Assembly (NCBI GenBank): GCA_963729875.1
Contig: CAVSPR010000010.1
Coordinates: 77,704 to 141,703 of the forward strand
Direction: 5' to 3'
DNA from: an uncultured Acidobacteriota bacterium
Lineage (GTDB): Bacteria; Acidobacteriota; Vicinamibacteria; Fen-336
DNA: 64,000 nucleotides
Shown here: piece by piece, positions 1 to 64,000 of the stretch
Position numbering within the stretch: the stretch's first letter is position 1
Layout: every line of letters begins with the position of its first letter
Notes under the pieces: model-generated
Databases searched by the model: none
What the model was told of the DNA's origin: nothing
Seen by the model: the letters and a program-made list of their open reading frames with translations, nothing else
Made by a program: the position numbers and the translations under genes

Positions 1-3000
1 CCTCTACCAGGAGCACTTCCTCGGCTGGGCCCCCGGCGCGATCCCGTCGACACCGCGGGAACCCGGGCAACCAGGACAAGCGGCGTCTTCCTCACCGTCG
101 CCCAGGACAACACCCGGGTCTTCGTCGACTACGACAACGACGGCACCGCCGACCAGACCTACACGCTGAACCGCCTCCAGACCCAGTACATCTACGACCC
201 ACGAACCCCGGCGGCGGGGACCTCTCGCGGGCCCACTTCTGGGCGACCGGGCCCTTCACGATGGCCTACGGCGCAGAACGCGGACACCGCGCCCGACCAG
301 GCGACTCCGGCGCTGGACCTCGGCTACGTCGCGATCCCCGGCACCGACTTCATCTCCCTCGTGCTCAGGCGTGGACAAGTCGGTGAGCCCGCAGGTCGTC
401 CCCACGGCCGCCGGGTCGACGGCCACGTTCACGCTCACGGTCAACTCGCAGAAGTACACCGTGGACGGCGTCAACGTCACGGACATCCTGCCGCCGAGCT
501 GGAGCTACGTCGGGCAGCACCAGCATCACCCTCGCCGGACCAGACGACCATCACCGGCGCCGACCGACCACGATCACCGGTGCCGCGGCCGACCCCGCGC
601 CGGCACGCTACACCCTGGCGTGGTCGAGCGCGCAGCTGGGCACCGGCGAGCATGGCCGAGAACCAGGAGATCACGATCACGTTCACCGCCCGGACGACGG
701 CGGCGCTCGCCGCGGGGACCCTGAGCCAGAACCGGGTGCAGGCCGTCGGCACGCGGACGGTCGGGCGGCCGACGACCCAGACCTTCACGGCCACGGACTT
801 CGCCTACGTCGCCTCCGGCGACGCTCGCAGATCACAAGACCTCGAACGCGCCGACGCCCCTGTACCCCGGGCGACACGTTCACCTACACGGTGACGGTCG
901 ACGAACCCGGCCGGACCGGCGTCACGCTGACCGGCGTGTCGCTCTACGACGCCCTGCCGGCCGGCGTGACCTACGTGCCGGGCAGCGGCTCGGCGACCTG
1001 CGAGCTCACGTCGCAACGTGCGGACCAGTTCGACGACCGCAGCCTACACCAACAACAACGGCACGACGGACCTGGGCCGGCGACTGGACGGAGACGGACG
1101 CCGGGAGCGGTGCAACCGGCGCGGCCGGGGGATTCGTCTGGGTCACGGGCGGCGCAGCTGCAGTTCCGATACGCTGCACTCGTTCGTGCTGCGACCAGTT
1201 CAACAGCGACGGCAGCTACGCCGGCAACGACGGCTCCGCCACCTGGCAGGACGACTGGACGGAAGCCGACGACGACGGCGCGCAGCAGCGGTGACATCCA
1301 GATCGCCAACAACCGCGTCGAGTTCCGTGACCGCCACCGACGGCGGGGACGTCGATCACAGCGCACCGCGACGGTCTCGGCGGGCCACTGCGGTCGCGAT
1401 CAGCTTCACACCTGCGCGACGCCGGCGGCCTGGACGCCAACGACGACCTCATCGTCGAGTACAGCTCGAACGGCGGCGGCGCCTGGACCACTTTGCGGAC
1501 GCTGCGACGGAGGCTCGGCGAACCAGACCGTACACCGACAACGTCACGCTGGACGCCGGCCAACGCCACCGATCATCCTCCGTTTCCGCGCCGAGGACGC
1601 CATCGAGAACGGCGAGCAGGCGATGCTCGACGACGTGCAGATCAGCTACAACGTCCCGGCCAACGCCGCCGGAGCCCTCGATCCGGCGGACCGCCGATCT
1701 CACGGGAGCCACGAGCGCCACGCTTCAGCTTCAGCTACACCGGGGCGAATCTCGACCTCGGCGGGCGACATCGCTCGTGCGTCGAGGCGAGCACGGACGG
1801 CACGAACTTCACGACGCTGGCGACCTTCAACGCGCCAAACGGGACCGCGCGCCGAAGACGTACAACCTCTATCTCCCCGATCGACTACACCTCGGCGAAC
1901 ACGACCATCCGGCTTCCGCGTCACCGGCGGCTTCAATGCGACCGGCAACGAGACGTTCTCCATCGACAACGTCGACATCAGCTACACGTCCGTACCGCGA
2001 CGCAACGCCGCCCCCGAGTTCCTGAACAGCAGCGCGGGCTGCAGCCTCGCTCCCGGCGGCTCCCTCACGCTGACCTTCAACGCGACCGTCGACAACCCCT
2101 CGCCGAGCGGGATCACGTCGATCACGAACACCGCCTCCACGACATCCACCCAGTTGCCGATCGCGCTCAGCGCCTCGGTCACGAACATCGTCGTCGAACC
2201 CGAGCGTCGCTGAGCGCCAGCGTCGGCGGCAGGGTCTGGCTCGACGCCGACGGCGACGGCGTCCAGGACATCGGCGAGCCGGGGATCGCCAACGTCGAGG
2301 TCACGCTCAAGGACCAGTCGGGACGCCGGTGGCGACCACGGTCACCGACGTCAACGGCCGCTACCTCTTCCCCGGCGTCGCAGGCCGGCAACGGGCTACT
2401 ACGTCGAGGTGACGGCGAGCCGTTGCCGAGCGGAGTCACGCAGTCCTTCCCGTCGGGCCGACCGACAACCGGACGACGACCTTCGACCTCTCGGCCGGGC
2501 AGGACTACACCGGCGCGGACCTGGGCTACCGGCCCTCCGCGGGACCGCACCTTCGGCGACCTGGTCTGGGTGGACGCCGACGGCGACGGCGTGCGCGACT
2601 CGGGCGAGATCGGCCTGCGGCGGCGTCACCGTCAGGCTCTACCAGGACATCGACGGCGACGGCGTGGTGCGACGGCTGGCGACACCTACGTCGGCACGAC
2701 GACGAGCGCCCCGACGGCAGCTACCTCTTCACGGGAGCGACGGCCCGGGCACCGAGGCCTACTTCGTCGCCGTCGACGACGACCCAGGCCCCGGCTCTCC
2801 GGGTACACGCCACCACCGCGACGAGCCGCAGTCTACCCCGAATGTCGCGGCGGCGGCGCCTACCTGACCGCCGACTTCGGCTTCCGGGGGCACGCGATCA
2901 CCACCTACACCTCAGCGACCGCGTCTGGCTCGACGCGGACGGCGACGGGATCTACGACGCCGGGAGCGAGCCGGGATCGCCGGGGTCACGGTGAGCTGCT

Positions 3001-6000
3001 CGACGCCAGCCTCAACGTCATCGGCACGACGACGACGGCCGCGGACGGCACGTTCACCTTCAGCGGCCTCGCCGGCGGCGGCGCCGACTACACGACCCGG
3101 CTCAGCGACACCACCGGCGTCCTCGCGCAACTACTTCGGCACGACCACCTACGCCCAGGCGCGGCAGCGCGCCGAGAGCAAGTCTGGCCGGCGAGCCGTG
3201 GACCGCACGGCCGCGCCCAGCTACGGCTTCCGCGCCTCGCGGAGCATCGGCGACACGATCTTCTACGACCTCAACGGCGACACGGCGTCCAGGACCCGGC
3301 GAGAACGGGATCGCCGGGGTCGCCGTGAGCCTCTACCGGGACCCCAACGGCAACGGGCGTCATCGACGACCGGCGCGACGACTGCCTGGTGGGCGGCAGC
3401 GTCACGACGGACGCCAACGGGCAGTACCTCTTCGCGGGGCTCGTCAACGCCAACTACATCGTGAGCGTGCCGATCCCCGCCGGCTACACCTTCAAGGGTC
3501 CCGGCCACGGACAGCGACGGCGGGACGGCCGGGATCCAGAAGGGACGGCACGATGGCCGGGCCGCGAACATCCTCGACGTCGACTTCGGCTTCCAGGCCC
3601 ACGAACCCAGCGCACCATCTCGGGCATCATCTGGAACGACGCCGACGCCAACGGGGTGATCGACGGCGGCGAGTCCGGCATCGCCGGCGTGACACTGGAC
3701 GTCGCTCGCTCGGGGACCGACGGTCGTGGCCACGGTGACCACCGACGCCACGGCGACCTACTCGGTCGTCCGGCCTGCCGAACAGCGCCTACACGTCCGG
3801 GTGACCGACACCGACGCGTCCTCACCGGCTACGCGCCGACCTACGAGAAGACCGAAGGCACGACGGCGCCCTTCAACTACCAGGAGTCGGTCGACTCGTC
3901 CGCCGGCAACGTCACGGACGTCGAACTTCGGCTACGCGAAGCCGCTGCCGACCTACGCGGCGATCGCCTCCTGAGGGCGTACCTGGCCGCGGGGTCGGTC
4001 ACCGTGGAGTGGCGCACGTCGCTCGAGGTGGGGACGGTCGGGTTCCACCTCCTGCGGCTCGACCCGCGACGCGGGCAGTACGTGCAGCTCACCGAGCGGC
4101 TCCTGCCGGGCCTCGTCGTGCACCCGCAGGGCGGCGTCTATCGCTTCGCGACGCGGGGGCGCCCACGGAGGGGCGGCTCACCTACAGCTCGCTGGAGCTG
4201 GACGTCCGCGGCCGCGCGCACCCGTACGGGCCGTACGCCGTCTCCGTGTCCCCGGGCGGCGCCCCGGGCCCTCGATGAGCGCGGCGCACCGGGACCTGCG
4301 AGTCGCGGGCGTTCAGCCGCCAGGCCGTCGGCCCGACGCGCGATGCGACTGGCCCTTCGCGCGACCGTCGCCGAAGCCGAGCGGCAGGTGGCGTCTCATC
4401 GGACGAGGTTGCGGCGACAGGGCCGGGTCCTCAAGGTCACGACGCGGGAGGCGGGATCCACTACCTCTCCGCCGCCGCCATGGCCCCGCCCCTCGGCCTG
4501 CCCGCGGAGAGGGTCGCGGGCCTGATCCGCACCGGTCGGCTCACGCTCAGCCACCGCGGGCGCGTCGGTGCCGCTACCTGCCGGACGAGCGGGGACGCGG
4601 GATCTACTTCTACGCCGAGCCGGTCGGGAGCCCCTACACGGACGAGAACGCCTACTGGGTGACCGTCACCCCGGGTCCGACCATGAGCGCCCGGCCCGCC
4701 CCGCCGGCAGGGCTCCTCGCCACCTCCTTCACGGAGACGGTGCACCGCGAGGAGGACCAGTATCCCCTGCCGGTGTACTTCCGGGACCCGGAGCGGGACT
4801 TCTGGGTCTGGGACTACCTCTACGCGGGGTACGACGGGGTCGACGCGAGGAGCTTCACGATTCGCGCGGACGGGCGTCGCCGGGTACGGCGACGCGTCGC
4901 TGACCGTCCACCTCCTCGGCGGCACCGACAGCGTGCCCGGCGACGACCACCACGTCCAGGTCCTCTTCAACGGGCAGCCGGTGGGCGAGGCGCGGTGGGA
5001 CGGGCTCGCCCCTTCGACATCGAGTTCCCCGTCGCGTCCGGCAGCGTCCTCGAGGGGGACAACGTCGTGGAGCTGAGGGCCGTGCTCGACGCGGGCGTCG
5101 CCGAGAGCCTCCTCTACGTCGACTCCTTCGACCTGACGTACGAGCGTCGCTACCAGGCCGTCGACGACGTCCTGTCCTTCACCGCCGCGACCGGGACCGG
5201 CGTCGCCGTCGGCGGCTTCTCCGGGCCCGAGGTGATGCTCTTCGACGTGACCCTGCCCTCGCGCCCGGTCCTGGTGACGGGCTACCGTCTCCGCCGGGCG
5301 ACGGCCGGTACGAGGTGCGCTTCGGCGCGGCGGGGACCGGCGAGCCGGCGCTACCAGGCTCTGCTGCCCGGCCGCGCGAAGTCGCCGGCGGCGTGGCGGC
5401 GTGGCAGGACGCCGGCCTGCGCCGGAGGCGAACGCGGCGGACTACGTCCTCGTGGCCCCCGAGTCCCTCCTGGACGCCGCGCAGTCGCTGGCCGAGTACC
5501 GCCGGAGCCAGGGCCTCGCCACGATGGTCGTGGGGCTCGAGGACATCTACGACGAGTTCAACGCCGGCATCGCCGAGCCCCCCGCCATCCGGGCCTTCCT
5601 GCGCCACGCGACGTCCCGCTGGAGCACGGCCGCCGCGGTACGTGACGCTCGTGGGCCGCGGGACCTACGACTACCGGGACCTGCGGGGCTTCGGCGACAA
5701 CCTCGTCCCCACGCTGCTCGTCGGCTCGCCCGACGGCCTCGTCGCCTCCGACGTCGCCTTCGCCGACCTCTCCGGCGACGACGGCATTCCCGAGATCGCG
5801 CTCGGGCGCCTGCCGGTCGTCACCGCCGCGGACTCGCGGACTACCTCGCGAAGATCCAGGCCCACGAGAGCGCGGCGAGCGGCGAGTGGCAGCGCCGGGT
5901 GCTCCTGACCGCGGACAACCCGGACGCGGCGGGCAACTTCACCGGCCGACAGCGACTCCGTGGCCGCGCTCGCTCCCGCCGGACTACACGGCGAGCAGGG

Positions 6001-6478
6001 TCCACCTCGACACGACCACCGCCGCGGCGGGCCGGCAGGCGATCCTCCAGGCCGTCAACGACGGCGTCGTGGCCTTCAACTACATCGGCCACGGCGGCCT
6101 CGACCGCCTCGCCGAGGAGAACCTGTTCACCAGCGCCGACGTCGCGGCCCTGACAACTCCGACCGGCTGCCGGTCTTCCTGGCCATGACCTGCTCCGTGG
6201 GCAACTTCGCGATCCCCGGGTACCCCTCGCTCGGCGAGGCGATGCTGCTGCGGAAGGACGGCGGGGCGTTCGCGGTGTGGTCGCCGTCGGGGCTGTCGGA
6301 GAACCCCTGGCGGTGCGGCTGGACCAGGGCTTCTTCCGCGGCGCTTCGTGGATGGGGAGAAGGTCGTCGGCGACATCGTCGTGCGGAGCCTGGGCGAGCT
6401 CGACACTCCCGGGGTCGGCGCTACATGCGCTCCATGTACAACCTGCTCGGGGAGCCGGTGAGCCGGCTGCCCGAGTAG
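1..6478 (+). pseudogene. Giant secreted/cell-surface protein with its 5' end outside the window. It has DUF11-type repeats, SdrD/Cna B-like repeats and a C-terminal peptidase C25 (gingipain-like) domain. The reading frame is broken many times as sequenced.
   Basis: Recognisable peptide segments hop among all three + frames; I traced more than ten switches. DUF11-like segments: VDKSVSPQVVPTAAGSTATFTLTVN..VNVTDILPPSWSYVG (about 371-515) and VTLTGVSLYDALPAGVTYVPGSGSATCEL (about 930-1010). B-like repeats span 2224-3960. C25-like part: ADYVLVAPESLLDAAQSLAEYRRSQGLATMVVGLEDIYDEFN, FNYIGHGG (catalytic His context) and LPVFLAMTCSVGNF (catalytic Cys context), about 5440-6478. Stop TAG at 6476-6478. Confidence 0.7.
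2224..3960 (+). repeat. Five tandem SdrD B-like (Cna-B type, Ca-binding DxDxDG) domain-encoding repeats inside the giant surface protein
   Basis: Repeat starts seen at about 2224 ([27 protein letters not shown]), 2552 (LVWVDADGDGVRDSGEIGL), 2913 ([29 protein letters not shown]), 3246 (IFYDLNGD.VQD..GIAGVAVSLY) and 3618 (IIWNDADANGVIDGGESGIAGVTLDV). Each is followed by a T.DA.G.Y.F.GL type strand. Confidence 0.7.
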
Positions 6479-6529
6479 GCCACGGACCGCGCCGCGGCCA
6501 TCCGGCGTAGACTTCCGGAAGGCCGCCCC

Positions 6530-7128
6530 ATGGATACCGCCCGCCGGGTCGTGGCGCTCATGCTGCTGCTCGCACTCCCGCCCTCGCTGCTTCTCTGGGT
6601 CGTCATCCACCCGCTGGCCCGCTTCTGGCGGCGCCTGGGGTTCGGTTGGACGTACGCCCTGCTCTCCGTCCCCTGCGCGGTGGTGATGGGCACGACGTGG
6701 GCGGCGCGGCGCCGCCTGCTGGGAGCCGACCTCGGGACCTCCTGGCCCCTCGTCGTCGTTGCCGCCGCCTGCGCCGTCGTGGCCGCCGTCCTGGCGCGTG
6801 AGCGGGGCCGCCTGCTCACCTTCGGCATCCTCGCCGGGCGGCCCGAGCTCTCGCCCGCGCGCTACCCGGCCGGCTCCTGACCGAGGGCGTCTACGCCCGG
6901 ATCCGGCACCCGCGCTACGTGGAGGTGGTGATCGGGACGCTGGCGTACGCGCTGTTCGCCAACCACGTCGGCACCTACGTGCTGTGGCTGCTGCTGCTGC
7001 CCACGCTCCTCTTCGTCGTCCGGCTCGAGGAGCGCGAGCTGCGCGAGCGCTTCGGGGGCGCCTGGGAGGAGTACGCGCAGCGAGTGCCCCGCCTCATACC
7101 GCGCCGGCGGCGGGACGGCAGCGCCTGA
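6530..7128 (+). CDS. Isoprenylcysteine carboxyl methyltransferase (ICMT)/phospholipid methyltransferase family membrane protein, with one frameshift near 6870-6890
   Basis: ORF 6530-6880 gives four TM-like segments. ORF 6919-7128 carries the family C-terminus. The bridging text TEGVYARIRHPRYVEVVIGTLAYALF...RLEERELRERFGGAWEEYAQRVPRLIP reads across the frame change. Confidence 0.7.
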
Positions 7129-7220
7129 ACCGGGCTCCGGAGTCTCCCCCTGCCGCGCGGCCCGATCGCGTTAAGATCCCCCGAGCGACGCCCCGCCTTC
7201 CCAGAGAAAGGAGCCCGGCC

Positions 7221-9059
7221 ATGAACCGAAGACTCACGAGGGCCCTCCCCGTCGCGCTCGTCATCGCCTCGCTTCTCGTCGGCGTCCCGGCCGCGCGCGC
7301 GGCCGAGGACCCGCTCGTGGCGAAGAAGCTCCAGGGCTTCGACGAGTACATGGCGAAGGTGGTCAAGGACTGGAACGTGCCCGGCATCGGCGTGGGCGTC
7401 GTGGTGAGGGACAAGCTCGTCTTCGCCAAGGGGTACGGCTACCGCGACTACGGGAAGAAGCTGCCGTTCACCCCCAGACGGTGCTGCCGATCGCCTCGAA
7501 CACCAAGCTCTTCACCGCCGTCGGCCATGGGCCTCCTGGTGGAGGAGGGCAAGCTGGAGTGGGACAGGCCCGTCCGGCGAGTTCGTGCCGAGCCATCAGT
7601 TCTACAACGACGAGTTGAACAACACGGTCACCATCCGCGACATGCTGGCCCACCGGACCGGCATCACCCGGCACGACGCTGATCTGGTACAAGTCGGACT
7701 TCTCGCGCAAGGAGCTGTTCGAGCGGCTCGAGTACCTGGAGCCGAAGGAGCCGCTGCGGCCAGACGCTTCCTCTACAACAACATGATGTACGCCGGCGCC
7801 GGCTACGTCATCGAGCTGCTGTCCGGCAAGACGTGGGAGGAGTTCGTCCGCGAGCGGATCTTCACGCCGCTGGGCATGACGAACACGGTCTTTTCGATCG
7901 ACGAGATGGTGAAGCAGCCCGACCACGGCGTCCCCTTCACCGAGCGGCGCGACTCGTTCGAGATCTACTAGATCCCCTACTACGAGGAGCAGGTCGGCGT
8001 GGGCCCCGCCGGCTCGATCAACTCGAACATCGAGGACATGTCGCACTGGCTCATCGCCCTGATGAACGACGGCCGCTCGACGGGCGCGCAGGTCATCCCG
8101 CCGGCGGTGCTCAAGGCGACGCTCGAGCCGGCGATCGCCCTGCCGAACACCGGCCTGGAAGCGCGGGGCTACGGCGAGATCCTCAACTCGGCCTACGGCA
8201 TGGGGCGCTGGACGGCCTCGTACCGCGGGCACCTGCTGGCCTACCACGGCGGCGACATCAACGGCTTCCACTCGCAGGTGTCGTGCATGCCGCACGACAG
8301 CATCGGGGTCGTGGTCTCTCGTCATCGGCGACCACGCGGCGCCGCTGTACAACATGGTCGTCCTACAACGTCTACGAGCGGCTGCTGGGCCTGGGCCTGA
8401 CGCCCTGGAGCGAGCGGCAGCAACGGGATCCGCCTGAAGGGCAAGGAGGCCGGCCAGGAGGCCCGGGCCAAGGCCGGCGGCGAGCGCGTGCAGCGGAACC
8501 CGGCCCTCGCACCCGCTCGCCGACTACGCGGGCGAGTACGAGCATCCCGCCTACGGCGTGGTGAAGATCGCGTCGCCGAAGGACGGCGAGCTCGCGTTCG
8601 ACTTCCACAAGATCCGGCTGCCGCTCAGCCACTTCCACTACGACCGGTTCGACACGCCCGACGACGAGCAGGACGGCAAGTGGTCGGTCAACTTCGCGCA
8701 CGAACCCGCAGGGGGAAGTCGACAAGGCGATCATGTCGCTGGACGAGGCCGAGGTCGACGTTCGTGCGGCGGGTGCCGGCCGAGGACTGAAGGCGACGGC
8801 GACGCTCCAGCCGTACGTCGGCGACCTACCTCACGCCGACGGGCGGCCAGCTTCGAGGTCGCCTCGAGGAAGGACGGCAGCTGGGTCTCGCCTTCCCCGG
8901 CCAGCCGTTCCAGGCGCTCGTCCCCTGGAAGCCGAACCGGTTCAGGTGAAGGAGTTCTCGGACGTCCTGGTCGAGTTCGAGGTGGACGCGGGGACGGTGA
9001 AGGCGATGAAGCAGGTCGATCCCTCGGGCGAGTACCGCTTCCCGCGGCAGCAGCCCTAG
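7221..9059 (+). pseudogene. Secreted serine hydrolase of the beta-lactamase (class C/PBP-like) family with a C-terminal extension; several frameshifts as sequenced
   Basis: RBS GAAAGGAG sits upstream of ATG 7221, followed by signal peptide MNRRLTRALPVALVIASLLVGVPAARA. The S-x-x-K motif (IASNTKLFTAV) is readable only in a shifted frame between 7476 and 7523. Later segments (YNNMMYAGAGYVIELLSGKTWEEFVRERIFTPLGM; GPAGSINSNIEDMSHWL; HGGDINGFHS; VKIASPKDGELAFDFHKIRL) lie in different frames. Stop at 9057-9059. Confidence 0.75.
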
Positions 9060-9131
9060 CCCCGTTTTTCCTCGCCACGGGGTGTCTGACGGCGCTACCA
9101 TGGGCGCAGGTTTTCCAGCTGGGGGCCGGTC

Positions 9132-12100
9132 GTGGCGCTCGCGTCGAGTCAGCGCCTGGGCCGCTACGAGATCCTCGCCCCCCTCGGCGCCGGGGGGATG
9201 GGTGAGGTTTACCGGGCTCGGGACGAGAAGCTGGGGCGCGACGTCGCCCTGAAGGTCCTGCCTGCGGCGTACGCGTCGGACCCCGAGCGGCTGCGTCGTT
9301 TCGAGCAGGAGGCGCGCGCGGTCGGGGCCCTGGACCACCCGAACATCCTGACGGTGCACGACGTGGGGGTGGAGGGCGGGGCTCCGTACATCGTGACGGA
9401 GCTGCTGGAAGGGGAGACGCTGCGTGAGGCGCTGGTGCGCGGCGGGATCAGCCTGCGGCGGGCGGTGGAGCTGGGGTCGGAGCTGGCGCTGGGTCTTGGG
9501 GCGGCGCACGCGAAGGGTGTGGTTCACCGGGACGTGAAGCCGGAGAACGTGTTCCTGACGCGGGACGGGCGTGTGAAGGTTCTGGACTTCGGCCTGGCGA
9601 AGCTGCAGGCGGAGGTGGTGGGGCCGGGGGAGCTGACGACGGAGGCGCTGGGGACGCGGCCCGGGGTTCCGATGGGGACGCTGGGGTACATGTCCCCGGA
9701 GCAGCTGCGGGGGCAGGGGGTGGACGCGCGGTCGGACGTGTTCGGGCTGGGGGTGGTGCTCTACGAGATGCTGGCGGGGCGCTCTCCGTTCCGCCGGGAC
9801 TCGGCGGCGGACGTGGTGAGCGCGATCCTGAACGAGGACCCGCCACGTCTGTCGCTGACCGGGCGCGGGGTGCCGCCGGCGCTGGAGCGACTGGTTCAGC
9901 GGTGCCTGGAGAAGCGGGTGGAGGACCGTTTCCACTCGGCGCACGACGTGGCGCTGGCGCTGCGGACGCTGGTGGGGAGCCCCGGGGCTGACGGCACAGC
10001 CCGCGGACGCCGAGGAGGAGACGAACCCATACCCGGGACTGCGTGCGTTTGGGGAGGAGGACGCGCCGGTCTTCTTCGGGCGGGAGCGGGAGGTGGAGGC
10101 GGTCTGGGCCCGGATCCGGGAGCGGCGGCTGCTGGCGGTGATCGGGCCCTCGGGAGCGGGGAAGACGTCGTTCGTGCGTGCGGGGGTGATCCCCGCGCGG
10201 CCGTCGGGGTGGGCGGCGCTGGTTCTGACACCGGGGAGAGCACCGCTGGCGTCGCTGGCGCGGGCTCTCGTGCCGGAGCTGGCGGGGGACCCGGAGGCGC
10301 TGCGGGAGCTGGTGGCGTGCGAGGACGCGGACGTTCTGGTGGAGCTGTTCGGGAGGTGGCGGCGGGGGCAGGACGAGGCGCTGGTGGTGGTGGACCAGCT
10401 GGAGGAGCTGTTCACGCTGAGCGGGCCCGAGGTGCAGGAGAGGGTGGCGGTGATTCTGGCGCGTCTCGCGGAGGAAGCGGGCGTGCACGTGCTTCTCTCG
10501 CTGCGGGACGACTTCCTGATGCGGTGCCACGAGCACGCGGCGCTGGGGCCGGTGTTCTCGGAGATCACGCCGCTGGGTCCTCTGACGCGGGAGGGTTTGC
10601 GGGGAGCGATCGTGGAGCCGGCGCGGAGGAGCGGCTTCCGTTTCGAGGACGAGGCGTTGGTCGAGGAGATGGTGTCGGGTGTGGAGGACCCGCGGGGTGC
10701 GCTGCCGCTGGTGGCGTTTGCGACGGCGCGTCTGTGGGAGAGGCGCGACGTCGAGAGCCGGCTGCTGACGCGCGAGGCGTACCGTGCGATCGGGGGTGTG
10801 GAGGGGGCGCTGGCGCAGCACGCGGAGGCCACGCTGGAGGCGATCGGGCCGGAGCGTCAGGGGATCGTGCGGGAGGTCTTCCGGAACCTGGTGACGGCGC
10901 AGGGAACGCGTGCGGTGATGGACCGGGAGGAGCTCCTGTCGGCCTTCCCGGAGCGGGCGGCGGCGGAGCGGGCGCTGAGCGGCTGGTGGACGCGCGGCTC
11001 CTGACGTCGTACGAGGTGGGGGAGGGGGAGGGACGGAGCCGGCACCGTGTGGAGATCGTGCACGAGTCTCTGCTGCGGGTGTGGCCGCGTCTGGTGAGGT
11101 GGCGAGCGCAGGACGAGGAGGGAGCGCTGCTTCGGGACCAGCTGCGGCAGGCGGCGCACCTGTGGGAGGAGAAGAGGCGGGGCGGAGGACCTGCTGTGGA
11201 CGGGGACGGCGTACCGGGAGCTGGAGCTGTGGCGTGAGCGCTACCCGGGGCAGCTGACGGCCGTCGAGCAGGCTTTCGTGGCGGCGTCGGTGGAAGAGGG
11301 GGCACGGCGGCGCCGCCGCCTGCAGCGGCTGGTGGCCGGCTCGCTGCTCGGCGCGGCGGTGGTGGTGGCGGGGGTGACGGGGGCGCTGTGGAGGCGGAGC
11401 GAGGCGGCGCGCGAGCGGGCCCAGGCCGAGGCCCGCCGCGCCGAGCGAGCAAGCTCGTCGCTCTCGCCCGCGCCGAGCTGGGCCGCTACCCCCTCGCCAG
11501 CCTCGCCTACGCGCGCAAGAGCCTCGAGGTCGCGGACACGCCGGAAGGCCGGCGGTCCGTGGTCGAGGCACTCTGGCAGGTCCCCCACGGCGCGCCTTCT
11601 CCCGGTGGACCCGCCGACATGGGGCGCGGCCCTGAGCCCGACGGCCGCTGGCTGGCCGCCTTCACCTTCTCCGAAAAGGTCCTGCTGTGGGAGAACGACG
11701 GCCGCCTGGTCCCGACGATCGGAGGCCAGCGACCTCCCGGCTCGCCTCCGGGGCTCGCCTTCACGCCCGGGGGCGAGGCGCTCCTCACCTGGTCGCCAGG
11801 GGAGCCTCGCATCCGCCTGCTTTCCGTCCCGGACGGGCAGGAGATCCGCTGGCTCCCCGCGAATCCGAAGGCCGAAGCGAACGGGGGTGGTGGGGCGCCC
11901 AGGGCTGGGCAGTGCTGCGCGACGGCGTCCAGGTGATCCGTGGGGAGATGGGCTCGAGCCGCTTCGTGACGACCGGCATCGAGGCCTGGCCCTACGACGG
12001 GGGGACGCCTCGCGCTCTCGGGTCGTGGCGACGCCTCACGGGGACACGATCGCAGGATGCAAGCGGCTCCCGGATCGCGTTCTTGCGCGGCGGGCGGGTC

Positions 12101-13630
12101 GTGGTTCGACCCGTGGCCGGGCCGGCCGATACGGCAGAGCGGGAAGTCGGGTCGGTGGTCGACGAGCCGTCCGCCTCGGGCAGGCGCTGGAACTACGTGC
12201 GCTGGAGCCCGCGCGGAGACAGGATCGCGGTGGGAGAGGCCGGTGGCCGCCTCGCCGTGTTCGAGGTCGCTCCCGGACCGGCGGGCGAGCCGCGTGTCCT
12301 CCGAATGGCAAACCCCGAAGTCCAGTTCCGCCCGTCTTCGATCTCTCGGGCACGAGGCTGCTCTGGGGCTCCGCGGCCGACCGTCGCGTGTCGATCTGGG
12401 ACCTCGAGGGCCCGCCGGACGCCGAGCCCCTCGTGCTTCTCCGGCCGGACGCGGCCGAGACGAAGCCGAGCTTCTTCGACTACGGGGGTGACTGGGTCGT
12501 CGTCGTGAACCACTCCTCGCTGGCATTTTGGTCCCAGCGCCAGCCCCACGTCCGCGTGCTGCCGGGGCACGCTGCCGGGGTGAGCGCGTCTCGTGTTCAC
12601 CCGCGACGGGAAGTGGCTCCTCTCCTGCGCCGACGACGCCGTTCGCGCGTGGCCCCTCGCCGCGGGGGTGGGCGGGGGGCGGCGCCTGGACCGCGGCGGC
12701 ACATGGTGCTACGACCTCGCCATCGCCCCGGACGCGGGCGAGGTCCTGAGCGGCGGGCCGAGCGGCGCCTACCTAGCCCCGCTCTCCGGGGCTCCGGGTC
12801 ACTGGCTCTACCGGAACCCCGAAGAGGACCAGGTGGCGGCCTGCGCCATCGACGACTCCGGCCGGTTCGCAGCGACCGCACCCGCCTACACGGGTCCCGT
12901 CGCACGGAAGGCCCTGCGCGTGTGGGACCTCGCGCGCGGTGGGGTTCAGGTTCTGCCCCTCGTCCCCCCCGGGGAGAGGGGCGTGGGTTTTGACTGGGGC
13001 GTGGGGCACCTGAGCTTCACGCCCGAGGGTCGCGTGCTGGCCGCCGGCCGGCGAGGGATTCGCCGCTTCGACCCCCGGAGCGGCGAGAGCGCCTGGATCT
13101 GGAATGGACCGAACGCGTCGGATTCTGGCATGTCGGTGAGCGCCGACGGCCGGCTGGTCCTGGCCTTCGCCCGGCCCTCCGACCCGAAGGACGGCCAGGA
13201 CCGCCCGGTCGTTCTCATCGACCTGGCCGGGGGGGCGAGCCGATCCGTCACGTCGCACGGGACCCTCGTCGACGTCGTCGCTCTCGACGCGTCCGGACGG
13301 GTCCTCGTCACCGGAGACACGGCCGGGGCCGTCCGTGTCGGGTCGGCGGATGGCGAGCCTCACCTGTTGCTCGGTCACGCCGGCGCCGTCTCGGCCCTCG
13401 CCGTGTCCCCCGACGGGAAGTGGATCGCCTCCGCGAGCGGCGGGGAAATCCGACTCTGGCCGAGGCCGGACGTGAGGAAGCCGCCGCTGCACACGCTGGC
13501 CCACGCGGAGCTGATGGCGAAGCTCGAAACCCTGACGAACCTGCATGTGGTCGAGGACCCCGGCTCCTCGACCGGGTACCGTCTGGAGGTCGGCCCGTTC
13601 CCCGGCTGGAGGGACGTGCCGGCCTGGTGA
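9132..13630 (+). pseudogene. Ser/Thr protein kinase - STAND (P-loop) NTPase - TM - WD40 repeat multidomain protein; several frameshifts as sequenced
   Basis: Kinase domain 9132 to about 10000 (GAGGMGEVYRA, HRDVKPENVFL, DFGLAKL, GTLGYMSPEQ). NTPase part in ORF 10093-11004 (NPYPGLRAFGEEDAPVFFGRE.., Walker A VIGPSGAGKTSF, Walker B LVVVDQLEE). Then HESLLRVWPRLVRW, a TM segment (LVAGSLLGAAVVVAGVTGALW) and WD40-like blades ending in ORF 12593-13630 (SPDGKWIASASGGEIRLW). Confidence 0.75.
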
Positions 13631-13645
13631 GGAGAGGAGGGGGCC

Positions 13646-16600
13646 ATGAGGGCCGCCGCTCTGCTGCTCACGATGGCGTGCGCCGCCCCGGCGCTCGCCC
13701 AGATCACGCGGGGAGGGATCTGCGGCACCGTCCGCGACGCGAGCGGTGCGGTCGTCTCGGGGGCCGGCGTGACGGCCACCCGCGTGGACACCAACGTCGC
13801 TCGCCGGTCCGTCAGCGACGAGCTGGGCTTCTACCGCACCGGCGCCCTCGATCCCGGCGTCTACGTGGTCCGCGCGGAGCTCGCCGGCTTCACCGCCGCC
13901 GAGGCCCGCGACATCGGGGTGCGCTCGGCGACGGACACCACGGTCGACATGGTGCTGAAGGTCGCCGCGGTCGGCGAGGCGATCACGGTCACCGAGCAGG
14001 TTGCCGGCGTCGAGCTGAACAAGACGAGCCCGACGGTCGGCTTCACGACCGGGGCAAGGCAGGTCGTCGAGCTGCCCCTCAGCGCGGACCGCAGTGTCAA
14101 CAACCTCATTGCACTCTCGGCCAACGTCGTGCGGACCGTCGGCCAGGGCACCTACGCCGTCAACGGCCAGCGCTCCCGCAACAACAACTACATGGTCGAC
14201 GGCTCGGACAACAACGACGTCTCGGTCACGATCTCGACCGTGAAGGTGGTGCCGGAGGGGGTGGCGGAGTTCCAGGTGCTGACCAACCCCTACAGTGCGG
14301 AGTTCGGCCGCAACAGCGGGGCCCAGGTCAACGTGGTGACGCGGTCCGGCACCAACGCCTTCCGGGGCGAGGCGTGGGATTACTACACCACCAGCGAGCT
14401 CTACTCCCGCAGCAACCTCGAGAAGGCCTCCGGCCTGACGTCGCCGCCGCGCTTCAACCGCAACCAGGTCGGGGCAGCCTCGGAGGGCCGATCCTCCGGG
14501 ACCGCACGTTCTTCTTCCTCCTCTACCAGTACGACGCGCAGCGCCCGGGGCCGACGCTCGGGCCGACCACCCGGATGCCCACCCGGCCGGCCACGCCGCG
14601 CTCCAGGGCGTGCCGCTCGGCCCCGGGCAGACGCCGGCCAGCCGCGAGGCCGTCCTGCAGCGCCTCTCCTTCCTGCCGGACGTCTACGCCCAGGGCCTGA
14701 CGTTCCGCAACCTCCGGCCGACGCTCGTCAACGGGATCCCGATCGAGACCGGCGAGGCGAACGTCCGCTCTCCGCGCCCAGCACCTGGCACAACGTGCTC
14801 GCCCGGGTGGACCACCGGCTGGGCGGGGCCGACAACCTCACCCTCCGCTACCTCCTCGACGACCGGGCGTTCACCAACGCGGTCTCCAACTGCACGTTCG
14901 GTCCCGTTTTCTGCGGGAACGGGACCGTCCGCAGCTCGAACCTCGCGGGGAGCGAGATCCACACATTCGGCCCGTCGATGCTCAACGAGCTCCGGCTCTC
15001 GTGGGTAAGGCGCGAGATCGAGCAGGTGAAGAACGACCCCGAGAGCCCCACGGCGTCGATCGAAGGCCTCTTCACGGTCGGGGGCGCCAGCAACTACCCG
15101 CAGGGCCGCCTCGACGACGCGTTCCAGCTCTCGGACACGCTCACGTGGGAGAAGGGGCGCCACACGCTCAAGGCCGGGGTCGACGTCCGCCACAACCGCG
15201 TCCGCAACCGGGCGGCCTTCAACTCGAAGGGCACGTTCTACTTCAACAGCCTGCAGGACTACGTGAACAACGTCGCCGCCTACGTCGGGCAGGCGCTCCA
15301 GACGGCGAGCTACGATGCGACGCAGTGGCAGACGTCCTTCTTCGTCCAGGACGACCTGCGCGCGACGGCGGACCTGACCCTGAACCTGGGGCTGCGCTAC
15401 GGCTGTCGGAGGTGCCGCTCGGCATGTTCGGCGCCACCGACCCCGAGAGCCTGGCCGCGCGGGTACCCGGCCCGCCCGGGAGGGACGCCGACAACTGGGC
15501 GCCGCGCGTGGGCTTCGCCTGGAGCCCCCGCAAGGGCGGGGGCCTGCTCGGCGACGGCCAGACGGTGCTGCGCGGCGGCTTCGGGATCGGCCACGACCTG
15601 ATCTTCTACAACCTGTTGACCGTCAACGCCTCGAACTACCCCGGGTCGTGGTCCTCGGCCGGTTCGACGTCGCGAACCTCTACCCGGAGAGGCTGGCGGG
15701 CAGTGCCAGCCCCGTCTTCGACCCGCTGGCCGCCTACACGAACGCTCCCCGGACCTGCAGAACCCCGACACCCGCTACTGGAGCCTCACCGTCCAGCGGG
15801 AGATCTCGGACTTCGTGGTCGAGCTGGGCTACACGGCGAGCCGGAGCGGCCACGGGATCAACAGGTCCAGATGAACCCGTCCCTCCTCACCGCGGAGCAG
15901 GCGGCGCTCGTGGCCGCGACCCGCAACGCCGGCGCGATCCCGGGCGCGGCGGCGCGAAGGCTCTACCCGCAGTACGGGAGCCGACTGCCGATCCCGGCCT
16001 ACGTGGGGCCGGGCAGGAACGACGTCGAGGCCCGCGCGGAGTACGACGCGGCGATCATGTCGGTCAACAAGCGCTTCTCGAAGGGCTGGCAGGCCGGAGT
16101 CGCGTACACGTACAGCCGCTTCCTGAGCAACAACGACGCGTCCCTCGCCGAGAACGGGACCGACGCCTCGAGCCAGCGCCCGCAGAGCGCTCTTCGACTA
16201 CGAGGCGGAGTGGAGCCGCTCGCAGTTCGACCGGCCGCACCGACTCGCCCTCAGCTGGATCTGGGAGATCCCCGGGCCGAGGTCCGGCGTGCTCGGCCAG
16301 GTCCTCGGCGGCTGGCAGGTCTCCGGGGTGACCCAGGGCCAGTCGGGGCGCCCGTTCACGATCTTCACGGGCGTCGACTCGAACGGCGACGGCGCCACCC
16401 CCGACCGCCCCGACCGCAACGGGTCCTGCGGCGTCACCTGGGACGGCGAGCACCGGGGCTTCGTCAACGCCGGCTGCTACACGACCCCGCTCGGCACCAA
16501 CAACCTGCCCCTCGCCAACGCCCTCGGCGACGGCAGCGCCCCCGCAACAGCGAGCGCGGCGCCTCCACCTGGAACACCGACCTGAGCCTGCTCAAGCGGT

Positions 16601-16767
16601 TCCGGATGGGTCGGTGGGAGCTGAGCATCCGGGCCGACGTCTTCAACGCCTTCAACCAGGACTCATACGGGGTGCCGGTCGCCGTGATGAACAGCCCGAG
16701 CTTCGGCCTCAACACGAGCGACTCGGGACGGCGCAGCGTCGCCCTCAGCGTGAAGGTCGTGTGGTAG
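13646..16767 (+). pseudogene. TonB-dependent outer-membrane receptor with an N-terminal carboxypeptidase-regulatory-like domain; at least about eight frame changes as sequenced
   Basis: GGAGG-rich RBS, ATG 13646, signal peptide ..APALAQ. Then GTVRDASGAVVSGAGVTAT..GFYRTGALDPGVYVV (CarboxypepD_reg-like) and NGQRSRNNNYMVDGSDNND and NPYSAEFGRNSGAQVNVVTRSGTN (plug/barrel start). GGPILRDRTFFF lies in another frame. The C-terminal barrel ends ..RRSVALSVKVVW. Confidence 0.8.
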
Positions 16768-16803
16768 GCTGCCCGCGCCGGCCGGGCGGGCGAAGGGGGT
16801 CGG

Positions 16804-19242
16804 ATGAGGGGACGAGCCGGGGCAGTCCTCGTCCTGGTCGCGCTCGCGGCGGCGACGGGTGCTGCCGATCGGGCTCCCCTCGAGCGCCAGAGCTTCCGCC
16901 TCGCGGGCCTCGCGAGGACGGCGGAGATCGTCGTCGACCGCTGGGGCATCCCGCACATCTACGCCGCCACCGAGGAGGACCTCTTCTTTGCGCAAGGCTG
17001 GAACGCCGCGCGCGATCGCCTGTGGCAGCTCGACCTCTGGCGGCGGCAGGGCGAGGGGAAGCTGGCCGAGGCCTTCGGCCCACGGTTCGTGGAGCAGGAC
17101 CGCGCGGCACGCCTCTTCCTCTACCGCGGGGACCTCGACGCCGAGCTCCGGAGCTACCACCCGCGGGCGCGGTCGATCCTCACCGCGTTCACGCGCGGGA
17201 TCAACGCCTACGTCGACCTCACGCGACGGCAGCCTGACCTCCTGCCCGTCGAGTTCGAGCTGACCGGCGCCCGGCCCGGGCACTGGAGCCTCACGACCCC
17301 GCTCGTGCGCCTCTTCGGGCTCACGCGCAACGCGGGGCGCGAAGTGCGCCTCGCACAGCTCGTCCGGGCGCTCGGACCGGACCGCGTGGAGAAGCTCTCG
17401 CTCTTCGAGCCGCCCACGAAGCTGGAGGTGCCGAAGGGACTCGACCTGTCGGCTCTCGACGCCGCCGTCCTGAAGACCTACGCGCTCGCCCATGCCGGCG
17501 TCACCTTCACGGCGGCGGACCTCGCGGCGGCCAATCCGCAAGAGGACCGCGAAGGGCTGGCCCGCGCGATCTCCACGCCGCCCCCGGCTGATGCGTCCGC
17601 GGCGGGCGCCCCGCGGTTCGAGAGCAACAACTGGGCGGTCTCGGGACGGCTCAGCGCGTCCGGCCGGCCGATCCTGGCCGGCGACCCCCACCGGGCACTC
17701 GCGGTTCCGTCGTTGCGATACGTCGCGCACCTCGTCGGCCCGGGCTGGAACGTCGTCGGGGCGGGGGAGCCGGCCCTGCCCGGCGTCTCCCTCGGCCACA
17801 ACGAGAGGATGGCGTGGGCGCTGACGATCTTCGCCTTCGCCGACGAGGAGGACCTCTACGTCTACGAGACGAACCCCGCCGCCCCGCGCCAGTACCGCTA
17901 CCGGGGCCGCTGGGAGAGCATGCGAACGGTCGAAGAGCAGGTGCCGGTGCGGGGCGCCGCGCCCGTGACGGTCACCTTGCACTTCACGCGTCACGGGCCG
18001 GTCCTCTTCGAGGACGTCGTGCGTCACCGGGCCTGCGCGCTGCGCGCCGCCTACCTGCAGCACCCGGGCACCGCCCCCTACCTCGCGAGCCTGCGCCTCG
18101 GCCAGGCGCGCGGGTGGAGCGAGTTCGTGAGCGCCGCCGGGCGGCACCTCATGCCGAGCCTCAACCTGGCGTACGCGGACGTGGACGGGAACGTCGGCTG
18201 GTTCGGGGCCAGCCTCGCGCCCGTGCGGGACGGGTGGAGCGGGCTGCTGCCGGTTCCCGGGGACGGTGCGTACGAGTGGCGGGGAACCCTCGGGCCCTCG
18301 AACCTGCCCCGCATCCTCAACCCGCCGGAGGGCTGGATCGCGACCGCCAACCAGTTCAACCTGCCCCCGGGGTACCCGCACACCGACGCCTCGGGCCGGG
18401 AGTGGGCGGCGCCCTATCGGTTCCGTCGGATCGCCGAGGTGCTGAGCACGGGACGGCCGATCGGCATCGAGGACGCGATGCGTCTCCAGTACGACGACGC
18501 GTCGCTGCCGGCGCGGGAGCTGGTTCCCCTGCTGCGAGGCGTCGTGGCCGTGACTCCCGACGTCGATGCGGCTCTCCAGTCGCTGCGGAGCTGGGACCTC
18601 GTCCTCTCGAAGGACTCCGAGGCCGCGGCGATCTACGAGGCGTGGGTGGTCGAGCTGCGGAAGCAGGTGCTGTCGCGATACGTACCCGGGGCCGGCGGCG
18701 ACACCGGCGCGCTCGTCCCGATGCCGGTGCTCGTCCGCCTCCTCGCCTCGCCGGACGGCGCGTTCGGCGACGACCCCGTCGCCGGCCGTAACGCCGTTCT
18801 GCTCGAAAGCTTTCGACAGGCGGTGGCCCGTCTCGAGGAGACGCTCGGCCCCGACCGCTCGGCCTGGCGGTGGGGGCGGTTGCACCATGTCGCGCTCGAG
18901 CACGCGCTGTCCGCCACCGCGGGCGCCGCACGGCGGGACACGCTCGACGTGGCGCCGCTTCCCGTCGGCGGCGACGCCTACGCGGTCCACAACACGTCGT
19001 TCCGCGAGAGCGACTTCCGGCAGACGTCCGGCGCCACTTACCGGCAGGTCGTCGACGTGGGGGCGTGGGACCGCTCGATGACGCTCAACGCCCCGGGCCA
19101 GTCCGGCGATCCCCGCAGCCCGCACTACCGGGACCTCTTCCCCCTCGCCGCCGAGGGGCGCTACGTACCGATGCTGTACAGCCGCGAGAAGGTGATGGAG
19201 GCGGCGGAGCGGATCATCACCCTGGAGCCGGACGCCCGGTGA
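16804..19242 (+). CDS. Penicillin acylase/amidase family Ntn-hydrolase (possible acyl-homoserine-lactone or beta-lactam acylase), secreted
   Basis: Intact 812-aa ORF with a signal peptide. Contains DRWGIPHIYA..DLFFAQGWNAARDRLWQLDLWRR and the beta-subunit N-terminal nucleophile context ESNNWAVSG. Confidence 0.85.
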   Translation: MRGRAGAVLVLVALAAATGAADRAPLERQSFRLAGLARTAEIVVDRWGIPHIYAATEEDLFFAQGWNAARDRLWQLDLWRRQGEGKLAEAFGPRFVEQDRAARLFLYRGDLDAELRSYHPRARSILTAFTRGINAYVDLTRRQPDLLPVEFELTGARPGHWSLTTPLVRLFGLTRNAGREVRLAQLVRALGPDRVEKLSLFEPPTKLEVPKGLDLSALDAAVLKTYALAHAGVTFTAADLAAANPQEDREGLARAISTPPPADASAAGAPRFESNNWAVSGRLSASGRPILAGDPHRALAVPSLRYVAHLVGPGWNVVGAGEPALPGVSLGHNERMAWALTIFAFADEEDLYVYETNPAAPRQYRYRGRWESMRTVEEQVPVRGAAPVTVTLHFTRHGPVLFEDVVRHRACALRAAYLQHPGTAPYLASLRLGQARGWSEFVSAAGRHLMPSLNLAYADVDGNVGWFGASLAPVRDGWSGLLPVPGDGAYEWRGTLGPSNLPRILNPPEGWIATANQFNLPPGYPHTDASGREWAAPYRFRRIAEVLSTGRPIGIEDAMRLQYDDASLPARELVPLLRGVVAVTPDVDAALQSLRSWDLVLSKDSEAAAIYEAWVVELRKQVLSRYVPGAGGDTGALVPMPVLVRLLASPDGAFGDDPVAGRNAVLLESFRQAVARLEETLGPDRSAWRWGRLHHVALEHALSATAGAARRDTLDVAPLPVGGDAYAVHNTSFRESDFRQTSGATYRQVVDVGAWDRSMTLNAPGQSGDPRSPHYRDLFPLAAEGRYVPMLYSREKVMEAAERIITLEPDAR

Positions 19243-19271
19243 GGTCGTCGACCGCTCTGTGGAGGACTCCG

Positions 19272-20756
19272 ATGCGCACTCGTGGGACGTGTGTCGCCCT
19301 GGCCGCCCTTGGCTGCCTGGCCGCCGTGGCTGCCGCGCCAGAGCCGAAAGCCCCGAGTCGCTTCTCGCCGGACGTGCAGGCATACGTCCGGCACGATGCC
19401 CCGCGCATCGTGCTGGCGCACGTGCGCGTGGTCGACGGCACCGGCGGGCCGCCCGTCGAGGACCGCAACGTCGTCGTCGAGGACGGCCGGATCTCGGCGA
19501 TCGAGCCGGGCGCGGACCTTCGGCCGACGCCCGGGACGCTCGTGCTCGAGCTGCCCGGGCGCACGGTGCTGCCGGGTCTCGTCGGGATGCACGACCACAT
19601 GTTCTACATCGCGCGGCCCAACGTCGACGCGACGATGCGCTTCGAGCGGCCGCTGCTGGTGCCGCAGATGACGTTCTCCTCGCCGCGGCTGTACCTGGCG
19701 AACGGCGTCACGACCGCGCGCACCACCGGCAGCGTGGAGGGCTACGCCGACATCAACCTCCGCGACCTGATCGAATCCGGCCGGATCGTCGGGCCGCACC
19801 TCGACGTGACCGCCCCCTACCTGGAGGGAAAGGGCTCCCCCTTCATGCAGATGCACCAGCTGAAGGACGCCGCCGCCGCGCGCCGGTTCGTGGACTTCTG
19901 GGCCGACGCCGGGGCCACGTCGTTCAAGGCGTACATGTACGTCAGCCGCGACATCCTCCAGGCCGCGATCGAGCAGGCGCACGCGCGGGGCCTGAAGGTC
20001 ACCGGGCACCTGTGCTCCGTCACGTACCCCGAGGCCATCGCGCTCGGCATCGACGACCTCGAGCACGGCTTCTTCGCCAACACCCAGGGGGCGCCGGGCA
20101 AGCAGCCCGACGTGTGCCCGGAGGGACAGACCTCGGCGTTCCTCGACCAGGCGGACCCCGCGAGCCCCGAGGCCCGCGCACTCGTCGAGAGCCTGGTGTC
20201 GCACCGCGTGGCCGTGACCTCCACGCTGCCCGTCTTCGAGCACTCGCTGCCGAACCGGCCGCCGCTCGACCCGCGGGCCCTGGAGGCCCTCACGCCCGCC
20301 GCGCGCACAGCCTTCCTCTACGCCCGCGCCGCCCGGGCGGCCGCCTCGCCCGAGGTCGCCGCGAAGGCCCTCACCCGCTTCCAGCGCGACATGACGCTCG
20401 AGCTCGCGTTCGTGCGGGCTGGCGGACTGCTCATCGCCGGCCCGGACCCCACCGGCAACGGCGGCACCCTCCCCGGCTTCTCGAACCACCGCGCGGTCGA
20501 GCTCCTCGTCGAGGCGGGCCTCACCCCGGTGGAGGCCATCCAGGTCGCCACCCTCAACGGGGCCCGCTACCTCGGGCGCGAGAAGACGATCGGCTCCGTC
20601 GAGGTCGGCAAGCACGCCGACCTGCTCGTCGTCGAAGGCGACCCCTCGAAGGACATCAAGGACATCGAGCGGGTGGAGCTGGTCTTCAAGGACGGCGTCG
20701 GCTACGACCGCGAGAAGCTGCTCGCGAGCGTCCGCGGTCGGTACGGGGAGTACTGA
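19272..20756 (+). CDS. Secreted metal-dependent amidohydrolase family protein
   Basis: In-frame ATG at 19272 begins signal peptide MRTRGTCVALAALGCLAAVAAAP. Contains the H-x-H motif GMHDHMF and C-terminal GSVEVGKHADLLVVEGDP typical of the amidohydrolase superfamily. The upstream part of ORF 18870-20756 overlaps the acylase gene and is Arg-rich noise. Confidence 0.8.
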   Translation: MRTRGTCVALAALGCLAAVAAAPEPKAPSRFSPDVQAYVRHDAPRIVLAHVRVVDGTGGPPVEDRNVVVEDGRISAIEPGADLRPTPGTLVLELPGRTVLPGLVGMHDHMFYIARPNVDATMRFERPLLVPQMTFSSPRLYLANGVTTARTTGSVEGYADINLRDLIESGRIVGPHLDVTAPYLEGKGSPFMQMHQLKDAAAARRFVDFWADAGATSFKAYMYVSRDILQAAIEQAHARGLKVTGHLCSVTYPEAIALGIDDLEHGFFANTQGAPGKQPDVCPEGQTSAFLDQADPASPEARALVESLVSHRVAVTSTLPVFEHSLPNRPPLDPRALEALTPAARTAFLYARAARAAASPEVAAKALTRFQRDMTLELAFVRAGGLLIAGPDPTGNGGTLPGFSNHRAVELLVEAGLTPVEAIQVATLNGARYLGREKTIGSVEVGKHADLLVVEGDPSKDIKDIERVELVFKDGVGYDREKLLASVRGRYGEY

Positions 20757-20769
20757 AGCCCGCGCGTCC

Positions 20770-23370
20770 TCACTTCTCGGCGAGCAGGTCCCTGAGGACC
20801 GGTCGCCCGCCGAGCGAGGTCCGGAAGCCCCAGCCGGCCACGGCGAGGCATGCGCCTACGGCGAGGAAGGTCACGTAGGCGTACCACGCGGAGAGGTCGT
20901 CTGTCAGCGGGAAACTGCTGAGCAGGTCGGTCGTGACGGTGGCGGTCAGGATCGTGACCCAGCCGAAGCGGAAGAAGAAGACGTGCCAGAGCGTGATCCA
21001 GGAGACGATCGGCACGAACCCGAAGCTGGAGGAGTAGAGGAGGACGTACCCCGTCCAGTGCGCAGCGATCGCGAGCCCGGTCCGGCGCAGGAGGAAGCGC
21101 AGGAGCAGGAGCGCGACGAAGAGGAAGAGGATGTGCGTCGTGAGGTTGACGACGACCGCGAGCATCTCCGCGACGGCCTCCCGGACGCCGCCCAGGGCGA
21201 GCAGGGTGGCGGGATGAGGCGGCAGGTCGGGGCGGGGGGGGATGCCGCCTCGCCAGACGGTGAAGAGACGGAAGGTCATTCCCAGGACGGCGTACCCGCC
21301 TCCCCAGAGGCAGCCGATCAGCACGTCCCGTCCGAGCTGGGGGTCGCGCAGCCGCCCGTCCAGCAGGCGCACCCAGGAGATCATCGTCCGGGGCCACAGC
21401 CGGCGGGCGTAGGGCTCGAGGACGATGTAGAAGAGCCAGCCGAGGCCGAAGGCGAAGAAGGCCCGGTAGAGACCGCCGAAGACGAGCTCGAACTCGGAGC
21501 GCTCGGGTACGTGGTGCGTGGCGAGGAGCCACTGGAGCATCACCAGGACGAAGAGGACCGAGGCGAGGCGGAAGGCGAACCGGCGGTCGCCTCGCCCCGT
21601 GCGGAGGTTGCGGCGGGCGAGGAGGCCGAGGCCTAGCAGCAGGGAGAAGTGGAAGCCGATGTGGGCCACGCGGAGCCAGTTGGCCGAGACCACGTCCCAC
21701 GAGCGGACCCAGCCCGGTCGATCGGTGCCGGTCGGGGTCCACGGCTCGACGATGCGGAAGGCGACCGGTCTCCCTCGGAACGCGGCGGCCTCGACGCGGA
21801 TCGGGACCTCGGGGGCGTCGGGGTAGCGCCCCTCCCAGGCCGCCCGGCGATCCGCGAAGGCCGGGGGCAGCCACCGTGGCTCGACGGCGGTGAAGCGCGC
21901 GGGGTCGAGCTTCGCCTGGGCGAAAAGGCCGTTCCAGTCAGGCTCCCCTCTCGCTCCGCCGGCCTCGTCCGTCTCCGCGGGAACGGCCTCCAGCCGGCGC
22001 AGCCGGCCGCGGGTGTCGAGCTGCACGCTCACCATGCCGGGGATGGAGACCGGCGGGTCGAGCTCGGTCGGGAAGAACTCGGTCGTCCGGTGGGGCACGA
22101 GGTAGGTCGGGCTCTCGCGGTACCAGAAGCGCACGACGCTCGGCTCGCCGCGCGCCAGGAGCTTCCACCAGTCGGGTGAGCGCGGTCCGGCCACGAGATG
22201 GTCGACGTAGCCGCTGTCCCGCAGGAAGCCGCGGGTGCGGTCGCTCCGGAGCGCCGGGTAGCCGAGGGCTTCGAGGATGGCGCGCGCGTCCGCGGCGAGC
22301 ACTTCAGGGGACTTGGGGAGCGGGACGATGCTCGTCAGCCGGGTCCGGCCCGCCGACCAGACGGCCCCGACGAGGGCCAGAACCACCCCGGCGAGGCACA
22401 TCCACGCGGCCGCGGGCGAGAGCGCGGCGAAGTCCCCCGCCTCTGCGACGATCTCGGGAGCGGGCGTCTCCCCGCGGGCGACCGCGAGCGTGAGCAGGTC
22501 GCTGCCGGGGAAGGCGGCGCGCACGGCGAGGGCCGAGGCCGGGCGCCGGGCCGGGTCCTCCTCCAGACAGCGCAGGATGATCCGGTCCACCGCCGGGTCC
22601 AGGCCCTCGACGAGGCTCGACGGCGGCGGGGGCGGCTCCGCCAGGCCCGGCTGCGGGAAGGCGCGCCGGCCCGTGAACAGCTCGTACAGCACGAGACCGA
22701 GGCTGTAGATGTCGCTGCGCTCCGTCACCTCCCGGCCGGCCCGCTGCTCGGGGGCCATGTAGGCCGGCGTCCCGCTCTGGATCTCCCCGGCCCCGATCGT
22801 CCCCGCCACCGCCGCGAGGCCGAAGTCCATGATGCGGGCGTGGCCCCGCTCGTCGAGCATCACGTTTGCGGGCTTCAGGTCGCGATGGAGGACGCTCTTC
22901 TCGTGGGCCGCGGCGAGGCCCGAGGCCAGCTGGCGGGCGATCTGGGCCGCCTTGTCGGCGGGGAGTCGCCCGATGCGCTGCAGGAGCGAGCGCAGGTCCT
23001 CCCCGCGGATGTACTCCATCGAGAGGAAGCACAGGCCGTCCGTCTCGGTGATGTCGTAGACGCGGCAGACGTTCGGGTGGGAGACCTGGCGCGAGATCCG
23101 CACCTCGCTCTTCAGCCCCGCGAGGCGCTCCGGGTCCCGGGCCACCCGCTCCGGCAGCAGCTTGAGGGCGACCGGCTGGTCGAGGCTGAGGTCGTCCGCG
23201 TGGTAGACCTCGCCCATGCCGCCCTTGCCCACGCACTCGACGATGCGGTAGCGCTTCGCGAGGACGTCGCCGGGACCGTAGCGGCCGGCGTCCGGGCGGC
23301 GAGAGGCCGAAGAGCCGAGCCCGTCCCGCAAGTGAGTGCAGGCCGTCGCCGTCGGGGGCGAGAGACTCAT
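20770..23370 (-). CDS. Ser/Thr protein kinase with a large C-terminal polytopic membrane domain
   Basis: Start ATG is complementary to 23368-23370 (MSLSPPTATACTHL..). Kinase motifs: VGKGGMGEVYHA, ALKLL, HRDLKPANVML, DFGLA, GTPAYMAPEQ. The C-terminal about 350 aa contain multiple hydrophobic helices. Confidence 0.85.
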   Translation of the reverse strand: MSLSPPTATACTHLRDGLGSSASRRPDAGRYGPGDVLAKRYRIVECVGKGGMGEVYHADDLSLDQPVALKLLPERVARDPERLAGLKSEVRISRQVSHPNVCRVYDITETDGLCFLSMEYIRGEDLRSLLQRIGRLPADKAAQIARQLASGLAAAHEKSVLHRDLKPANVMLDERGHARIMDFGLAAVAGTIGAGEIQSGTPAYMAPEQRAGREVTERSDIYSLGLVLYELFTGRRAFPQPGLAEPPPPPSSLVEGLDPAVDRIILRCLEEDPARRPASALAVRAAFPGSDLLTLAVARGETPAPEIVAEAGDFAALSPAAAWMCLAGVVLALVGAVWSAGRTRLTSIVPLPKSPEVLAADARAILEALGYPALRSDRTRGFLRDSGYVDHLVAGPRSPDWWKLLARGEPSVVRFWYRESPTYLVPHRTTEFFPTELDPPVSIPGMVSVQLDTRGRLRRLEAVPAETDEAGGARGEPDWNGLFAQAKLDPARFTAVEPRWLPPAFADRRAAWEGRYPDAPEVPIRVEAAAFRGRPVAFRIVEPWTPTGTDRPGWVRSWDVVSANWLRVAHIGFHFSLLLGLGLLARRNLRTGRGDRRFAFRLASVLFVLVMLQWLLATHHVPERSEFELVFGGLYRAFFAFGLGWLFYIVLEPYARRLWPRTMISWVRLLDGRLRDPQLGRDVLIGCLWGGGYAVLGMTFRLFTVWRGGIPPRPDLPPHPATLLALGGVREAVAEMLAVVVNLTTHILFLFVALLLLRFLLRRTGLAIAAHWTGYVLLYSSSFGFVPIVSWITLWHVFFFRFGWVTILTATVTTDLLSSFPLTDDLSAWYAYVTFLAVGACLAVAGWGFRTSLGGRPVLRDLLAEK

Positions 23371-23424
23371 GCGGCACCCACCTCGTCCCGCTCCCCGCGC
23401 GAGACCGAGGCGATTGTACGCTCG
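23218..23424. repeat. Direct repeat copy A: 5' coding end plus upstream region of the kinase gene
   Basis: Near-identical to 24243-24414 except for a few substitutions and a 45-bp in-frame segment (23275-23319) present only in copy A. Confidence 0.85.
23413..23418 (-). promoter_or_regulatory. Candidate -10 element TACAAT upstream of the kinase gene
   Basis: ATTGTA on the + strand reads TACAAT on the - strand, about 43 nt upstream of ATG 23370. The same hexamer context recurs at 23924-23929 and 24393-24398. Confidence 0.3.
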
Positions 23425-23467
23425 TGAGTCCGGCCAGGGGGCCGGCGCCGCAGCGGGTCGCCTGGCG

Positions 23468-23692
23468 TCACAGAAGCGCGCGTAGCGCTTCTGTCGAGAG
23501 ATCGCAGTCGCGGAGGATCTTCGCCGTGATCCCGGGGCCCAGCGTCTCTCCCGCATGCGCCGGTACCACGGTGGACCGACCATCCGCATGGCGGAGGTAG
23601 TGGTGGCTGCCCTTCACTCGAACGACGGCGAATCCGGCAGCGCCAAGAGCCGTGATCAGGTCCGCACCGGTCAGGCGCGGCAAGCGCGTCAC
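23468..23692 (-). CDS. hicA: HicA-family mRNA interferase toxin (YcfA/HicA)
   Basis: 74 aa: ..LITALGAAGFAVVRVKGSHHYLRHADGRSTVVPAHAGETLGPGITAKILRD. The GTG start overlaps the hicB stop (GTGA). Confidence 0.85.
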   Translation of the reverse strand: MTRLPRLTGADLITALGAAGFAVVRVKGSHHYLRHADGRSTVVPAHAGETLGPGITAKILRDCDLSTEALRALL

Positions 23693-23904
23693 GACGCCAA
23701 CCGGACCCGCTGCACTCCGACGAAGTCCAGCTTCTCGCTGGTGTCTCCCTGGACTTCGACGCAGAGCTGGATGGCCTCCTTGATGCGTTCCATGAGCTCA
23801 TCGAGGGATCGAGCCTGCGTGTGGCAACCCGGCAGGGTCGGCACGGATGCGACGTAGAAGCCTTCCCCGTCCCTCTCAACGACGACGTCGAACTCTCGGC
23901 CCAT
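23689..23904 (-). CDS. hicB: HicB-family antitoxin (short, UPF0150/HicB fold)
   Basis: 71 aa from the ATG complementary to 23902-23904: MGREFDVVVERDGEGFYVASVPTLPGCHTQARSLDELMERIKEAIQLCVE. The antitoxin gene lies upstream of the toxin gene. Confidence 0.8.
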   Translation of the reverse strand: MGREFDVVVERDGEGFYVASVPTLPGCHTQARSLDELMERIKEAIQLCVEVQGDTSEKLDFVGVQRVRLAS

Positions 23905-23923
23905 CAGTCCACCACCTGGCCGT

Positions 23924-23929
23924 ATTGTA
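23924..23929 (-). promoter_or_regulatory. Candidate -10 element TACAAT for hicBA
   Basis: ATTGTA on the + strand, 20-25 nt upstream of the hicB ATG. Confidence 0.3.
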
Positions 23930-24044
23930 CGAGTGAACTCCCCTTCACGCGCGGGCGTACTTCGAGGGGCTGAGCAGCATCGTCTTCTTCGAACCGCCCG
24001 CTCCAGGCCGGGCTCTCCCACCGGCACGTCGGTTGGTGTGGAGA

Positions 24045-24350
24045 TCACGTGTCGGCGATGGGGCGATCGCGGTACGCATCCCCAAGCACGCCCGCCGCGG
24101 GTCGGGCTGCGGGCCCGGCGGCTGGAGGCACAAAAGGCCTGGCGAAGTAGCGAAGCCAGACGAAGGCAATCCAGCCGGACACCGGATGAATCCCGAGCCA
24201 CATCCAGTGCGGTGACCGGCCCTTGGCCTTGGCCGCGCGGAGGCCGCCTTTGCCCACGCACTCGACGATGCGGTAGCGCCTCGCGAGAACGTCGCCGGGC
24301 CCGTCCCGCAAGTGAGTGCAGGCCGTCGCCGTCGGGGGCGAGAGACTCAT
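24045..24350 (-). pseudogene. Truncated kinase N-terminal fragment (first about 35 codons of a kinase paralogue fused to unrelated sequence)
   Basis: MSLSPPTATACTHLRDGPGDVLARRYRIVECVGKGG matches the 20770-23370 kinase N-terminus minus 15 aa. It then diverges (LRAAKAKGRSPHWMWLGIHPVSGWIAF..) and contains no kinase catalytic motifs. Confidence 0.7.
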
Positions 24351-24414
24351 GCGGCGCCCACCTCGTCCCGCTCCCCGCGCGAGACCGAGGCGATTGTACG
24401 CTCGGGGGTCTAGC
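24243..24414. repeat. Direct repeat copy B of the kinase 5' end and upstream region
   Basis: See 23218-23424. The shared string ..CCCGTCCCGCAAGTGAGTGCAGGCCGTCGCCGTCGGGGGCGAGAGACTCATGCGGC.CCCACCTCGTCCCGCTCCCCGCGCGAGACCGAGGCGATTGTACGCTCG is present in both copies. Confidence 0.85.
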
Positions 24415-26674
24415 CCGGGTGGGACGGGGCGGCGGTGCGGTCCTGGGGTCCCGAGCCGACCGCGAACTCGTCGCGCGGGAAGAGGTCCCGGTTCAGCGGG
24501 ATGTCGGCCGGCGGGTCGGCCGGCACGAGCCTCATCACGCGCTGGTGCACCAGCTCCGTGTGCGCCCGGCCCAGGTAGTCCGCCGACGCCTCGAGCCGGC
24601 GCCGCCAGGTGCCTGGCTCGATCGGCAGCGGCTCCCGGCTGCCCACGAGGATGCCCCCGTCCGCGACCTCGAGGACGTGGGGGAACACGCGAAGAAACGT
24701 CGCGTGCACGCGCGGCGTGGGCGCCCAGGTGCAGGCGATGCCGCCGGGCCGGAGCCGTCGCGCGACGAGCTCGAAGAACTCGAGGGAATAGAGGTTGCCG
24801 CTGTAGGCCGCCTGGGGCCAGATCGCGTCGGCCTCGATGAGGTCGTAGGTCTCCGGCTCGGACTGCAGGACCTGGCGGCCGTCGGCGATGCGCATCGTCA
24901 CCCGGGGGTCGTCGAGGAACCGCGTGAGGGCGGGAAACGACGCGAACGGCAGGAGCCGGCGCAGGATCCTCGGCTGCGGGCTCGACAGCTCGATGACCGT
25001 GACGGACTCCGTCTCGCTCCGGCACCCGGCCGCCCACGCGGTGTCGCCGGAGCCGAGGCCCACGATCGCCACCCGCCGGGGGGCGGGGTGGACGATCGCC
25101 GGCACCGCGCCGAGCGCCGTGTGGGCGCCGCCGAAGGGGAACCAGCTGTTGCCCTTGCCGTTGATCGAAAGGCGGAAGCGCCAGCGCGCGTCTTTCGGCT
25201 CCTCGGTGATCGCGACGACGCCGGTGGCGTCCTCGTCGAAGAGCGCCCGGGCGTCCGTCGGCAGGCCGTGGAGGCGCCGCCACAGCGCCTCCCCGTCGGG
25301 GAGGGCCGCGGCGAGGGCGACGACCGCGAGGAGCGGCGCCGCGAAAACGCGGCCGTACCGCCGCCAGCCGAGAGCGGCGAAGACGACGCCGGCGAGGACG
25401 AGGAGGCGCAGGGTGCCCGCGGTCCCGATCGCCTGCACGGCCAGCAGGCCCACGAGGAGGCTCCCCGCCACGCAGCCCGCGATGTTGGCCGCCTGGAGGA
25501 GGCCGACCTTGCGGCCGGTGTCGCGGACGTCGTCGTGCACGGCCCGCTGCAGCACCGGGAAGGAGAAGCCCATGAGCACCGTGGGCAGGCCGAAGAGGAG
25601 GAGCGGCAGTTGAACGTAGAGCCGCAGCAGCGCGGCGGCGTCGTGCGCCTGGCCCAGGTCGAAGAAGTTGTACCCTCGCCAGTACGCCCGGTAGAAGGAC
25701 TCGTTCGGCATGCCGTGGGCCAGCATGAGCATGCCGCCGGCCGTGACGACGAGCATCGCGCACTGGGCGAGGAGGAAGACGCGCAGCGGCCGGCGGACGC
25801 GCTCGACGAGCGCCGTGGCGACGAGGCAGCCCGCGGCCGCGCCGAGCAGGTAGACGGCCAGGACCGTGCCGAACGTGAACGCGGTGGACTTCACGGCCAC
25901 GTCCAGGATCCGGAACCACGTGATCTCGAGCGAGAGGGCGACGAAGCCGGAGAAGGCGTAGAGGCCGAGCCAGAACCGGAAAGGCTGGCTGCCGGGGGGC
26001 TCGGCCGCCGCGAGCGCGGGGACCTCCTCCTCCGGCGCGGCCGGGACGTCGTCCCGGACCCTCCGCAGGAGGGCCAGCCCCCCGAGGCCCACCATCGTGC
26101 TCGTGACGCCCGCGGCGACGAGCGCCCCCCGGATGCCGAGGTGCGGCACGAGGAGCCACGGCGTCGCGAGCGCCCCCAGGCCCGCCCCCGCCATGTTCAG
26201 CGCGTACAGCAGTCCGATGGAGTGGCTCGCCTCCCGCACCCCCGGGACGACCGCCCGCGTCAGCAGGGGCAGCGATATCCCCATCAGGAGGGTCGGCGGG
26301 CCGAGCGCCGCAAAGTGCACGAGGCCGGCGGGCCACGAGGGGACGGGCAGGTGCGAGGCGATGGGGTACAGCCAGTCGTAGTAGACCCAGGGGCTCGCGA
26401 TGCCGAAGGCGCCGATCGCGGTCTCCACGAGCGCGAAGCGAGAGAGCGCGGCCCTCCGGCCGAGGCGCGCGCTCCACAGGCCCCCGAGGTGGCTTCCGGC
26501 GCCGAGGCCGGCCATGAACGCCGCGACGATCACCGCGATCGAGTAGAGTCCCACCCCCGTGTAGAGGGCGAGGATGCGCTGCCAGGCCACCTGGTAGACG
26601 AGGGCCGCGACCCCGCTGAAGAGGTAGAGGGCGGCGGTCAGCCGGAGGGTCACCGTCTGGCGAGGTGTCGTCAT
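24410..26674 (-). CDS. Fused polytopic membrane (MFS-like) / spermidine-synthase-like class I methyltransferase-fold protein
   Basis: Intact 754-aa ORF. The N-terminal roughly 480 aa are TM-rich (LYLFSGVAALVYQVAWQRIL..). The C-terminal domain carries VAIVGLGSGDTAW...YDLIEADAIWP..SGNLYSLEFFELVARRLRPGGI. Confidence 0.8.
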   Translation of the reverse strand: MTTPRQTVTLRLTAALYLFSGVAALVYQVAWQRILALYTGVGLYSIAVIVAAFMAGLGAGSHLGGLWSARLGRRAALSRFALVETAIGAFGIASPWVYYDWLYPIASHLPVPSWPAGLVHFAALGPPTLLMGISLPLLTRAVVPGVREASHSIGLLYALNMAGAGLGALATPWLLVPHLGIRGALVAAGVTSTMVGLGGLALLRRVRDDVPAAPEEEVPALAAAEPPGSQPFRFWLGLYAFSGFVALSLEITWFRILDVAVKSTAFTFGTVLAVYLLGAAAGCLVATALVERVRRPLRVFLLAQCAMLVVTAGGMLMLAHGMPNESFYRAYWRGYNFFDLGQAHDAAALLRLYVQLPLLLFGLPTVLMGFSFPVLQRAVHDDVRDTGRKVGLLQAANIAGCVAGSLLVGLLAVQAIGTAGTLRLLVLAGVVFAALGWRRYGRVFAAPLLAVVALAAALPDGEALWRRLHGLPTDARALFDEDATGVVAITEEPKDARWRFRLSINGKGNSWFPFGGAHTALGAVPAIVHPAPRRVAIVGLGSGDTAWAAGCRSETESVTVIELSSPQPRILRRLLPFASFPALTRFLDDPRVTMRIADGRQVLQSEPETYDLIEADAIWPQAAYSGNLYSLEFFELVARRLRPGGIACTWAPTPRVHATFLRVFPHVLEVADGGILVGSREPLPIEPGTWRRRLEASADYLGRAHTELVHQRVMRLVPADPPADIPLNRDLFPRDEFAVGSGPQDRTAAPSHPG

Positions 26675-26854
26675 CGGCGGGCCCCAATCTGGCCCGGCCC
26701 GAGGCGGGAACGCAAGCGCCCTCGAAGGTACGTTCAGTGTGGATGAACAGCAGCGACGGGCTCGAGCCGTTCTTCACCGGCGGCCCGTTGGGGTAGGCTC
26801 TCGTGCTGGGCTCTTCGGTCGCGCTGGAGCGCCGGCCCGCACGAGAGGAATTCC

Positions 26855-28294
26855 GTGACCCCGAACCAGACTTCGACGCTCACCCGCCGTCGTTTCGTGA
26901 CCACCACGGCCGCCGCCGCCGCCGGGGTGACGATCCTCCCCCGCCACGTCCTCGGTGGTCCGGGCTTCGTGGCCCCGAGCGACAAGGTGAACGTCGCCAT
27001 CGTCGGCGTCGGCGGGCAGGGGCGCACCAACGTCCGCGCCCTCTTCTACGAGGAGGACTGCCAGATCATCGCCATCGCCGACCCGTGCGAGGAGTGGGAC
27101 CTCTCCCCCTTCTACTACGAGGGGAAGGCCGGCCGGGGACCGGTCCGGGCCGAGATCGAGCAGCACTACCGCGCCAGGACCCCCAGCTACGCCTGCGCGG
27201 TCTACGAGGACTTCCGGGTGATGCTGGACAAGGAGAAGGCGATCGACGCCGTCCTCATCGCCACCCCGGACCACTCCCATGCCTACATCTCCATCCTCGC
27301 CATGAAGGCCGGCAAGCACGTCTACTGCGAGAAGCCTCTCACTCGCGACATCTGGGAGGCCCGCACGGTGGCGAGGATCGCGAAGGAGACGGGCGTCGCC
27401 ACCCAGATGGGCAACCACGGCCGCTCCTCGGAGGGGCACCGGCAGACCGCCGAGTGGATCTGGGACGGCGCGATCGGCGCCGTGCGCGAGGTGCACTCCT
27501 GGGGTGGGTCGGACCCCTTCGCGACGGGGCGGGGGCGCCCCGCGGACACCCCGGACGTGCCGGCCGGGCTCAACTGGGACCTCTGGCTCGGGCCGGCCGA
27601 GTGGCGCCCTTACCACCCGGCCTACGCGCCGTTCGGCTGGCGCGGGTACTGGGCCTTCGGGGGTGGGTCGCTGCCGGACCTCGCGGTGCACCACCTCGAC
27701 CCGGCGTTTGCCGCCCTCTTCCTCGACACGCCCGAGACCGTCGAGGCCACGGCCGCCGGCGGGGTGGACGCGGAGGTCGTCGCGTTCGGAGAGCTCGTGA
27801 CCTGGCGGTTCGGCGAGCGCTCGACCGAGCACGGCACGATGGGCCCCGTGACCGTCCACTGGTACGACGGCGGCCTGCGACCGCCGACACCGCCGGGCGT
27901 CGACCTCGAGGACCCGCGGCAGCGCCTGGGCGAGGGCGGCAGCGGCGTCACCTTCATCGGCGAGAAGGGGATCATCACGTGCGGGGGGTGGTCGGGCATG
28001 CCCCGCCTGCTTCCCTGGGAGCGACACCGCGAGTACAAGCGCCCGCCGAAGACCCTCCCCCGGGTGGAGGGGCACCACGCCGACTGGCTCCAGGCCTGCA
28101 AGGGCGGGAAGCCCGCGAGCGGCAGCTTCGAGTACGGCGCGCGGCTCGTCGAGTTCATCATGCTCGGCAACGTCGCGCTGCGCGCGCAGAAGCAGATCCG
28201 GTGGGACGGCCCGGGCCTGAAGGCCACGAACGCGCCCGAGGCCGACGCCTACCTGAAGGGCCCCTACCGCGCGGGCTGGGAGCTTCCCGTCTGA
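26855..28294 (+). CDS. Gfo/Idh/MocA-family NAD(P)-dependent oxidoreductase with a twin-arginine signal
   Basis: GTG start with GAGAGGA RBS. Tat motif TRRRFVTTTAAAAAG. Rossmann segment VNVAIVGVGGQGRTN. EKP motif in HVYCEKPLT. Confidence 0.85.
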   Translation: MTPNQTSTLTRRRFVTTTAAAAAGVTILPRHVLGGPGFVAPSDKVNVAIVGVGGQGRTNVRALFYEEDCQIIAIADPCEEWDLSPFYYEGKAGRGPVRAEIEQHYRARTPSYACAVYEDFRVMLDKEKAIDAVLIATPDHSHAYISILAMKAGKHVYCEKPLTRDIWEARTVARIAKETGVATQMGNHGRSSEGHRQTAEWIWDGAIGAVREVHSWGGSDPFATGRGRPADTPDVPAGLNWDLWLGPAEWRPYHPAYAPFGWRGYWAFGGGSLPDLAVHHLDPAFAALFLDTPETVEATAAGGVDAEVVAFGELVTWRFGERSTEHGTMGPVTVHWYDGGLRPPTPPGVDLEDPRQRLGEGGSGVTFIGEKGIITCGGWSGMPRLLPWERHREYKRPPKTLPRVEGHHADWLQACKGGKPASGSFEYGARLVEFIMLGNVALRAQKQIRWDGPGLKATNAPEADAYLKGPYRAGWELPV

Positions 28295-28302
28295 TCGCGG
28301 GG

Positions 28303-29133
28303 ATGCACGACCTCGACGAGCTGGCCCGCCTGAGCCCCCGTCCGGACATCCGCCTGATCGCGACCGACATGGACGGCACGCTCGTGGACGACCAGAAGCG
28401 GATCCACGACGAGCTGTGGCCGCTCGTCGACGAGCTGCACGCCCGCGGCATCACCTTCTGCCCGGCCAGCGGCCGCCAGTACTACAACCTGCGGCAGCAG
28501 TTCGAGGACGTGGCCGACGAGCTGGTGTTCGTCGCCGAGAACGGCACGTACGTGGTCGCCCGGGACCGGGAGCTCTCCTCGGACTGCCTGGACCCCGGCG
28601 TGGCGCGGGCCGTGGTGAGCCGGGTGCGGGGGATGAAGGACGCGGGCGCCGTGCTCTGCGGCAAGCGCTCCGCCTACATCGAGCGGACCGACCCGCCCTT
28701 CGTCGACCAGGGCACGGCCTACTACGCGAGGCTGCAGGTCGTCCCCGACCTGCTCGAGGTCGAGGGCGACGAGGTGCTGAAGGTCGCCGTCTACGACTTC
28801 GTCTCCGCCGAGCACGGTGCTCTCCCGCGGCTCGCCGAATTCCGCGCCACGCACCAGGTCGCAGTGTCCGGGCTCCACTGGGTCGACGTCATGAGCCCCA
28901 CCGCGAACAAGGGGCGGGCGCTCCGGCGCCTGCAGGAGAGGCTCGGCGTCACGCGGGACCAGACGATGGCCTTCGGGGACTTCCTCAACGACCTGGAGAT
29001 GATGGACACGGCCACCTACTCGTTCGCGATGGCGAACGCCCACCCGCTCCTCAAGGAGCGCGCGAGCTGGATAGCGCCCGCGAACAACGCGAACGGGGTG
29101 GTGAGGACGATCCGCACCGTGCTCGGGCTCTGA
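28303..29133 (+). CDS. Cof-type HAD-IIB family hydrolase (sugar-phosphatase-like)
   Basis: ATG at 28303. Motifs: LIATDMDGTLVD (motif I), CPASGRQY (motif II), FGDFLNDLEMM (motif IV). Confidence 0.85.
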   Translation: MHDLDELARLSPRPDIRLIATDMDGTLVDDQKRIHDELWPLVDELHARGITFCPASGRQYYNLRQQFEDVADELVFVAENGTYVVARDRELSSDCLDPGVARAVVSRVRGMKDAGAVLCGKRSAYIERTDPPFVDQGTAYYARLQVVPDLLEVEGDEVLKVAVYDFVSAEHGALPRLAEFRATHQVAVSGLHWVDVMSPTANKGRALRRLQERLGVTRDQTMAFGDFLNDLEMMDTATYSFAMANAHPLLKERASWIAPANNANGVVRTIRTVLGL

Positions 29134-29145
29134 CCCGAGGGGCGC

Positions 29146-30495
29146 TCAGAAGACGAGGACGAGGGCGAGGGCGACGAGCGCCGAGTACACGGCGAGGGCG
29201 AGCAGCTCGTAGCCGAGGATGTCCCGGAACTCGAGTCGCGCCACGCCGAGGAGCGGGATCGCCCAGAACGGCTGGACGAGGTTCGTGGCCATGTCGCCGT
29301 ACGCGTAGGCCATGGCCACGGACGTCGCGGGGACGCCGAGCTCCCTCGCCGCGCCGAGGACGTAGGGCGCCTCCATCGCCCACTTCGCCCCGCCCGAGGG
29401 GACGAGGTAGTTGAGGACGGCGGAGTAGGCGAAGACCACGAGCGGGTAGCTGCCCGGCGTCGAGACCGCGAGAAACGCCCGCGTCAGGGACTCAACGAGG
29501 CCGGTGTCCCGGATGATCCCGTAGATGCCGGCGTAGAGCGGGAACTGCAACACGACGCCGTGCAGCGGCCGCGAGGCCTCTTCGGCCGCCCTTCCGAGCG
29601 AGGCCGGGCTCGAGTGCAGGAGCAGGCCGAGGGCGAGCGCGATCAGGTTCACGCTGTCGAGCGTCGCCGCGAAGGTGCCCGCGCGCACCTGGAGAAGGAC
29701 GAAGGCGAGGGCGAGGAGCCCGAGCCCGCGGTTGAGCCACGGCCCGTGCATCAGCCGCTCCGCCGGCGTGGGCTCCGCCGGCCGGGCCGGCGGCTCGAAC
29801 GTGGCGAGCTGCGCCAGCGTCAGCGGGCTCACCGCGAGTGTCGCCTCCCGGGCGGGGTGCAGGAGGGCCGCGAAGCCGGTGAGGACGGCCACGACGGCGA
29901 GCATGAGGCCCAGGTTCGCGGCGGTGAAGACGGTGGCCGAAAGGGGGACCGGCCCGGCGAGCAGCCCGTCCTTGATCATGAAGTTGCCCGGGGTCGCGAA
30001 GAGGAGCGGCACCGAGCCCGACGGCCCGCCGTGCCACGTCGTGCCCATGCCGAGGTAGGCCACCGCCACGAGGAGCCGGTAGTCGGTGTCGGGACGGGCC
30101 CGGCCGATCGTCCGGACGAGCATCGCGGAGGCGATGAGCCCCATGCCCCAGTTCAGCCAGCACAGGACCATCGACAGGAAGGCGGTCCACGCCACCGCCG
30201 AGCGCGGCCCGCGGGGCACGCGGGCGAGGGCCTCGAGGGCCCGCGCGACCGGCGGGGCCACCGCGAGCACGTACCCGGCGAAGATGACGAGCGCGATCTG
30301 CATCCCGAAGGACAGCAGCGCCCACACCCCGCCCCCCCACGCGAGCGCGCACTGCGCGGGGGAGGCGCCGCCCACGGTCAGTCCGAGGACGAGGGCGAGC
30401 AGGCTCAGGAGGGCGGCGATCGAGAACGCGTCGGGCACCCAGCGGAAAGACAGCCGCGCGAGGGCGTCGGCGAGCCGGGGCAGGAGGCCGCTCAC
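29146..30495 (-). CDS. Short-chain fatty acid transporter family (AtoE-like) membrane protein
   Basis: Intact 449-aa polytopic ORF: RLSFRWVPDAFSIAALLSLL..GGVWALLSFGMQIALVIFAGYVLA..GGAKWAMEAPYV. Confidence 0.75.
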   Translation of the reverse strand: MSGLLPRLADALARLSFRWVPDAFSIAALLSLLALVLGLTVGGASPAQCALAWGGGVWALLSFGMQIALVIFAGYVLAVAPPVARALEALARVPRGPRSAVAWTAFLSMVLCWLNWGMGLIASAMLVRTIGRARPDTDYRLLVAVAYLGMGTTWHGGPSGSVPLLFATPGNFMIKDGLLAGPVPLSATVFTAANLGLMLAVVAVLTGFAALLHPAREATLAVSPLTLAQLATFEPPARPAEPTPAERLMHGPWLNRGLGLLALAFVLLQVRAGTFAATLDSVNLIALALGLLLHSSPASLGRAAEEASRPLHGVVLQFPLYAGIYGIIRDTGLVESLTRAFLAVSTPGSYPLVVFAYSAVLNYLVPSGGAKWAMEAPYVLGAARELGVPATSVAMAYAYGDMATNLVQPFWAIPLLGVARLEFRDILGYELLALAVYSALVALALVLVF

Positions 30496-30499
30496 GGCG

Positions 30500-31879
30500 T
30501 CAGAGCGGGAGCGGCTCGAACAGGGCGGTGAAGTGTCGCAGGACGGACGGCGCCTTCGTGATCCGGTAGCCTCGCAGCCCGTCCTTCATCCGGGCGACGC
30601 CGATCACCGCCTCCGCCACGTAGTCGATGTGCGACTGGGTGTACACGCGGCGGGGGATGGCGAGGCGGACGAGGTCCATCGGCCCCGGGGCCTCGGTGCC
30701 GTCCGCGTGAAGGCCGAACATCACGGTGCCGATCTCGACGCCGCGGATCCCCGCCTCCACGTAGAGGGCGTTGGCGAGCGCGATGCCGGGGTACTGGAGG
30801 GGAGGGACGTGGGGGAGCAGCGCCCGCGCGTCGATGTAAACCGCGTGTCCCCCGGCCGGCTGGATCACCGGCACCCCGGCCGCCACCAGGCGCTCGTGCA
30901 GGTACTCCGTCGAGCGGATGCGGTAGCGGAGGTACGGCTCCTCGACCACCTCCTCGAGGCCGCGGGCCACCGCCTCGAGGTCGTAGCCGGCGAGGCCGCC
31001 GTAGGTGGGGAAGCCCTCGGTGAGGATGAGCAGGTTGCGGCAGCGCTCCGCCCAGGCGTCGTCGTTGAGGCCGAGGAAGCCCCCGATGTTGGCGAGGCCG
31101 TCCTTCTTGGCCGACATCGTGCAGCCGTCGGCGAGCGCGAACATCTCCTGGGCGATCGACTTGGGGCTGCGGTGGGCGAAGCCCTCCTCGCGGAGCTTGA
31201 CGAAGTAGGCGTTCTCGGCGAAGCGGCAGGCGTCGAGGAAGAACGGCTTGCCGTACCGGTCGCACAGCTTGCGGACGCCGCGCAGGTTCTCGACGGAGAC
31301 GGGCTGGCCTCCGCCGGTGTTGTTGGTGACGGTGACCATGACCAGCGGCACGCGGGCGCCGTCCGTCTCCAGCGTGCGCTCGAGGGCGGCGAGGTCGACG
31401 TTGCCCTTGAAGGGGTGGACCAGCGAGGGGACCCGCCCCTCGGGGATGACGAGGTCGCGCGCCTCGGCCTCCTCGACCTCGACGTTCGCCCGCGTCGTGT
31501 CGAAGTGGTTGTTGTTGGGGACGACGTCCCCCGGCTCGAGCACGCTGTGGAAGAGGATCCGCTCGGCGGCGCGGCCCTGGTGGGTGGGGATGATGTGGCG
31601 GAAGCCGGTCAGCTCCTGGACGACGTCGCGGAAGCGGTAGAACGAGCGGCTCCCGGCGTACGACTCGTCGCCCTGCATGATCGCGCCCCATTGCGCGGCC
31701 GACATCGCCCCGGTGCCGGAGTCCGTGAGGAGGTCGATGAGCACGTCCTCGGCGTGCAGACGGAAGACGTTGTAGCCCGCCTCCGCGAGGGCCCTCTCGC
31801 GGTCTTCCCGTCGCGTGAACTTCACCGCCTCGACGGACTTGATGCGGAACGGCTCGATGATCGTCTTGAAGTGCAGCAT
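30500..31879 (-). CDS. tnaA: Tryptophanase-type beta-eliminating lyase (PLP-dependent)
   Basis: 459 aa from the ATG complementary to 31877-31879. Contains EPFRIKSVE, DLLTDSGTGAMS, PTHQGRAAE, CTMSAKKDGLANIGG (PLP Lys context) and EGFPTYGGLAG. NHFDTTR has Asp where tyrosine phenol-lyase has Thr, which favours tryptophanase over TPL. Confidence 0.75.
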   Translation of the reverse strand: MLHFKTIIEPFRIKSVEAVKFTRREDRERALAEAGYNVFRLHAEDVLIDLLTDSGTGAMSAAQWGAIMQGDESYAGSRSFYRFRDVVQELTGFRHIIPTHQGRAAERILFHSVLEPGDVVPNNNHFDTTRANVEVEEAEARDLVIPEGRVPSLVHPFKGNVDLAALERTLETDGARVPLVMVTVTNNTGGGQPVSVENLRGVRKLCDRYGKPFFLDACRFAENAYFVKLREEGFAHRSPKSIAQEMFALADGCTMSAKKDGLANIGGFLGLNDDAWAERCRNLLILTEGFPTYGGLAGYDLEAVARGLEEVVEEPYLRYRIRSTEYLHERLVAAGVPVIQPAGGHAVYIDARALLPHVPPLQYPGIALANALYVEAGIRGVEIGTVMFGLHADGTEAPGPMDLVRLAIPRRVYTQSHIDYVAEAVIGVARMKDGLRGYRITKAPSVLRHFTALFEPLPL

Positions 31880-31956
31880 GAGGGCCTCGCTCGCCGGCGC
31901 CAGTATAGCCCCCGGTGCCGTGGCGCGGCCCGCGATCCGCCGGCGCGTGACGGCGC

Positions 31957-33237
31957 TCAGCGCGGGCGCGACAGGCGAAGCAGCACCACCCCGACCAGCA
32001 CGGCGCCCGCCGCCACGAGGGCCTCGCGCGCGGTGGCGCCCGAGGCCACGAGCACCGCGGCCACGGCCAGGGTGGGGACGGCCGACCACGCCTGGCGCGG
32101 GACGAGGCCCCGGTCGCGGCGCCGCGCCAGCACGACGAGCGCGAGCGCGCTCGTGCCGAACTGCAGGAGGACGGCGATGCTCGACAGCGCGAAGAGCTCG
32201 CCGAGATCGCCGAGGCTCACGAGGACGGAGACGACCACCCAGGTCACGGCGAGCGCGCGCGTCGGCACGCCGCTCGCGGACACCCGGTCGAGAGCCAGGA
32301 GCTCGCGCCCACCCGCGGCGAGAGCCGAGAGGTAGCGGGGCGTCGTCACGATCATCCCGAACGCGATGCCGAGAGCCGAGACGCTGGTGCCCACGGCGAC
32401 CAGGCGGGAGAGCCCGGCGCCTCCCAGAACGGCCGCCGCCTCGGCGAGCGGGGCGCTCGAGGAGGCGAGCCCGGGGAGTGCCGTGACGCAGGCGAGGACG
32501 AGCGCGACGTAAAGGGCGACGGCGAGGACGAGCGAGCCCACCGTCGCGAAGGGCACCGCGCGCGAGGACGCGCGCACCTGCCCCGCGATCACCGGCACGA
32601 TCTCGAAGCCCTGGCAGGCGAAGACGACGGTCAGGGCGGCCCGCAGCCAGCCCGCGTGGGGCGCGGCGGGCGACGGGGCGGGGAGGCTGCCCCACGCGAG
32701 GGCGAGAGCGCCCACCAGCAGGACGAGGGGGAGCAGCTTGAGGACGGTCAGGCTCGTCCACACACGCGCGGACAGGCGCAGGCCCGAGGCCACGACCGCG
32801 GCGAGCAGCGCGACGAGGAGGGCCGGGGCGGCCCGGCTGAGCACGCCGTCGCCGGGGCCGGGGGCAGGGAGGACGGAGCGCGTGAGGCCGACGACCACCG
32901 CCGCGGTGCTGAAGAGCGCGCTCACGTAAGCAACCCAGCCGACGAGAAACGCCACGCGGTCGCCGAAGGCGGCGCGGGCGAAGACGACCGGGCCGCCGTC
33001 CTCGTCGAAGCGGCGGCCGAGCGTCGCGAAGGTGAGGGCGGCGGGCAGGAGGCACAGGCCGGTCAGGGCGAACACGGCCACCGCGCCGAGGCCGGGGGCG
33101 CTCGACGCCACCGCGGCCGGAACGAAGAAGATGCCCACCCCCACGATCCCGTTGAGGCCGAGGGCCAGGAGCTGCAGCGGCCCGACGGGTCGCGCGCCCC
33201 CCTGCGGGCCGGACGCCGTGCTCTCGGGGGGCGACAT
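31957..33237 (-). CDS. APC-superfamily amino acid permease
   Basis: 426 aa from the ATG complementary to 33235-33237. LLALGLNGIVGVGIFFVPA is typical of the first TM pair, and there are about 12 hydrophobic segments. Confidence 0.8.
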   Translation of the reverse strand: MSPPESTASGPQGGARPVGPLQLLALGLNGIVGVGIFFVPAAVASSAPGLGAVAVFALTGLCLLPAALTFATLGRRFDEDGGPVVFARAAFGDRVAFLVGWVAYVSALFSTAAVVVGLTRSVLPAPGPGDGVLSRAAPALLVALLAAVVASGLRLSARVWTSLTVLKLLPLVLLVGALALAWGSLPAPSPAAPHAGWLRAALTVVFACQGFEIVPVIAGQVRASSRAVPFATVGSLVLAVALYVALVLACVTALPGLASSSAPLAEAAAVLGGAGLSRLVAVGTSVSALGIAFGMIVTTPRYLSALAAGGRELLALDRVSASGVPTRALAVTWVVVSVLVSLGDLGELFALSSIAVLLQFGTSALALVVLARRRDRGLVPRQAWSAVPTLAVAAVLVASGATAREALVAAGAVLVGVVLLRLSRPR

Positions 33238-33348
33238 GGAAGGCGAGTTCACCACAAGGGCCGGGAGAAGACAAAGCCTTGTCGGCCGGGGAGCCGCTCG
33301 CCTATCATTCGGGCAAGGGTCCAGGTCATTCCAAGGGGGTCCGTTTCC

Positions 33349-33753
33349 ATGCGGTGCTTGGGTTCGATGCTCGTTGTCGCGCTGGCGCAGGTCAAGCCCG
33401 GCTCCCCTCCCGCCGACCCGGGCCTGCAGGTCGTCTCCGGCGCCTACGCCTTCCGCACCTACTGCGCGACCTGCCACGGCGCCGACGGGAAGGGCGAAGG
33501 TCCGCTCGCCGAGAACCTCCGCTTCCGTCCCCCCGACCTGACCGTGATCGCGAAGGGCAACGGCGGCGAGTACCCGGCCGAGAAGGTCCACCGCATCGTT
33601 GACGGGAGAAAGCCCCTGCCCGGCCACGGGGGCCCCGACATGCCGATCTGGGGCGACGCGTTCAAGAACCCCGAGACCGGCTTCGACGACGCCTCGGTGA
33701 AGGAGAGGATCCGCGCGGTCGTCGAGTACGTGCGCACGCTGCAGGCGAAGTAG
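33349..33753 (+). CDS. Small monohaem c-type cytochrome
   Basis: ATG at 33349. One CXXCH (CATCHGADGKGEGPL) and a distal Met candidate in GGPDMPIWG. Confidence 0.75.
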   Translation: MRCLGSMLVVALAQVKPGSPPADPGLQVVSGAYAFRTYCATCHGADGKGEGPLAENLRFRPPDLTVIAKGNGGEYPAEKVHRIVDGRKPLPGHGGPDMPIWGDAFKNPETGFDDASVKERIRAVVEYVRTLQAK

Positions 33754-33785
33754 GCGGACGCGGGCCGGCCGGCACCGGCGCTGTT

Positions 33786-35993
33786 ATGATCGCCGCGGAC
33801 GTCTTCCCTCCGATGGCCGATTCCCGCCTTCCCGCCGACCCGGTCCTGGACATACGCGTCCGCTGGCGTCTCGGGCGGGTGCTCCTGGGGGTCGCGGCGT
33901 TCCTCACGGTCGTGGCGCTCGCCCGGCCCCTCGCGCCATGGGCGCCGGGCTGGCTCAAGGCCGCCGACGCGCTCCTGGTCGGCCTGGGTGTCACCGCCTC
34001 CGCCCTCCTCGCGAGCCTGCGCGGGAAGAAGCTCCCGGAGACCCTGGCCCTCCACGCCTTCCTCGTCCTCTCCGTCGACGCGCTCGGCCAGGTGATCGGC
34101 GCCCGCGGCTTCCCCGTCTGGCCCTTCATGGCGCTGCTCGTGGCGGCGCTGGCCGTCGCCGAAGGGCTCCCGGTCGCACTCGGCGTGGCGGGTCAGGCCA
34201 CGCTGCTCGCGCTCGCCGACGTCGTGCGGCCCCTCCTGCCGCCCGCGCCCCCGGGCGTCGCTCCCTTCTTCGACCCAAGGCCCGCCCTCGCCGCCGCCAT
34301 CGGCTACTTCGCCCTCGCCGTCGCCGTGAACCGCGCGCTCGCCGGCGAGAAGCAGCGGCTCAGCGCGACGCTCGCGGAGCTGGCGCGGCTCAAGCACGGC
34401 ATCGACCAGCTCGAGGACGAGCCGGGCGAGGCCCCGGCCTCGCCGGCGAGCGCGGCCGAGGCCCTGCGCCAGGTCACGGAGGAGGGCCGCCGCGCGCGCC
34501 ACCTCGACCGCGCGAGCGAGCTCGACGCGTCCCTGCAGCGGCTCGTGGACGTGGCGCACCTCGCGGTCGGGGCGCACTCTCTCCTCTACTTCGACCTCGA
34601 CCGCCAGCGCGAGCAGGCGCACCTGCGGGTGGCCCGCGGCCCGGCCGCGCTGCTGCCGGGGTGCGCGGCGCCGCTCGGGGCCGACCCCTTCTCGTTCCTC
34701 GTGGAGCGGGACCAGCCCTTCTACGCGACCGACTTCAAGAGGCTGCTCTGGGAGCTGCCGTGGTACCGCGGGCAGGTCAAGGTGGGCACGCTCCTGGTGG
34801 TCCCGGTGCGGTCCGGCGACGTTGCCGTCGGCGCCCTCGTGGCTGACCGGCTGGAGATCCAGGCCTTCACCGCCAACGAGCCGCGCCTGCTCGACGGCTT
34901 CGCCCGTCTCGCCGCGGAGGCGATCCAGCGCACCCGCGCCGCGCTCGGGCGCGAGGAGCTCGACGCGGAGTGGAAGGCGGTGTACCCGCTCTCGCAGCGG
35001 CTCGCCACCTTGTCGCGCGAGGCGGAGGTCCGGGAGCTGCTCCTGCGCGCCTCGCGCCACATCGCGAGCCTCGACGGCGGCGCGGTGGCGATGGCCGACG
35101 ACCTCGGCACCCGCTACGTGGTCGAGGCGGGCTTCGGGTGGCCGACGGACTTCCTGAAGCGCGAGGTGAGCCTCGACGAGCGCACGTGGGCCTCCTGGGT
35201 GCTGCGCAGCGCCGAGGAGGCCTACCTCCTCGACAGCGTCGCGGGGCACGAGGACCCCATGCCGGTCCTCGTCCTCGACGAGGGCTCGGGCCGCGCCGAG
35301 TCGCTCCTCGCCGTCCCCCTCCGGGCCCGCAACCGCACGCTCGGGGTCCTCGTCCTCACCGGGGCCCGCGGGGCCTTCGACGCCTCCTCCCGCCGCGTGC
35401 TCGAGATCCTCGCCAACCAGGCGGCCGCGACCATCCAGCTCATCAAGGACAAGGAGCAGCAGCGGCAGCTCGCGGTGCGCGACGGCCTGACCGGCCTCTA
35501 CAACCGGCGCGCCTTCAACGAGCTTCTCGCCGCGGCCATCGCCAACGAGGACCGCCGCCCCGGCGGCTCCCTCGGCCTCGCCATCCTCGACCTCGACCAC
35601 TTCAAGAAGCTCAACGACACCTACGGCCACCCGGCCGGTGACGCCGCGCTGCGCTCGCTCGCCCGCCTCCTGACCCAGCACCTGCGCAAGGGCGACCAGG
35701 CGGCCCGCTACGGCGGGGAGGAGTTCGTGGTCATCCTGCCCGGCTCCGACGAGGAGCGGTCGATGGGCGCGGCCGAGCGCCTGCGCAGCGCCCTCGAGAA
35801 GCACCGCTTCGTCCACGAGGGGGCCCGCATCCTCCTCACCGCGAGCCTGGGGGTCGCGGTGTGGCCGGCGGACGGCCGCGAGCCGGACGCCCTGCTCGCC
35901 GCCTCCGACCGCGCCCTCTACGCCGCCAAGCAGTCCGGCCGCAACCGCGTGGTGTCGGCGTCGAGCGTCGCCCCGCCGGCCGAGCGGCCCTGA
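33786..35993 (+). CDS. Membrane-anchored GAF-GAF-GGDEF diguanylate cyclase
   Basis: 735-aa ORF; an alternative start is at 33813. N-terminal TM helices, two GAF-like regions, and C-terminal RDGLTGLYNRRAF..DLDHFKKLNDTYGHPAGD..RYGGEEFVVIL. Confidence 0.85.
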   Translation: MIAADVFPPMADSRLPADPVLDIRVRWRLGRVLLGVAAFLTVVALARPLAPWAPGWLKAADALLVGLGVTASALLASLRGKKLPETLALHAFLVLSVDALGQVIGARGFPVWPFMALLVAALAVAEGLPVALGVAGQATLLALADVVRPLLPPAPPGVAPFFDPRPALAAAIGYFALAVAVNRALAGEKQRLSATLAELARLKHGIDQLEDEPGEAPASPASAAEALRQVTEEGRRARHLDRASELDASLQRLVDVAHLAVGAHSLLYFDLDRQREQAHLRVARGPAALLPGCAAPLGADPFSFLVERDQPFYATDFKRLLWELPWYRGQVKVGTLLVVPVRSGDVAVGALVADRLEIQAFTANEPRLLDGFARLAAEAIQRTRAALGREELDAEWKAVYPLSQRLATLSREAEVRELLLRASRHIASLDGGAVAMADDLGTRYVVEAGFGWPTDFLKREVSLDERTWASWVLRSAEEAYLLDSVAGHEDPMPVLVLDEGSGRAESLLAVPLRARNRTLGVLVLTGARGAFDASSRRVLEILANQAAATIQLIKDKEQQRQLAVRDGLTGLYNRRAFNELLAAAIANEDRRPGGSLGLAILDLDHFKKLNDTYGHPAGDAALRSLARLLTQHLRKGDQAARYGGEEFVVILPGSDEERSMGAAERLRSALEKHRFVHEGARILLTASLGVAVWPADGREPDALLAASDRALYAAKQSGRNRVVSASSVAPPAERP

Positions 35994-36013
35994 CCGCCGT
36001 GCCGCACGACGGC

Positions 36014-36022
36014 TGATATGAT
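36014..36022 (+). promoter_or_regulatory. Candidate extended -10 promoter element (TGATATGAT) for gatED
   Basis: TG-N-TATGAT in an otherwise GC-rich spacer, 25 nt upstream of ATG 36047. A similar TGTTATGAT occurs at 33782-33790 in front of the cyclase gene. Confidence 0.3.
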
Positions 36023-36046
36023 GCGCTTCGCCCGCCCGGGCGCCCG

Positions 36047-38017
36047 ATGACCCGCCCCCTCGACCCCCCCCTCGACTACGCCGCGGTCGGCTTCATCTCC
36101 GGGCTCGAGGTCCACCAGCAGCTGCTGACGGAGAAGAAGCTCTTCTGCCAGTGCCCGGCGGGGCGCTACACCAGGACCCACGACGGGACGGTGCTGCGGC
36201 ACATGCGGCCCACCCTCTCCGAGCTCGGGGTCTACGACGGCACCGCGCTCATGGAGTTCAAGACCCGCAAGCACATCGTCTACCTCCTCAACCGGGCGAA
36301 CACCTGCACGTACGAGATGGACGACACCCCGCCCTTCCCGGTGAACCAGGCGGCGGTGGACGTGGCCATCGAGCAGTGCCTCATGCTCGGGTGCGACATC
36401 GTGGACGAGGTCCACATCGCGCGGAAGCAGTACCTGGACGGGTCGATCCCCACCGGCTTCCAGCGAACCGCGATCGTGGGCGTCAACGGGACGCTCCCCT
36501 TCCGGGGGCGCACGCTCTCGATCACGCAGGTCAGCGTCGAGGAGGACTCCTGCCGCGAGGTCTCGGACAAGGGCCACCTCATCGTCTGGCGCACCGACCG
36601 GCTCGGCATGCCGCTCATCGAGACGGTCACCGGCCCCGACCTGCGCACGCCGGACGAGGTGGAGGAGGCGATCCTGCTCGTGGGCCGCGTGTGCCGCTCG
36701 ACGGGGCACGTGCGGGTGGGGATGGGCGCGAGCCGACAGGACGTGAACGTGTCGGTCCGGGGGGGACGGCGCGTCGAGATCAAGGGCGTCCCGCAGGCGG
36801 GCTGGGCGCCGCGGCTCGTCCACGGCGAGGCCTGGCGGCAGGTCAACCTGCTGCGGCTGCGCGACGAGCTCTTCGGCCGCGGCTTCCGGGGCGCCTACGA
36901 CGTGCGGGTCGAGACGACGGACGTCACCGGCTTCGTCGGCTCGTCCTCCCTCGCCCCCCTGCGCGCGGAGAGCTGGGAGTGGTTCGTGCGCAGCCAGAGC
37001 CGGCGCCCGGGCTTCGAGCTGGGGCACGGGCCGTTCCGCGTGCTCGCCGTGCGCCTGCCCGGGCTCGCGGGCACGCTCTCCTGGCCGACCCAGCCGGGAC
37101 GCACGTTCGCCGACGAGCTGGCCGGCCGCGTCCGCGTGATCGCGGGACTCGACCAGCCGCCCATCCTCTTCCACTCCGAGGCGTGGCCGCGGGAGGCGGG
37201 GGAGCACCTCGCGCGGCTACGGGCGACGGCGCGCTGCGGGGAGAAGGACGGCCTCGTCCTCGTCTGGGGGCCGGAGCGCGACGTGCACACGGCGGCGGAC
37301 GAGATCCGGCTGCGCTACGTGGATGCGACGGACGGCGTCCCGAACGAGACGCGGCAGCCCTTCCCGGACGGCTCGACCGACTTCGAGCGCATCCTGCCCG
37401 GGCCCGACCGCATGTATCCCGACACCGACTCCCCGCCCACGCGGGTGACACGCGACCGCGTCGATCGCCTGCGGGCGGCCCTGCCCGAGCGGCCGTGGGA
37501 TCGCGAGGCGCGTTACGCGGCGGCCGGCGTGCCCCTTCCCGTCGCGCACTACCTCGTCCGGCGGGGGGGCGCCGCCCTCGTGGACCGCGTGGTGGCGGAG
37601 GCGAAGGCGGACCTGCGCTTCGCCGCGTTCTTCTTCGGCGAGCGTCTCAAGGGCCTGCGTCGCGCCGGCGTGCCCGTCGACGCGATTCCCGGCGACGCGT
37701 GGGTCGACCTCTTCCACGCGCTCGCGGCGCGCCCGGCCCGCCGCGAGGCCTGGGCGATCCTGGTCCGACGGATGGCGTATCGTCCCGGGGAAAGCCTGGC
37801 CGGCCTTCTCGGCGAGCTGGGTCTCGACCACGAGCCGCCCGGGTGGCGGGAGATGCTCCCGCGCTGGGTGGAGGCGGCGGAGCATGAGGCCTACGACCGG
37901 GACCCCGGCCGCATCCTCCGCCACGCGGCGGGGCAGGTGATGGACACGCTGCGCGGACGGGTCACGGCGAGCGTCGTTCTCGAGGCGATCCGGTCGGCCG
38001 CGGAGGTGAGGCCGTGA
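36047..38017 (+). CDS. gatE: Archaeal-type Glu-tRNA(Gln) amidotransferase subunit E
   Basis: Intact 656 aa. Contains GLEVHQQL..KLFCQCP, RPTLSELG, TCTYEMDDTPP, DEVHIARKQYLDGSIPTGFQRT, SVEEDSCRE, RLGMPLIETVTGPD and ASRQDVNVSV..RVEIKGV. From memory these match the GatE N-terminal catalytic cradle. Confidence 0.85.
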   Translation: MTRPLDPPLDYAAVGFISGLEVHQQLLTEKKLFCQCPAGRYTRTHDGTVLRHMRPTLSELGVYDGTALMEFKTRKHIVYLLNRANTCTYEMDDTPPFPVNQAAVDVAIEQCLMLGCDIVDEVHIARKQYLDGSIPTGFQRTAIVGVNGTLPFRGRTLSITQVSVEEDSCREVSDKGHLIVWRTDRLGMPLIETVTGPDLRTPDEVEEAILLVGRVCRSTGHVRVGMGASRQDVNVSVRGGRRVEIKGVPQAGWAPRLVHGEAWRQVNLLRLRDELFGRGFRGAYDVRVETTDVTGFVGSSSLAPLRAESWEWFVRSQSRRPGFELGHGPFRVLAVRLPGLAGTLSWPTQPGRTFADELAGRVRVIAGLDQPPILFHSEAWPREAGEHLARLRATARCGEKDGLVLVWGPERDVHTAADEIRLRYVDATDGVPNETRQPFPDGSTDFERILPGPDRMYPDTDSPPTRVTRDRVDRLRAALPERPWDREARYAAAGVPLPVAHYLVRRGGAALVDRVVAEAKADLRFAAFFFGERLKGLRRAGVPVDAIPGDAWVDLFHALAARPARREAWAILVRRMAYRPGESLAGLLGELGLDHEPPGWREMLPRWVEAAEHEAYDRDPGRILRHAAGQVMDTLRGRVTASVVLEAIRSAAEVRP

Positions 38018-39402
38018 GCGCCCCCGATCCCCTCAAGGGCTACAAGGGCCGGGCCCGGGCGCGGCTCGAGGGCTTCGGCGTCCGGGTGTGGAGCGACGTG
38101 CGCGCCACGAACGACGCCGGCAGCGTCTTCGAGGGCGTGATCCTGCCCCGCAGCGAGACCCTCGACGACGAGCACGTCGTCATCAAGCTCAAGACCGGCT
38201 ACAACGTCGGCCTCCACGTCGACCGGGTTCGGACGATGGGCGAGGTCGGGTACAAGGAAGCCGTCTACAAGATCCCGGAGAAGGAGTTCCCCTCGCGGCC
38301 GGAGCTGCCGACGGTCACGCTCCTCGGCACCGGGGGGACGATCGCCTCGCGCCTCGACTACCGGACGGGCGCGGTGATCCCCGCCTTCACGCCCGGCGAG
38401 CTCTACGGCGCGGTGCCGGAGCTCGCCGACCTCGCGAACCTCACCACGAAGAAGCTCTTCGGCGTCTTCTCGGAGAACATGGCGAAGGAGCAGTACGTGG
38501 CCCTCGCCGAGGCCATCGGCCGCGAGATCGAGGACGGGGTGGACGGCATCGTGATCGGCCACGGCACCGACACCATGGGCCACACCGCGGCGATCCTGTC
38601 CTTCATGGTCCAGGACACCCCGGTGCCGATCGTGATGGTCGGCTCGCAGCGCTCGAGCGACCGGCCCTCGAGCGACGCCGCGCTCAACCTGATCCACGCG
38701 GTCCGGGCCGCGGGCCGGGGCGAGATCGCCGAGGTCCAGATCTGCATGTTCGGCCCGACCTCGGACCAGTACGCGCTGCTGCACCGCGGCACGCGCTGCC
38801 GCAAGATGCACAGCTCGTACCGGTCCACCTTCCGCACCATCGGCGGCATCCCTCTTGCCATGGTGGGCGACGACTTCACGTACCTCTCCGACGACTTCCG
38901 CCGCCGCGACCGCTCGGGCAAGGTGAAGGTGGACACGGCCTACGAGGACCGGACGACCATCCTCTACTACTACCCGGGGATGAAGCCGGACCTCGTGGAC
39001 GCGCTCGTCGAGAAGGGCTACCGCGGGATCGTGATCGCGGGGACGGGCCTCGGGCACGTCAACAAGCCGCTCTACCCGGCGCTCGAGCGCGCGGTGGCGG
39101 CGGGCGTCCACGTGGTGATGACCGTGCAGACGCTCTGGGGCTACGCCCAGATGTACGTCTACGACACCGGGCGCGACCTTCTCGACCTCGGCATCGTGCC
39201 CCTCGACAACATGCTGCCGGAGACGGCCCTCATGAAGCTGAGCTGGGTCCTCGGCCACACCGACGACCACGCCGAGGTGCTCCGCATGATGCGCCACCCG
39301 ATCAGCCACGAGACGACGGAGCGCGAGCCACACAACGGCTACCTCATCCTCCAGGGCGGGCTGCCGGAGACGGAGGAGTTCGTCTCCAGCCACTGGAAGT
39401 AG
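38014..39402 (+). CDS. gatD: Archaeal-type Glu-tRNA(Gln) amidotransferase subunit D (asparaginase-fold glutaminase)
   Basis: The GTG start overlaps the gatE stop (GTGA). Contains LGTGGTIASRLDYRTGAV, HGTDTMGHTAA, GSQRSSDRPSSDA and RKMHSSYRSTFR, the type I asparaginase/GatD signature blocks. Confidence 0.85.
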   Translation: MSAPDPLKGYKGRARARLEGFGVRVWSDVRATNDAGSVFEGVILPRSETLDDEHVVIKLKTGYNVGLHVDRVRTMGEVGYKEAVYKIPEKEFPSRPELPTVTLLGTGGTIASRLDYRTGAVIPAFTPGELYGAVPELADLANLTTKKLFGVFSENMAKEQYVALAEAIGREIEDGVDGIVIGHGTDTMGHTAAILSFMVQDTPVPIVMVGSQRSSDRPSSDAALNLIHAVRAAGRGEIAEVQICMFGPTSDQYALLHRGTRCRKMHSSYRSTFRTIGGIPLAMVGDDFTYLSDDFRRRDRSGKVKVDTAYEDRTTILYYYPGMKPDLVDALVEKGYRGIVIAGTGLGHVNKPLYPALERAVAAGVHVVMTVQTLWGYAQMYVYDTGRDLLDLGIVPLDNMLPETALMKLSWVLGHTDDHAEVLRMMRHPISHETTEREPHNGYLILQGGLPETEEFVSSHWK

Positions 39403-39465
39403 CGCCGGCTCTCCTGCGCGCGGTGCCTCCCCATCTCCGCCGGGGGCAATCGCGGCGGTCGATGG

Positions 39466-39471
39466 TATAGT
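39466..39471 (+). promoter_or_regulatory. Candidate -10 element (TATAGT) inside an AT-rich partial palindrome upstream of vapB
   Basis: TGGTATAGTAAGACTGGTAGGAGTATTACCATG: the TGGTA / TACCA arms flank the -10 and the AGGAG RBS. This is a plausible autoregulatory operator. Confidence 0.3.
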
Positions 39472-39492
39472 AAGACTGGTAGGAGTATTACC

Positions 39493-39717
39493 ATGCGCAT
39501 CACGTCCAAGGGGCAGGTCACGATCCCGCAGGAGATCCGGCTCCGGCTCGGGCTGCAGCCGGAGACCGAGGTCGAGTTCGATGTCGTCGGCAACGCGGTG
39601 AGGATGCGCAAGGTCGAGGGCCGCCCGGGCCGCGGCCGGGGGATCGTCGACCGCCTGCGCGGGCGCGCGACGACCCGGCTCACGACCGACCAGATCCTCG
39701 CCCTGACCCGGGGGTAG
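39493..39717 (+). CDS. vapB: AbrB/MazE/SpoVT-family antitoxin (VapB-type)
   Basis: 74 aa: MRITSKGQVTIPQEIRLRLGL, a SpoVT-AbrB looped-hinge helix motif. Confidence 0.8.
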   Translation: MRITSKGQVTIPQEIRLRLGLQPETEVEFDVVGNAVRMRKVEGRPGRGRGIVDRLRGRATTRLTTDQILALTRG

Positions 39718-39721
39718 CGGC

Positions 39722-40132
39722 ATGGCGGGGGTCCTCGTCGACAGCAACGTCCTCCTCGACGTCCTCACCGAGGACCCGGAGTGGTTCGCCTGGTCCTCGG
39801 AGGCGCTCGCGCGCTGCGCCGACGAGTCGGAGCTCGTCGTCAACCCGATCGTGTACGCGGAGGTGTCCGTCGGCTTCGGCCGGGTCGAGGACGTCGAGTC
39901 CGCCCTGCCCCCGGACGCCTTCATCCGCAGCCCGCTGCCGTGGGACGCGGCCTTCCTGGCCGGGAAGTGCTTCCAGGCCTACCGGCGTCGGGGCGGAGCG
40001 AAGCGTTCGCCGCTCCCCGACTTCTACATCGGCGCGCACGCGGCGGTGGCGGGGCTCTCGCTCCTCACCCGCGACCCCGTGCGGTACCGGACGTACTTCC
40101 CCAGGCTCCGGCTCGTCGCGCCTACTTCGTGA
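39722..40132 (+). CDS. vapC: PIN-domain ribonuclease toxin (VapC-type)
   Basis: 136 aa. VLVDSNVLLDVL (first acidic residue), ..NPIVYAEV.., DFYIGAHAAVAGLSLLTRD (conserved Asp pair context). Starts 4 nt after vapB. Confidence 0.85.
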   Translation: MAGVLVDSNVLLDVLTEDPEWFAWSSEALARCADESELVVNPIVYAEVSVGFGRVEDVESALPPDAFIRSPLPWDAAFLAGKCFQAYRRRGGAKRSPLPDFYIGAHAAVAGLSLLTRDPVRYRTYFPRLRLVAPTS

Positions 40133-40152
40133 TCCCCACCTGCTTCAGCATC

Positions 40153-40330
40153 TCACGCCGCCTTGTCGTTGGGGTTGCCCCACTCGAGGTGCTCGCCGAC
40201 CGTGAGCGGCAGGGTCGCGTCCATCATGGTGTTCATCACTTCCACGAAGGGCACCGTCGCGTGGACGGCCCGGAAGAGGTCGGGGCGCAAGTTGGTGACG
40301 GCGCCCATCAGGAGGCCGCTCACGGGGAAG
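40153..40330 (-). pseudogene. Remnant (about 55 codons) of an S9A prolyl-oligopeptidase/oligopeptidase-B-type serine peptidase
   Basis: The minus-strand reading GLLMGAVTNLRPDLFRAVHATVPFVEVMNTMMDATLPLTVGEHLEWGNPNDKAA* matches, from memory, the S9A block that follows the catalytic GGSAGG. The nucleophile Ser motif and the Asp/His part are absent. Confidence 0.5.
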
Positions 40331-41024
40331 CGTCGCTGTCCGCCTCGACCGCCCCGTCGCGCAGCCGGATGATGCGCGTGGCCAGCTCGACCACGCGCGC
40401 GTCGTGGGTGGCGAAGATGAAAGTGACGCTCCGCTCGCGGTTGATGTCCCGCATCAGTCGGACGATGCCGCCGCCGGTCTCGGAGTCCAGGTTCGCGGTG
40501 GGCTCGTCGGCCAGGACCAGGAGGGGGTCGGTGACCAGGGCGCGGGCGATGGCCACGCGCTGGCGCTGTCCGCCGCTGAGCTGGTCGGGCCGGTGCGCGA
40601 GGTGGCTCGCGAGCCCCACGGCCTCGACGGTCTCGCGCACCTTGCGGTCGCGGTCCTTTCGCGCCCGGCCCTTGAGGATGAGCGGGAACTCGACGTTCTC
40701 GTAGACGTCGAACACCGGCACGAGGTTGAAGCTCTGGAAGATGAAGCCGATGGCGTCACGCCGCAGCCGGGTGGCGGCGGCGTCGCTCAGGCGGCTCGTG
40801 GCCTGCCCGTGGACGTACACCTCGCCCTCGGTCGGCACGTCCAGGCAGCCGACGAGGTTGAGCAGCGTCGTCTTCCCCGAGCCGGAGGGGCCGGCCACCG
40901 CCACGAAGCCGCCGCGGGCGATCGAGAGGTCGACGCCTTTCAGGGCCCGGACCCAGGTCTCGCCCAGGCGGTAGGACTTCCGAACCCCGGCGAACCGCAC
41001 GACCGTGTCGGGATCATCGGCCAT
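40320..41024 (-). CDS. ABC transporter ATP-binding protein (MacB/LolD-type)
   Basis: 234 aa. Walker A GPSGSGKTT, Q-loop, signature LSGGQRQRVAIARA, Walker B LVLADEPT. Confidence 0.9.
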   Translation of the reverse strand: MADDPDTVVRFAGVRKSYRLGETWVRALKGVDLSIARGGFVAVAGPSGSGKTTLLNLVGCLDVPTEGEVYVHGQATSRLSDAAATRLRRDAIGFIFQSFNLVPVFDVYENVEFPLILKGRARKDRDRKVRETVEAVGLASHLAHRPDQLSGGQRQRVAIARALVTDPLLVLADEPTANLDSETGGGIVRLMRDINRERSVTFIFATHDARVVELATRIIRLRDGAVEADSDASP

Positions 41025-41032
41025 GGTCGTCC

Positions 41033-42244
41033 TCAGAGGAAGTACCGCAGGGAGAGGGCGAGGCTGCGTCGCACGGCGAGCAGGCCGAACTCGTCGGCCG
41101 CGCTCCCGTAGCGCCAGAAGCCCGTCAGGGCGACCTTGAACCGGCCCGCCGCGCTCCACTCGAGGACGGGCCTCACGTACCCGGAGCCGTCCTCCAGGCT
41201 CGTCAGGCTCACCAGGCCGAGCTTCCACCTCTTCGCGCCGGTGTGGGTGTACGACGCGTGGAGATAGGCGTGGCGCAGCTCCCCGGGCTGGCGGAGCGCC
41301 CCCGCGAGGCCCGCCGCCGGGTCCATCCCGCCCTCCGCCGGCGCGCCGAGGCCGCCGGCGAGGGCCCGGACGCGCTCGAACTCGGCGGCGGAGAGGCCGC
41401 GCGAGTCGTAGAGCACCTCCATCACGAGCAGGCCGTTCCGGAGCGCCTGCCGGTTCACCCCGAGGACCACGAGGCCCCGGACCGCGTCGCTCCGCTTCTC
41501 CACGGGGGGGGCTCCGGCGGCGACGTCCGGTGGTGGCACGGGGTAGATGCGCTGGTCGTTCCAGATGAGGCAACCCTCCGCCTGGACCGTCCACGAGCCC
41601 AGGCCGCGCCGGACCCCGGCCCCGAGCGTGCGCTCGGACTCGGTGCTGCCGAAGGCGTTGACGTAGGCCTCGGTGCCCCCGAAGTAGCCGTCGAGCTGCA
41701 CGCCCGGGAACACGCCGTCGGAGTTCCAGGCCACGACCAGCCGGGGCGTGAGACGGGCGGAGCGGCACCACACGGCGGCGGTCGAGATCCCCTCTGCCAG
41801 GTAGTCGGGCCGCGCCAGGTCGACCTTGGGCTGGGCAAGGAAGGTCGGGTTCCAGTAGTAGGAGTACTGGTCGGGGTAGCGCCGCACGCCCAGCGACGCG
41901 CCGCACTCGGCCGTCGAGAAGGCGAGGTAGGCCTCGTTCAGCTCCCCGGTCAGGCCCCCGAGCCGCGAGACGTCCTCGCCTCCCGCGATGGCGTAGCCGT
42001 CGAAGCGGGCGGTCAGCCGGCGGCTCTCGTCGCCCATCTGGAAGAGAGCCCGCAGGGACAGGGCCGTCTGCACGTCGTCCACGGCCTCGCTGCCGGGGGC
42101 GCCGGGGCTGCCGTCGTTGGCCCTCACCATCCACTCCAGGTCGCCCGACAGGCCCTGGGCGCCGACCGGGGCCGCGCCGGCGAGCGCGGCCACGAGCAGG
42201 CCGACCGCCGCGAGCGAGCGCGCCGCCCCGGGAGGGAAGCTCAC
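41033..42244 (-). CDS. Secreted hypothetical protein, probable outer-membrane beta-barrel
   Basis: The GTG start overlaps the upstream stop (GTGA). Signal peptide ..AGAAPVGAQG. Alternating-polarity strands throughout and C-terminal ..LALSLRYFL. Confidence 0.5.
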   Translation of the reverse strand: MSFPPGAARSLAAVGLLVAALAGAAPVGAQGLSGDLEWMVRANDGSPGAPGSEAVDDVQTALSLRALFQMGDESRRLTARFDGYAIAGGEDVSRLGGLTGELNEAYLAFSTAECGASLGVRRYPDQYSYYWNPTFLAQPKVDLARPDYLAEGISTAAVWCRSARLTPRLVVAWNSDGVFPGVQLDGYFGGTEAYVNAFGSTESERTLGAGVRRGLGSWTVQAEGCLIWNDQRIYPVPPPDVAAGAPPVEKRSDAVRGLVVLGVNRQALRNGLLVMEVLYDSRGLSAAEFERVRALAGGLGAPAEGGMDPAAGLAGALRQPGELRHAYLHASYTHTGAKRWKLGLVSLTSLEDGSGYVRPVLEWSAAGRFKVALTGFWRYGSAADEFGLLAVRRSLALSLRYFL

Positions 42245-43014
42245 CGGAGCGCCTCCACGGAAAGGGCGCCCGGAGGGACCGCGGCCTCCTCCAGCTTCTC
42301 GATGTCGATGACGGAGAAGCTGCCCTCGACCGTGTCGTCCCGCATCTCGATGCGGGTGGGACGCAGCCTCCGGGCGAGGTGCTTCGGTGCGCCGAAGGAG
42401 GCCGTCTTCGTCCGGAGGCCGGACCGCGTGAAGTACTCGAACTGCCGGGGGATGAAGGTCTCGGCGTCCACGACCATCTTGATCGAGGCGTACGTGATCC
42501 GCTCCGTCCGGGCCCGGCAGACGAGGACGTACACGCTCCGGCCGCCGACCACGCTCATCGCCTCCACGCGGCTGTCGTAGTCGTCGGCGTAGGCCGAGTC
42601 CATGAGGTCGCTGTTGGCGAAGCTCGAGTCCATGAAGTCTTCCTTCGCCGAGACCCGCACGACGTTCGGAAGGCCCGGGATCGCGATCCAGATGCTGCGG
42701 TCCCGGAAGAGGTACCTCTTGCCGACCTCGGTGGGGGGTGCGCTGAAGCTCAGCAGGCTGCCCGTGTGCCGGGCCCCCTTGAGGTGGATCCTGAAGGACC
42801 GCTCGCCCAGGCGGGGCTTGTGGTCGGTGAGCGTGAGCTCCATTGTGAACGAGGCGGGGAAGAGCGTCTCGTCCACCCGCGCCAGGACCTCCTCGGCCGT
42901 GAGGGGCGGGTTGCCCTGGGCCGTCCAGCCCGGCGCGAGCGGAAGGGCGAGCACCACCAGCGCGACGACGGCGGCGTGCCGCGACCTGGACCTCATGAAG
43001 GACCTCTCAATCAC
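42241..43014 (-). CDS. LolA-like outer-membrane lipoprotein-sorting/carrier family protein
   Basis: 257 aa with a signal peptide. LTAEEVLARVDE..FTMELTL.......RSFRIHLKG..TGSLLSFSAPPTEVGKRYLFRDRSIWIAIPGL is typical of the LolA_like family, which co-occurs with MacB-type permeases. Confidence 0.7.
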   Translation of the reverse strand: MIERSFMRSRSRHAAVVALVVLALPLAPGWTAQGNPPLTAEEVLARVDETLFPASFTMELTLTDHKPRLGERSFRIHLKGARHTGSLLSFSAPPTEVGKRYLFRDRSIWIAIPGLPNVVRVSAKEDFMDSSFANSDLMDSAYADDYDSRVEAMSVVGGRSVYVLVCRARTERITYASIKMVVDAETFIPRQFEYFTRSGLRTKTASFGAPKHLARRLRPTRIEMRDDTVEGSFSVIDIEKLEEAAVPPGALSVEALR

Positions 43015-44256
43015 GCAGCGCCTCCACGATCCTCAAGCGGCGGGCGCGGAGCGCCCCGCGCAGCCCGCCCAGCCAACCCGCCGTCACCCCGAGCACGGCA
43101 CAGCCCACGTACTCGATGGGCCGGCTGATCGGGTAGAAGCGGGGGCTGACGGGTGTCGAGGACAGCTCCCCGACGTCGGTCGGGATGCCGTGGATCCCGT
43201 AGTACCAGCAGAGGAGCGCGCCCAGCAGGCACCCGGCGAGGGCGCCGAGAGCTCCACGAGGGCCGACTCGGCCGAGACCAGGGCCAGGAGCGTGTTGCGG
43301 GACATCCCGACCGCCCGCAGCGTGCCGAGCTCGCGCGTCCTCTCGAAGACCGTCATCGACATGGAGTTGCTCATGATGAACGTCGAGACCAGGAGCAGCA
43401 CCCCGAAGAAGAGGGTGAGGAAGCGCGTGTCCACGGCGATGTCGGCCACGAGCGCGGGCTCGTAGTGACGCCAGTCGAACGCCTCGGTCGCCGCCGCGAG
43501 CTCGGGCCCGAGGAAGCCGGGGATCGCCCCGAGCACCGCCTTGGTCGCGCCCGGGTCCTCGAGCGCCACCAGCACCTCCGTGGCGCCGTCCCGCATCTCG
43601 AGCAGCTCCCGGGCGAGGGGCAGGGGGACGAAGAACGTCGCCTGGTCGACGGCGCTGAACGGGGGGCGGACGATCCCCACCACCTCGGCCTCGACGATGT
43701 TGGGGACGTCGTGGACGCTCTGGGCATTCAGCCGGACCGTCTGGCCTGGGGCGGCCTCGAGCAGGCGCGCGAGGCGCTCGGTGAGCAGCACCCCCGCGTC
43801 GGACGAGCGCAGGTAGCGCCCGGCCCGGACCCGCTCGGGAAGGAGCGAGAACGCCGCCTCGCGCTCCGGGTCGAAGGCGACACCGTGGCTGCGGAGCTGC
43901 TCCTGCCCCCGGGACAGCGACGCCGGGAAGCGGATGCGCGCGGAGACGAGCCGGACCCCGGGGCGGCCCTGCAGGGCGAGGAGGATCGGGCCGGGGTCGG
44001 CGATGGCCGGCGCGAGCGGCAGCCGTCGGGCGACGGCGTCGTAGCCGCGCGCGTGGATCTGGATGTGCCCGGTCCGGTAGCGCGTGGCCTTGGTCACCCC
44101 GTCGACGATGCGGAAGCGGTAGACGCCGACGAAGAACGCGATCATGGACAGGCAGACGACGAAGGCCGCCATGTCGAGCAGGGTGCGCCTCGGGTTCCGG
44201 CGCACGTTGCGCCCGGCGAGCCCGAGGACGAGCCGGGCGGGTCCCAGGGCTCTCAT
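43007..44256 (-). CDS. FtsX/MacB-type ABC transporter permease, with one frameshift near 43250-43262
   Basis: ORF 43084-44256 carries the N-terminal TM and the periplasmic domain. After ..GMSRNTLLALVSAESALV the frame must shift to read LGALAGCLLGALLCWYYGIHGIP...RRLRIVEALRD* (stop complementary to 43007-43009). Confidence 0.8.
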
Positions 44257-45464
44257 CGGAAGGACAGGGCCTCGATGGGCTTAATCTTCCCGGCCAGCCA
44301 GGCCGGGTAGACGCCCGCCAGGGCCGACACGCCGACCCCGATCACCAGGCAGAAGACGCCGATCTCGGCCGTGAACGCGGGGTGGATCACCCGGGCGATC
44401 CCGTCCAGCTGGGGTCCCATGTCGATGCCCCTGCGCCCCGCCAGGGCGACGACGAGCGCGCCCAGGGCCACTCCGAAGATCGAGCCGACGAGGCCCGTCA
44501 GCCCCGTCTCGGCCACGACGACGCCGGCGATCCCCCACCGCGACATGCCGATCGAGCGCATGGTCCCGAGCGTGCGGACGCGCTCGAAGACCGCGATCAG
44601 GTGCGTGTTCGCGATCCCCGAGACGACGACGCCGACAATGATCGAGAACAGCACGACGATCACGATGTTCACCCAGACGAGCCCGGCCGCGATCTCGGCG
44701 TAGACGTCGCGCCAGGAGTGCACGGCGAGATGCCGCTTCGCCAGCGGCCCCGCGAGCTCGGCCACCACCCGCGCCGTGTCGTCGGCGTCGCGTAGCCGCA
44801 CCAGCACCGCGGTCACGCTCGACCGCACCTGCAGGAGGCGGCGCACGGTGTCGATGGAGGCCAGCGCGAGGTCCTCGTTCTCCTCGGTCTTGTCGGTCCG
44901 GTAGATCCCGGCCACGACCACGCTCACGGCGTTGAGGCCCCCGTTGGGGTTGTAGGCCAGGAGGGTCAGCCGGTCGCCCACCTTCAGTCCCAGGTAGCGC
45001 GCGAGCCCCCAGCCGAGGACGACGCTTCCGTCGGAGGCCGGGAAGGCGCCGTCCACGATCGCCTGGCGATAGCGTCGGTTCCACGCCGCATCGCCGACGT
45101 CGATGCCACGGAGCATCACCTCCGCGGAGCGCTCGCCGCTCAGCAGCCGGGCCCCGCACGCCAGCTCGACGGTCGCGCCCGACACGTCGGGGCGCCCGCG
45201 CAGCGCTTCGAGGAGGGGCGCGGGGTCGTCGATGGCCAGGTGAACGGGCAGCATCGCGGCCCTCTCGCGGTAGCCCTCCCGCTCCACCGTGACGTGGCCG
45301 ACCGTGTCGAAGGCCAGCTCCATGAACATGCGCCTCATGCCGATGAGGAGCGCGAGCGCAGAGGTGAGCGCGGCGATGCTCAGGGCCATGGCCACGACCA
45401 CGCCCATCGACCTCCGCCGGTCCCGCAGGGCGTGGCGCCAGGCGACCTTCAGAACCATGGCCAT
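44253..45464 (-). CDS. FtsX/MacB-type ABC transporter permease
   Basis: Intact 403 aa with the same architecture. The C-terminal FtsX block is RVRTLGTMRSIGMSRWGIAGVVVAETGLTGLVG. Its stop overlaps the downstream start (ATGA). Confidence 0.85.
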   Translation of the reverse strand: MAMVLKVAWRHALRDRRRSMGVVVAMALSIAALTSALALLIGMRRMFMELAFDTVGHVTVEREGYRERAAMLPVHLAIDDPAPLLEALRGRPDVSGATVELACGARLLSGERSAEVMLRGIDVGDAAWNRRYRQAIVDGAFPASDGSVVLGWGLARYLGLKVGDRLTLLAYNPNGGLNAVSVVVAGIYRTDKTEENEDLALASIDTVRRLLQVRSSVTAVLVRLRDADDTARVVAELAGPLAKRHLAVHSWRDVYAEIAAGLVWVNIVIVVLFSIIVGVVVSGIANTHLIAVFERVRTLGTMRSIGMSRWGIAGVVVAETGLTGLVGSIFGVALGALVVALAGRRGIDMGPQLDGIARVIHPAFTAEIGVFCLVIGVGVSALAGVYPAWLAGKIKPIEALSFR

Positions 45465-45474
45465 CGCGCTCTCT

Positions 45475-46664
45475 CTAGGCCACCGGCGCCGCCGGCGCCG
45501 GGCGCGCCGTCGAGAGGGGGCGCCAGTCGCACGCCAGCGCGAAGTCGATGCAGCGCCTGAACAGCTCGTAGTCGAAGGGCGGACAGCGCACGCCGGCCGC
45601 CTCGAGGACCCGGTCGGCGCGCGTGGTGTCGAAGAGGCGCGTGTCCTTCAGGTAGGGCCGGTAGACGTCGATGTCCTTCTCGAACCGCTCCTCGAGAGCG
45701 GTCTTGGGCGCCGCGAGGAACGTCTCCGACGGGCAGGCCGCGGGACCCGTCAAGCGGAAGTAGCGCGACGTGTAGGCGACGAGGTCGGCCACCGAGGAAG
45801 GCCGCTTGTTGACGAGGTGGTAGATGCCGGGCTCGGCGTCCGAGGCGATCACGGCGAGCACGGCGTCGACGACGAAGTCGATGGGCACGAGGTTCAGGAC
45901 CCCTCCCCCGGGGGGCCCGTGTCCAGCCGCACCGGCACGTCGAGCGTGCCGTCCTCGCGCAGGTGGACCCCCATCTCGGCGGCGAGCCGCCCCTCGTTCT
46001 GGTCGATGTCCATTCTCAGGAGGTCGAGGATGTATCGCGAGAACCGGACGGGGTAGTACATGGCGTTGAAGAGCAGGGTCCGCCCGTCCGCGGAATCGCC
46101 CACGATGATCGAGGGCCGATGGACGTACACCGGGACGTGGCGGCGCCGGCCGAAGTCCAGGACCATCTTCTCGGCCTCGAGCTTCGATTCCTCGTAGGAG
46201 TTGTGGAAGCCCGGCGGGTCCTCGATCGCCTCGGCGCAGAGCCCGTCCCGACGGCCGGACACGAAGGCCGTGCTCATGTGGTGGAGGGAGCGGAGGGGCG
46301 CGGCCTCCGCCAGCTCGAGCAGGTGGGCCGTGCCCTCGACGTTCGAGGCGTAGATCTGCGCCCGCTTCGTCTCCTCGAAGGTGGTCGCCGCCGCGCAGTT
46401 CACGATCCCGTCCAGGCGGCGGGCGAGACGCGTGAAGGCGGCCGGGCTCAGGCCGAGCCCGGGCCGGGCGAGGTCGGCCTGCACCAGCTGGACGCGGGAG
46501 GCCTCGCTCGCCCCGTGCCAGCGCAGGACGCGCTCCAGCCGCTTCCGCGCCGGGTGGTTCTCGCGGGAGCGGACGAGCGCCGCCACGCGATGGCCCGCCC
46601 GGAGGAGAGCCACGGTGAGGTAGGAGCCCACGAACCCGGCGGCGCCCGTGACCAGAAACCTCAT
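45475..46664 (-). CDS. Thioester-reductase / fatty-acyl-CoA-reductase-type extended SDR (NAD_binding_4-like), with one frameshift near 45890-45900
   Basis: MRFLVTGAAGFVGSYL (Rossmann), ..HHMSTAFVSG.., NSYEESKLEAE (YxxxK). The C-terminal part (PIDFVVDAVLAVI..) lies in ORF 45475-45888. The frame break falls in the run CCCCTCCCCCGGGGGGCCC. Confidence 0.75.
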
Positions 46665-48532
46665 CTTCGGCCCCCGAAGAGATAGGTCGCGGGGCGGCTC
46701 AGCCCGTGCAGCCGGACGGACTCGCCCGAGCAGACGAAATCGGGGCCCGCGCACAGCTCGCGCTCGGTCTCCGCCGCCTCCTTCATGGCCGCGCGGACCT
46801 CCCGGACCTGGCGCGGGTCGGTGGCGTCGAAGTACAGGTCGTACTCCATCACCGCCCGCGTGCCGTCCGCCAGCGGGACGAGGTAGCCGAACGCGTGGGG
46901 GAGGCCGTGACGCTCGCCGATCTCCCCCAGGCGCTCGCAGGCCCGGGGCACGGCCCCCGGCTCGTCCAGCGAGCAGTAGAGGACGCGCGACACGAACTGG
47001 TGCCCGCGCCCCATCCGCGCGGGGAGGATGCGGAAGAGGTTGAGCCAGACGGAGTCGGCCGTCTCCGGCCGCCGGAGGAAGGCCTCGAAGAAGCCCCGCA
47101 GGTCCGCGTCGACACCGTCGTCGGGCACGCAGGCCCGCGCCCGCAGCGCCATCTCGACGAGCGGGCGCAGGCCGGGGGCGAAGAGCTCCTTGTAGCGCGC
47201 CTCCCCGCCGCCCTGCTCCATCATCCACTGGAGCTCGGGGTCGCGATCGAGGCTCGGGAGGGCTCGCAGCAGCAGGCCGCCCAGGGCGCGGCTCAGCACC
47301 GGCCCGGCGAACGACGGGATGGCGGCGAGGACGCTGCGGTCGCCGATGCACACGACGAAGGCCCGCACGCCGAGGCCGTCCTCGAGCGCCCTGCGGATCC
47401 GCGGGACGGCCGCCGGGCTGGGGGCGGCGAACATCGACACGTACGCCGTGCCCATCACCCCCAGGCCGGTCCCGATCCGGCGCCGGGCGATGTCCCTCGC
47501 GACCGCTACCGCCTCCTCTAGGCTGCCGCAGGGGACGAAGACGCAGTCCTCGTCGGGAGGGGCGGGGTGGAGCCGGATCTCCATCTCCGTGCAGATCCCG
47601 GCCTCGGCCGCGGACCGCGCGCCGGGAAGGGAGACCAGGTTGGGCGCGTCGGGGTCGCTCAGCCGGTACACGCGGCCGGTCGGGTCGACGAGCTCCGCGT
47701 CCACCACGTGGTCGATGCCCACGCCCCAGGCGTAGGACAGGAAGGAGTGCATGTTGGTGCACAGGACGTTGGCGCAGACGCAGGCTGCGGGCTCGGCCAC
47801 GCTGGCCCACATGCCGACCTTCACCGCTGCCGCCTGCAGGTCGAAGGCGAGGACCCCGGGTCCGACCGTGGCGGTCCAGCGGGGGCGGTCGATGCTCAGG
47901 CCGTTCATTCGCGCGAGGTCGATCACCAGGCCGTCGCTCAGCGCGCCCGCGAGGCTCGTCCCCGCGCCCCGGGCCGCGAAGGGGATCTCCCGGTGCCGGC
48001 AGGTCCGGACCAGGGAGGCGACCTCGGCGGTGGATCCGGGCAGGGCCACGTAGCGCGGCGGCGTCTCCTCGGCGAGGGGCGAGCGGGCCCAGCCGTAGCT
48101 CGCGAGGATCGCCGGGTCGGCGCTCACCCAGCCCCGCCCCACGCAAGCGACGAGCTCCGCGAGCACGGGATCCGCGCCCTGGCCGGCGGCGGGAGCGGCA
48201 AGCGTCGCCACCTCCTCCTTGAAGGCCTGGAACAGGCGCAGCGAGCGGATGCCGGCGGTGAAGTAGCACTGCTTGTCGCAGACCCCGCACTCCGTGCAGG
48301 AGCGGGCCACCTCCAGGAGGCCGTCCGTGACCGGCAGGGCGCCCCGGCGGAACGCGCCGATCACCCGCATCCGGCCCTGGGGATAGAAGGCGGCGAAATG
48401 CCGCTCCCGGCCCACGGGGCAGACGCCGATCCCCAGGAAGTCGATGCGGCACATCCCATAGCCGGGACAGCGGTCGGCGGCCTCCGCCTGCCGGGCGAAG
48501 CCGCTCGTCGGTCGCACGGCGACGGAGCTCAC
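46661..48532 (-). CDS. FAD-linked oxidase (FAD_binding_4/PCMH-type) with an N-terminal Cys-rich, Fe-S-like segment
   Basis: The probable GTG start at 48532 overlaps the SCP2 stop (GTGA); an alternative ATG is at 48454. Cys cluster CPGYGMCRIDFLGIGVCPVG...CTECGVCDKQCYF. FAD-binding block PRYVALPGSTAEVASLVRTCRHREIPFAARGAGTSLAG. The stop overlaps the reductase start (ATGA). Confidence 0.65.
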   Translation of the reverse strand: MSSVAVRPTSGFARQAEAADRCPGYGMCRIDFLGIGVCPVGRERHFAAFYPQGRMRVIGAFRRGALPVTDGLLEVARSCTECGVCDKQCYFTAGIRSLRLFQAFKEEVATLAAPAAGQGADPVLAELVACVGRGWVSADPAILASYGWARSPLAEETPPRYVALPGSTAEVASLVRTCRHREIPFAARGAGTSLAGALSDGLVIDLARMNGLSIDRPRWTATVGPGVLAFDLQAAAVKVGMWASVAEPAACVCANVLCTNMHSFLSYAWGVGIDHVVDAELVDPTGRVYRLSDPDAPNLVSLPGARSAAEAGICTEMEIRLHPAPPDEDCVFVPCGSLEEAVAVARDIARRRIGTGLGVMGTAYVSMFAAPSPAAVPRIRRALEDGLGVRAFVVCIGDRSVLAAIPSFAGPVLSRALGGLLLRALPSLDRDPELQWMMEQGGGEARYKELFAPGLRPLVEMALRARACVPDDGVDADLRGFFEAFLRRPETADSVWLNLFRILPARMGRGHQFVSRVLYCSLDEPGAVPRACERLGEIGERHGLPHAFGYLVPLADGTRAVMEYDLYFDATDPRQVREVRAAMKEAAETERELCAGPDFVCSGESVRLHGLSRPATYLFGGRR

Positions 48533-48897
48533 GGGAGCCCCCCCCCGGCGCCGCCGGCCCGCGCCGCCTCCTTCGCCGAAGCGGAGAGGATGGCGGCGAA
48601 CCGCAGGACGTCGAACAGGCTGCCCGAGGTGCGGATGAGCCCCTGCATCTTCGCCTCCAGCGGGTTCAGGGTCCCCGCCATCAATCGGTCCAGCGTGCCT
48701 TCGTCGAGCTCGAAGAAGGGTGAGGCGTCGTCGGCCGCCGGACCGAGCGAGGCCCGGCCCCCGTCGATCAGAAGGTGGATGCGTTCGGCCCCGATCGCGA
48801 GGCCGACGCACCTGTCCCAGCCCCGCAGCATGCGTCCCACGGAATCGCTCCGGTTGGCGGCCTCGACCAGCAGCCCGACCTTGCCCGCGGCGTCCAC
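48529..48897 (-). CDS. SCP2 (sterol-carrier-protein-2) domain lipid-binding protein
   Basis: 122 aa. ..FELDEGTLDRLMAGTLNPLEAKMQGLIRTSGSLFDVLRF is the canonical SCP2 C-terminal helix pattern. Confidence 0.7.
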   Translation of the reverse strand: MDAAGKVGLLVEAANRSDSVGRMLRGWDRCVGLAIGAERIHLLIDGGRASLGPAADDASPFFELDEGTLDRLMAGTLNPLEAKMQGLIRTSGSLFDVLRFAAILSASAKEAARAGGAGGGLP

Positions 48898-48916
48898 GAT
48901 CGATGCCTCCCCGCCC

Positions 48917-50371
48917 TCACGCCGTGACCGGGGCTTCGAGGTAGGCGTTCACGTCGACCTCCTCCATCCAGCGGGTGTCGGACCGCGTCAGGCGATGGCC
49001 GTGGCCCTTCTTGCGGGTGGCGTCGATGCCCGTCTTCACGGAGAAGTCCCCCACCCGGGCGGCGTCGGTCAGCTCGCCGGTCGCTTCCAGCACCACGACG
49101 TCGCGGGTGGCGACCACCCGCGTGTCCACCGCCCACTGCACGTCCTGCGGGTCGTAGATGTCCACGTCGGTGTCGACCACCACGATCCGCTTGAGCCGCG
49201 CGGAGAAGGCGAACAGCCCGCGGATGAGATCGAGGGGCTCGCTCTCGCTCCGCTTGTCGACCGCCACCACGAGCCCGGTGCCGGGCACGCCGGGCAGCAC
49301 GAAGAGGTCCTTCACGTTGGGGGAGATCAGGGAGACGAACCGCCGGGTCTTCGCGAGTTCGGTCATGTTCAGGGGGAGGATGAGCGACACCATCTCGAGC
49401 GACGTGCAGACCAGGCTGTGGAAGACGGGGGCCTCCCGCCGGCGCACGGCCGTGACGTTCACGCAGAACCCCTCGGTGGCCTGGCTGGCGATGAGGTCGT
49501 ACTCGGTGAACGGCCCCTCGCGGACCCGCTCGTCCGGGTCGATCGTTCCCTCGATCAGGAACTCGGCGTCGGCCGGCACGGGCAGGTCGACGGTGAGCCC
49601 CCGCGCCACCTCGTAGGGAGCGCCCTGGAGCGCACCGGCCACCGCGAGCTCGCTCTGGCCGAAAGGCACGCTCATGGTGGCCGCGACGAGCAGGGAGGGC
49701 GCGACGCCGACCGCGATCGCGACCTCCAGCCGCTTCCCCTGCCGCGACGCGCCGTAGAGGATCGACAGGAGGTCCCGCCTGGCGTTGACCATGATGGCCA
49801 GCCGCCGCTCGTCGAGCAGCTGGATGCGGTAGATGCCGGCGTTCAGATGGCCGGTGGCGTCGTCCCGGGCGATGGTGACGGCCGTGGTGAGGTAGGGACC
49901 GGCGTCCTCGCGGAAGTACCAGGAGGCAGGGACGAGCCGCGGGACGTCCACCTCCCGGTCCACGACGGTGTGCTCCCATTGGCCGCCGGCGGCCACGGGC
50001 TCGATCGGATGCGCCAGCGCCCCCATGACCGCGGCCTCCAGCTCCCGGTAGAGGCCCAGGAACATCGGGTTGGTCGCCCAGACGGGGTAGACGATGCCGG
50101 GCTTGCGAAGCCCCGCGTAGAGGCCGGCCAGCTCCGGCTGCATCGGGATGGTGGGGAGGACGCCCGTTCGCAGCGGCATGAGGAACAGGTTGCCGGCGGC
50201 CGTCACGCCCGGGTGGCCCACGATCTGCTCGAAGAGAACGGCCTTGCGGAGCGTCCTCTCCACCTGCCACTGGACCGCCGCCATCTCGTGCCGGGTCTCG
50301 ACCGGCCGCCGGACGCGGACCAGGTGCCCCAGGTCCTCGAGCTCCTCGATGTACTCTCGCAGGCCATTCAT
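48917..50371 (-). CDS. UbiD-family (prFMN-dependent) decarboxylase
   Basis: Intact 484 aa. Contains LFEQIVGHPG, NAGIYRIQLLDERRLAIM, GQSELAVAGALQGAPYEV, AEFLIEGTIDPDERVREGPFTEY and the C-terminal UbiD fold. Confidence 0.85.
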   Translation of the reverse strand: MNGLREYIEELEDLGHLVRVRRPVETRHEMAAVQWQVERTLRKAVLFEQIVGHPGVTAAGNLFLMPLRTGVLPTIPMQPELAGLYAGLRKPGIVYPVWATNPMFLGLYRELEAAVMGALAHPIEPVAAGGQWEHTVVDREVDVPRLVPASWYFREDAGPYLTTAVTIARDDATGHLNAGIYRIQLLDERRLAIMVNARRDLLSILYGASRQGKRLEVAIAVGVAPSLLVAATMSVPFGQSELAVAGALQGAPYEVARGLTVDLPVPADAEFLIEGTIDPDERVREGPFTEYDLIASQATEGFCVNVTAVRRREAPVFHSLVCTSLEMVSLILPLNMTELAKTRRFVSLISPNVKDLFVLPGVPGTGLVVAVDKRSESEPLDLIRGLFAFSARLKRIVVVDTDVDIYDPQDVQWAVDTRVVATRDVVVLEATGELTDAARVGDFSVKTGIDATRKKGHGHRLTRSDTRWMEEVDVNAYLEAPVTA

Positions 50372-50390
50372 GGCCGAGGCTCCCCGGGGG

Positions 50391-51209
50391 TCAGATCAGT
50401 CTGCCGAGCTCGGACCCCCGTCTCTCGTTGCGATACTCGGACAGCATCTCCGTCGAGATCTCCACCTTGTCCCGGAGCCACGCGAGCGCCTTGCGGTTGA
50501 ACTCCAGGTACGGCTCGAAGGGAAGGCGGTACCCCAGGGAGTGGATGAGCGACATCACGACGCCCAGGCACACCGGCTGCGCGCGGTAGCTCGTGGCGTA
50601 GTCGGACTTGTGTCCTCCGTCGCCGAGCACGTTCATCTCGTGGAGCTCCTGCGACGTGCTCTTGTGGACGGCGCCCTCGAGCTCCTCCGGGGAGAGGTAC
50701 TTGACGAGATCGAAGAGGTCGTCGCCGACGTAGTCGACCACCGGGTGCTCGAGGGTGATGCCGAACGCGCGATACAGCTGGTCGATCATCTCCAGCCCCT
50801 TGCGCGTCTGGTCGACCCACAGGGCCATGGTGATGTTCGCGCCGTCGAGCACGTGGGCGACGTCGTTGTCGAGGCAGTACATGATCGTCCGCACGTGCAT
50901 CCCCATCCGGCAGTGCAGGCAGAGGGAGGCCTCCATGAGCCCGTGCCGGAGCACGGAGCGGAGCTGCTTCTTCGTCAGGATCTTCTCGATCACCGCCCCG
51001 GCCGGCATCATCACGTGCGTGAAGCGCACGCCCGGGAACGCCTCCCGCAGGCGGGGCACGTTCCGCCCGGCGAACTCGTCCAGGCACGAGACGGGGACCT
51101 CGTAGGTGAGGAGGACGATCTCCTCGAACCGGCCCGACCGGGCGGCCTTGGCGGCGGCGAGCGTGCAGTCGGAGCCGCCGGAGAAGAGCACGACCGCCCT
51201 CGCGCTCAC
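50391..51209 (-). CDS. PP-loop (adenine nucleotide alpha-hydrolase superfamily) ATPase-like protein, function unknown
   Basis: The N-terminal VVLFSGGSDCT resembles the SGGxDS PP-loop. An internal CLHC motif is present. The GTG start overlaps the upstream stop (GTGA). Confidence 0.55.
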   Translation of the reverse strand: MSARAVVLFSGGSDCTLAAAKAARSGRFEEIVLLTYEVPVSCLDEFAGRNVPRLREAFPGVRFTHVMMPAGAVIEKILTKKQLRSVLRHGLMEASLCLHCRMGMHVRTIMYCLDNDVAHVLDGANITMALWVDQTRKGLEMIDQLYRAFGITLEHPVVDYVGDDLFDLVKYLSPEELEGAVHKSTSQELHEMNVLGDGGHKSDYATSYRAQPVCLGVVMSLIHSLGYRLPFEPYLEFNRKALAWLRDKVEISTEMLSEYRNERRGSELGRLI

Positions 51210-51421
51210 GCCGCCCCCCTTCCCGGTTTCGCCTGCTCGATGATGTCGAACATCACGCGAAAGAACTCGTACCGCCTCCAGACCGGCAGCCGGGCGAGGG
51301 CGAGCGCGAACCGGCTCTTCAGCCGGATCGTCGGGATCAGCACGAAGGTCGAGAGGACGAGGAAGCTGAGCGCGGCTCTCCCCACCCTGACCGTCCTGTG
51401 GGGAGAGATCATCTCTTCCAT
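51206..51421 (-). CDS. Small single-TM protein, first gene of the 11-gene operon (hypothetical)
   Basis: 71 aa from the ATG complementary to 51419-51421: MEEMISPHRTVRVGRAALSFLVLSTFVLIPTI... The stop is coupled to the next gene. No recognisable family. Confidence 0.35.
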   Translation of the reverse strand: MEEMISPHRTVRVGRAALSFLVLSTFVLIPTIRLKSRFALALARLPVWRRYEFFRVMFDIIEQAKPGRGAA

Positions 51422-51589
51422 GCTGTGAGCCCCCGCCGGAGGGTTCTCGTGTGCCTCACTGAACGCCCAAGGCGCCGGCAACCTCAATAGTGCAAGTGGA
51501 CTACGCACCGCCGGGGACGGCACGACTCACTGCTATTCTTGGTCCGCCTCGAGTCGCCGTCGGGTGCGCGTGGACGAAGGAGGGCCAGT

Positions 51590-53155
51590 GTGGGCAAGAA
51601 GATGAAGAGCGCGGGACCGCCGCCGGCCCCGCCCGGCACGCCGGTCCCGGCGGCGGGCGCTGCGTCGCGGGCCCTCCTGCTCCTCGCCCCGCTCCTCTCC
51701 GGCGCGGCCATCATGGGGCTCGAGCTCGTCGGCCTCCGGCTCCTCGCCCCGCGCTTCGGCGCCTCGACGTACGTGTGGGGAGGGCTCCTCGGGACGATCA
51801 TGGCGGCGCTCGCCGTCGGCTACCTGCTCGGCGGGGCGCTGGCCGACCGGCGCCCGCGCCCCGCGTGGGTCTTCGGGCTCCTCGTCGCGGGCGGGGCCTG
51901 GGTGGCGGGGAGCCTCCTGGTCACGGAGGCGGTCCTCGACGCGGCCGAGCGGCTCGGCGCCACCCTGGGCCCCCTCCTCGCGACCGGCGTTCTCCTCGGG
52001 CCCCCCATGCTCCTGCTCGGCTCGGTGTCCCCCTTCGTCATCCGGCTCGAGGCCCAGCTCTCCTCCCTCGGGGTCACCGCCGGGCGCGTCTTCGCCCTGT
52101 CGACCGCGGGCAGCCTCGCCGGCACGTTCGTCGCGGCCTTCTGGTGGATCCCGGATTACGGGTGCCGTCACACGCTCCGGATCCTGGTCGCCGCGCTGGT
52201 GGTGCCGGGGATGCTGGGGCTCGCCTGGCCGCGCTCCCGCGCCGCGAGGGCGGCGGCGGCCCTCGTTCTCGCCGCCCTCCCCCTCCTGGCGCCGGACGCG
52301 CCGCTCCCGCCGGGCATCGTCTTCGCCGAGGAGTCCCCCTACAACACCGTCTTCGTCGAGAAGCAGGGAGAGAACACGCTGCTGCGACTCAACGACCCCA
52401 GGCGCGGCTTCCACTCGGTGCAGCTGGGGCGGGGAATGCTCACCGGGGCCTACTACGACGTCCTCTACCTCGGCCCGCTCCTCGCGCAGGGAAGGGACGT
52501 GCTGGTCCTGGGGATGGGCGGAGGGACGACGGTGCGCGCCTACCGCCGCTTCTACCCCGGCGCCCGCGTGAGCGCGGTCGAGATCGACCCCGTGATCGTC
52601 CGGGTCGCGCACGAGTTCATGGGCGTCGCGCGCGGCCCCGACCTCGACGTGCACGTCGAGGATGCCCGGCCGTTCCTGAAGCGGGGGAAGAGCGCCTTCG
52701 ACGTGATCGAGGTCGACCTCTTCGCGGGCGGCCCGTACGCGCCCTTCTACTGCCTGACCCGGGAGTTCTTCGAGGCGGTGCGGGCGCGGCTCGAGCCCTC
52801 CGGCCTCGTCTCGATGAACGTCTACGCGCCCGGCGGCGACCGCACGCTCGCCGAGGCCGTCGTGGCTACCCTGGCCGCGGTGTTTCCCACCGTCCTGGAG
52901 TTCCCGCTCGCCGAGGAGCGGGTGCTGATCGCGTTCAGGGAAGAGACCTCTCTGGATCGGGTCCGCGCGCTTCTCTCCGACCCCGCCCTGCCCGAGGAGC
53001 TCGGAGCCGTCGCGCGTGAAGCGACGGTCGCGCTGCGACCGGCGACGCCCGGCCGCGGGGCCGTTCTGACCGACGACCGCGCCCCCGTCGAGCCGCTGAC
53101 GCACGCGATGATCGTCCGCCGGGACCTCCTTCGCGAAGGGAGCCGTCGGCACTGA
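51590..53155 (+). CDS. Fused membrane domain / spermidine-synthase-like protein (second paralogue in the window)
   Basis: Start is GTG 51590 or ATG 51602. N-terminal TM helices (LLSGAAIMGLELVGLRLLAPRFG). C-terminal domain DVLVLGMGGGTTVRA..VSAVEIDPVIV..FDVIEVDLF..PFYCLTREFFEAVRARLEPSGLV. Confidence 0.8.
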   Translation: MGKKMKSAGPPPAPPGTPVPAAGAASRALLLLAPLLSGAAIMGLELVGLRLLAPRFGASTYVWGGLLGTIMAALAVGYLLGGALADRRPRPAWVFGLLVAGGAWVAGSLLVTEAVLDAAERLGATLGPLLATGVLLGPPMLLLGSVSPFVIRLEAQLSSLGVTAGRVFALSTAGSLAGTFVAAFWWIPDYGCRHTLRILVAALVVPGMLGLAWPRSRAARAAAALVLAALPLLAPDAPLPPGIVFAEESPYNTVFVEKQGENTLLRLNDPRRGFHSVQLGRGMLTGAYYDVLYLGPLLAQGRDVLVLGMGGGTTVRAYRRFYPGARVSAVEIDPVIVRVAHEFMGVARGPDLDVHVEDARPFLKRGKSAFDVIEVDLFAGGPYAPFYCLTREFFEAVRARLEPSGLVSMNVYAPGGDRTLAEAVVATLAAVFPTVLEFPLAEERVLIAFREETSLDRVRALLSDPALPEELGAVAREATVALRPATPGRGAVLTDDRAPVEPLTHAMIVRRDLLREGSRRH

Positions 53156-53413
53156 GGGCCCCGCCCGCTCCTTCGGGGGAGAGAGCGAAAACGTACTCTC
53201 GGTGTACACATACCGTTCCCCCCAGAACCACCAGTGACACGCGAATCACCGGATGAATCATCGGCACCATTGCCCGTAGCAGGGGGGGCCGGTAAAAAGA
53301 GGTGTGTTCCAGTGTCGTGGTGGGGGAGAGGGTTTCGGAGATTCCGCACTCCTTCCCAGGGTTTTCACCTGACAGGAAGATTCGATCGCTCCCCGCCCCC
53401 CAGCGACAATGGA

Positions 53414-53427
53414 CGTTAGCGCTAACG
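53414..53427. promoter_or_regulatory. Perfect 14-bp palindrome CGTTAGCGCTAACG in the leader of the omcS-like gene (candidate operator or RNA hairpin)
   Basis: Self-complementary by inspection. Lies 42 nt upstream of ATG 53469 within a 313-bp comparatively AT-rich intergenic region. Confidence 0.3.
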
Positions 53428-53468
53428 AGTCAGCTGAAAACCCGTCATCTCCAAGGAGAAGCGTACCG

Positions 53469-54602
53469 ATGAAAGCCTACAAACTCCTGATCCTCGCGGC
53501 GGCTGCCGTGCTGGTGACGGGAGCCCCGGCTCTCGCCTTCCACGACGGCGGCGTCGCCGCCTGCAACGGCTGCCACACCATGCACAACAGCTCGAACGGC
53601 CAGCCCATGAACTACAAGGCCGATGGCACGATCGGCGGCACCCCCGTCGGCACCGGCTACACCGACCTGCTCCTCTTCCAGAACAAGTCCGACGTGTGCC
53701 TGCGCTGCCACGGCAACAACACCGCGTCCTACGGCGTGTGGTCGTCCGACCCCGCGGCCCCGAACGTCGTCCGTGCGAACCGGGGCGGCGGCGACTACGT
53801 CTTCCTGCAGGAGGACAACATCAACGACGGCCGCGGCGGCGCCACGAACCCGATCCTGGGTCACGCGGCGGGCCACAGCGTGATCTCCGGCATCAAGGGC
53901 ACGTCCGCCGACCCCGTCCTCACGACGTCCCCCGGCGGCACTTTCGCCGCCGCCAACCTGGCCTGCACGTCCTGCCACGACCCGCACGGCACGGGCTCCT
54001 ATCGGCTGCTGTACCAGTCCGGCCAGAGCGTGAACACCGCGGTCTTCACCAGCACCTTCGACGCCGACGGCATCGCGCTGTCGACCACGGTCGGGGAGTC
54101 GGCCACCAACCACAACGCCTACAAGGGCGGCATCAGCGGCTGGTGCGGCACCTGCCACGGAAACTTCCACGCGAAGTCGGGCAACCTCATCCACCCCTCG
54201 GGCGAGCCCCTGGGCGACGACATCGCGACGGCCTACAACCTCTACAAGGGCACCGCGGACTGCATCGCCAACCCGCCGACGGGAACGCTCCCCTGCGGCA
54301 GCGGCGTCCAGGCCACGGCCTACCTGCCTCAGGTGCCCTTCGCGGACGCCTCAGCGACCATCACGTCCACCGCGGGGCCCACGTCCAACAGCGCTGTGGC
54401 CTGCATCAGCTGCCACCGCGCCCACGCCACCTCGGCGCCGAACGCGGGCCGCTGGGACTTCAACATCCTGGGCATCGCCACGGACGGCAACATCTCGGGC
54501 TCCTACAAGATCCCGAACCCGTACGACGACTACCAGCGCTCGCTGTGCAACAAGTGCCACTCCAAGGACGAGTTCGACGAGCTGGAGGACTTCGTTCCCT
54601 AG
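53469..54602 (+). CDS. omcS: OmcS-family hexahaem c-type cytochrome (candidate nanowire-forming subunit)
   Basis: AGGAG RBS 10 nt upstream of ATG 53469. Signal peptide ..GAPALA then FHDGGVAACNGCHTMHNS. Six CXXCH motifs (CNGCH, CLRCH, CTSCH, CGTCH, CISCH, CNKCH). Blocks SPGGTFAAANLACTSCHDPHG, ISGWCGTCHGNFH, CISCHRAHA and YQRSLCNKCHSKD parallel my recollection of G. sulfurreducens OmcS (FHSGGVAECEGCHTMHNS, ..CSSCHDPHG, ..WCANCH.., ..CLSCHRAHA, YQRALCNKCHAKD). Confidence 0.85.
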   Translation: MKAYKLLILAAAAVLVTGAPALAFHDGGVAACNGCHTMHNSSNGQPMNYKADGTIGGTPVGTGYTDLLLFQNKSDVCLRCHGNNTASYGVWSSDPAAPNVVRANRGGGDYVFLQEDNINDGRGGATNPILGHAAGHSVISGIKGTSADPVLTTSPGGTFAAANLACTSCHDPHGTGSYRLLYQSGQSVNTAVFTSTFDADGIALSTTVGESATNHNAYKGGISGWCGTCHGNFHAKSGNLIHPSGEPLGDDIATAYNLYKGTADCIANPPTGTLPCGSGVQATAYLPQVPFADASATITSTAGPTSNSAVACISCHRAHATSAPNAGRWDFNILGIATDGNISGSYKIPNPYDDYQRSLCNKCHSKDEFDELEDFVP

Positions 54603-54623
54603 AGTCCCGAACTCGAGCGTGTA

Positions 54624-54653
54624 GCCCGGGGCGTGAGCCCCGGGCTTTTTTTT
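54624..54653 (+). terminator. Rho-independent terminator directly after the omcS-like gene
   Basis: GCCCGGGGC-GTGA-GCCCCGGGC (perfect 9-bp GC stem, 4-nt loop) followed by T8. It starts 22 nt after the stop codon. Confidence 0.8.
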
Positions 54654-54686
54654 CGGGCGGACCCCCTCGGGGCGGGGGGAGCGACC

Positions 54687-54709
54687 TGGTGCAAATGGTG
54701 CAAATGGTG
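54687..54709 (+). promoter_or_regulatory. 9-bp direct repeat (TGGTGCAAA x2.6); candidate sigma-54 -24/-12-like element or regulator site ahead of the downstream cluster
   Basis: TGGTGCAAATGGTGCAAATGGTGG. Read as TGGTGCA-N4-GTGCA, it has GG and GC at the spacing of the TGGCACG-N4-TTGCW consensus. It sits between the terminator and the barrel gene. Confidence 0.25.
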
Positions 54710-54795
54710 GAGTGACTCGGGGGCCGTCCCGTGGTCAGAATGGGCCCTCCAGCGGAGCCATGAGGCCGACGCGCGTGCGGGATCACCGACCGACG

Positions 54796-56901
54796 ATGGA
54801 CGTCAGGGGAGCCACCCCGTTGCACCCGGCGTGTGCGGCCTTCCTGCTCGTCTCGCTGGCCGGGCTCGCGTCGCCGGCCCTCCCCGCCGACCTCACCGGA
54901 AGCGCCCTGGTGGCGAACACCTCGACCACTGCCGGCGCCTTCAAGAGCGACCTCCTCGAGCAGCAGTACACGCTGGGCCTCTTCCAGCCGCTGACGCCCT
55001 ACCTCACGGTGCGCGTCGGCTACCAGTACTTCGACCTCGGGACCACGTTCCAGGGCGGCACCTCCTTCACCCGCAGCACGTCGCAGCCCCTGGTCGAGCT
55101 CCTCTACAACCGCGAGGAGCTGTCGGCGCGCGTGGCGGCCTACCAGCTCTCGGTCGACAGCTCGGCCGCGGCGGAGAGCCTGGACCGGCGGTCGCTCGCC
55201 GCCAACCTGAGCTGGAAGTCCTCGTTCGGGCCCGGGTTCAGCGTGGACTTCCGGGACGAGCGCAACGTCGCCGACGTCTCCGCGTTCGGACGGGACGTGA
55301 ACACGCGGCTCCTGGACCTCACGGCCTTCTACAACCGCCGGCACTGGTCCGCCAGCTACACCTACGAGACCCTCACCGTCGACAACCAGTCGAACGCCTT
55401 CCGGAGCGATCAGGACCGGCACGAGGCCCGCCTGAGCGCGCAGCGTTCGTTCTGGGCCGATCGTCTCTCGGTGGGGCTGTCCGGGCAGGCCAGCCTCCTC
55501 GGCCGCACGACAGGGATCGGCGAGGAGGCGGAGCTCGCCGAGCCCGTTCCCGCCGCCGCCGGCCTCTTCGCCGTCGACGCCTCGCCGGAGATCGGCGAGC
55601 TCGTGAGCAGCCCTACTCTCGTCGACGGGGACGCCGTCACACCGGCCTCGCCTCCGGTCGAGATCGGGGGGGCGAGCACGTTCCGCAACGTCGGGGTCGA
55701 CCTGGGCGTGACCCGCCCGATCACCCGCCTGGAGATCGCGACGGACGTCGTCTCCGGCCCGTCCGTCGTCTGGCAGGTCTACCGCAGCCGGGACAACCTG
55801 TTCTGGGAGGCGGTCTCCGGGGCCACCTCGACCTTCGATTCGGGACTCCTGCGGTACCGCATCCTCTTCCCCCAGACCGAGGACCGGTTCTTCAAGGCCG
55901 TGAACGTCTCCGTCAATGCGGCGTCCGCGGTGCGCGTCACCGAGGTCCGGGCCCTGCTGGACCGGGCGGCGACGGCCTTCGCCGAGGACTCCGACGACAG
56001 CCTCTACCGGGGCGACGTGATCCTGGGCTTCAATCCCTCCCGGAGGGTGAGCATGGCCGTGGGCTTCGGGGCGAGCTCGGACGAGACGCTGGCCGCCGGC
56101 CTCGTGCGCCGCGACTACGAAGACGTGCACGCCCAGGCGCGCCTCTCGGTCATCCTCGCCCGGGACCTCGACCTCAACCTGGGGTACCGCTACAACGACT
56201 CCGCGAACCGGGCCGATCCGGTGCTGCTGCGGACCGTGAACCACTACAGCGCGAACCTGGTCTGGAAACCCCTCCCGACCGTGGACGCCGCCCTCACCGT
56301 CGGCCGCCGGGACGAGTCCGAGAAGGCGACTCTCCTGCAGTCACAGGACTCCGTCCGCCTCGGCGTGAGCTTTCAGCTCCTGGAGGACCTGCGCTACATG
56401 ACGAACTTCGACGTCTCGCGGCTCGCGGATCCCTTCGAGGGGCGCGACCGCAACAGCTGGACCTGGACCCACACCCTGGAGATGCGCCCCCTCCCGGCGT
56501 GGGACGTCTCCGGCAGCCTCACGCTCTCCCGCAACGAGACGTTCGCCGGCGAGCCCCTCCTCGACCGGACCCAGTACCAGCTCTGGACGACCTGGAACCC
56601 CACCTCGTACCTCTCGCTGAGCGGCAACTGGTGGTACACCGACGACGGCGGGCGGGGCTCCCTCAACCAGAGCTACAACCTCTCGTACGCGCCCGGGGAC
56701 CGGCTCACGGTCTCGGCCACGTACCAGGGGTACGAAGACGCCGGGGGCTTCCAGACGTCGACCGACAGCCTCAGCGCGACCTATCGCCTGTTCATGCAGT
56801 TCCTCCTCTTTGCTAACCTCTCGAGGTCGACGAGCGAGGGCACCCAGGGCGAGAGCACCCGGGTGTCCAACTTCCGAGCGGGCCTCCAGCTCGCCTTCTA
56901 G
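54796..56901 (+). CDS. Large outer-membrane beta-barrel protein with an internal discoidin (F5/8 type C)-like domain
   Basis: The start is uncertain (ATG 54796 gives a signal-like ..AAFLLVSLAGLASPALPA). Alternating beta-strand pattern (YLTVRVGYQYFDL, LSARVAAYQLSVD, WSASYTYETLTVD ...). The C-terminus ends ..NFRAGLQLAF. The central segment about 55560-55965 (FRNVGVDLGVTRPITRLEIA..VVWQVYRSRDNLFWEAV..) looks like a soluble jelly-roll domain. Confidence 0.6.
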   Translation: MDVRGATPLHPACAAFLLVSLAGLASPALPADLTGSALVANTSTTAGAFKSDLLEQQYTLGLFQPLTPYLTVRVGYQYFDLGTTFQGGTSFTRSTSQPLVELLYNREELSARVAAYQLSVDSSAAAESLDRRSLAANLSWKSSFGPGFSVDFRDERNVADVSAFGRDVNTRLLDLTAFYNRRHWSASYTYETLTVDNQSNAFRSDQDRHEARLSAQRSFWADRLSVGLSGQASLLGRTTGIGEEAELAEPVPAAAGLFAVDASPEIGELVSSPTLVDGDAVTPASPPVEIGGASTFRNVGVDLGVTRPITRLEIATDVVSGPSVVWQVYRSRDNLFWEAVSGATSTFDSGLLRYRILFPQTEDRFFKAVNVSVNAASAVRVTEVRALLDRAATAFAEDSDDSLYRGDVILGFNPSRRVSMAVGFGASSDETLAAGLVRRDYEDVHAQARLSVILARDLDLNLGYRYNDSANRADPVLLRTVNHYSANLVWKPLPTVDAALTVGRRDESEKATLLQSQDSVRLGVSFQLLEDLRYMTNFDVSRLADPFEGRDRNSWTWTHTLEMRPLPAWDVSGSLTLSRNETFAGEPLLDRTQYQLWTTWNPTSYLSLSGNWWYTDDGGRGSLNQSYNLSYAPGDRLTVSATYQGYEDAGGFQTSTDSLSATYRLFMQFLLFANLSRSTSEGTQGESTRVSNFRAGLQLAF

Positions 56902-56912
56902 GACGGTCAGAC

Positions 56913-57500
56913 ATGAGCCAATGCGCTTCCGTCGCCTCCCTCCTCCTCCCGGCCGCGCTGGGCCTCGGCGCCTGTGGCGGCACGATGAAGGCCACGCAGT
57001 TCACCAACCCGAAGTTCGACTTCGCCTTCGTCCAGAGGGTGGCGGTCCTGCCGTTCGACAACGAGAGCATCGACCGCCAGGCCGGCTCCCGGGCCACGCG
57101 CCTCGCGATCACCGAGCTTCTGGCCACCGGGGCGGTGGACGTGGTCGAGCCGGGCGAGGTGCAGGCCGCGCTCGTCAAAGTCGCCGGGGCCGTCTCCGGA
57201 CGCCCGGTCGCCCCGAGCACCGAGCAGATCCTCGCGCTGGGCAAGGCCCTGAACGTACAGGCGCTCCTCCTCGGTAGCGTCACCCAGTCGGAGAACCTGC
57301 GCTCGGGCGCCGTGCCCATCCCGGTGGTGACCGTCGACCTGCACCTCGTCGAGACCGAGACGGGCGCCACGGTCTGGGCCACGACCCACAGCGAGAAGGG
57401 GGGCAGCCTCGAGGCCCGTGTGCTCGGGACCGGCGGCGAGCCCATCGCGGAGACGACCCGCCGGTGCGTGCACGAGGCCCTCAAGACGCTGGTCAAGTAG
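56913..57500 (+). CDS. Lipoprotein with a TolB-N/LpoB/CsgG-like alpha-beta domain
   Basis: Lipobox LGLGAC. VAVLPFDNESIDRQAGSRATRLAITELLATGAVDVVEPGEV.. and ..ALLLGSVT.. resemble small OM-anchored scaffold lipoproteins. Confidence 0.6.
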   Translation: MSQCASVASLLLPAALGLGACGGTMKATQFTNPKFDFAFVQRVAVLPFDNESIDRQAGSRATRLAITELLATGAVDVVEPGEVQAALVKVAGAVSGRPVAPSTEQILALGKALNVQALLLGSVTQSENLRSGAVPIPVVTVDLHLVETETGATVWATTHSEKGGSLEARVLGTGGEPIAETTRRCVHEALKTLVK

Positions 57501-57510
57501 CGGGTCCCGC

Positions 57511-58590
57511 GTGAACCTCAGGTCAACTCTCGCCGCCGCTGCCGTCCTGCTGGCCGCTGCGTCGGCGGCCCCGGGGGGCGGCACGGCCGCCGCGGACGCG
57601 CGCGCGGTCGCGCTCTTCCCCGTGCAGGACCGGGCGGGCGACCCCGCGGCCGCCGCCGCGGTCGGCGAGGCGCTGCGGAGCGAGCTGGGCCGCCTCGGCC
57701 GTCTCGTCGGCCCGGGCGAGACGCGGGACGCGCTGCGCCGGCTGCGCATCCGGAACGGGGACCGCATCACCCCCCAGCTCCTGCGCCAGCTCGGCCGCGA
57801 GCTGGCGGCCGACTGGCTGGCCTCGGCCACGCTGCACGAGGCCGACCGGAGCCTGGTGCCCGGCCTGACCCTTTCGGTCCGGCTCTACTCGAGCGAGACC
57901 GGGGAGCTCGTCTTCTCGGGCTTCCGCGGGGAGAGCGGCCTCGATCGGCGGAAGCTGCTCGGGCTCGGGGTGATCGCCGGGATCGAGGATCTCACCCCCC
58001 TCGTGGCCCGCGATCTCCTGCGAGATCTCCCGCTCGTGGCAGACGGCGCGGGGGCCGCGCGCCCCCGCGAGCCGCGCCGGAGCCGGCTCGGCACCGTCGC
58101 CGTCGTCCCCTTCACCGGCTCGACCGCCTTTCAGCCCACGTTGAGCGCCGAGGCCGTCACCGAGGCCGTTCACGCCCGTCTCTTCGCCGACGGCGTTTCC
58201 GTGGTCTCGCCGAACCGCTTGTACGACGTCCTGCGCCGGCTCCAGGGCGGCCAGTGGGGCGGCGTCACCTCGCAGACACTTGCCGCCCTCGAGCGCACCG
58301 CGTCGGCCGACACGATCCTCACCGGCACGGTCGAGACCTGGGACCTCGGGGGCGGGGAAGCCGAGCCGGAACCGGAGGTCGCGGTCGCCCTTCGGCTGCT
58401 GGAGGCCTCGACCGGCCGCATACTGTGGACGGGCGCCTCGGAGCGCCGAGGCTGGGACGGCCAGGGCCTTTTCCGCCGCGGGCGCGTCCACTCCCGGGGA
58501 GCCCTGACCGCGCGAGTGATAGAGGACCTCGCCCGCCGTCTCGACCGGGACGGCATCGAGGTCGCTCCCCGAACCGAAGGACGACGATGA
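57511..58590 (+). CDS. Secreted protein with two copies of the same lipoprotein-like domain
   Basis: GTG start at 57511 with a signal peptide. The two halves each carry V(A/V)L/VPF..., ...TG.V..W pattern (AVALFPVQDRAGD.. and VAVVPFTGSTAF..ILTGTVETWD). The stop overlaps the next start (ATGA). Confidence 0.5.
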   Translation: MNLRSTLAAAAVLLAAASAAPGGGTAAADARAVALFPVQDRAGDPAAAAAVGEALRSELGRLGRLVGPGETRDALRRLRIRNGDRITPQLLRQLGRELAADWLASATLHEADRSLVPGLTLSVRLYSSETGELVFSGFRGESGLDRRKLLGLGVIAGIEDLTPLVARDLLRDLPLVADGAGAARPREPRRSRLGTVAVVPFTGSTAFQPTLSAEAVTEAVHARLFADGVSVVSPNRLYDVLRRLQGGQWGGVTSQTLAALERTASADTILTGTVETWDLGGGEAEPEPEVAVALRLLEASTGRILWTGASERRGWDGQGLFRRGRVHSRGALTARVIEDLARRLDRDGIEVAPRTEGRR

Positions 58591-60320
58591 CACCGAGATC
58601 CTTGCTCGCCGCCACGCTCCCGCTCCTGCTTGTCCTGGCTGGAGAGCCAGGGCTTGCCCTGGCCGCGCAAGCCCAACCGGCGTCCCCCGCGGCGCCGGAG
58701 CCCGGCGTCATCGCCCAGGTGAACGGGGAGCCCGTCTACCTGGAGGATCTCGAGAACCTGCTGGAGCAGAAGCACAGCGGCGCCGCGGAAGGCCGGCGGA
58801 GCCGGCCCGACCTGAACCAGCTGATGTTCCGGCTCGTCAACGACACGCTCCTGGCCCAGGAGGCCCGCGCGCTGGGGATGGACGAGGATGACCCCATCCC
58901 CTCCCGGCTGGCGGCCCGACGCGAGAGTCTCGCGACCGCCCGCCTCGAGAGCGAGGAGATCTGGAGCCGGGCCGAGGCCACCGACGAGGAGGTCCAGCAG
59001 GCCTTCGCCGAGCAGTACCGCAGGATCACGTTCCGGATCCTCACGGTCCGCGAGCGGCCGAAGGCCGAGGCCCTGCGCGGGCAGATCGAGAAGGGGGCCG
59101 ACATCGGCGCCCTCGCGAAGGAGATCTCGATGGACCCGTACGGGCCGAAGGGAGGCCTTGTCGAGAACCTCGCGAGGATCGACACCCCGAACGAGTTCGC
59201 GGCCGCCCTGTTCGCCCTCGAGCCCGGCGCCCTCGCGGGACCCCTGGTCACCCGCCTCGGCTACAGCGTCGCGCGGGTCGAGTCGCTCGCGCCCGCCGAC
59301 CCCGCGCGGCTGGAGAAGCTGAAGCCGTCGCTGCGGACCTTCGTGCGCTTCCGCAAGGCGGACGCCCTCCGTGCCGACCTCGGCGCGCGCCTGCGCGCCG
59401 CGCACAAGGTCTCGATCGACGAGTCGGTGCTCGCGGCGATCGTCCCCGAGCGGCTCCCCGACGGGAGGCTCATGCCGAAGGTCGAGAGCCGCGACGCCGT
59501 CGTCGCCCGCGTCGCCGAGCGCACGATCACCGCGGGAAAGCTCGGTCAGACCCTCGGCCGGCGGTGGGGAGGGGTGGCGAACGAGGAGGCCGCCCTCGCG
59601 GCGAAGCCCATCGTCCTCGATCGCCTGGTCGAGGGGGAGCTGATGGTGGCCGAGGCCCTGGCCCGCGGCTATGGGGACACGAAGGAGGCCAAACGCGCGC
59701 TGCACGCCGCCCAGACCCAGCTTCTCGCCCCGCGCTTCCTGAGCCAGGTGGTGGCCGCGGAGATCCGGGTCACGCCGGAGGAGACGGCCGCCTGGTACGA
59801 GCGGAACAAGGAGAGCTACCACCGGCCGCCGCGGCTGCACCTGCGCCAGATGACGGTGGCCACCGAGGCGGAGGCGCAGCGCCTCGCCGCCCTCGTGCGG
59901 CAGGGCGCGGACTTCGGCTGGCTCGCGCGCCAGCACTCGACGGACGGCTACAAGGAGAGCGGCGGAGACAAGGGCTGGGCCACCCCCAAGGGGACGGGCG
60001 AGGCTCTCGAGGCCGCCCTCTTCGACGCGAAGCCGGGGGACGTGCTCGGGCCCCACCCCGCTCCGGAGGGCTTCACCGTCGTGCGGGTCGAGGCCCGGGA
60101 AGAGCAGGGGATCTACGACTACGGCGAGGTCTCGGGGAACGTGCGCAAGGTCCTCGAGGACCAGAAGCGCCAGCAGGCGATCGACGCGGTGATCCAGAAG
60201 CTGCGGGGGCGATCGAAGATCGAGGTGTACGACGACCGGGTCGCGGCGCTGGCGATCAGCGTGGCCCCGGCCGCCGAGGCGGCGCCGTCCCACGTCGCGC
60301 CGCCGAGACCCGAGCCCTAG
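58587..60320 (+). CDS. SurA/PpiD-like periplasmic chaperone with two parvulin PPIase domains
   Basis: Signal peptide and an N-terminal SurA-like helical region (IAQVNGEPVYLEDLENLL). Two parvulin blocks (ADIGALAKEISMDPYGPKGGLV...GYSVARVES and ADFGWLARQHSTDGYKESGGDKGW...GFTVVRVEA). Confidence 0.8.
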   Translation: MTPRSLLAATLPLLLVLAGEPGLALAAQAQPASPAAPEPGVIAQVNGEPVYLEDLENLLEQKHSGAAEGRRSRPDLNQLMFRLVNDTLLAQEARALGMDEDDPIPSRLAARRESLATARLESEEIWSRAEATDEEVQQAFAEQYRRITFRILTVRERPKAEALRGQIEKGADIGALAKEISMDPYGPKGGLVENLARIDTPNEFAAALFALEPGALAGPLVTRLGYSVARVESLAPADPARLEKLKPSLRTFVRFRKADALRADLGARLRAAHKVSIDESVLAAIVPERLPDGRLMPKVESRDAVVARVAERTITAGKLGQTLGRRWGGVANEEAALAAKPIVLDRLVEGELMVAEALARGYGDTKEAKRALHAAQTQLLAPRFLSQVVAAEIRVTPEETAAWYERNKESYHRPPRLHLRQMTVATEAEAQRLAALVRQGADFGWLARQHSTDGYKESGGDKGWATPKGTGEALEAALFDAKPGDVLGPHPAPEGFTVVRVEAREEQGIYDYGEVSGNVRKVLEDQKRQQAIDAVIQKLRGRSKIEVYDDRVAALAISVAPAAEAAPSHVAPPRPEP

Positions 60321-60336
60321 GAGAGCGTCGCGAACC

Positions 60337-62280
60337 ATGAGAGCGATCATGCGGAGACCATCGAGGATCGGCCTGGCGGCGGCGCTCGCTGCCGTGGGCC
60401 TCGGCGCCGGCGTCGCCCACGGCCAGCTGAAGAAGGGGGCGCGCTTCGAGAAAGGCGGCTCCTGCGTCGAGTGCCACGCCGACGTGGGCAAGGCGCGCAA
60501 GGTGCCGCACGCCCCCATGGCCCAGGGCGACTGCACGGTCTGCCACAAGCCCCACGGCCTGGTCGGCGCCCTGCGACTGCAGTCGGAGGAGCCGAAGCTG
60601 TGCCTCGGCTGCCACCAGGCGGCGGCGCTCGGGCTCGAGGCGGCGCACCGCCACCCCGAGGTGGACAAGTGCTCTCGGTGCCACGACCCGCACGGCTCCG
60701 ACCACGCGAAGATCCTGAGGACCGCCGCGCGTGAGCTCTGCACGAGCTGCCACAAGGACGGCGGGTTCGGGGGGAAGGTCGTCCACGCCCCGGTGGGCGA
60801 GGGCTGCCTCACCTGCCACCGGCCGCACGGGTCGGCCGAGGCCTCTCTCCTCGCCCAGCCCGGTGAGACCCTCTGCACCTCCTGCCACGACGGGTCGAAC
60901 GGTTTCGCCGCGGCCCACGGGGGCTTTTCGGTGGCTGGAGCGAAGTGCGCGTCCTGCCACCCGCCCCACTCCGCGGCCAGCGACCACCTGCTCCGGGCCT
61001 CGGTGCACCCTGCCCTCGAGTGCGGCACCTGCCACGAGCAGGCAACGCGCACGGCCGCCCCGGCCGCCGGCGCCGGCGTGTGCTTGAACTGCCACGAGAA
61101 GCCCGAGGCCGGCAAGGGCAGCCTGCACCCGCCGGCCGCCGAGGGGGACTGCCTGACCTGCCACGACCCCCACACGAGCGACTTTGCCCCGGTGCTGGTC
61201 GGCGCCCAATCGACCCTGTGCGTCGGCTGCCACGACGACGTGGGGAAAGCGCTCGCGGGCAGCCATCCCCACAAGGCCGCCTCGGAGTGCACGGACTGCC
61301 ACAAGGGGCACCGCTCCGACCGCCCGAACCTGCTGAAGGCCGACGGCCGAGCCCTCTGCGTAGGCTGCCATGAGGACCCGGCGAAGAAAGCGGGCGCCGC
61401 CCTCGTTCACGCCCCGGCCGCCGGCGAGTGCACGGCGTGCCACGCGCCTCACGGGACGGGTCGCAAGGCCCTGCTCACCGCCGCCCAGGGCGACCTCTGC
61501 GGGGCCTGTCACTCCGACGTCGGGGCCCGCTCGGGCCTGCCCGTCCTCCACGCCCCGGTGACCCAGGGCGAGTGCGCCGCCTGCCACGAGCCCCACGCGG
61601 GGCCCGCGAAGCTCCTCCGGGCCACGGGCCGGGCGCTCTGCATCCGCTGCCACGATGGGATGCTCAAGGGGACCGACGGCCTCCCGCAGCACGAGCCCTT
61701 CAAGGCGGGCGACTGCGACACCTGCCACCCGCCCCACGCGTCGGAGACGCCGAAGCTCCTCAAGGCCCCGGAGGGCACCCTCTGCCGGGGCTGCCACGAC
61801 GTCCCGGACGCGGCGCCGGCCGGGGGGTCCCTGCACGCGGTCGCCCGCGACCGCTGCACAGGGTGCCACCAGCCCCACGCGAGCGCCACGGCCCACTTCC
61901 TGATGGCCCCGGCGCGGCCCCTCTGCGTCACCTGCCACAAGGAGATCGGCGAGCGGCTCGAGAAAGAGACGGTGCACCCGCCGGCCGGGCAGGACGACGG
62001 CTGTCTGGGCTGCCACCGCCCGCACACCGCAGCCGAGCCCCACCTGCTGCAGGCGTCCGTGTCGAAGACCTGCCTGGGCTGTCACGACGGCACGACACCA
62101 AAGTTCGCGGAGAAGCACCTCGGCTTCCCGCCCGAGGGAATGAACTGCGGGGAGTGCCACGACCCGCACGCTTCACGCGTGGCGGGGATGCTCCTGCCCG
62201 AGACGCACCCGCCGTTCGTCGGGGGGGACTGCACCACGTGCCACACGGGGCCCCGTCCGAAGCAGGAGGGTGCGCGATGA
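60337..62280 (+). CDS. 26-haem periplasmic c-type cytochrome built from about 13 tandem dihaem (paired CXXCH) modules
   Basis: Signal peptide ..GAGVAHG. I counted 26 CXXCH motifs, alternating CxxCH(D/E/K/Q) and CxxCH(P/K/G)PH types about every 24 aa. Confidence 0.9.
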   Translation: MRAIMRRPSRIGLAAALAAVGLGAGVAHGQLKKGARFEKGGSCVECHADVGKARKVPHAPMAQGDCTVCHKPHGLVGALRLQSEEPKLCLGCHQAAALGLEAAHRHPEVDKCSRCHDPHGSDHAKILRTAARELCTSCHKDGGFGGKVVHAPVGEGCLTCHRPHGSAEASLLAQPGETLCTSCHDGSNGFAAAHGGFSVAGAKCASCHPPHSAASDHLLRASVHPALECGTCHEQATRTAAPAAGAGVCLNCHEKPEAGKGSLHPPAAEGDCLTCHDPHTSDFAPVLVGAQSTLCVGCHDDVGKALAGSHPHKAASECTDCHKGHRSDRPNLLKADGRALCVGCHEDPAKKAGAALVHAPAAGECTACHAPHGTGRKALLTAAQGDLCGACHSDVGARSGLPVLHAPVTQGECAACHEPHAGPAKLLRATGRALCIRCHDGMLKGTDGLPQHEPFKAGDCDTCHPPHASETPKLLKAPEGTLCRGCHDVPDAAPAGGSLHAVARDRCTGCHQPHASATAHFLMAPARPLCVTCHKEIGERLEKETVHPPAGQDDGCLGCHRPHTAAEPHLLQASVSKTCLGCHDGTTPKFAEKHLGFPPEGMNCGECHDPHASRVAGMLLPETHPPFVGGDCTTCHTGPRPKQEGAR

Positions 62281-63527
62281 GAGCCAACGGGAGAACCCTC
62301 GCGCTCACGCTCGCTGGGGTGGTCGGCCTCTTCGGTGCCGCCCCCGCCGCGGAGGCCCAGCACACGGCCGGGAGCCAGGTCGACCAGAAGGCCGTCTGCC
62401 TGTCCTGCCACGACCTCGAAGACCTGAAGGCGAAGGTCACCCACGCACCGGCGGCAGCGGGGGAGTGCAGCGCCTGCCACAACCCCCACGTCGCGCGTTT
62501 CAAGAAGCTGCTCCGCGATCGCCCCGCGCCCCTGTGTGCCCGCTGCCACGAGTCGGTGCAGGCCCAGCTGGCGCGCAAGACCGTGCACCGGCCGGTCGCC
62601 GACGGCAAGTGCGCCTCCTGCCACCGGCCGCACGGCAGCCCGAACGAGGGCCTGCTGGTCGCCCCGAGCCGGGACCTCTGCGCCACGTGCCACGCCGACG
62701 TGACGGACTGGAAGGGGCGGAAGGTCCAGCACGCCCCCTTCGCCCAGGGGCGCTGCGCCACGTGCCACGACCCGCACGCGAGCGACGCCCCGGGGCTGCT
62801 CACCCGGGGTGGGGCCGGCCTCTGCGGCAGCTGCCACAAGGTCGATGCCACCCTGCGCGCGCGGCACAAGGGCTACCCGGTCGAGAAGGCGGCCTGCCAG
62901 CAGTGCCACGACCCCCACGCCTCGGCCCGCCCGGGGCTCTTCCGCGAGTCGCTCCACGCCCCATTCGAGAGCGGCGACTGCACCACCTGCCACCGCGGGC
63001 CGGGGGCGGCCGACCCCTTCGCCACCCTCAAGCCCGTCAACGCCCTCTGCGCCGACTGCCACGGCGACGTGGTCGAGGCGTCGCACAAGACGGCCTTCCC
63101 CCACGTGACCGGCGGGGGCTGCACGGCGTGCCACAACCCGCACACCGGCGACGGTCGCGCGCTGCTCCGCAAGCCGCCGCAGGCCCTGTGCACGACGTGC
63201 CACGACCCCGGTGGCTCGAAGTCCGGGGAGAAGGGGCGCCACGCGACCCACGCCGGCTTCGAGTGCACGAAGTGCCATGCGGGCCACGGGGGCCAGCAGC
63301 CGCTGTTCTTCGTCTCGGACTCGATCGAGCTGTGCGCGGGCTGCCACAAGCACGAGCACGGCGTCAGCCACCCGGTCGGCGAGAAGAGCCGCGACCCGAG
63401 GACCGGGGAGCCCATGACGTGCCGCTCCTGTCACGGGATCCACCGCGCCGACGGCGAGAAGTATCTCTTCGAGGCCGACCAGAGGACGCTGTGCCTCGGC
63501 TGCCACAAGGACCTGCGAGGACGCTAA
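62277..63527 (+). CDS. 16-haem c-type cytochrome (paired CXXCH modules)
   Basis: The ATG overlaps the upstream stop (ATGA). Signal peptide ..AAPAAEAQ. I counted 16 CXXCH motifs. Confidence 0.9.
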   Translation: MRANGRTLALTLAGVVGLFGAAPAAEAQHTAGSQVDQKAVCLSCHDLEDLKAKVTHAPAAAGECSACHNPHVARFKKLLRDRPAPLCARCHESVQAQLARKTVHRPVADGKCASCHRPHGSPNEGLLVAPSRDLCATCHADVTDWKGRKVQHAPFAQGRCATCHDPHASDAPGLLTRGGAGLCGSCHKVDATLRARHKGYPVEKAACQQCHDPHASARPGLFRESLHAPFESGDCTTCHRGPGAADPFATLKPVNALCADCHGDVVEASHKTAFPHVTGGGCTACHNPHTGDGRALLRKPPQALCTTCHDPGGSKSGEKGRHATHAGFECTKCHAGHGGQQPLFFVSDSIELCAGCHKHEHGVSHPVGEKSRDPRTGEPMTCRSCHGIHRADGEKYLFEADQRTLCLGCHKDLRGR

Positions 63528-63529
63528 CG

Positions 63530-64000
63530 ATGAACCGACCGATCACTCTCCTGCTGGCTGCCGGGGCGGTGGTGGGCCTCGCCGGCGCCCGTCCCGTCCG
63601 TGCCCAGGTCAGCCCGCCCCGGGTGCTCGCCTTCCAGGAGGCGCTCAAGGGGACCGAGGCGGCCTCCCTCCGCTGTCCGCTGGCCGTCGCCGCCGCTTCC
63701 GACGACGAGGTGGCGGTCGCCGACGCCTCCGGCCCCCGCCTCCTGCGCTTCCGCAAGGTCGGCGTGTCGTGGCAGCTCGACCGCACCGTCCCGATGGGGG
63801 GAGCCCCGGCCGGCCTCGCCTGGGACGGGCGACGCTACGTCGCCTCGCTCCGGCAGAACGCGGGCCTCGTGGCCTTCGAGGGCCCGGAGCTCGCCCAACG
63901 CCGCCTGCCCCTCCCGCGCGGCGTCGTCCCCGGGGCGCTGGCCGCGGGGCCGGCCGGCGGCCTGCTCCTCTACGACGCCGCGAAGCGCAGCGTGCTGCGC
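63530..64000 (+). CDS. Secreted NHL-repeat/beta-propeller-like protein, 3' end outside the window
   Basis: ATG lies 2 nt after the upstream stop. Signal peptide MNRPITLLLAAGAVVGLAGARPVRAQ. Short repeats of the type P.GLAWDGRRYVA.. and ..VAVADASGPRLLRF are consistent with NHL blades. Only about 157 aa are visible. Confidence 0.45.
   Translation, partial: MNRPITLLLAAGAVVGLAGARPVRAQVSPPRVLAFQEALKGTEAASLRCPLAVAAASDDEVAVADASGPRLLRFRKVGVSWQLDRTVPMGGAPAGLAWDGRRYVASLRQNAGLVAFEGPELAQRRLPLPRGVVPGALAAGPAGGLLLYDAAKRSVLR

Follow-up and report, generated by a model that had tools for sequence, protein, structure and literature searches.

The window analysed here, a 64,000-nt stretch of an Acidobacteriota contig belonging to genome G000, carries an adjacent pair of genes, gatE and gatD, for the two subunits of an amidotransferase of the GatDE type. 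Its host is a soil or wetland bacterium that, judging by the names on the closest homologues (labelled Vicinamibacteria or Acidobacteria and 71-92% identical), is a member of the Acidobacteriota, class Vicinamibacteria. The pair and its surroundings comprise the following features:

33786..35993, + strand: GAF-GGDEF diguanylate cyclase gene, flanking context and not part of the enzyme (Pfam GGDEF 2.7e-47, plus GAF domains)
35994..36046, no strand: 53 nt separating gatE from the GGDEF gene; left boundary of the cassette, which is absent from one genus relative (G435)
36047..38017, + strand: gatE, 656 aa, ATG start; tRNA-dependent kinase/amidotransferase subunit (TIGR00134 match)
38014..38017, + strand: GTGA, in which the stop codon of gatE overlaps the start codon of gatD (translational coupling), read directly from the sequence
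38014..39402, + strand: gatD, 462 aa, GTG start; asparaginase-like ammonia-releasing subunit (TIGR02153 match)
39403..39492, no strand: spacer 3' of gatD; right edge of the cassette, holding a conserved region, after which come a small ORF and then the PIN gene
39722..40132, + strand: PIN-domain (VapC-like) gene, flanking context (Pfam PIN 7.7e-10)

A first-pass annotation had described two intact subunits, gatE followed by gatD, coupled through a GTGA overlap; the reading-frame positions proved exact and direct reading confirmed the overlap. It had also judged the GC content of the pair to equal that of its neighbours, and indeed the two 2-kb windows covering the pair (0.738 and 0.700) fall inside the range of the whole window (0.695-0.755). 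The bacterial character that it ascribed to the surrounding genes was likewise borne out by Pfam, which recognized the GGDEF cyclase, the PIN (VapC-like) gene and a LolA-like protein, as well as an ABC ATPase and MacB/FtsX permeases.

GatD scored 490.7 bits against TIGR02153 (cut-off 324) and 488.1 bits against NF003217 (cut-off 310), and contains the Pfam domains GatD_N (PF18195, 9e-12), Asparaginase and Asparaginase_C. In its alignment with 1zq1_A (396 bits; 395.8 bits to 2D6F), the stretches GTGGTIAS, HGTDTM and RKMH are identical. We take these to bear the Thr-Lys-Asp triad of GatD, and through them the asparaginase-type Thr nucleophile and the triad would be retained. A free type I asparaginase was considered and rejected: the TIGR00519 subfamily model gave 361.3 bits, less than the GatD equivalog models, and such a reading is also contradicted by the presence of GatD_N and by the coupling to gatE.

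GatE reached 378 bits against TIGR00134, above the curated NCBIfam cut-off of 319.55, and 451.2 bits against NF003107, slightly below the cut-off of 456. Its Pfam GatB_N match covers residues 18-471 with a profile of only 277 positions. The alignment with P. abyssi GatE (1zq1_C; query 9-649, chain 8-624, E 3e-87; 296.6 and 290.8 bits to 1ZQ1 and 2D6F, respectively) reaches residue 649 of 656 and takes in both the insertion domain in the core and the YqeY-like C-terminal tail, for which Pfam yielded no separate match at E<=0.001. In M. thermautotrophicus GatE, Mg is bound by His15, Glu157 and Glu184 (PMC2330236, cited here and below from excerpts), and the 2d6f_C alignment (query 9-280, chain 1-271) assigns H23, E165 and E192 of the window protein to these positions by offset. 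As the GatB of a GatCAB enzyme, GatE was rejected, since TIGR00133 gave only 104.8 bits against a cut-off of 314.8. By sequence, then, gatE and gatD, paired through the GTGA overlap, qualify as a genuine, full-length GatDE with its predicted catalytic residues kept, and the domain analysis dispels the first-pass annotation's reservation that they might not be GatDE orthologues. What sets the pair apart from an 'archaeal signature protein' is the host: genome and clade are both bacterial.

Compared with the solved archaeal enzymes (P. abyssi 1ZQ1, M. thermautotrophicus 2D6F), both window subunits align over their full length and share the GatE cradle domain with its insertion and C-terminal tail, the GatD N-domain with its asparaginase fold, the GatE Mg ligands and the GatD asparaginase motifs. 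In contrast to these, the window pair resides in a bacterium with GlnRS, and archaeal GatDE recognizes A1-U72 of tRNA(Gln) (PMC2330236), whereas the tRNA(Gln) of this host is of the U1-A72 kind. With bacterial GatCAB (S. aureus 2DF4, T. thermophilus 3KFU) the pair shares, by analogy, the chemistry and the U1-A72 kind of tRNA substrate, and the core of its GatE is a homologue of GatB, with 90.1 bits against 3kfu_F. It differs in having the asparaginase-like GatD rather than the amidase GatA as ammonia donor and in the lack of a GatC; moreover, GatB lacks the insertion domain that GatE carries (PMC2330236).

The first-pass annotation had called for a phylogeny with archaeal references. In a 100-row GatE tree including archaeal and bacterial GatE and a GatB outgroup, a single 49-row clade (SH-aLRT 92), apart from archaeal GatE, took in each of the 21 rows from the host's phylum as well as 26 of the 27 bacterial rows with names, and the same large clade was present in an earlier FastTree run on representatives. 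The window GatE belongs to a fully supported 9-row clade of its own phylum. Bacterial titles are borne by 28 of the 80 loci kept, representing about a dozen phyla that are mixed within the bacterial clade. The one exception is a 'Limnocylindrales' locus (L090) that nests in Bathyarchaeota, has the archaeal gene order and looks archaeal. Among the origins that had been proposed, a bacterial GatDE lineage is thus supported by a single clade of many phyla. A transfer long ago, followed by amelioration, would agree with the data but is no more than a candidate, as the tree fixes neither root nor donor: its GatB outgroup, attached by a branch 5.5 changes per column in length, does not order the Asgard, other archaeal and bacterial groups. 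To judge from these sequences, the pair is no recent archaeal import.

In the host's phylum, gatD lies directly 3' of gatE at 20 of 20 loci, and the two are paired in 19 of the 28 named bacterial loci. Of the 40 archaeal loci with a linked gatD, 30 differ from the window in having gatD first; gatE comes first in the other 10, all of Asgard type. The gatE-gatD order common to bacterial GatDE and Asgard archaea hints at an old exchange between these groups. The genes around bacterial gatE vary; the exception is a glutamine synthetase or AsnA gene, which lies upstream of it at 3 of 47 loci.

Within the genus, the GGDEF-gatE-gatD arrangement is contiguous in two relatives (G463 and G515) at 78-81% nucleotide identity. 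Both genes are subject to purifying selection no weaker than that on the adjacent GGDEF gene, with dN/dS ratios of 0.18-0.26 (gatE) and 0.11-0.16 (gatD) against 0.28-0.29 for this neighbour. With a dS of 0.31-0.64 for the pair and 0.59-0.68 for the GGDEF gene, that is, about that of its neighbour, the pair has long been resident in the lineage. Another genus member, G435, lacks exactly the gatED cassette at the same locus: about 85 nt lie between the stop codon of its GGDEF gene and the vapB region, and this gap holds no gatED; window positions 39463-39540 align with about 4100-4180 of the G435 locus L132. Only half of the other genus members (8 of 16 genomes) have gatE, and gatED looks like a dispensable, accessory operon. 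The archaeal or chimeric contig against which the first-pass annotation had cautioned is not what we found; the contig is that of a bacterium and shares synteny with genus relatives.

Nor is the pair the rarity that had been implied. Of 401 sampled Acidobacteriota genomes, 62 have a gatE over the cut-off, and at least 599 gatE stretches were found in a species-representative genome collection; within the class, 21 of 251 genomes gave a match at E<=1e-60, 19 of them over the cut-off. Four runs of RNA-type libraries contained short contigs, mostly with 90-95% likeness over parts of gatE/gatD, that derive from relatives; such libraries can hold DNA. In the 64 other GatE carriers of the phylum, gatD was present in 63, gatB exceeded the cut-off in only 23 (about 40 were without GatB), glnS in 60 and asnS in 62, counts that are not independent because the genomes are relatives of each other. 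Among GatE-negative genomes, 290 of 336 gave GatB-type sub-threshold matches. GatDE and GatB thus tend to replace each other across the phylum.

A profile search of the host's own genome, following the first-pass annotation's suggestion to look for gatCAB, glnS and asnS, found gatB, gatA, gatC, glnS and asnS all over their cut-offs, with the true gatB located elsewhere (contig C7, 571.8 bits). The GluRS on contig C3, one of the two in this genome, is proteobacterial-like (PDB search; 4g6z, 593.5 bits). glnS, which lies with gltX at 314.8-318.1 kb of contig C9, is frameshifted in the assembly; we read this as a sequencing error because the adjoining gltX is frameshifted too and genome completeness is 86%; if real, GatDE or GatCAB would count for more in this bacterium. 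Both tRNA-Gln genes carry U1-A72 and not the archaeal A1-U72, as does tRNA-Gln(UUG) in all five GatDE-only genomes examined. The identity element of the archaeal enzyme is therefore missing from the presumed substrate, which bears on the working mode of the enzyme and not on its homology. A dedicated GluRS2-GatDE module was rejected on GluRS copy number: GluRS was present in 80 of 80 genomes, most GatDE-only families have one copy, two copies are frequent in family f31, used as GatE-/GatB-negative controls, and no dedicated second GluRS accompanying GatDE was found in this comparison of 80 genomes. Taken together, clade, spread, residency, synthetases and tRNAs mark the pair as a typical representative of bacterial GatDE, a group annotated in databases and overlooked by reviews.

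What might this enzyme do? If it works like the archaeal enzymes of known structure, two GatE subunits would be bound by a GatD dimer, and GatD would free ammonia from Gln or Asn; the ammonia would move through a tunnel to GatE, which, with ATP and Mg, would phosphorylate and then amidate the side-chain carboxyl of a mischarged aminoacyl-tRNA. No need for such an enzyme can be derived, given the near-ubiquity of glnS and asnS among carriers and the coexistence of all routes in the host. We consider it fairly probable that the pair is a genuine bacterial-branch GatDE, long resident and dispensable, whose most likely substrate is Glu-tRNA(Gln) from a putative, not fully discriminating GluRS, and which would fill the role of 'surplus amidotransferase' held by GatCAB in most relatives. 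Since GlnRS, AsnRS and GatCAB coexist in the host, GatDE would serve as a parallel or safeguard route and not as the sole means of Gln decoding. The U1-A72 type of the host tRNA(Gln) implies that tRNA recognition must differ from that of the archaeal enzyme; activity on this tRNA is an assumption, because A1-U72 is missing there.

More tentatively, bacterial GatDE may have shifted in function as a group, acting on U1-A72 tRNAs instead of A1-U72 and having taken over the job of GatCAB in many lineages, with an old Asgard exchange hinted at in its past. Because the carriers have GlnRS and AsnRS, the job would be something other than plain decoding: the enzyme might clear the Glu-tRNA(Gln) of a sloppy GluRS, or use an amide donor supplied locally to form Gln, and perhaps Asn, on tRNA.

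An Asp-tRNA(Asn) amidotransferase, acting on this substrate alone or besides Glu-tRNA(Gln), strikes us as rather unlikely. It would synthesize Asn on tRNA as GatCAB does in bacteria with both AsnRS and GlnRS, and the 'surplus' GatCAB of Deinococcus, Thermus and Bdellovibrio sets the precedent: there, too, an amidotransferase is kept beside both synthetases, as in the host and in 60-62 of the 64 other carriers, and 40 of these 64 have no GatB. The Asn-on-tRNA role of that GatCAB was, however, shown by experiment (PMC4206432, from excerpts), whereas the window enzyme is a GatDE and its role would be putative. U1-A72 is common to bacterial tRNA(Asn) and tRNA(Gln), and the AsnA or glutamine synthetase genes directly upstream of gatE in a few bacterial loci would fit. 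Asparagine synthetases give a mixed pattern: an asn_synth_AEB gene above the cut-off is missing from 17 of 65 carriers, including 4 of 4 of genus g46 and 4 of 4 of family f30, yet AsnB-type genes occur in 48 of 65, with three copies in the host, and we rejected the lack of such a gene as proof of an Asn role. Against an Asp-tRNA(Asn) substrate stand the GatCAB of the host, available for that job, the rejection of Asp-tRNA(Asn) by the archaeal enzyme and a modelled clash between the GatE insertion domain, which the window protein keeps, and class II AspRS (both PMC2330236).

Still less probable is a pair recruited outside translation, as free asparaginase/glutaminase or for amidation of another carrier-bound acid, or redundant baggage nearing loss. 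The patchiness even inside one genus, with clean absence at the same locus, the lack of an apparent decoding need and the widely varying neighbour genes would agree with this. Purifying selection on both genes at or above the neighbour's level argues against it, as do the pairing with gatD across own-phylum and other bacterial loci, the retention of the GatE Mg ligands and whole tRNA-binding architecture, and the inactivity of archaeal GatD without its tRNA substrate (PMC2330236). Misplaced archaeal DNA, be it through a chimeric contig, contamination during binning or transfer in the very recent past, might be suggested by the 'archaeal signature' label in reviews and by the archaeal look of L090, but is refuted, to the point of being negligible, by GC content, flanking bacterial genes, the bacterial names of all nearest relatives, the tree, synteny in two other genus genomes and a dS matching the neighbour's.

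Reviews up to 2022 present GatDE as archaea-only and rest last-common-ancestor and tRNA(Gln)/GatDE co-evolution arguments on this (PMC2330236 among them). Literature searches, with subscription papers outside their reach, found no paper describing a bacterial GatDE. The broad bacterial clade undercuts the archaea-only claim, to which the window adds one more bacterial example and a clean presence/absence pair inside one genus. The hosts of this clade have GlnRS, AsnRS and a bacterial-type tRNA(Gln), which raises the question of which tRNA and which amino acid bacterial GatDE uses.

Two consecutive open reading frames make up the amidotransferase pair, which the first-pass annotation had described as intact and translationally coupled, with gatE in front:

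36047-38017, forward strand: gatE, open reading frame of 656 aa
38014-39402, forward strand: gatD, open reading frame of 462 aa with a GTG start
38014-38017, forward strand: GTGA, the sequence common to the gatE stop and the gatD start

Model scores, domains and structural alignments bore this description out. GatE scored 378 bits against NCBIfam TIGR00134 (gatE; cut-off 319.55), 451.2 against NF003107, i.e. slightly below the cut-off of 456, and merely 104.8 against the gatB model (cut-off 314.8); GatD reached 490.7 against TIGR02153 (gatD; cut-off 324). The Pfam GatB_N match was spread over GatE residues 18-471, indicating a long insert that interrupts the profile, and GatD comprised GatD_N, Asparaginase and Asparaginase_C domains. 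Among solved structures, P. abyssi GatE (1zq1_C) aligned with residues 9-649 of the window GatE (E = 3e-87), and both 1zq1_A and 2d6f_A aligned with the window GatD (~396 bits each), its GTGGTIAS, HGTDTM and RKMH stretches being identical in the alignments. For the M. thermautotrophicus enzyme, PMC2330236 describes three Mg ligands, His15, Glu157 and Glu184; all are kept, with H23, E165 and E192 as their counterparts in the window GatE. The window pair is a real, intact GatDE.

The contig comes from a bacterial host and is no chimera, as GC content, flanking genes and homologue names all indicate. GC of the 2-kb windows holding gatE and gatD (0.738 and 0.700) fell inside the range of the whole window (0.695-0.755), in agreement with the earlier impression of a neighbour-like composition. 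The gatE-gatD cassette (gatED) is flanked by genes for a GAF-GGDEF cyclase, a PIN protein, an ABC ATPase, a LolA-like protein and MacB/FtsX permeases; from the list of bacterial neighbours in the first-pass annotation, the GGDEF cyclase, a PIN (VapC-like) gene matching its vapBC, and the LolA-like protein were recovered beside it. The best 120 GatE homologues listed shared 71-92% identity, and the named ones were mostly labelled Vicinamibacteria or Acidobacteria bacterium (two, Planctomycetes); the closest named genomic locus among the matches listed was an 'Acidobacteriota bacterium' (71% identity). The assignment to the phylum is based on these labels. Separately, a near-palindromic stretch, GGTATAGTAAGAC...GTATTACC (39463-39495), lies immediately 5′ of a small ORF preceding the PIN gene. 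It resembles a toxin-antitoxin operator and is also conserved in G435, a relative from the genus.

Within the genus, the GGDEF gene, gatE and gatD were contiguous in two relatives (G463 and G515; 78-81% nucleotide identity), and a third, G467, carried gatED at 87%. In the latter, ~2 kb separate the GGDEF gene from gatE (G467:C48:4251-6307), versus 53 nt in the window's own genome, G000. Compared with these three relatives, dN/dS was 0.18-0.26 for gatE, 0.11-0.16 for gatD and 0.28-0.29 for the GGDEF neighbour, whose dS was similar to that of gatE and gatD. In G435 (86% complete), the 3.4-kb cassette is cleanly absent: the GGDEF gene is followed by ~85 nt and then by the conserved region preceding the small ORF and PIN gene. 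Synteny, dN/dS, similar dS and this absence together show that gatED has long been part of the genus, is under constraint where it occurs, and can be lost.

In a representative search with GatE (E<=1e-30), 647 clusters were returned; one block shared 43-56% identity with the window protein, the others 30-40%. From at least 599 stretches matched in a pattern scan of species-representative genomes, we kept 80 loci, 52 with archaeal and 28 with bacterial titles, the latter spanning Myxococcota, Bacteroidota, Ignavibacteriota, Zixibacteria, Planctomycetota, Cloacimonadota, Krumholzibacteria, Aegiribacteria, Coatesbacteria, the FCB group, Acidobacteriota, 'Eubacteriales', 'Hyphomicrobiales' and Limnocylindrales. 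A 100-row tree (IQ-TREE quick, LG+C20) was built from the window GatE, 20 own-phylum loci, 78 named loci (L051 was left out, as was L103 for being shorter than 560 aa) and a GatB outgroup; its root was not fixed and groupings are read as unrooted. One 49-row clade (SH-aLRT 92, branch length 0.43) united 26 of the 27 named bacterial rows with all 21 own-phylum rows, which backs a bacterial GatDE lineage, one of the origins initially considered. The window GatE sat in a fully supported own-phylum clade of nine rows, and own-phylum rows were scattered over at least six subclades interspersed with other phyla, showing that exchange among bacteria has been frequent. One Krumholzibacteria row carried an erroneous own-phylum tag in the grouping.

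The clade also held two Thermoplasmatota MAG rows (L083, L110), on a long branch and with no gatD within 3 kb, a placement that could be a bacteria-to-archaea transfer or an artefact. The lone bacterial row outside it, L090, from a MAG titled Candidatus Limnocylindrales, fell inside Bathyarchaeota; its gatD-gatE pair nearly matches Bathyarchaeota sequences and follows the gene order of archaea, which reflects either mis-binning of an archaeal contig or a transfer that happened very recently. L078 (Ignavibacteria MAG) and L097 (Zixibacteria MAG) carry near-identical GatE, on end branches of 0.005 and 0.025, and share their neighbours (methyltransferase, CstA); one of the two labels is probably wrong.

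Gene order was gatE-then-gatD in 20/20 own-phylum and 19/28 named bacterial loci. Archaeal loci had gatD first in 30/52, no gatD within 3 kb in 12/52, and gatE first in 10/52, all ten Asgard-type: L051, which is not in the tree, and all nine rows that form the Asgard clade there (Promethearchaeota, Sigynarchaeum and three titled just 'uncultured archaeon'). The bacterial-like order is thus seen in Asgard-type archaea (Promethearchaeota, Sigynarchaeum, Jordarchaeales; loci within L049-L127), and the non-Asgard archaea sampled have gatD first or the genes unlinked.

Across the phylum, gatE exceeded its cut-off in 62 of 401 sampled genomes, G000 included, with fragments in three more; the sample takes in the unpublished G024, G049 and G152, counted as GatE-negative and supporting no further conclusion here. 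Within the window's class, 21 of 251 genomes matched at E<=1e-60 (19 over the cut-off), among them 16/58 other members of its family, 8/16 other members of its genus, and two genomes in each of two further families; the remaining 19 families of the class yielded no match at this threshold. Among the 64 other carriers, gatD (63, nearly always immediately 3′ of gatE), glnS (60) and asnS (62) were over their cut-offs, and gatB in just 23; G026 had an N-terminal gatB fragment, and in 40 the gatB model hit GatE alone. GatE-negative genomes gave sub-threshold matches of a GatB-like kind, not individually checked, in 290/336 and none in 46/336. In 80 GatE-negative genomes picked in list order, with the unpublished ones left out, glnS exceeded its cut-off in 53 and asnS in 78. 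AsnRS is therefore nearly universal and GlnRS common in the phylum, and most members retain one amidotransferase, GatDE tending to occur where GatCAB is absent; the counts come from mutually related genomes and describe a pattern rather than a statistical test.

G000 itself (5.74 Mb, 11 contigs, 86% complete) encodes the other routes the first-pass annotation had proposed looking for: gatB (571.8 bits), gatA (596.3) with gatC directly upstream (74.3), glnS (513.7) and asnS (443.9), all over cut-offs. It also has two GluRS genes. At G000:C9:314821-318100, a region not in the window, glnS contains one frame change and so does gltX next to it; as the breaks lie side by side in a genome of modest completeness, they are probably long-read indels, and such errors may account for the completeness figure. 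A tRNA-Glu(CUC) gene adjoins them, and in many other members of the phylum gltX and glnS are likewise neighbours. G000 also has a tRNA-SeC gene; a 91-nt ARAGORN 'tRNA-Glu(ctc)' (G000:C4:1210639-1210729), unlike a tRNA in sequence, is probably a false call.

By homology with the enzyme described in PMC2330236, the window GatD would form a dimer to which two GatE subunits bind; GatD would release ammonia from Gln or Asn, and GatE would phosphorylate and subsequently amidate a mischarged aminoacyl-tRNA. With chemistry, insertion domain and tail kept, and GatDE alternating with GatCAB in the phylum, Glu-tRNA(Gln) is the favoured predicted substrate, in what would be a parallel or safeguard route alongside GlnRS. 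In tRNA(Gln), the archaeal enzyme recognises the A1-U72 pair together with the D-loop (PMC2330236), whereas tRNA-Gln was U1-A72 in five of five GatDE-only genomes (carriers without GatB) from different families and, like tRNA-Asn, in G000 (tRNA-Gln UUG and CUG). Bacterial GatDE would therefore have to read its tRNA differently. GluRS copy number, compared across genomes, gave no signal linked to GatDE. Alternatively, GatDE may act on Asp-tRNA(Asn), in line with the absence of an AsnB-type gene from 17/65 carriers and with the gene immediately 5′ of gatE in 3/47 bacterial loci, which encodes glutamine synthetase in two of them and AsnA in the third and hints at local amide-donor supply:

L029, 5429-6949, same strand as gatE
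L085, 1913-2941, same strand as gatE
L121, 1578-2618, same strand as gatE

However, the other 48 carriers do have AsnB-type genes, and the GatE insertion domain is predicted to clash with AspRS (PMC2330236).

Reviews have called GatDE an archaeal signature protein or archaea-only (PMC2330236, 2008; PMC8007984, 2021; PMC9499178, 2022), and the first-pass annotation cited this classical view; the large bacterial branch, with its many carriers in this phylum, undercuts it. Public annotation already labels these bacterial proteins GatE, and the open-access full texts searched held no paper on bacterial GatDE. The window GatDE thus belongs, as an ordinary member, to a large bacterial branch that is annotated in databases and overlooked by the literature. 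Otherwise like other bacterial cases, the window contributes a presence/absence pair inside one genus.

Follow-up and report, generated by a model that had tools for sequence, protein, structure and literature searches.

A tightly packed acidobacterial operon that joins UbiD-family, flavoprotein and thioester-reductase genes to a Lol-like cassette: possible tailoring and export of an envelope lipid

The window analysed here is a stretch of 64,000 nucleotides from an uncultured Acidobacteriota bacterium, in which eleven genes (G1 to G11) follow one another on the minus strand between 40320 and 51421. The whole run is coding, with a GC content at third codon positions (GC3) of 0.83–0.97 per gene. 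A preliminary description of this DNA had claimed tight packing, and every overlap that it gave was found in place on the minus strand: GTGA at 51206–51209, 48529–48532 and 42241–42244, ATGA at 46661–46664 and 44253–44256, and 8 nt at 43007–43014 (GTGATTGA). The other junctions within the block are gaps of 19, 19, 10 and 8 nt. The block is bordered by a divergent plus-strand gene from 51539 and by convergent plus-strand genes up to 40132. The 117-nt divergent intergenic region between G1 and the gene at 51539 (51422–51538) is the presumed promoter region, in which neither a sigma-70-like site nor an Rfam match was found. The tight packing is real, and the eleven genes probably form one operon. 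Operons of a genome with 72% GC are ordinarily packed in this way, and plus-strand gene pairs nearby in the window likewise show 4-nt overlaps or 4-nt spacing; it is the gene combination, rather than the spacing, that is notable. The preliminary description recognised no described pathway in this combination, and no characterised cluster matching the block was found in Pfam, NCBIfam, the PDB or the literature.

The first gene, G1 (51206–51421, minus strand), encodes a small single-pass membrane protein of 71 aa with no family match in Pfam or NCBIfam searches. It is kept at 40–55% identity, always directly upstream of a homologue of the next gene (L085–L088; L numbers denote the loci compared), and the pair also occurs alone in L085. 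G2 (50391–51209, minus strand, 272 aa), which it overlaps by GTGA, was described earlier as a PP-loop ATPase. Its SGGxD motif and remote profile matches to YcfA and QueC speak for this, but neither Pfam nor NCBIfam returned a match. About 20 close homologues are likewise without domains, and distant ones carry DUF7411/QueC. The family keeps LFSGGxDxT, C97, C100, C214, D122 and Q134 invariant, and its profile matches YcfA (9kq6, an AANH enzyme) in the PDB with E 2e-14 and QueC with E 2e-3. Thus, on motif and family profile, G2 would be a divergent PP-loop (AANH) adenylating enzyme that shares its PP-loop, together with an Asp and a Gln that are invariant, with YcfA (6-thioguanine) and QueC; these two residues may correspond to YcfA Asp19 and Gln129 (PMC12494993). 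In contrast to both enzymes, G2 stands outside the Pfam and NCBIfam families and is marked by three Cys that are invariant and by a small membrane protein as obligatory partner; unlike YcfA, it has no YcfC-like lyase nearby.

The assignment of G3 (48917–50371, minus strand, 484 aa) to the UbiD family of prFMN-type decarboxylases/carboxylases is well founded. It has the UbiD_N, UbiD and UbiD_C domains of Pfam, exceeds the TIGR00148 cutoff (247.5 bits against 244.85), keeps the active-site motifs LNAGIYR, SELAVAG and EGPFTE, and is 63–69% identical to its orthologues in L001 and L089. The best PDB match is 6h6v (E 7e-60; '3-polyprenyl-4-hydroxybenzoate decarboxylase and related decarboxylases'), which we take to be HmfF, followed by E. 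coli UbiD (1e-37). G4 (48529–48897, minus strand, 122 aa) had been named an SCP2 lipid-binding protein. The gene itself stays under the Pfam threshold for PF02036 (E 1.2e-3), but its orthologues in L086 and L088 match SCP2, and in L089 an SCP2 domain is fused to the UbiD C-terminus (residues 499–598, 44% identity to G4), so that we keep the designation SCP2-like.

The following two genes constitute a sharply delimited part of the enzyme set. G5 (46661–48532, minus strand, 623 aa) is an iron-sulfur flavoprotein formed by a Cys-rich N-terminal domain, a VAO/PCMH-type FAD domain and a novel cap, as read from Pfam, the family alignment and an AF2 model (pLDDT 85.8). The FAD_binding_4 match (97.8 bits, with a weak Fer4_8) and seven invariant N-terminal Cys (C22, C28, C38, C79, C82, C85 and C89) agree with the FAD-linked oxidase with a Cys cluster announced earlier. 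The nearest folds are D-2-hydroxyacid dehydrogenases and 4-alkylphenol oxidases, and the family is sharply bounded, members scoring 377–784 bits and the next matches falling to 63 bits. G6 (45475–46664, minus strand, about 395 aa) is a stand-alone thioester-reductase-type SDR, again as proposed. Its sequence, repaired for a frameshift, matches NAD_binding_4 with 152.7 bits, shows the motifs TGAAGFVG and YEESK, and has as nearest PDB chains the reductase domains of PKS/NRPS enzymes, MxaA (4u7w, 1e-23) and 8v1x. Together, G5 and G6 define a sharp, unnamed family present in 307 species representatives, mainly in anaerobic lineages, in which the G6 homologue lies directly downstream of the G5 homologue in 76 of the 84 loci. 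The pair is preceded by a FabF-like KS and an ACP in L001 and L089, and by a full type II FAS/PKS-like set in L090. These neighbours, combined with the resemblance of G6 to PKS/NRPS reductase domains, fit a reductive release of an acyl thioester.

The second half of the operon is a Lol-like cassette. The two FtsX permeases and the ABC ATPase of the preliminary description are all recognised by Pfam. G7 (44253–45464, minus strand, 403 aa) and the repaired G8 (43007–44256, minus strand, about 416 aa) both contain MacB_PCD and FtsX domains and are type VII ABC permeases with 29% identity to each other. G11 (40320–41024, minus strand, 234 aa) matches ABC_tran (109.7 bits) and carries recognisable Walker A, signature, Walker B and H-loop elements. 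G7 scores 101 bits on the lolCE model (cutoff 362), with LolE, LolC and LolF as best PDB matches (1e-9 to 1e-11); G11 is LolD/DevA-like, with 225 bits on LolD (cutoff 308) and 217 bits on DevA (cutoff 296). The LolC/E and LolD scores are far under the equivalog cutoffs, so that, judged by NCBIfam, the cassette is distinct from the housekeeping Lol system. G9 (42241–43014, minus strand, 257 aa), with a signal peptide and no lipobox Cys, belongs to the LolA superfamily, as had been suggested (PF17131, 103.5 bits; PDB 3BUU, 'LolA superfamily protein NE2245', E 2e-20), and would be a periplasmic carrier. The outer-membrane barrel that had been proposed for G10 (41033–42244, minus strand, 403 aa) is still a guess. 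The signal peptide, the beta-rich sequence and the aromatic-rich R/K-Y/F-Y/F-F/L C-termini of the family favour it, but Pfam, NCBIfam and PDB searches gave no match and the AF2 model (pLDDT 37) is unusable. A search of 1.84 billion representatives gave only 46 relatives of G10 at E<=1e-3, and the gene sits between the LolA-like and ABC ATPase genes in every relative with readable context; we consider G10 an orphan secreted protein and a candidate outer-membrane component.

Two of the eleven genes, G6 and G8, are not continuous open reading frames, and these breaks had gone unnoticed. G6 is split into 45894–46664 and 45475–45888 by a 1-nt shift between 45900 and 45897, within the run GAGGGGTCC, as mapped by comparison with L089. 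G8 begins in a frame that covers 43084–44256 and ends at 43007 in another one, with a 1-nt shift near 43250 (GTGG^AGC); its alignment with the L089 orthologue, 62% identical and intact, changes frame at 43207–43255. A decaying operon, with real frameshifts and with the reductase and one permease as pseudogenes, would also leave such breaks, and of the three frameshifts mapped to date, two lie within this 11-kb block. We think that this is very unlikely. Both breaks are single-base changes in G runs, and downstream of each one GC3 stays above 0.9 and the 47–62% identity to intact orthologues continues undiminished; the orthologues of both genes in L001 and L089 are unbroken. Moreover, a TonB-type receptor at 13646–16767 is split likewise, positions 1–9000 are a patchwork of frames, and UbiD of L001, the nearest relative, is broken in a similar way. 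All this fits indel errors of assembly, which are the likelier cause of both breaks because the breaks are located in G runs and one or more further genes of the window are broken too.

As far as sequence comparison goes, the block is made of modular, separable units. Co-conservation, which the preliminary description had named as its check, gives a mixed answer. Nine of the genes, UbiD, SCP2, G5, G6, FtsX, FtsX, LolA-like, G10 and ABC ATPase, are arranged identically in the window (72% GC), L001 (60% GC) and L089 (62% GC), with 38–69% protein identity. In the wider families, however, the modules are independent. UbiD with SCP2 and the small membrane protein with the PP-loop enzyme join G5-G6 only in the closest clade, and the five genes from the first permease to the ATPase form a portable cassette, a fact that strengthens the case for Lol-like export, which is plausible. 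Two unrelated adjacent units, a cytoplasmic metabolic one (G1–G6) and a general Lol-like envelope system for lipoprotein or bulk lipid trafficking (G7–G11), would be another explanation. Beside Fur-FeoAB and PFK (L095), and again beside MoeA (L093), the cassette is found with unchanged gene order and without lipid genes in the vicinity; the G5-G6 pair lacks an exporter in 80 of the 84 loci, and G1-G2 are also found by themselves. Nevertheless, we regard this explanation as unlikely. The same adjacency is preserved in three genomes whose GC contents lie as much as 12 points apart; in the window 10 nt separate the enzyme genes from the export genes, in L089 the corresponding junctions are 4-nt overlaps, and the unbroken coding with 4–8 nt overlaps that spans the enzyme/export boundary counts for a single operon. 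Furthermore, L086 has recruited an independent FtsX-type exporter (ABC, a 787-aa FtsX and an MFP) to the same enzymes, in L092 the cassette follows a type I PKS and a B12-rSAM gene and precedes a PPTase, and the scores far under the Lol equivalog cutoffs also speak against a general system.

In our opinion, the block is best read as one operon of three separable modules by which a hydrophobic compound derived from a carboxylate or thioester is tailored and delivered to the outer membrane, a proposal that we hold with about even confidence. Which genes are present, how they are ordered and conserved, and that they form modules can be seen directly in the sequences; the substrate, all the catalytic steps and the place of G10 in the cell are deduced in this scheme. 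G6 would release or reduce an acyl or aryl thioester, bound to ACP or CoA, to the aldehyde or alcohol, and G5 would then perform an O2-independent redox step on this product, with electrons passing via its N-terminal clusters. The prFMN enzyme G3 might remove or add a carboxyl on an aromatic or alpha,beta-unsaturated acid, the lipid tail being held by G4, and G2 with its membrane partner G1 could adenylate a carbonyl or carboxyl oxygen for substitution by S or N. Finally, G7, G8 and G11 would act as a LolCDE-like type VII ABC extractor, G9 as the LolA-like periplasmic carrier and G10 as the presumed outer-membrane acceptor. The order of the steps is not obvious, since reductase and decarboxylase would both target the carboxyl terminus, and the succession put forward in the preliminary description, from activation via decarboxylation and oxidation to reduction of a carboxylate held on SCP2, gains no specific support.

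The same enzymes might alternatively belong to a pathway, independent of O2, that yields a quinone-like lipid or a methylated phenolic one, with UbiD, UbiX and SCP2 acting as in late ubiquinone/menaquinone steps, G5-G6 providing redox steps and a redox lipid of the outer membrane as product. The nearest clade indeed has UbiD, UbiX and SCP2 (of the UbiJ/UbiT fold class), with UbiX lying within the cluster in L086 and L087. In other phyla, G5-G6 neighbours pass the UbiE/MenG model TIGR01934 (225 bits against 158; 20 loci) and the UbiG model TIGR01983 (156 against 103; 12 loci); the G5 fold resembles 4-alkylphenol oxidases, which work via quinone methides, and multihaem cytochromes lie 2 kb from the block. 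Even so, we find this decidedly unlikely. G3 is far under the NCBIfam equivalog cutoffs for UbiD, MqnL and VdcC, none of the loci examined showed a prenyltransferase, and the KS/ACP and FASII neighbours suggest acyl chemistry; UbiE-like methyltransferases and B12-rSAM enzymes are also found in unusual non-quinone FASII lipid clusters (PMC2649909). Compared with ubiquinone biosynthesis, the pairing of a UbiD-family enzyme with an SCP2 lipid binder is shared, but UbiA-type prenyltransferase and hydroxylases are absent here, and the FeS flavoprotein and thioester reductase have no place in known quinone pathways.

UbiD-family carboxylases and FeS flavoproteins function in the anaerobic degradation of aromatics. 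A catabolic module for attack on aromatics or lipids by UbiD-type carboxylation, activation and reduction, with the ABC system serving uptake or detoxification, could thus be imagined, and the mainly anaerobic distribution of G5-G6 would suit it. We judge it highly improbable, as the neighbours are biosynthetic (KS, ACP, PPTase, AT, DH, KR, methyltransferases) and CoA ligase, ring reductase and beta-oxidation genes are absent from the block. In addition, FtsX/MacB-type ABC systems are described as extractors or exporters, not importers (PMC12646458; PMC5985334).

Returning to tailoring and export, a precedent for a LolA-like chaperone within a lipid gene cluster is given by the aryl-polyene clusters, in which ApeL (LolA-like), ApeM (RND) and ApeN (LolB-like) place the product in the outer membrane (PMC8253772). 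The present operon resembles them as a specialised lipid cluster with its own Lol-like machinery, and the G5-G6 relatives in L090 are preceded by an ApeI-like dehydratase and a type II KS set. The extractor, however, is a two-permease type VII ABC system instead of an RND protein, the candidate acceptor is an orphan 400-aa secreted protein instead of a DUF3261 lipoprotein, the window lacks KS/CLF, ACP, acyltransferase and glycosyltransferase, and its UbiD, SCP2, FeS flavoprotein, thioester reductase and PP-loop enzyme are not aryl-polyene components. Like LolCDE-LolA, it combines a pair of distinct FtsX-type permeases, whose periplasmic domains are MacB-like, with a single ATPase and a soluble protein of the LolA superfamily, LolE, LolC and LolF being the best PDB matches of G7 and LolD the best NCBIfam match of G11. 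It differs in its scores (101 and 66 bits against 362, 225 against 308), in a carrier of the PF17131 (3BUU) type, not canonical LolA, and in an extra orphan gene and the embedding in an enzyme operon. DevBCA-HgdD exports a polyketide/fatty-alcohol lipid that is released reductively, the heterocyst glycolipid, by means of a dedicated ABC exporter of the FtsX type. The operon would resemble it in this respect, and the DevA score of G11 and the exporter of L086 agree with such a likeness. Unlike DevBCA-HgdD and MacAB-TolC, the window block has a soluble LolA-like carrier and no membrane-fusion protein or TolC-like duct. The Borrelia BBJ23-BBJ29 cluster, itself a predicted export system, has an Omp85-family barrel, a homodimeric permease and no biosynthetic enzymes attached.

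Several points weaken the tailoring and export reading: the cassette also occurs without lipid genes, the enzyme modules are mostly without exporter in the genomes surveyed, UbiX, KS, ACP, prenyltransferase and acyltransferase are all absent from the eleven-gene block, the barrel fold of G10 has no usable model behind it, and two genes are frameshifted as sequenced. In its favour count the nine genes in the same order, the UbiD-SCP2 fusion, the constant G5-G6 pairing, the independent exporter in L086 and the PKS-linked cassette in L092, together with the kept UbiD active-site motifs and the UbiX of the relatives. The enzyme set is conserved but unstudied. On balance, we think that the best reading is a specialised operon for the tailoring and export of an envelope lipid, which would be analogous to the aryl-polyene or heterocyst-glycolipid systems.

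The eleven genes G1 to G11 lie on the minus strand of the window between positions 51421 and 40320, and codon-position GC indicates that minus-strand coding is unbroken from the first to the last of these positions, in a window of about 72% GC. The preliminary description had claimed six overlaps between these genes, all of which are exact on the minus strand: GTGA at 51206–51209, 48529–48532 and 42241–42244, ATGA at 46661–46664 and 44253–44256, and GTGATTGA at 43007–43014. The four other junctions are gaps of 19, 19, 10 and 8 nt. The block is a discrete unit, bounded upstream by a divergent plus-strand gene that starts at 51539 and downstream by a convergent plus-strand MazE/PIN pair that ends at 40132. 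It is a genuine operon, with a tight spacing that is ordinary for operons of such genomes. No riboswitch or other RNA was matched in the window at Rfam gathering thresholds. A scan of the window for promoters gave no candidate site and a scan for terminators gave a single one versus 2.3 expected by chance, both scans being uninformative at 72% GC.

Several other genes of the window deserve mention. The divergent neighbour of the operon (51539–53155, plus strand) and a second gene (24410–26674, minus strand) encode membrane-protein/spermine-synthase-like fusions, one of them with an MFS domain. The convergent pair at its 3' end (39493–40132, plus strand) consists of a MazE-type antitoxin and a PIN-domain toxin. 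At 36047–39402 (plus strand) a GatE-like gene, with a GatB_N catalytic domain and a large insertion, overlaps by 4 nt a following GatD-like gene with asparaginase domains and GatD_N, the two being an archaeal-type Glu-tRNA(Gln) amidotransferase pair in an otherwise bacterial-looking window. A plus-strand run at 53409–62280 encodes a multihaem cytochrome (53409–54602), a 729-aa protein without family, a CsgG-like protein, a PPIase-domain protein and a second multihaem cytochrome (60337–62280) with 10 paired-CXXCH stretches and MtrC/MtrF-like matches. Lying 2 kb from where the operon starts, this run is a possible locus of extracellular electron transfer. At 10093–13630 (plus strand), the gene of a WD40-repeat protein comes after that of an nSTAND1 NTPase (235 bits).

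The packing of the eleven genes is as first described, whereas their reading frames are not all continuous, since G6, the thioester reductase gene, and G8, the second FtsX permease gene, are each broken, which had been missed. G6 consists of two ORFs (45894–46664 and 45475–45888), and the frame in which G8 starts is not the one in which it ends, at 43007. When the two genes are set against their unbroken orthologues at a related locus, L089, the breaks fall at 45897–45900 in G6, in the run GAGGGGTCC, and near 43250 in G8, at GTGG^AGC; both amount to one base within a G run. An operon in decay might be read from these breaks. Past both of them, the coding signal persists with 47–62% identity to intact orthologues, and similar breaks are seen elsewhere. 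A TonB-type CarboxypepD_reg/OMP_b-brl_4 receptor (13646–16767, plus strand) is likewise split by a frameshift near 15400, its N-terminal part covering model positions 150–391 and its C-terminal part, in another frame, reaching position 835 of 838. Window positions 1–9000 (plus strand) are a frame patchwork with SdrD_B, DUF11 and Peptidase_C25 fragments, and the UbiD orthologue of the related locus L001 (8136–9758) has a frameshift near residue 385, its gene call being a fragment of 125 aa. The assembly of the window appears to hold many indels, and we read the split receptor, the patchwork and the L001 break as signs that assembly indel errors in G6 and G8 are likelier than decay.

The conserved core of the block is the pair formed by G5 and G6, because a G6 homologue lies directly downstream of G5 in 76 of 84 loci. 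The G5 family is sharply bounded, with about 100 matches at 377–784 bits followed by a fall to 63 bits, and its members are annotated solely as hypothetical, ferredoxin or FAD-binding proteins. A scan of species-representative genomes gave 307 relatives, mainly in anaerobic lineages, spanning Aminicenantes, Bacteroidales, Desulfobacterota, Dehalococcoidia, Spirochaetes, Planctomycetes, Nitrospirota and NC10; a Methanophagales (ANME-1) archaeon carries two copies of the pair (L006 and L008). G5 is a flavoprotein of the VAO/PCMH superfamily by its FAD_binding_4 domain (97.8 bits) and by the two-domain fold of a confident AF2 model (pLDDT 85.8). In Foldseek searches this model is nearest to D-2-hydroxyacid dehydrogenases (LDHD, E 1e-18), then to 4-alkylphenol oxidases and PCMH (4-ethylphenol oxidase and PCMH, 1e-17). 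Sequence profiles align over the FAD domain only. The cap domain is new at the sequence level, and no match to the FAD-oxidase_C cap (PF02913) was found. An assignment as glycolate oxidase GlcD or D-lactate dehydrogenase was rejected, given 50 bits versus a glcD cutoff of 568, the missing PF02913 and the lack of an invariant His in the C-terminal half. The N-terminal domain of about 100 residues carries seven invariant cysteines (C-x5-C-x9-C ... C-x2-C-x2-C-x3-C).

G6, once repaired, is by its sequence a stand-alone extended SDR of the thioester-reductase type (R-domain or FAR-type). It matches NAD_binding_4 at 152.7 bits, keeps TGAAGFVG (TGxxGxxG) and YEESK (YxxxK), and has PKS/NRPS reductase domains as its nearest structures (MxaA R domain, E 1e-23). 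Its TIGR01746 score of 143.5 bits is under the cutoff of 213.35, and its ORF is broken in this assembly. A FAR enzyme beside an AGPS-like one would bring ether lipids to mind, an idea that is unsupported here: the match of G5 to AGPS chains is confined to its FAD domain (E 2e-16) and weaker than that to LDHD/GlcD, and AGPS is absent from the top 50 Foldseek matches. The FeS domain of G5 moreover argues for redox chemistry.

The decarboxylase candidate G3 scores above the Pfam thresholds for UbiD_N, UbiD and UbiD_C (44.6, 174.2 and 64 bits) and, with 247.5 bits, barely above the TIGR00148 cutoff of 244.85. Its closest solved structure is 6h6v (E 7e-60), and its LNAGIYR, SELAVAG and EGPFTE stretches align with the corresponding motifs of 6h6v and of E. 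coli UbiD. These stretches hold the conserved Asn/Arg, Glu and EGPF-x-E motifs, and we take their roles to be those of metal/prFMN binding and of the catalytic Glu-Arg-Glu set of Fdc1 and UbiD. By these sequence matches, G3 is a member of the UbiD family of prFMN-dependent (de)carboxylases. It was rejected as a specific orthologue of UbiD (140 versus an equivalog cutoff of 788), of MqnL (mena_SCO4490, 165 versus 496) and of VdcC (212 versus 650). A tblastn search of the 64-kb window gave no UbiX-type flavin prenyltransferase; UbiX is encoded within the clusters of L086 and L087. The SCP2 match of G4 is weak (PF02036, 19.6 bits, threshold 21.3), and its orthologues in L086 and L088 do match SCP2. 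In L089 (1116–2939) UbiD and the SCP2-like protein are fused into one of 607 aa with the SCP2-like part at the UbiD C-terminus; its residues 1–477 share 69% identity with G3, and its residues 499–598 share 44% with G4.

Neither Pfam nor NCBIfam gives a match for G2. Its family has an invariant PP-loop (LFSGGxDxT), three Cys, one Asp and one Gln, and the family profile matches YcfA (E 2e-14) and QueC (E 2e-3), so by its PP-loop and its similarity to members G2 is probably a PP-loop ATP pyrophosphatase of the AANH superfamily. YcfA is the adenylating AANH enzyme of 6-thioguanine biosynthesis (PMC12494993). G1 is a conserved membrane protein of 67–89 aa that is always encoded directly upstream of a G2 homologue. 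A role of G1, G2, G9 and G10 in anti-phage defence was discarded when PADLOC gave no matches for them.

The export genes encode a LolCDE-like set: a pair of dissimilar FtsX permeases, a single ATPase and a soluble partner with the LolA fold. G7 and G8 are distinct MacB_PCD+FtsX permeases, 29% identical to each other, with LolE, LolC and LolF as best PDB relatives, and G11 is a LolD/DevA-like ABC_tran protein. They were rejected as LolCDE equivalogs, all three being far under the NCBIfam cutoffs (101 and 66 bits versus 362 for lolC/LolE, and 225 versus 308 for LolD). G9 is a LolA-superfamily protein (PF17131; 3BUU, E 2e-20) with a signal peptide and no lipobox; no lipobox protein occurs among the eleven products. 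A tripartite pump of the MacAB-TolC type was also dismissed, since none of the eleven products has an MFP domain; a membrane-fusion protein was seen only in the relative L086, as part of a different FtsX-type exporter.

Most family assignments of the preliminary description were right, and one to be softened is that of G10 as an outer-membrane barrel. G10 matches no family in Pfam or NCBIfam and no PDB entry. An exhaustive HMM search among 1.84 billion representative proteins was needed for finding 46 relatives at E≤1e-3, as a word-based homologue search gave three proteins only and a metagenome scan returned three loci; no Pfam domain was found in any of ten relatives tested. The signal-like N-terminus, the mostly beta-strand predicted secondary structure and the aromatic-rich family C-termini, ending in Y/F-Y/F-F/L, describe a protein that might be such a barrel, and we go no further than this hypothesis because the AF2 model, built on three sequences, is unusable (pLDDT 37).

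Across relatives, the block is no widely conserved eleven-gene unit; three uncharacterised modules, each conserved, have been brought together in a lineage-specific way. The remainder of the block joins G5–G6 in the closest clade only. The closest syntenic MAG, and a CarboxypepD_reg receptor of a kind typical of the phylum, suggest an Acidobacteriota-like source for the window. The closest relative, L001 (Acidobacteriota MAG MFD05942.bin.2.47, 60% GC), and L089 (62% GC) have the order KS, ACP, UbiD, SCP2, G5, G6, DUF523-like, FtsX, FtsX, LolA-like, G10, ABC; nine genes are common to them and to the window, in the same order and with 38–69% identity, and their KS is FabF-like (545 bits versus a cutoff of 494). 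The more distant L086 to L088 keep SCP2–G5–G6 and UbiD (G5 identity of 47–49% for L087 and L088), together with G1–G2, a GFO/IDH/MocA oxidoreductase, a cupin, a multi-TM protein and UbiX as extra genes. G1–G2 stands alone in L085 (7690–10831), without UbiD, G5 or G6 and divergent from a 608-aa Peptidase_U32/DUF3656 protein. One clade further out, in L090 (43% identity; 1338–11977), G5–G6 closes a full type II FAS/PKS-like set of KR, nitroreductase, ACP, PPTase, FabA, KS, FabA/ApeI-like, AT and KS genes and is followed by BioY and a biotinyl-domain protein; its G5 protein (P0008) was found on 15 contigs. The window itself has no UbiX, KS, ACP or transferase. In relatives the pair stands beside KS, ACP and FAS genes, and a catabolic module is an unlikely alternative reading of the block.

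The cassette FtsX–FtsX–LolA-like–G10–ABC is portable, as it recurs in the same order in organisms of 39–44% GC. On a metagenome contig of 42% GC (L092, 1–11736) its neighbours are a type I PKS (more than 2894 aa) and a B12-radical-SAM gene on the upstream side and a PPTase downstream, in L095 it comes after Fur-FeoAB, and in L093 and L096 it lies on two short contigs. A metabolic module might thus merely adjoin a general Lol-like system, and the weak points of a joint function are that the cassette also occurs in contexts without lipid genes and that most carriers of G5–G6 have no exporter. On the other side, two kinds of FtsX-type exporter have been recruited independently to the same enzymes.

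Taking all together, we think that the block is most likely an operon whose products tailor and export some hydrophobic compound, and the pathway first outlined, with activation, decarboxylation, oxidation and reduction of a carrier-held carboxylate before its export, is plausible. The genes present, their order and conserved motifs, the UbiD–SCP2 fusion, the KS, ACP and FAS genes near the pair and the two independently recruited exporters are observed; the substrate, the product, the order of the reactions and the place of G10 are what we infer. G2, with G1, would activate a carbonyl or a carboxylate by adenylation so that S or N can be substituted, while G3 would decarboxylate or carboxylate an aromatic or unsaturated acid whose hydrophobic tail G4 would hold. 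G6 may reduce or release an acyl or aryl thioester, and G5 may carry out an O2-independent flavin/FeS redox step on its product. G7, G8 and G11 would then pull the product out of the inner membrane, G9 would carry it across the periplasm and G10 would take it up. A difficulty of this scheme is that reductase and decarboxylase would compete for one carboxyl terminus.

The compound might instead belong to a quinone-like or phenolic redox-lipid pathway. This is made attractive by the Ubi-type neighbours of G5–G6 in other phyla, where, among 80 loci (L005 to L084), only three types recur: UbiE/MenG-family methyltransferases (20 loci; 225 bits versus a cutoff of 158), UbiG-like methyltransferases (12 loci; 156 versus 103) and B12-radical-SAM proteins (7 loci; nearest to the "lipid biosynthesis" model TIGR04072). 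Both methyltransferase types score above NCBIfam cutoffs, including in Bacteroidales, Aminicenantes and sulfate-reducer lineages. However, no prenyltransferase was seen in any locus, and UbiE-like methyltransferases and B12-radical-SAM enzymes are carried by unusual FASII clusters as well (PMC2649909). Papers on methyl-plastoquinone and futalosine mention no G5- or G6-like genes. We regard as improbable, but worth stating, a bolder version in which G5–G6 is the core of a widespread, undescribed and O2-independent pathway by which anaerobes would build a redox lipid, either methylated phenolic or quinone-like, helped by proteins of the UbiE, UbiG, UbiD, UbiX and SCP2 types. In this Acidobacteriota-like organism, a dedicated Lol-like cassette that includes a new family of outer-membrane proteins would place the lipid in the outer membrane, and the lipid might serve the nearby multihaem cytochromes.

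For a tailoring-and-export operon, several known systems offer comparison. DevBCA exports heterocyst glycolipids, and by the DevA-model score of G11 it is an analogue. Aryl-polyene clusters, with LolA-like, RND and LolB-like proteins of their own, are the closest concept (PMC8253772). The block was rejected as an aryl-polyene cluster: KS/CLF, ACPs, ApeI/ApeP dehydratases and acyltransferases are absent from it, and of ApeL, ApeM and ApeN it has only a LolA-like analogue. The predicted BBJ23-29 set of Borrelia is a further analogue (PMC13078400). From all three, the block differs in extractor type, carrier family, acceptor and enzyme set. By NCBIfam scores, it is not an equivalog of LolCDE, MacAB, UbiD, MqnL, VdcC, GlcD or the thioester reductase, and we class it as a variant among the specialised-lipid clusters that have a Lol-like path to the outer membrane.

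A literature search for the combination of UbiD, LolA, thioester reductase and FtsX found nothing, and three things were not found described: the module of an FeS VAO-type flavoprotein and a stand-alone thioester reductase, present in at least 307 species representatives from many anaerobic phyla; the pair of a small transmembrane protein and a YcfA/QueC-like PP-loop protein; and the five-gene Lol-like cassette, built round an orphan secreted family for which fewer than 50 relatives can be detected among 1.84 billion representative proteins. Should the quinone-like interpretation hold, the finding would bear on anaerobic quinone and redox-lipid biosynthesis. If an envelope lipid is made and exported, the block would provide a handle on the transit of specialised lipids to the outer membrane in non-proteobacterial diderms, and would give a testable function to a large family of "hypothetical FAD-binding oxidoreductases".

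Follow-up and report, generated by a model that had tools for sequence, protein, structure and literature searches.

A ten-gene operon in the genome of an uncultured Acidobacteriota bacterium may tailor a hydrophobic aromatic acid and hand what it makes to a Lol-like export route of its own, a reading that we propose tentatively. The operon occupies positions 40320-51209 on the minus strand of the window, by which we mean the whole 64,000-nucleotide stretch of DNA that was analysed. Its genes are translationally coupled, with 4-nt overlaps or 10-20 nt gaps between them, and a single coding-strand GC3 signal spans the entire interval. The last genes encode LolCDE-like, LolA-like and putative outer-membrane proteins. 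In order of transcription, the genes are as follows.

50391..51209, minus strand: PP-loop ATP pyrophosphatase-like protein of 272 aa that carries SGGSDC and CxxC motifs
48917..50371, minus strand: UbiD-family prFMN (de)carboxylase, 484 aa (Pfam UbiD_N, UbiD and UbiD_C)
48529..48897, minus strand: stand-alone SCP2 lipid-binding protein, 122 aa (PF02036 and a profile of relatives)
46661..48532, minus strand: Fe-S + FAD flavoprotein, 623 aa (Fer4_8 and FAD_binding_4)
45475..46664, minus strand: NAD(P)-dependent extended SDR of the thioester-reductase / fatty-acyl-reductase type (NAD_binding_4)
44253..45464, minus strand: LolC/E-like FtsX permease 1 (MacB_PCD and FtsX domains)
43084..44256, minus strand: LolC/E-like FtsX permease 2 (family models)
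42241..43014, minus strand: periplasmic LolA_like protein (PF17131, 103.5 bits)
41033..42244, minus strand: 403-aa protein without a family match; its N-terminus resembles a signal peptide, and it has a coding GC3 signal
40320..41036, minus strand: LolD/MacB-type ABC ATPase (LolD model, 224 bits)

None of these ten genes encodes a prenyltransferase, a type III PKS or another ring- or chain-forming enzyme, a lack that counts against the proposed reading.

Distribution of the operon and of its flavoprotein-reductase pair

The operon is accessory and rare. In the genome_contigs collection, which has one genome per species, a scan yielded one other match to the clade of its UbiD protein, at locus L006 of a second Acidobacteriota genome (G401, 6.7 Mb), and 400 genomes sampled from the phylum gave no clade member. 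At L006 all genes of the operon keep the same order, with 39-65% protein identity, including 65% for the ABC ATPase, 55% for permease 1, 49% for the LolA_like protein and 39% for the 403-aa protein, and the operon is flanked there by KdpD, GH109 and FabF genes that are unrelated to the flanks in the window. Five further UbiD orthologues are matched by close Fe-S flavoprotein homologues on contigs of equal length and the same source. The sequence occurs in sequencing runs from wetland and soil metagenomes.

The PP-loop protein has no Pfam match and only weak matches to QueC and to the asparagine-synthetase-domain protein 9kq6, while its Atlas neighbours are QueC/ThiI/DUF7411 clusters (score 0.97). 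Its gene is also found in a 94%-identical relative (L010), and at L006 a FabF gene takes its place upstream of UbiD. Judged from sequence, it appears to be a QueC/ThiI/DUF7411-type PP-loop ATPase, and in this lineage it heads the operon as an accessory gene.

The pair formed by the Fe-S flavoprotein and the reductase is spread more widely than the full operon. Among 30 flavoprotein loci in another class of the phylum, the reductase lies directly downstream in 28 and a UbiE/MenG-family methyltransferase directly upstream in 16; the latter is the sole match above the TIGR01934 cut-off in each of five genomes checked. At three loci (L029, L031 and L033) a UbiG-type O-methyltransferase adjoins the pair (TIGR01983, 139 bits against a cut-off of 103), which is 34% identical to the methyltransferase next to a type III PKS in G401. 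At L027 and L028, FtsX/ABC genes also lie upstream of the pair. The genomes with the methyltransferase-flavoprotein-reductase arrangement have no MenB above cut-off, no MqnA/D and no UbiD, and the making of menaquinone there is thus unsupported.

A distinct UbiD clade

The UbiD protein scores 247.5 with TIGR00148, against a cut-off of 244.85, and is the second UbiD paralogue of its genome. Sequence comparison places it in a small, distinct clade of about 24 clusters at 48-94% identity, beyond which identity falls to 36%. Three residues are invariant across this clade, R182, E285 and E290, and they fit the UbiD motif RXnEX4(E/D) (PMC5818171).

Solved relatives rank in the order HmfF (206 bits), E. 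coli UbiD (133), InD (122), the phenolic acid decarboxylase 7ae4 (101), AroY (93), Fdc1 (77) and the UbiD-like decarboxylase 6da6 (70). The enoic-acid decarboxylases Fdc1 and 6da6 thus fall below the aromatic-acid enzymes, and TtnD is likewise less similar to the operon protein than the (hetero)aromatic-acid decarboxylases are. HmfF (PDB 6h6v/6h6x), a 2,5-furandicarboxylate decarboxylase, aligns over residues 106-479 and shares the UbiD fold, the N-x4-R and E-G-P-F-x-E-Y catalytic strings and the prFMN-type active site. Unlike HmfF, however, the operon protein is extended by about 30 residues in an N-terminal segment that forms the predicted docking site for SCP2, and it has a dedicated lipid-binding partner and sits in a biosynthesis- and export-like operon. 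Placement of the protein, which the first-pass annotation had proposed as a check, hence gives a small clade nearest HmfF rather than UbiD sensu stricto.

The operon serves neither ubiquinone biosynthesis nor housekeeping menaquinone decarboxylation. The link to ubiquinone drawn in the first-pass annotation is unsupported: the protein scores 140 bits against a cut-off of 788 for UbiD sensu stricto, and no operon gene is of prenyltransferase or ring-forming type. There are parallels with E. coli UbiD and UbiJ/UbiT in that a prFMN decarboxylase is predicted to act on an aromatic acid anchored to a lipid, with an SCP2-fold accessory for the hydrophobic intermediates and a UbiX supplied from elsewhere in the genome. 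In contrast, the window operon lacks UbiA, UbiG, UbiH and UbiE, and the organism has futalosine-pathway genes. Since MqnA/D were found, the genome uses the futalosine route.

The same genome encodes a UbiX and, at C7:454443, an MqnL/SCO4490-type UbiD (452 bits). MqnL, whose substrate is a prenylated naphthoate, shares a superfamily with the operon UbiD, but the two paralogues are only about 25% identical. The operon protein was rejected as the housekeeping enzyme at 165 bits against an MqnL cut-off of 496.

Predicted docking of SCP2 on UbiD

As a single sequence the SCP2 protein matches PF02036 at E=0.0012, slightly below the gathering score. A profile of 33 relatives, 31 of which match PF02036, finds solved SCP2 proteins at E values of 1e-15 to 1e-17, whereas its match to UbiJ reaches E=0.07; the protein is therefore closer to generic SCP2 proteins.

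Cooperation of UbiD and SCP2 on a hydrophobic substrate, an idea raised on first inspection, gains support from two homologues (P0003 and P0004) that are natural fusions with SCP2 at the UbiD C-terminus. Complex modelling also supports docking of SCP2 on UbiD: the model has an ipSAE of 0.67 (0.61-0.72 in three runs), a mark attained by 58 of 80 solved complexes and by 2 of 110 mismatched pairs, versus 0.00 for the best control. Contact agreement between runs is at least 90%, and partner pLDDT is at least 84. On the UbiD side the modelled interface comprises residues 66-110, which are nearly invariant and fall in the segment extended relative to HmfF; on the SCP2 side it involves the invariant residues R22, M23, R25 and W27.

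An Fe-S flavoprotein paired with a reductase

The flavoprotein was listed as an over-extended ORF of 716 aa; its true start is a GTGA that overlaps the SCP2 stop, giving 623 aa. A cysteine-rich, ferredoxin-like N-terminal domain (Fer4_8) with seven conserved cysteines precedes a VAO/PCMH-fold part at residues ~117-623 (FAD_binding_4, 97 bits). The first reading of this region had grouped UbiD and a stand-alone SCP2 with a PCMH-type FAD oxidase. All three genes are indeed on the minus strand, but with its Fe-S domain the flavoprotein is more likely a dehydrogenase than an oxidase.

The AF2 model of the flavoprotein (pLDDT 87) was compared with solved folds using Foldseek and VIA-align. The 4-alkylphenol oxidases/PCMH, with matches that include eugenol oxidase and 4-ethylphenol oxidase, give Z scores of 19-20 over ~405 aligned residues, and D-2-hydroxyacid dehydrogenases such as D-lactate dehydrogenase tie with them at 20.4.

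In anaerobic alkylphenol oxidation, a PCMH-type hydroxylase, either p-cresol methylhydroxylase (PCMH) or 4-ethylphenol methylenehydroxylase, is followed by an SDR alcohol dehydrogenase. The operon resembles these systems in having a VAO/PCMH-fold flavoprotein beside an SDR gene and, probably, in passing electrons to a bound redox module instead of O2. In the operon, however, an N-terminal Fe-S domain plays the part that a cytochrome c subunit has in those systems, and identity is 16-17%.

The reductase matches NAD_binding_4 (E=2e-44) as well as thioester-reductase and PRK07201-type models. Its frame is interrupted by one base missing from the assembly near 45904. A true frameshift was rejected in favour of an assembly error, as the gene is a single ORF at L006 and, on two metagenome contigs that agree with the window at every other position, an additional C behind 45904 joins the two parts in one frame.

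Export genes

The downstream gene set, in which a pair of FtsX/MacB_PCD permeases is joined by a single ABC ATPase and a periplasmic LolA-like protein, resembles LolCDE-LolA and MacB-type exporters. Unlike these systems, it lies inside an enzyme operon and lacks a membrane-fusion protein, and all of its scores fall below the Lol equivalog cut-offs, as with permease 1 (lolCE, 101 bits) and the ABC ATPase (cut-off 308). The place of LolB or of an outer-membrane partner is taken by the 403-aa protein of no known family, which may be an outer-membrane component.

Alternative functions

Fatty-acyl chemistry, which the first-pass annotation had offered as an alternative, is suggested by the acyl-thioester/fatty-acyl reductase models, by the FabF equivalog directly upstream of UbiD at L006 and by a FabK/NMO-like gene that abuts the pair upstream at L034; phospholipase genes lie nearby at L029 and L033, and SCP2 proteins generally bind fatty acyl chains. 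The operon would then tailor a fatty-acyl-derived envelope lipid before export, with UbiD forming a terminal alkene from an alpha,beta-unsaturated long-chain acid, a fatty aldehyde or alcohol arising from the thioester-reductase-like enzyme, and the flavoprotein working on the chain, whether as flavin reductase or as dehydrogenase, much as BfaA acts on a methylene fatty acid. PMC5660069 describes BfaA/BfaB as a two-gene operon, methyltransferase plus FAD-binding oxidoreductase, that makes 10-methyl stearate. However, the methyltransferases that accompany relatives of the window's flavoprotein belong to the UbiE/MenG and UbiG types rather than CMAS/BfaB, and BfaA is a protein of ~52 kDa for which the text consulted describes no Fe-S domain. 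Because UbiD is also nearer to aromatic-acid enzymes than to Fdc1 or 6da6, and the window operon lacks an ACP, a CoA ligase and a desaturase, we consider this scheme, alkene formation included, rather unlikely. A catabolic or detoxifying system in wetland soil, directed at aromatic acids and alkylphenols that come from plants or lignin, is distinctly unlikely. It would have the PCMH-like dehydrogenase and SDR oxidize side chains, UbiD decarboxylate the acid and the exporter remove the product or a toxicant, and it draws on the catabolic roles of the nearest solved UbiD relatives (HmfF and phenolic acid decarboxylases), the flavoprotein's matches to PCMH and the eugenol and 4-ethylphenol oxidases, a reductive-dehalogenase-like gene directly upstream of the pair at L035, L074 and L078, and the wetland and soil origin of the runs. 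Yet UbiD has its own SCP2 protein, to which it is fused in some lineages, and the operon has a LolA-like carrier and LolCDE-like extractors, all of which suggest that the cargo is a lipid and not a small soluble aromatic; genes for CoA ligase, ring reduction and ring cleavage are absent from the operon, and gene order stays constant across 39-65% protein identity, as in a biosynthetic cassette.

It had also been proposed that the product is a redox-active outer-membrane lipid that cooperates with an OmcS-type nanowire system 2 kb away. The omcS-like locus is close, with a gene at 53409, ~2.2 kb off, export is apparently aimed at the envelope, and the flavoprotein family has quinone-type associations. 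But the two loci are divergent and separated by a plus-strand gene for a spermidine-synthase-like membrane protein (51539-53155). Moreover, an OmcS query that detects two copies in the genome of the window itself gave no match at E<=1e-5 in G401, the only other genome found to carry the complete operon, where the flanking KdpD, GH109 and FabF genes are unrelated. A tie between the operon and nanowire cytochromes is thus unsupported, and we regard such cooperation as very improbable.

Proposed function

The most probable candidate for the acid that the operon would handle is a phenolic or naphthoic (quinone-type) lipid bearing an alkyl or polyprenyl substituent. This class of substrate, already suggested by the first-pass annotation, is favoured indirectly by the proximity of UbiD to (hetero)aromatic-acid decarboxylases, by the UbiE/MenG- or UbiG-type methyltransferases beside the flavoprotein family and by the resemblance of the flavoprotein fold to 4-alkylphenol oxidases and PCMH. 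The tie of the flavoprotein fold with D-2-hydroxyacid dehydrogenases and the generic rather than UbiJ-like character of SCP2 are observations that speak against an aromatic lipid.

In the model that we propose for a hydrophobic aromatic acid, the dedicated SCP2 protein would dock on the N-terminal lobe of UbiD, as in the modelled complex, and present the lipid. Because its catalytic motif is intact, UbiD would then remove or reversibly add a carboxyl group, using prFMN from the UbiX encoded elsewhere. By analogy with the PCMH-type hydroxylase and SDR pairing of anaerobic alkylphenol oxidation, the Fe-S/VAO-type flavoprotein could dehydrogenate or hydroxylate the lipid without O2, passing electrons through its own Fe-S domain, and the adjoining SDR could reduce or oxidize the carbonyl or alcohol formed. 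Finally, as their family resemblance suggests, the two FtsX permeases, the ABC ATPase, the LolA-like carrier and the 403-aa envelope protein would move the product towards the outer membrane.

The operon and its surroundings

The G+C content of the window is approximately 72%, and open reading frame (ORF) lists are crowded as a result. Third-position GC and family searches singled out one minus-strand operon that runs from 51209 to 40320.

Genes of the operon, in order of transcription
50391-51209, minus strand: PP-loop ATPase-like protein (gene 1)
48917-50371, minus strand: UbiD-family protein (gene 2)
48529-48897, minus strand: small SCP2-like protein (gene 3)
46661-48532, minus strand: 623-aa flavoprotein, cysteine-rich Fe-S domain at the N terminus, then FAD_binding_4 (gene 4)
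45475-46664, minus strand: thioester-reductase-type SDR (gene 5)
44253-45464, minus strand: FtsX/MacB_PCD permease (gene 6)
43084-44256, minus strand: FtsX/MacB_PCD permease (gene 7)
42241-43014, minus strand: LolA_like protein (gene 8)
41033-42244, minus strand: 403-aa protein of no known family (gene 9)
40320-41036, minus strand: LolD-like ABC ATPase (gene 10)

Junctions between consecutive genes are either 4-nt overlaps (GTGA or ATGA) or spacers of 10-20 nt, except for a gap of ~70 nt ahead of the LolA-like gene. Promoter and terminator scans within the operon gave nothing useful, and no RNA dataset was found among the listed holders of the stretch. Three of these genes, for UbiD, SCP2 and an FAD oxidase, had been named in the first-pass annotation, and family searches and third-position GC confirm that all three are real. 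The description of the FAD protein needs amendment, as this flavoprotein also carries an Fe-S domain, and a fourth gene, that of the PP-loop ATPase, falls within the same range (46661-51209).

Upstream of the operon, on the opposite strand, lies a gene for a 538-aa membrane protein with a spermidine-synthase-like domain (51539-53155), which has a weak paralogue elsewhere on the same contig, followed by a multihaem omcS-like gene at 53409. A 105-aa ORF on the minus strand (51206-51523) shares a GTGA overlap with the start of the PP-loop gene, has one hydrophobic segment and occupies a less GC-rich stretch. It matched nothing in family searches and may or may not be a genuine first gene of the operon. 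At the other end, plus-strand genes for a MazE-type antitoxin and a PIN-domain toxin (39403-40132) abut the 3′ end of the operon. Next to these, also on the plus strand (36047-39402), are a GatE-like gene (GatB_N with a large insertion) and then a GatD-like gene (GatD_N and asparaginase domains), an archaeal-type amidotransferase pair here present in a bacterial genome.

In the window, the reductase is spread over two frames at a C/G homopolymer stretch (45896-45915). An additional C behind 45904, seen in two short metagenome contigs that otherwise match the window exactly, joins the two ORFs, and the restored frame aligns without gaps to a single-ORF homologue in a second Acidobacteriota genome (G401, operon locus L006). 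The frameshift is therefore an assembly error in which one C/G is missing, and the gene is intact. Further frames in this assembly may hold comparable errors. The UbiD gene of L006 (L006:10001-11423) is itself in two frames, with a break near 11040-11068 that probably reflects a sequencing error in that metagenome-derived assembly. The reductase belongs to the thioester reductase/fatty-acyl reductase family (NAD_binding_4), as judged by its match to PF07993 (E = 2e-44) and by the sequence YEESK, which preserves the YxxxK catalytic motif; it scores 133 bits with TIGR01746, under the cut-off of 213.

The export proteins are not equivalogs of the LolCDE/LolA lipoprotein release system, as all lolCE and LolD scores are below their cut-offs (101 and 47 bits against 362 for the two permeases, and 224 against 308 for the ATPase). 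Only the general LolA_like model, PF17131, is matched by this set.

A distinct UbiD clade with a predicted SCP2 partner

Proteins of the UbiD family share a conserved ionic network, RXnEX4(E/D) (PMC5818171). In the window protein this R..E-x4-E catalytic network consists of R182, E285 and E290, which do not vary among 19 clade members and line up with HmfF. The models PF20695, PF01977 and PF20696 cover the three UbiD domains with scores over their cut-offs, and TIGR00148 gives 247.5 against a cut-off of 244.85. The first-pass annotation suggested looking for a ubiX gene elsewhere in the genome, and one is present on contig C4 (G000:C4:287484; 251 bits with NF004685, cut-off 188). Domain models, ionic network and UbiX availability thus agree in placing the protein in the UbiD family of prFMN-dependent (de)carboxylases. 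G401 likewise has one UbiX, and one UbiD besides that of its operon.

The parallel with ubiquinone biosynthesis drawn in the first-pass annotation does not extend to UbiD sensu stricto, as the protein scores 139.9 bits with that model (NF008175) against a cut-off of 788. It is likewise well short of the cut-offs for MqnL/SCO4490 (TIGR03701, 165.5 bits, cut-off 495.9) and VdcC (212, cut-off 650), and of these models it matches above cut-off only the general one for the family. A second UbiD gene in the same genome (C7:454443) scores 451.9 bits with TIGR03701, again with a cut-off of 495.9, and is by sequence of the menaquinone SCO4490/MqnL type. MqnA/D genes are also present, and the organism therefore uses the futalosine route. 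Ranked by bit score against proteins of solved structure, the closest relative of the operon UbiD is HmfF (206), followed by E. coli UbiD (133), InD (122), phenolic acid decarboxylase 7ae4 (101), AroY (93), Fdc1 (77) and the UbiD-like decarboxylase 6da6 (70), the comparison with Fdc1 and the aromatic-acid enzymes being one of similarity ranking only.

Among 5.8 billion proteins, the close relatives of this UbiD form ~24 clusters with 48-94% identity, after which identity drops to 36%. A sample of 400 genomes of the phylum, including those of the same genus and family, yielded no clade member, and a scan of the genome_contigs collection gave only one elsewhere.

The single SCP2 sequence from the window matches PF02036 weakly (19.6 bits, cut-off 21.3). 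A profile built from 33 relatives, which were gathered by exhaustive search and of which 31 match PF02036, retrieves solved SCP2 proteins at 1e-15 to 1e-17, and the profile and relatives together place the protein in the SCP2 sterol-transfer family. The match of this profile to UbiJ (6h6n) is marginal (E = 0.071), far weaker than those to generic SCP2 proteins.

In two members of the UbiD clade, P0003 (607 aa) and P0004 (620 aa), an SCP2 domain is fused to the C terminus of UbiD. A search for longer proteins containing the window SCP2 found none; this search was weak and also missed the two known fusions. Structure prediction for the separate UbiD and SCP2 proteins gave a median complex score of 0.67 (runs 0.61-0.72), compared to 0.00 for the best of three controls. 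Of 80 solved complexes, 58 attain this mark, as do 2 of 110 mismatched pairs, counts that hold only roughly given the custom alignments used. At least 90% of contacts were shared between runs, with a partner pLDDT of 84 or more. On the UbiD side the predicted interface comprises residues 13-14 and 66-110, a near-invariant segment in the clade that is ~30 residues longer than its HmfF counterpart, while the SCP2 side contributes the invariant residues R22, M23, R25 and W27 and the C-terminal helix. These predictions support a model in which UbiD and SCP2 dock with each other, and a docking surface for SCP2 seems to have arisen within the clade, with the partners fused in some lineages. A literature search gave no paper that pairs UbiD with SCP2 except within the Ubi pathway itself.

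Conservation of the operon

In L006, the genes for UbiD, SCP2, flavoprotein, reductase, both permeases, LolA-like protein, the 403-aa-type protein and ATPase are collinear with those of the window, with 39-65% identity. This locus lacks the PP-loop gene, has a FabF equivalog upstream of UbiD and carries a TudS-related gene between the reductase and the first permease. Phylum-level searches centred on G401 and on the window's own genome returned the same contigs, and both therefore belong to one phylum, Acidobacteriota.

A metagenome scan revealed only two close relatives (L010 and L013), with ~90% identity and the same local gene order; two further loci (L011 and L012) are copies of one unrelated UbiD of 45% identity that lacks the operon. 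Five more UbiD orthologues probably lie beside their closest flavoprotein homologues (P0003/P0122, P0005/P0126, P0019/P0140, P0022/P0134 and P0291/P0128), as judged from the same source and equal-sized contigs rather than from reading the contigs themselves.

The first-pass annotation proposed that the product cooperates with extracellular electron transfer. This idea rests on proximity in one genome, and the second genome does not support it: a query that finds two OmcS copies in the window's own genome has no match at E ≤ 1e-5 in G401, which carries the only other complete operon.

Both operon genomes also have one type III polyketide synthase each (L053:3527-7612 in G401; L052:6727-8322 on contig C4 of the window's genome). 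In G401, genes for a methyltransferase, an ACP and a ketosynthase come after it, forming an alkylresorcinol-type cluster. This cluster is a candidate source of a phenolic-lipid acid.

An uncharacterised Fe-S flavoprotein family

The flavoprotein matches PF01565 (FAD_binding_4) with 97 bits, and its AF2 model (pLDDT 87) has a VAO/PCMH fold over residues 117-623 (Z about 20). FAD_binding_4 and the cap domain place it in the VAO/PCMH superfamily. Fold searches did not separate its two groups of relatives, with D-lactate dehydrogenase (Z 20.4, 375 residues) tied with 4-alkylphenol oxidases, eugenol oxidase and PCMH (Z 19-20, ~405 residues). The 4-alkylphenol-oxidising subgroup carries phenolate-binding Tyr/Tyr/Arg residues and performs para-alkylphenol chemistry, and D-2-hydroxyacid dehydrogenases of the D-LDH/GlcD type have a conserved His/His/Glu metal site in the cap domain. 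An alignment of 36 family members retains seven N-terminal cysteines and several arginines, and contains no invariant or near-invariant histidine. GlcD models also score only 48-50 bits against cut-offs of 568-897, so that by sequence the flavoprotein lacks the marks of the D-2-hydroxyacid dehydrogenases.

The family comprises more than 100 clusters of 600-640 aa with 35-59% identity, all unnamed or annotated as "FAD-binding oxidoreductase". One cluster derives from a cultured organism, Desulfovermiculus halophilus. Atlas clusters come from Thermodesulfobacteriota, Bacteroidota and Chloroflexota, and genome searches add Acidobacteriota. A literature search located no characterised member, and nothing on chlorobiumquinone genes or MenG-linked FAD enzymes. 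The family is common in anaerobes but uncharacterised. A role as an anaerobic prFMN maturase was set aside because most members occur in genomes without any UbiD. An ether-lipid pathway (AGPS plus FAR) was dropped on two grounds: an Fe-S domain points to redox chemistry, and the listed fold matches do not include AGPS.

The pairing of flavoprotein and reductase, and its association with a methyltransferase, extend beyond this operon. The reductase gene is directly downstream of the flavoprotein gene in 8 of 10 loci from other classes of the phylum. One class has the flavoprotein in 68 of 301 sampled genomes. Of its best 30 loci, 28 have the reductase as the next gene downstream. In 16 of them, the gene immediately upstream, on the same strand, encodes a UbiE/MenG-family methyltransferase; these 16 represent three families and at least seven genera. 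This three-gene operon (L059-L086; for example L059:287-4109 and L067:735-4542) may represent a quinone-like pathway not yet known or precursor salvage.

In all five genomes checked, nothing but this methyltransferase exceeds the TIGR01934 cut-off. These genomes have UbiA-family prenyltransferases, and no UbiD, MqnA/D or MenB was found above cut-off. The methyltransferase is of the quinone type, from which menaquinone production by these organisms does not follow.

Other genes also adjoin the pair. A UbiG-type O-methyltransferase in L029, L031 and L033 (139 bits, cut-off 103) is 34% identical to the methyltransferase beside the type III polyketide synthase of G401. A FabK/NMO-like gene is adjacent in L034, and FtsX/ABC exporter genes are adjacent in L027 and L028. 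In L035 (635-5482), L074 and L078, the genes directly upstream of the pair encode a reductive-dehalogenase-like protein with a TAT signal (187 bits with TIGR02486) and a 95-aa protein; the L035 genome has a GC content of 38%.

Possible functions of the operon

With its UbiD-type decarboxylase and SCP2 helper, the operon resembles the lipid-handling part of quinone biosynthesis, but its proteins fall outside UbiD sensu stricto, MqnL and the Lol equivalogs. To our knowledge, lipid-acting UbiD enzymes are known only from quinone biosynthesis, where the SCP2 helper (UbiJ/UbiT) serves later steps. We infer that the UbiD substrate is a hydrophobic aromatic acid of the quinone- or phenol-lipid type. 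The flavoprotein and SDR would then carry out O2-independent oxidation and reduction of the side chain or ring, and the Lol-like set would carry the product to the outer membrane. It is a tentative and rather unlikely proposal that the whole operon serves O2-independent decarboxylation and side-chain oxidation of a prenyl- or alkyl-aromatic (quinone-like) lipid that is delivered to the outer membrane by a private Lol-like system, with the ~620-aa flavoprotein and its reductase forming a new anaerobic family for tailoring quinones or phenolic lipids.

A serious rival is that the product is a fatty-acyl-derived lipid. The thioester-reductase family membership of the SDR and the FabF and FabK neighbours favour this reading, as does the precedent of BfaAB (PMC5660069). 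A catabolic role for the operon is also possible.

The pairing of UbiD with SCP2 offers a directly testable model for how a soluble prFMN decarboxylase could gain access to a membrane lipid. In one Acidobacteriota class, the flavoprotein family stands beside the sole UbiE/MenG-type methyltransferase found in each of five genomes. Searches of these genomes turned up no hallmark genes of either of the known menaquinone head-group pathways, so the family may mark an unknown anaerobic quinone or phenolic-lipid chemistry. Acidobacteriota lipids serve as environmental proxies, and a new envelope lipid from wetland members would therefore be of interest to geochemists.
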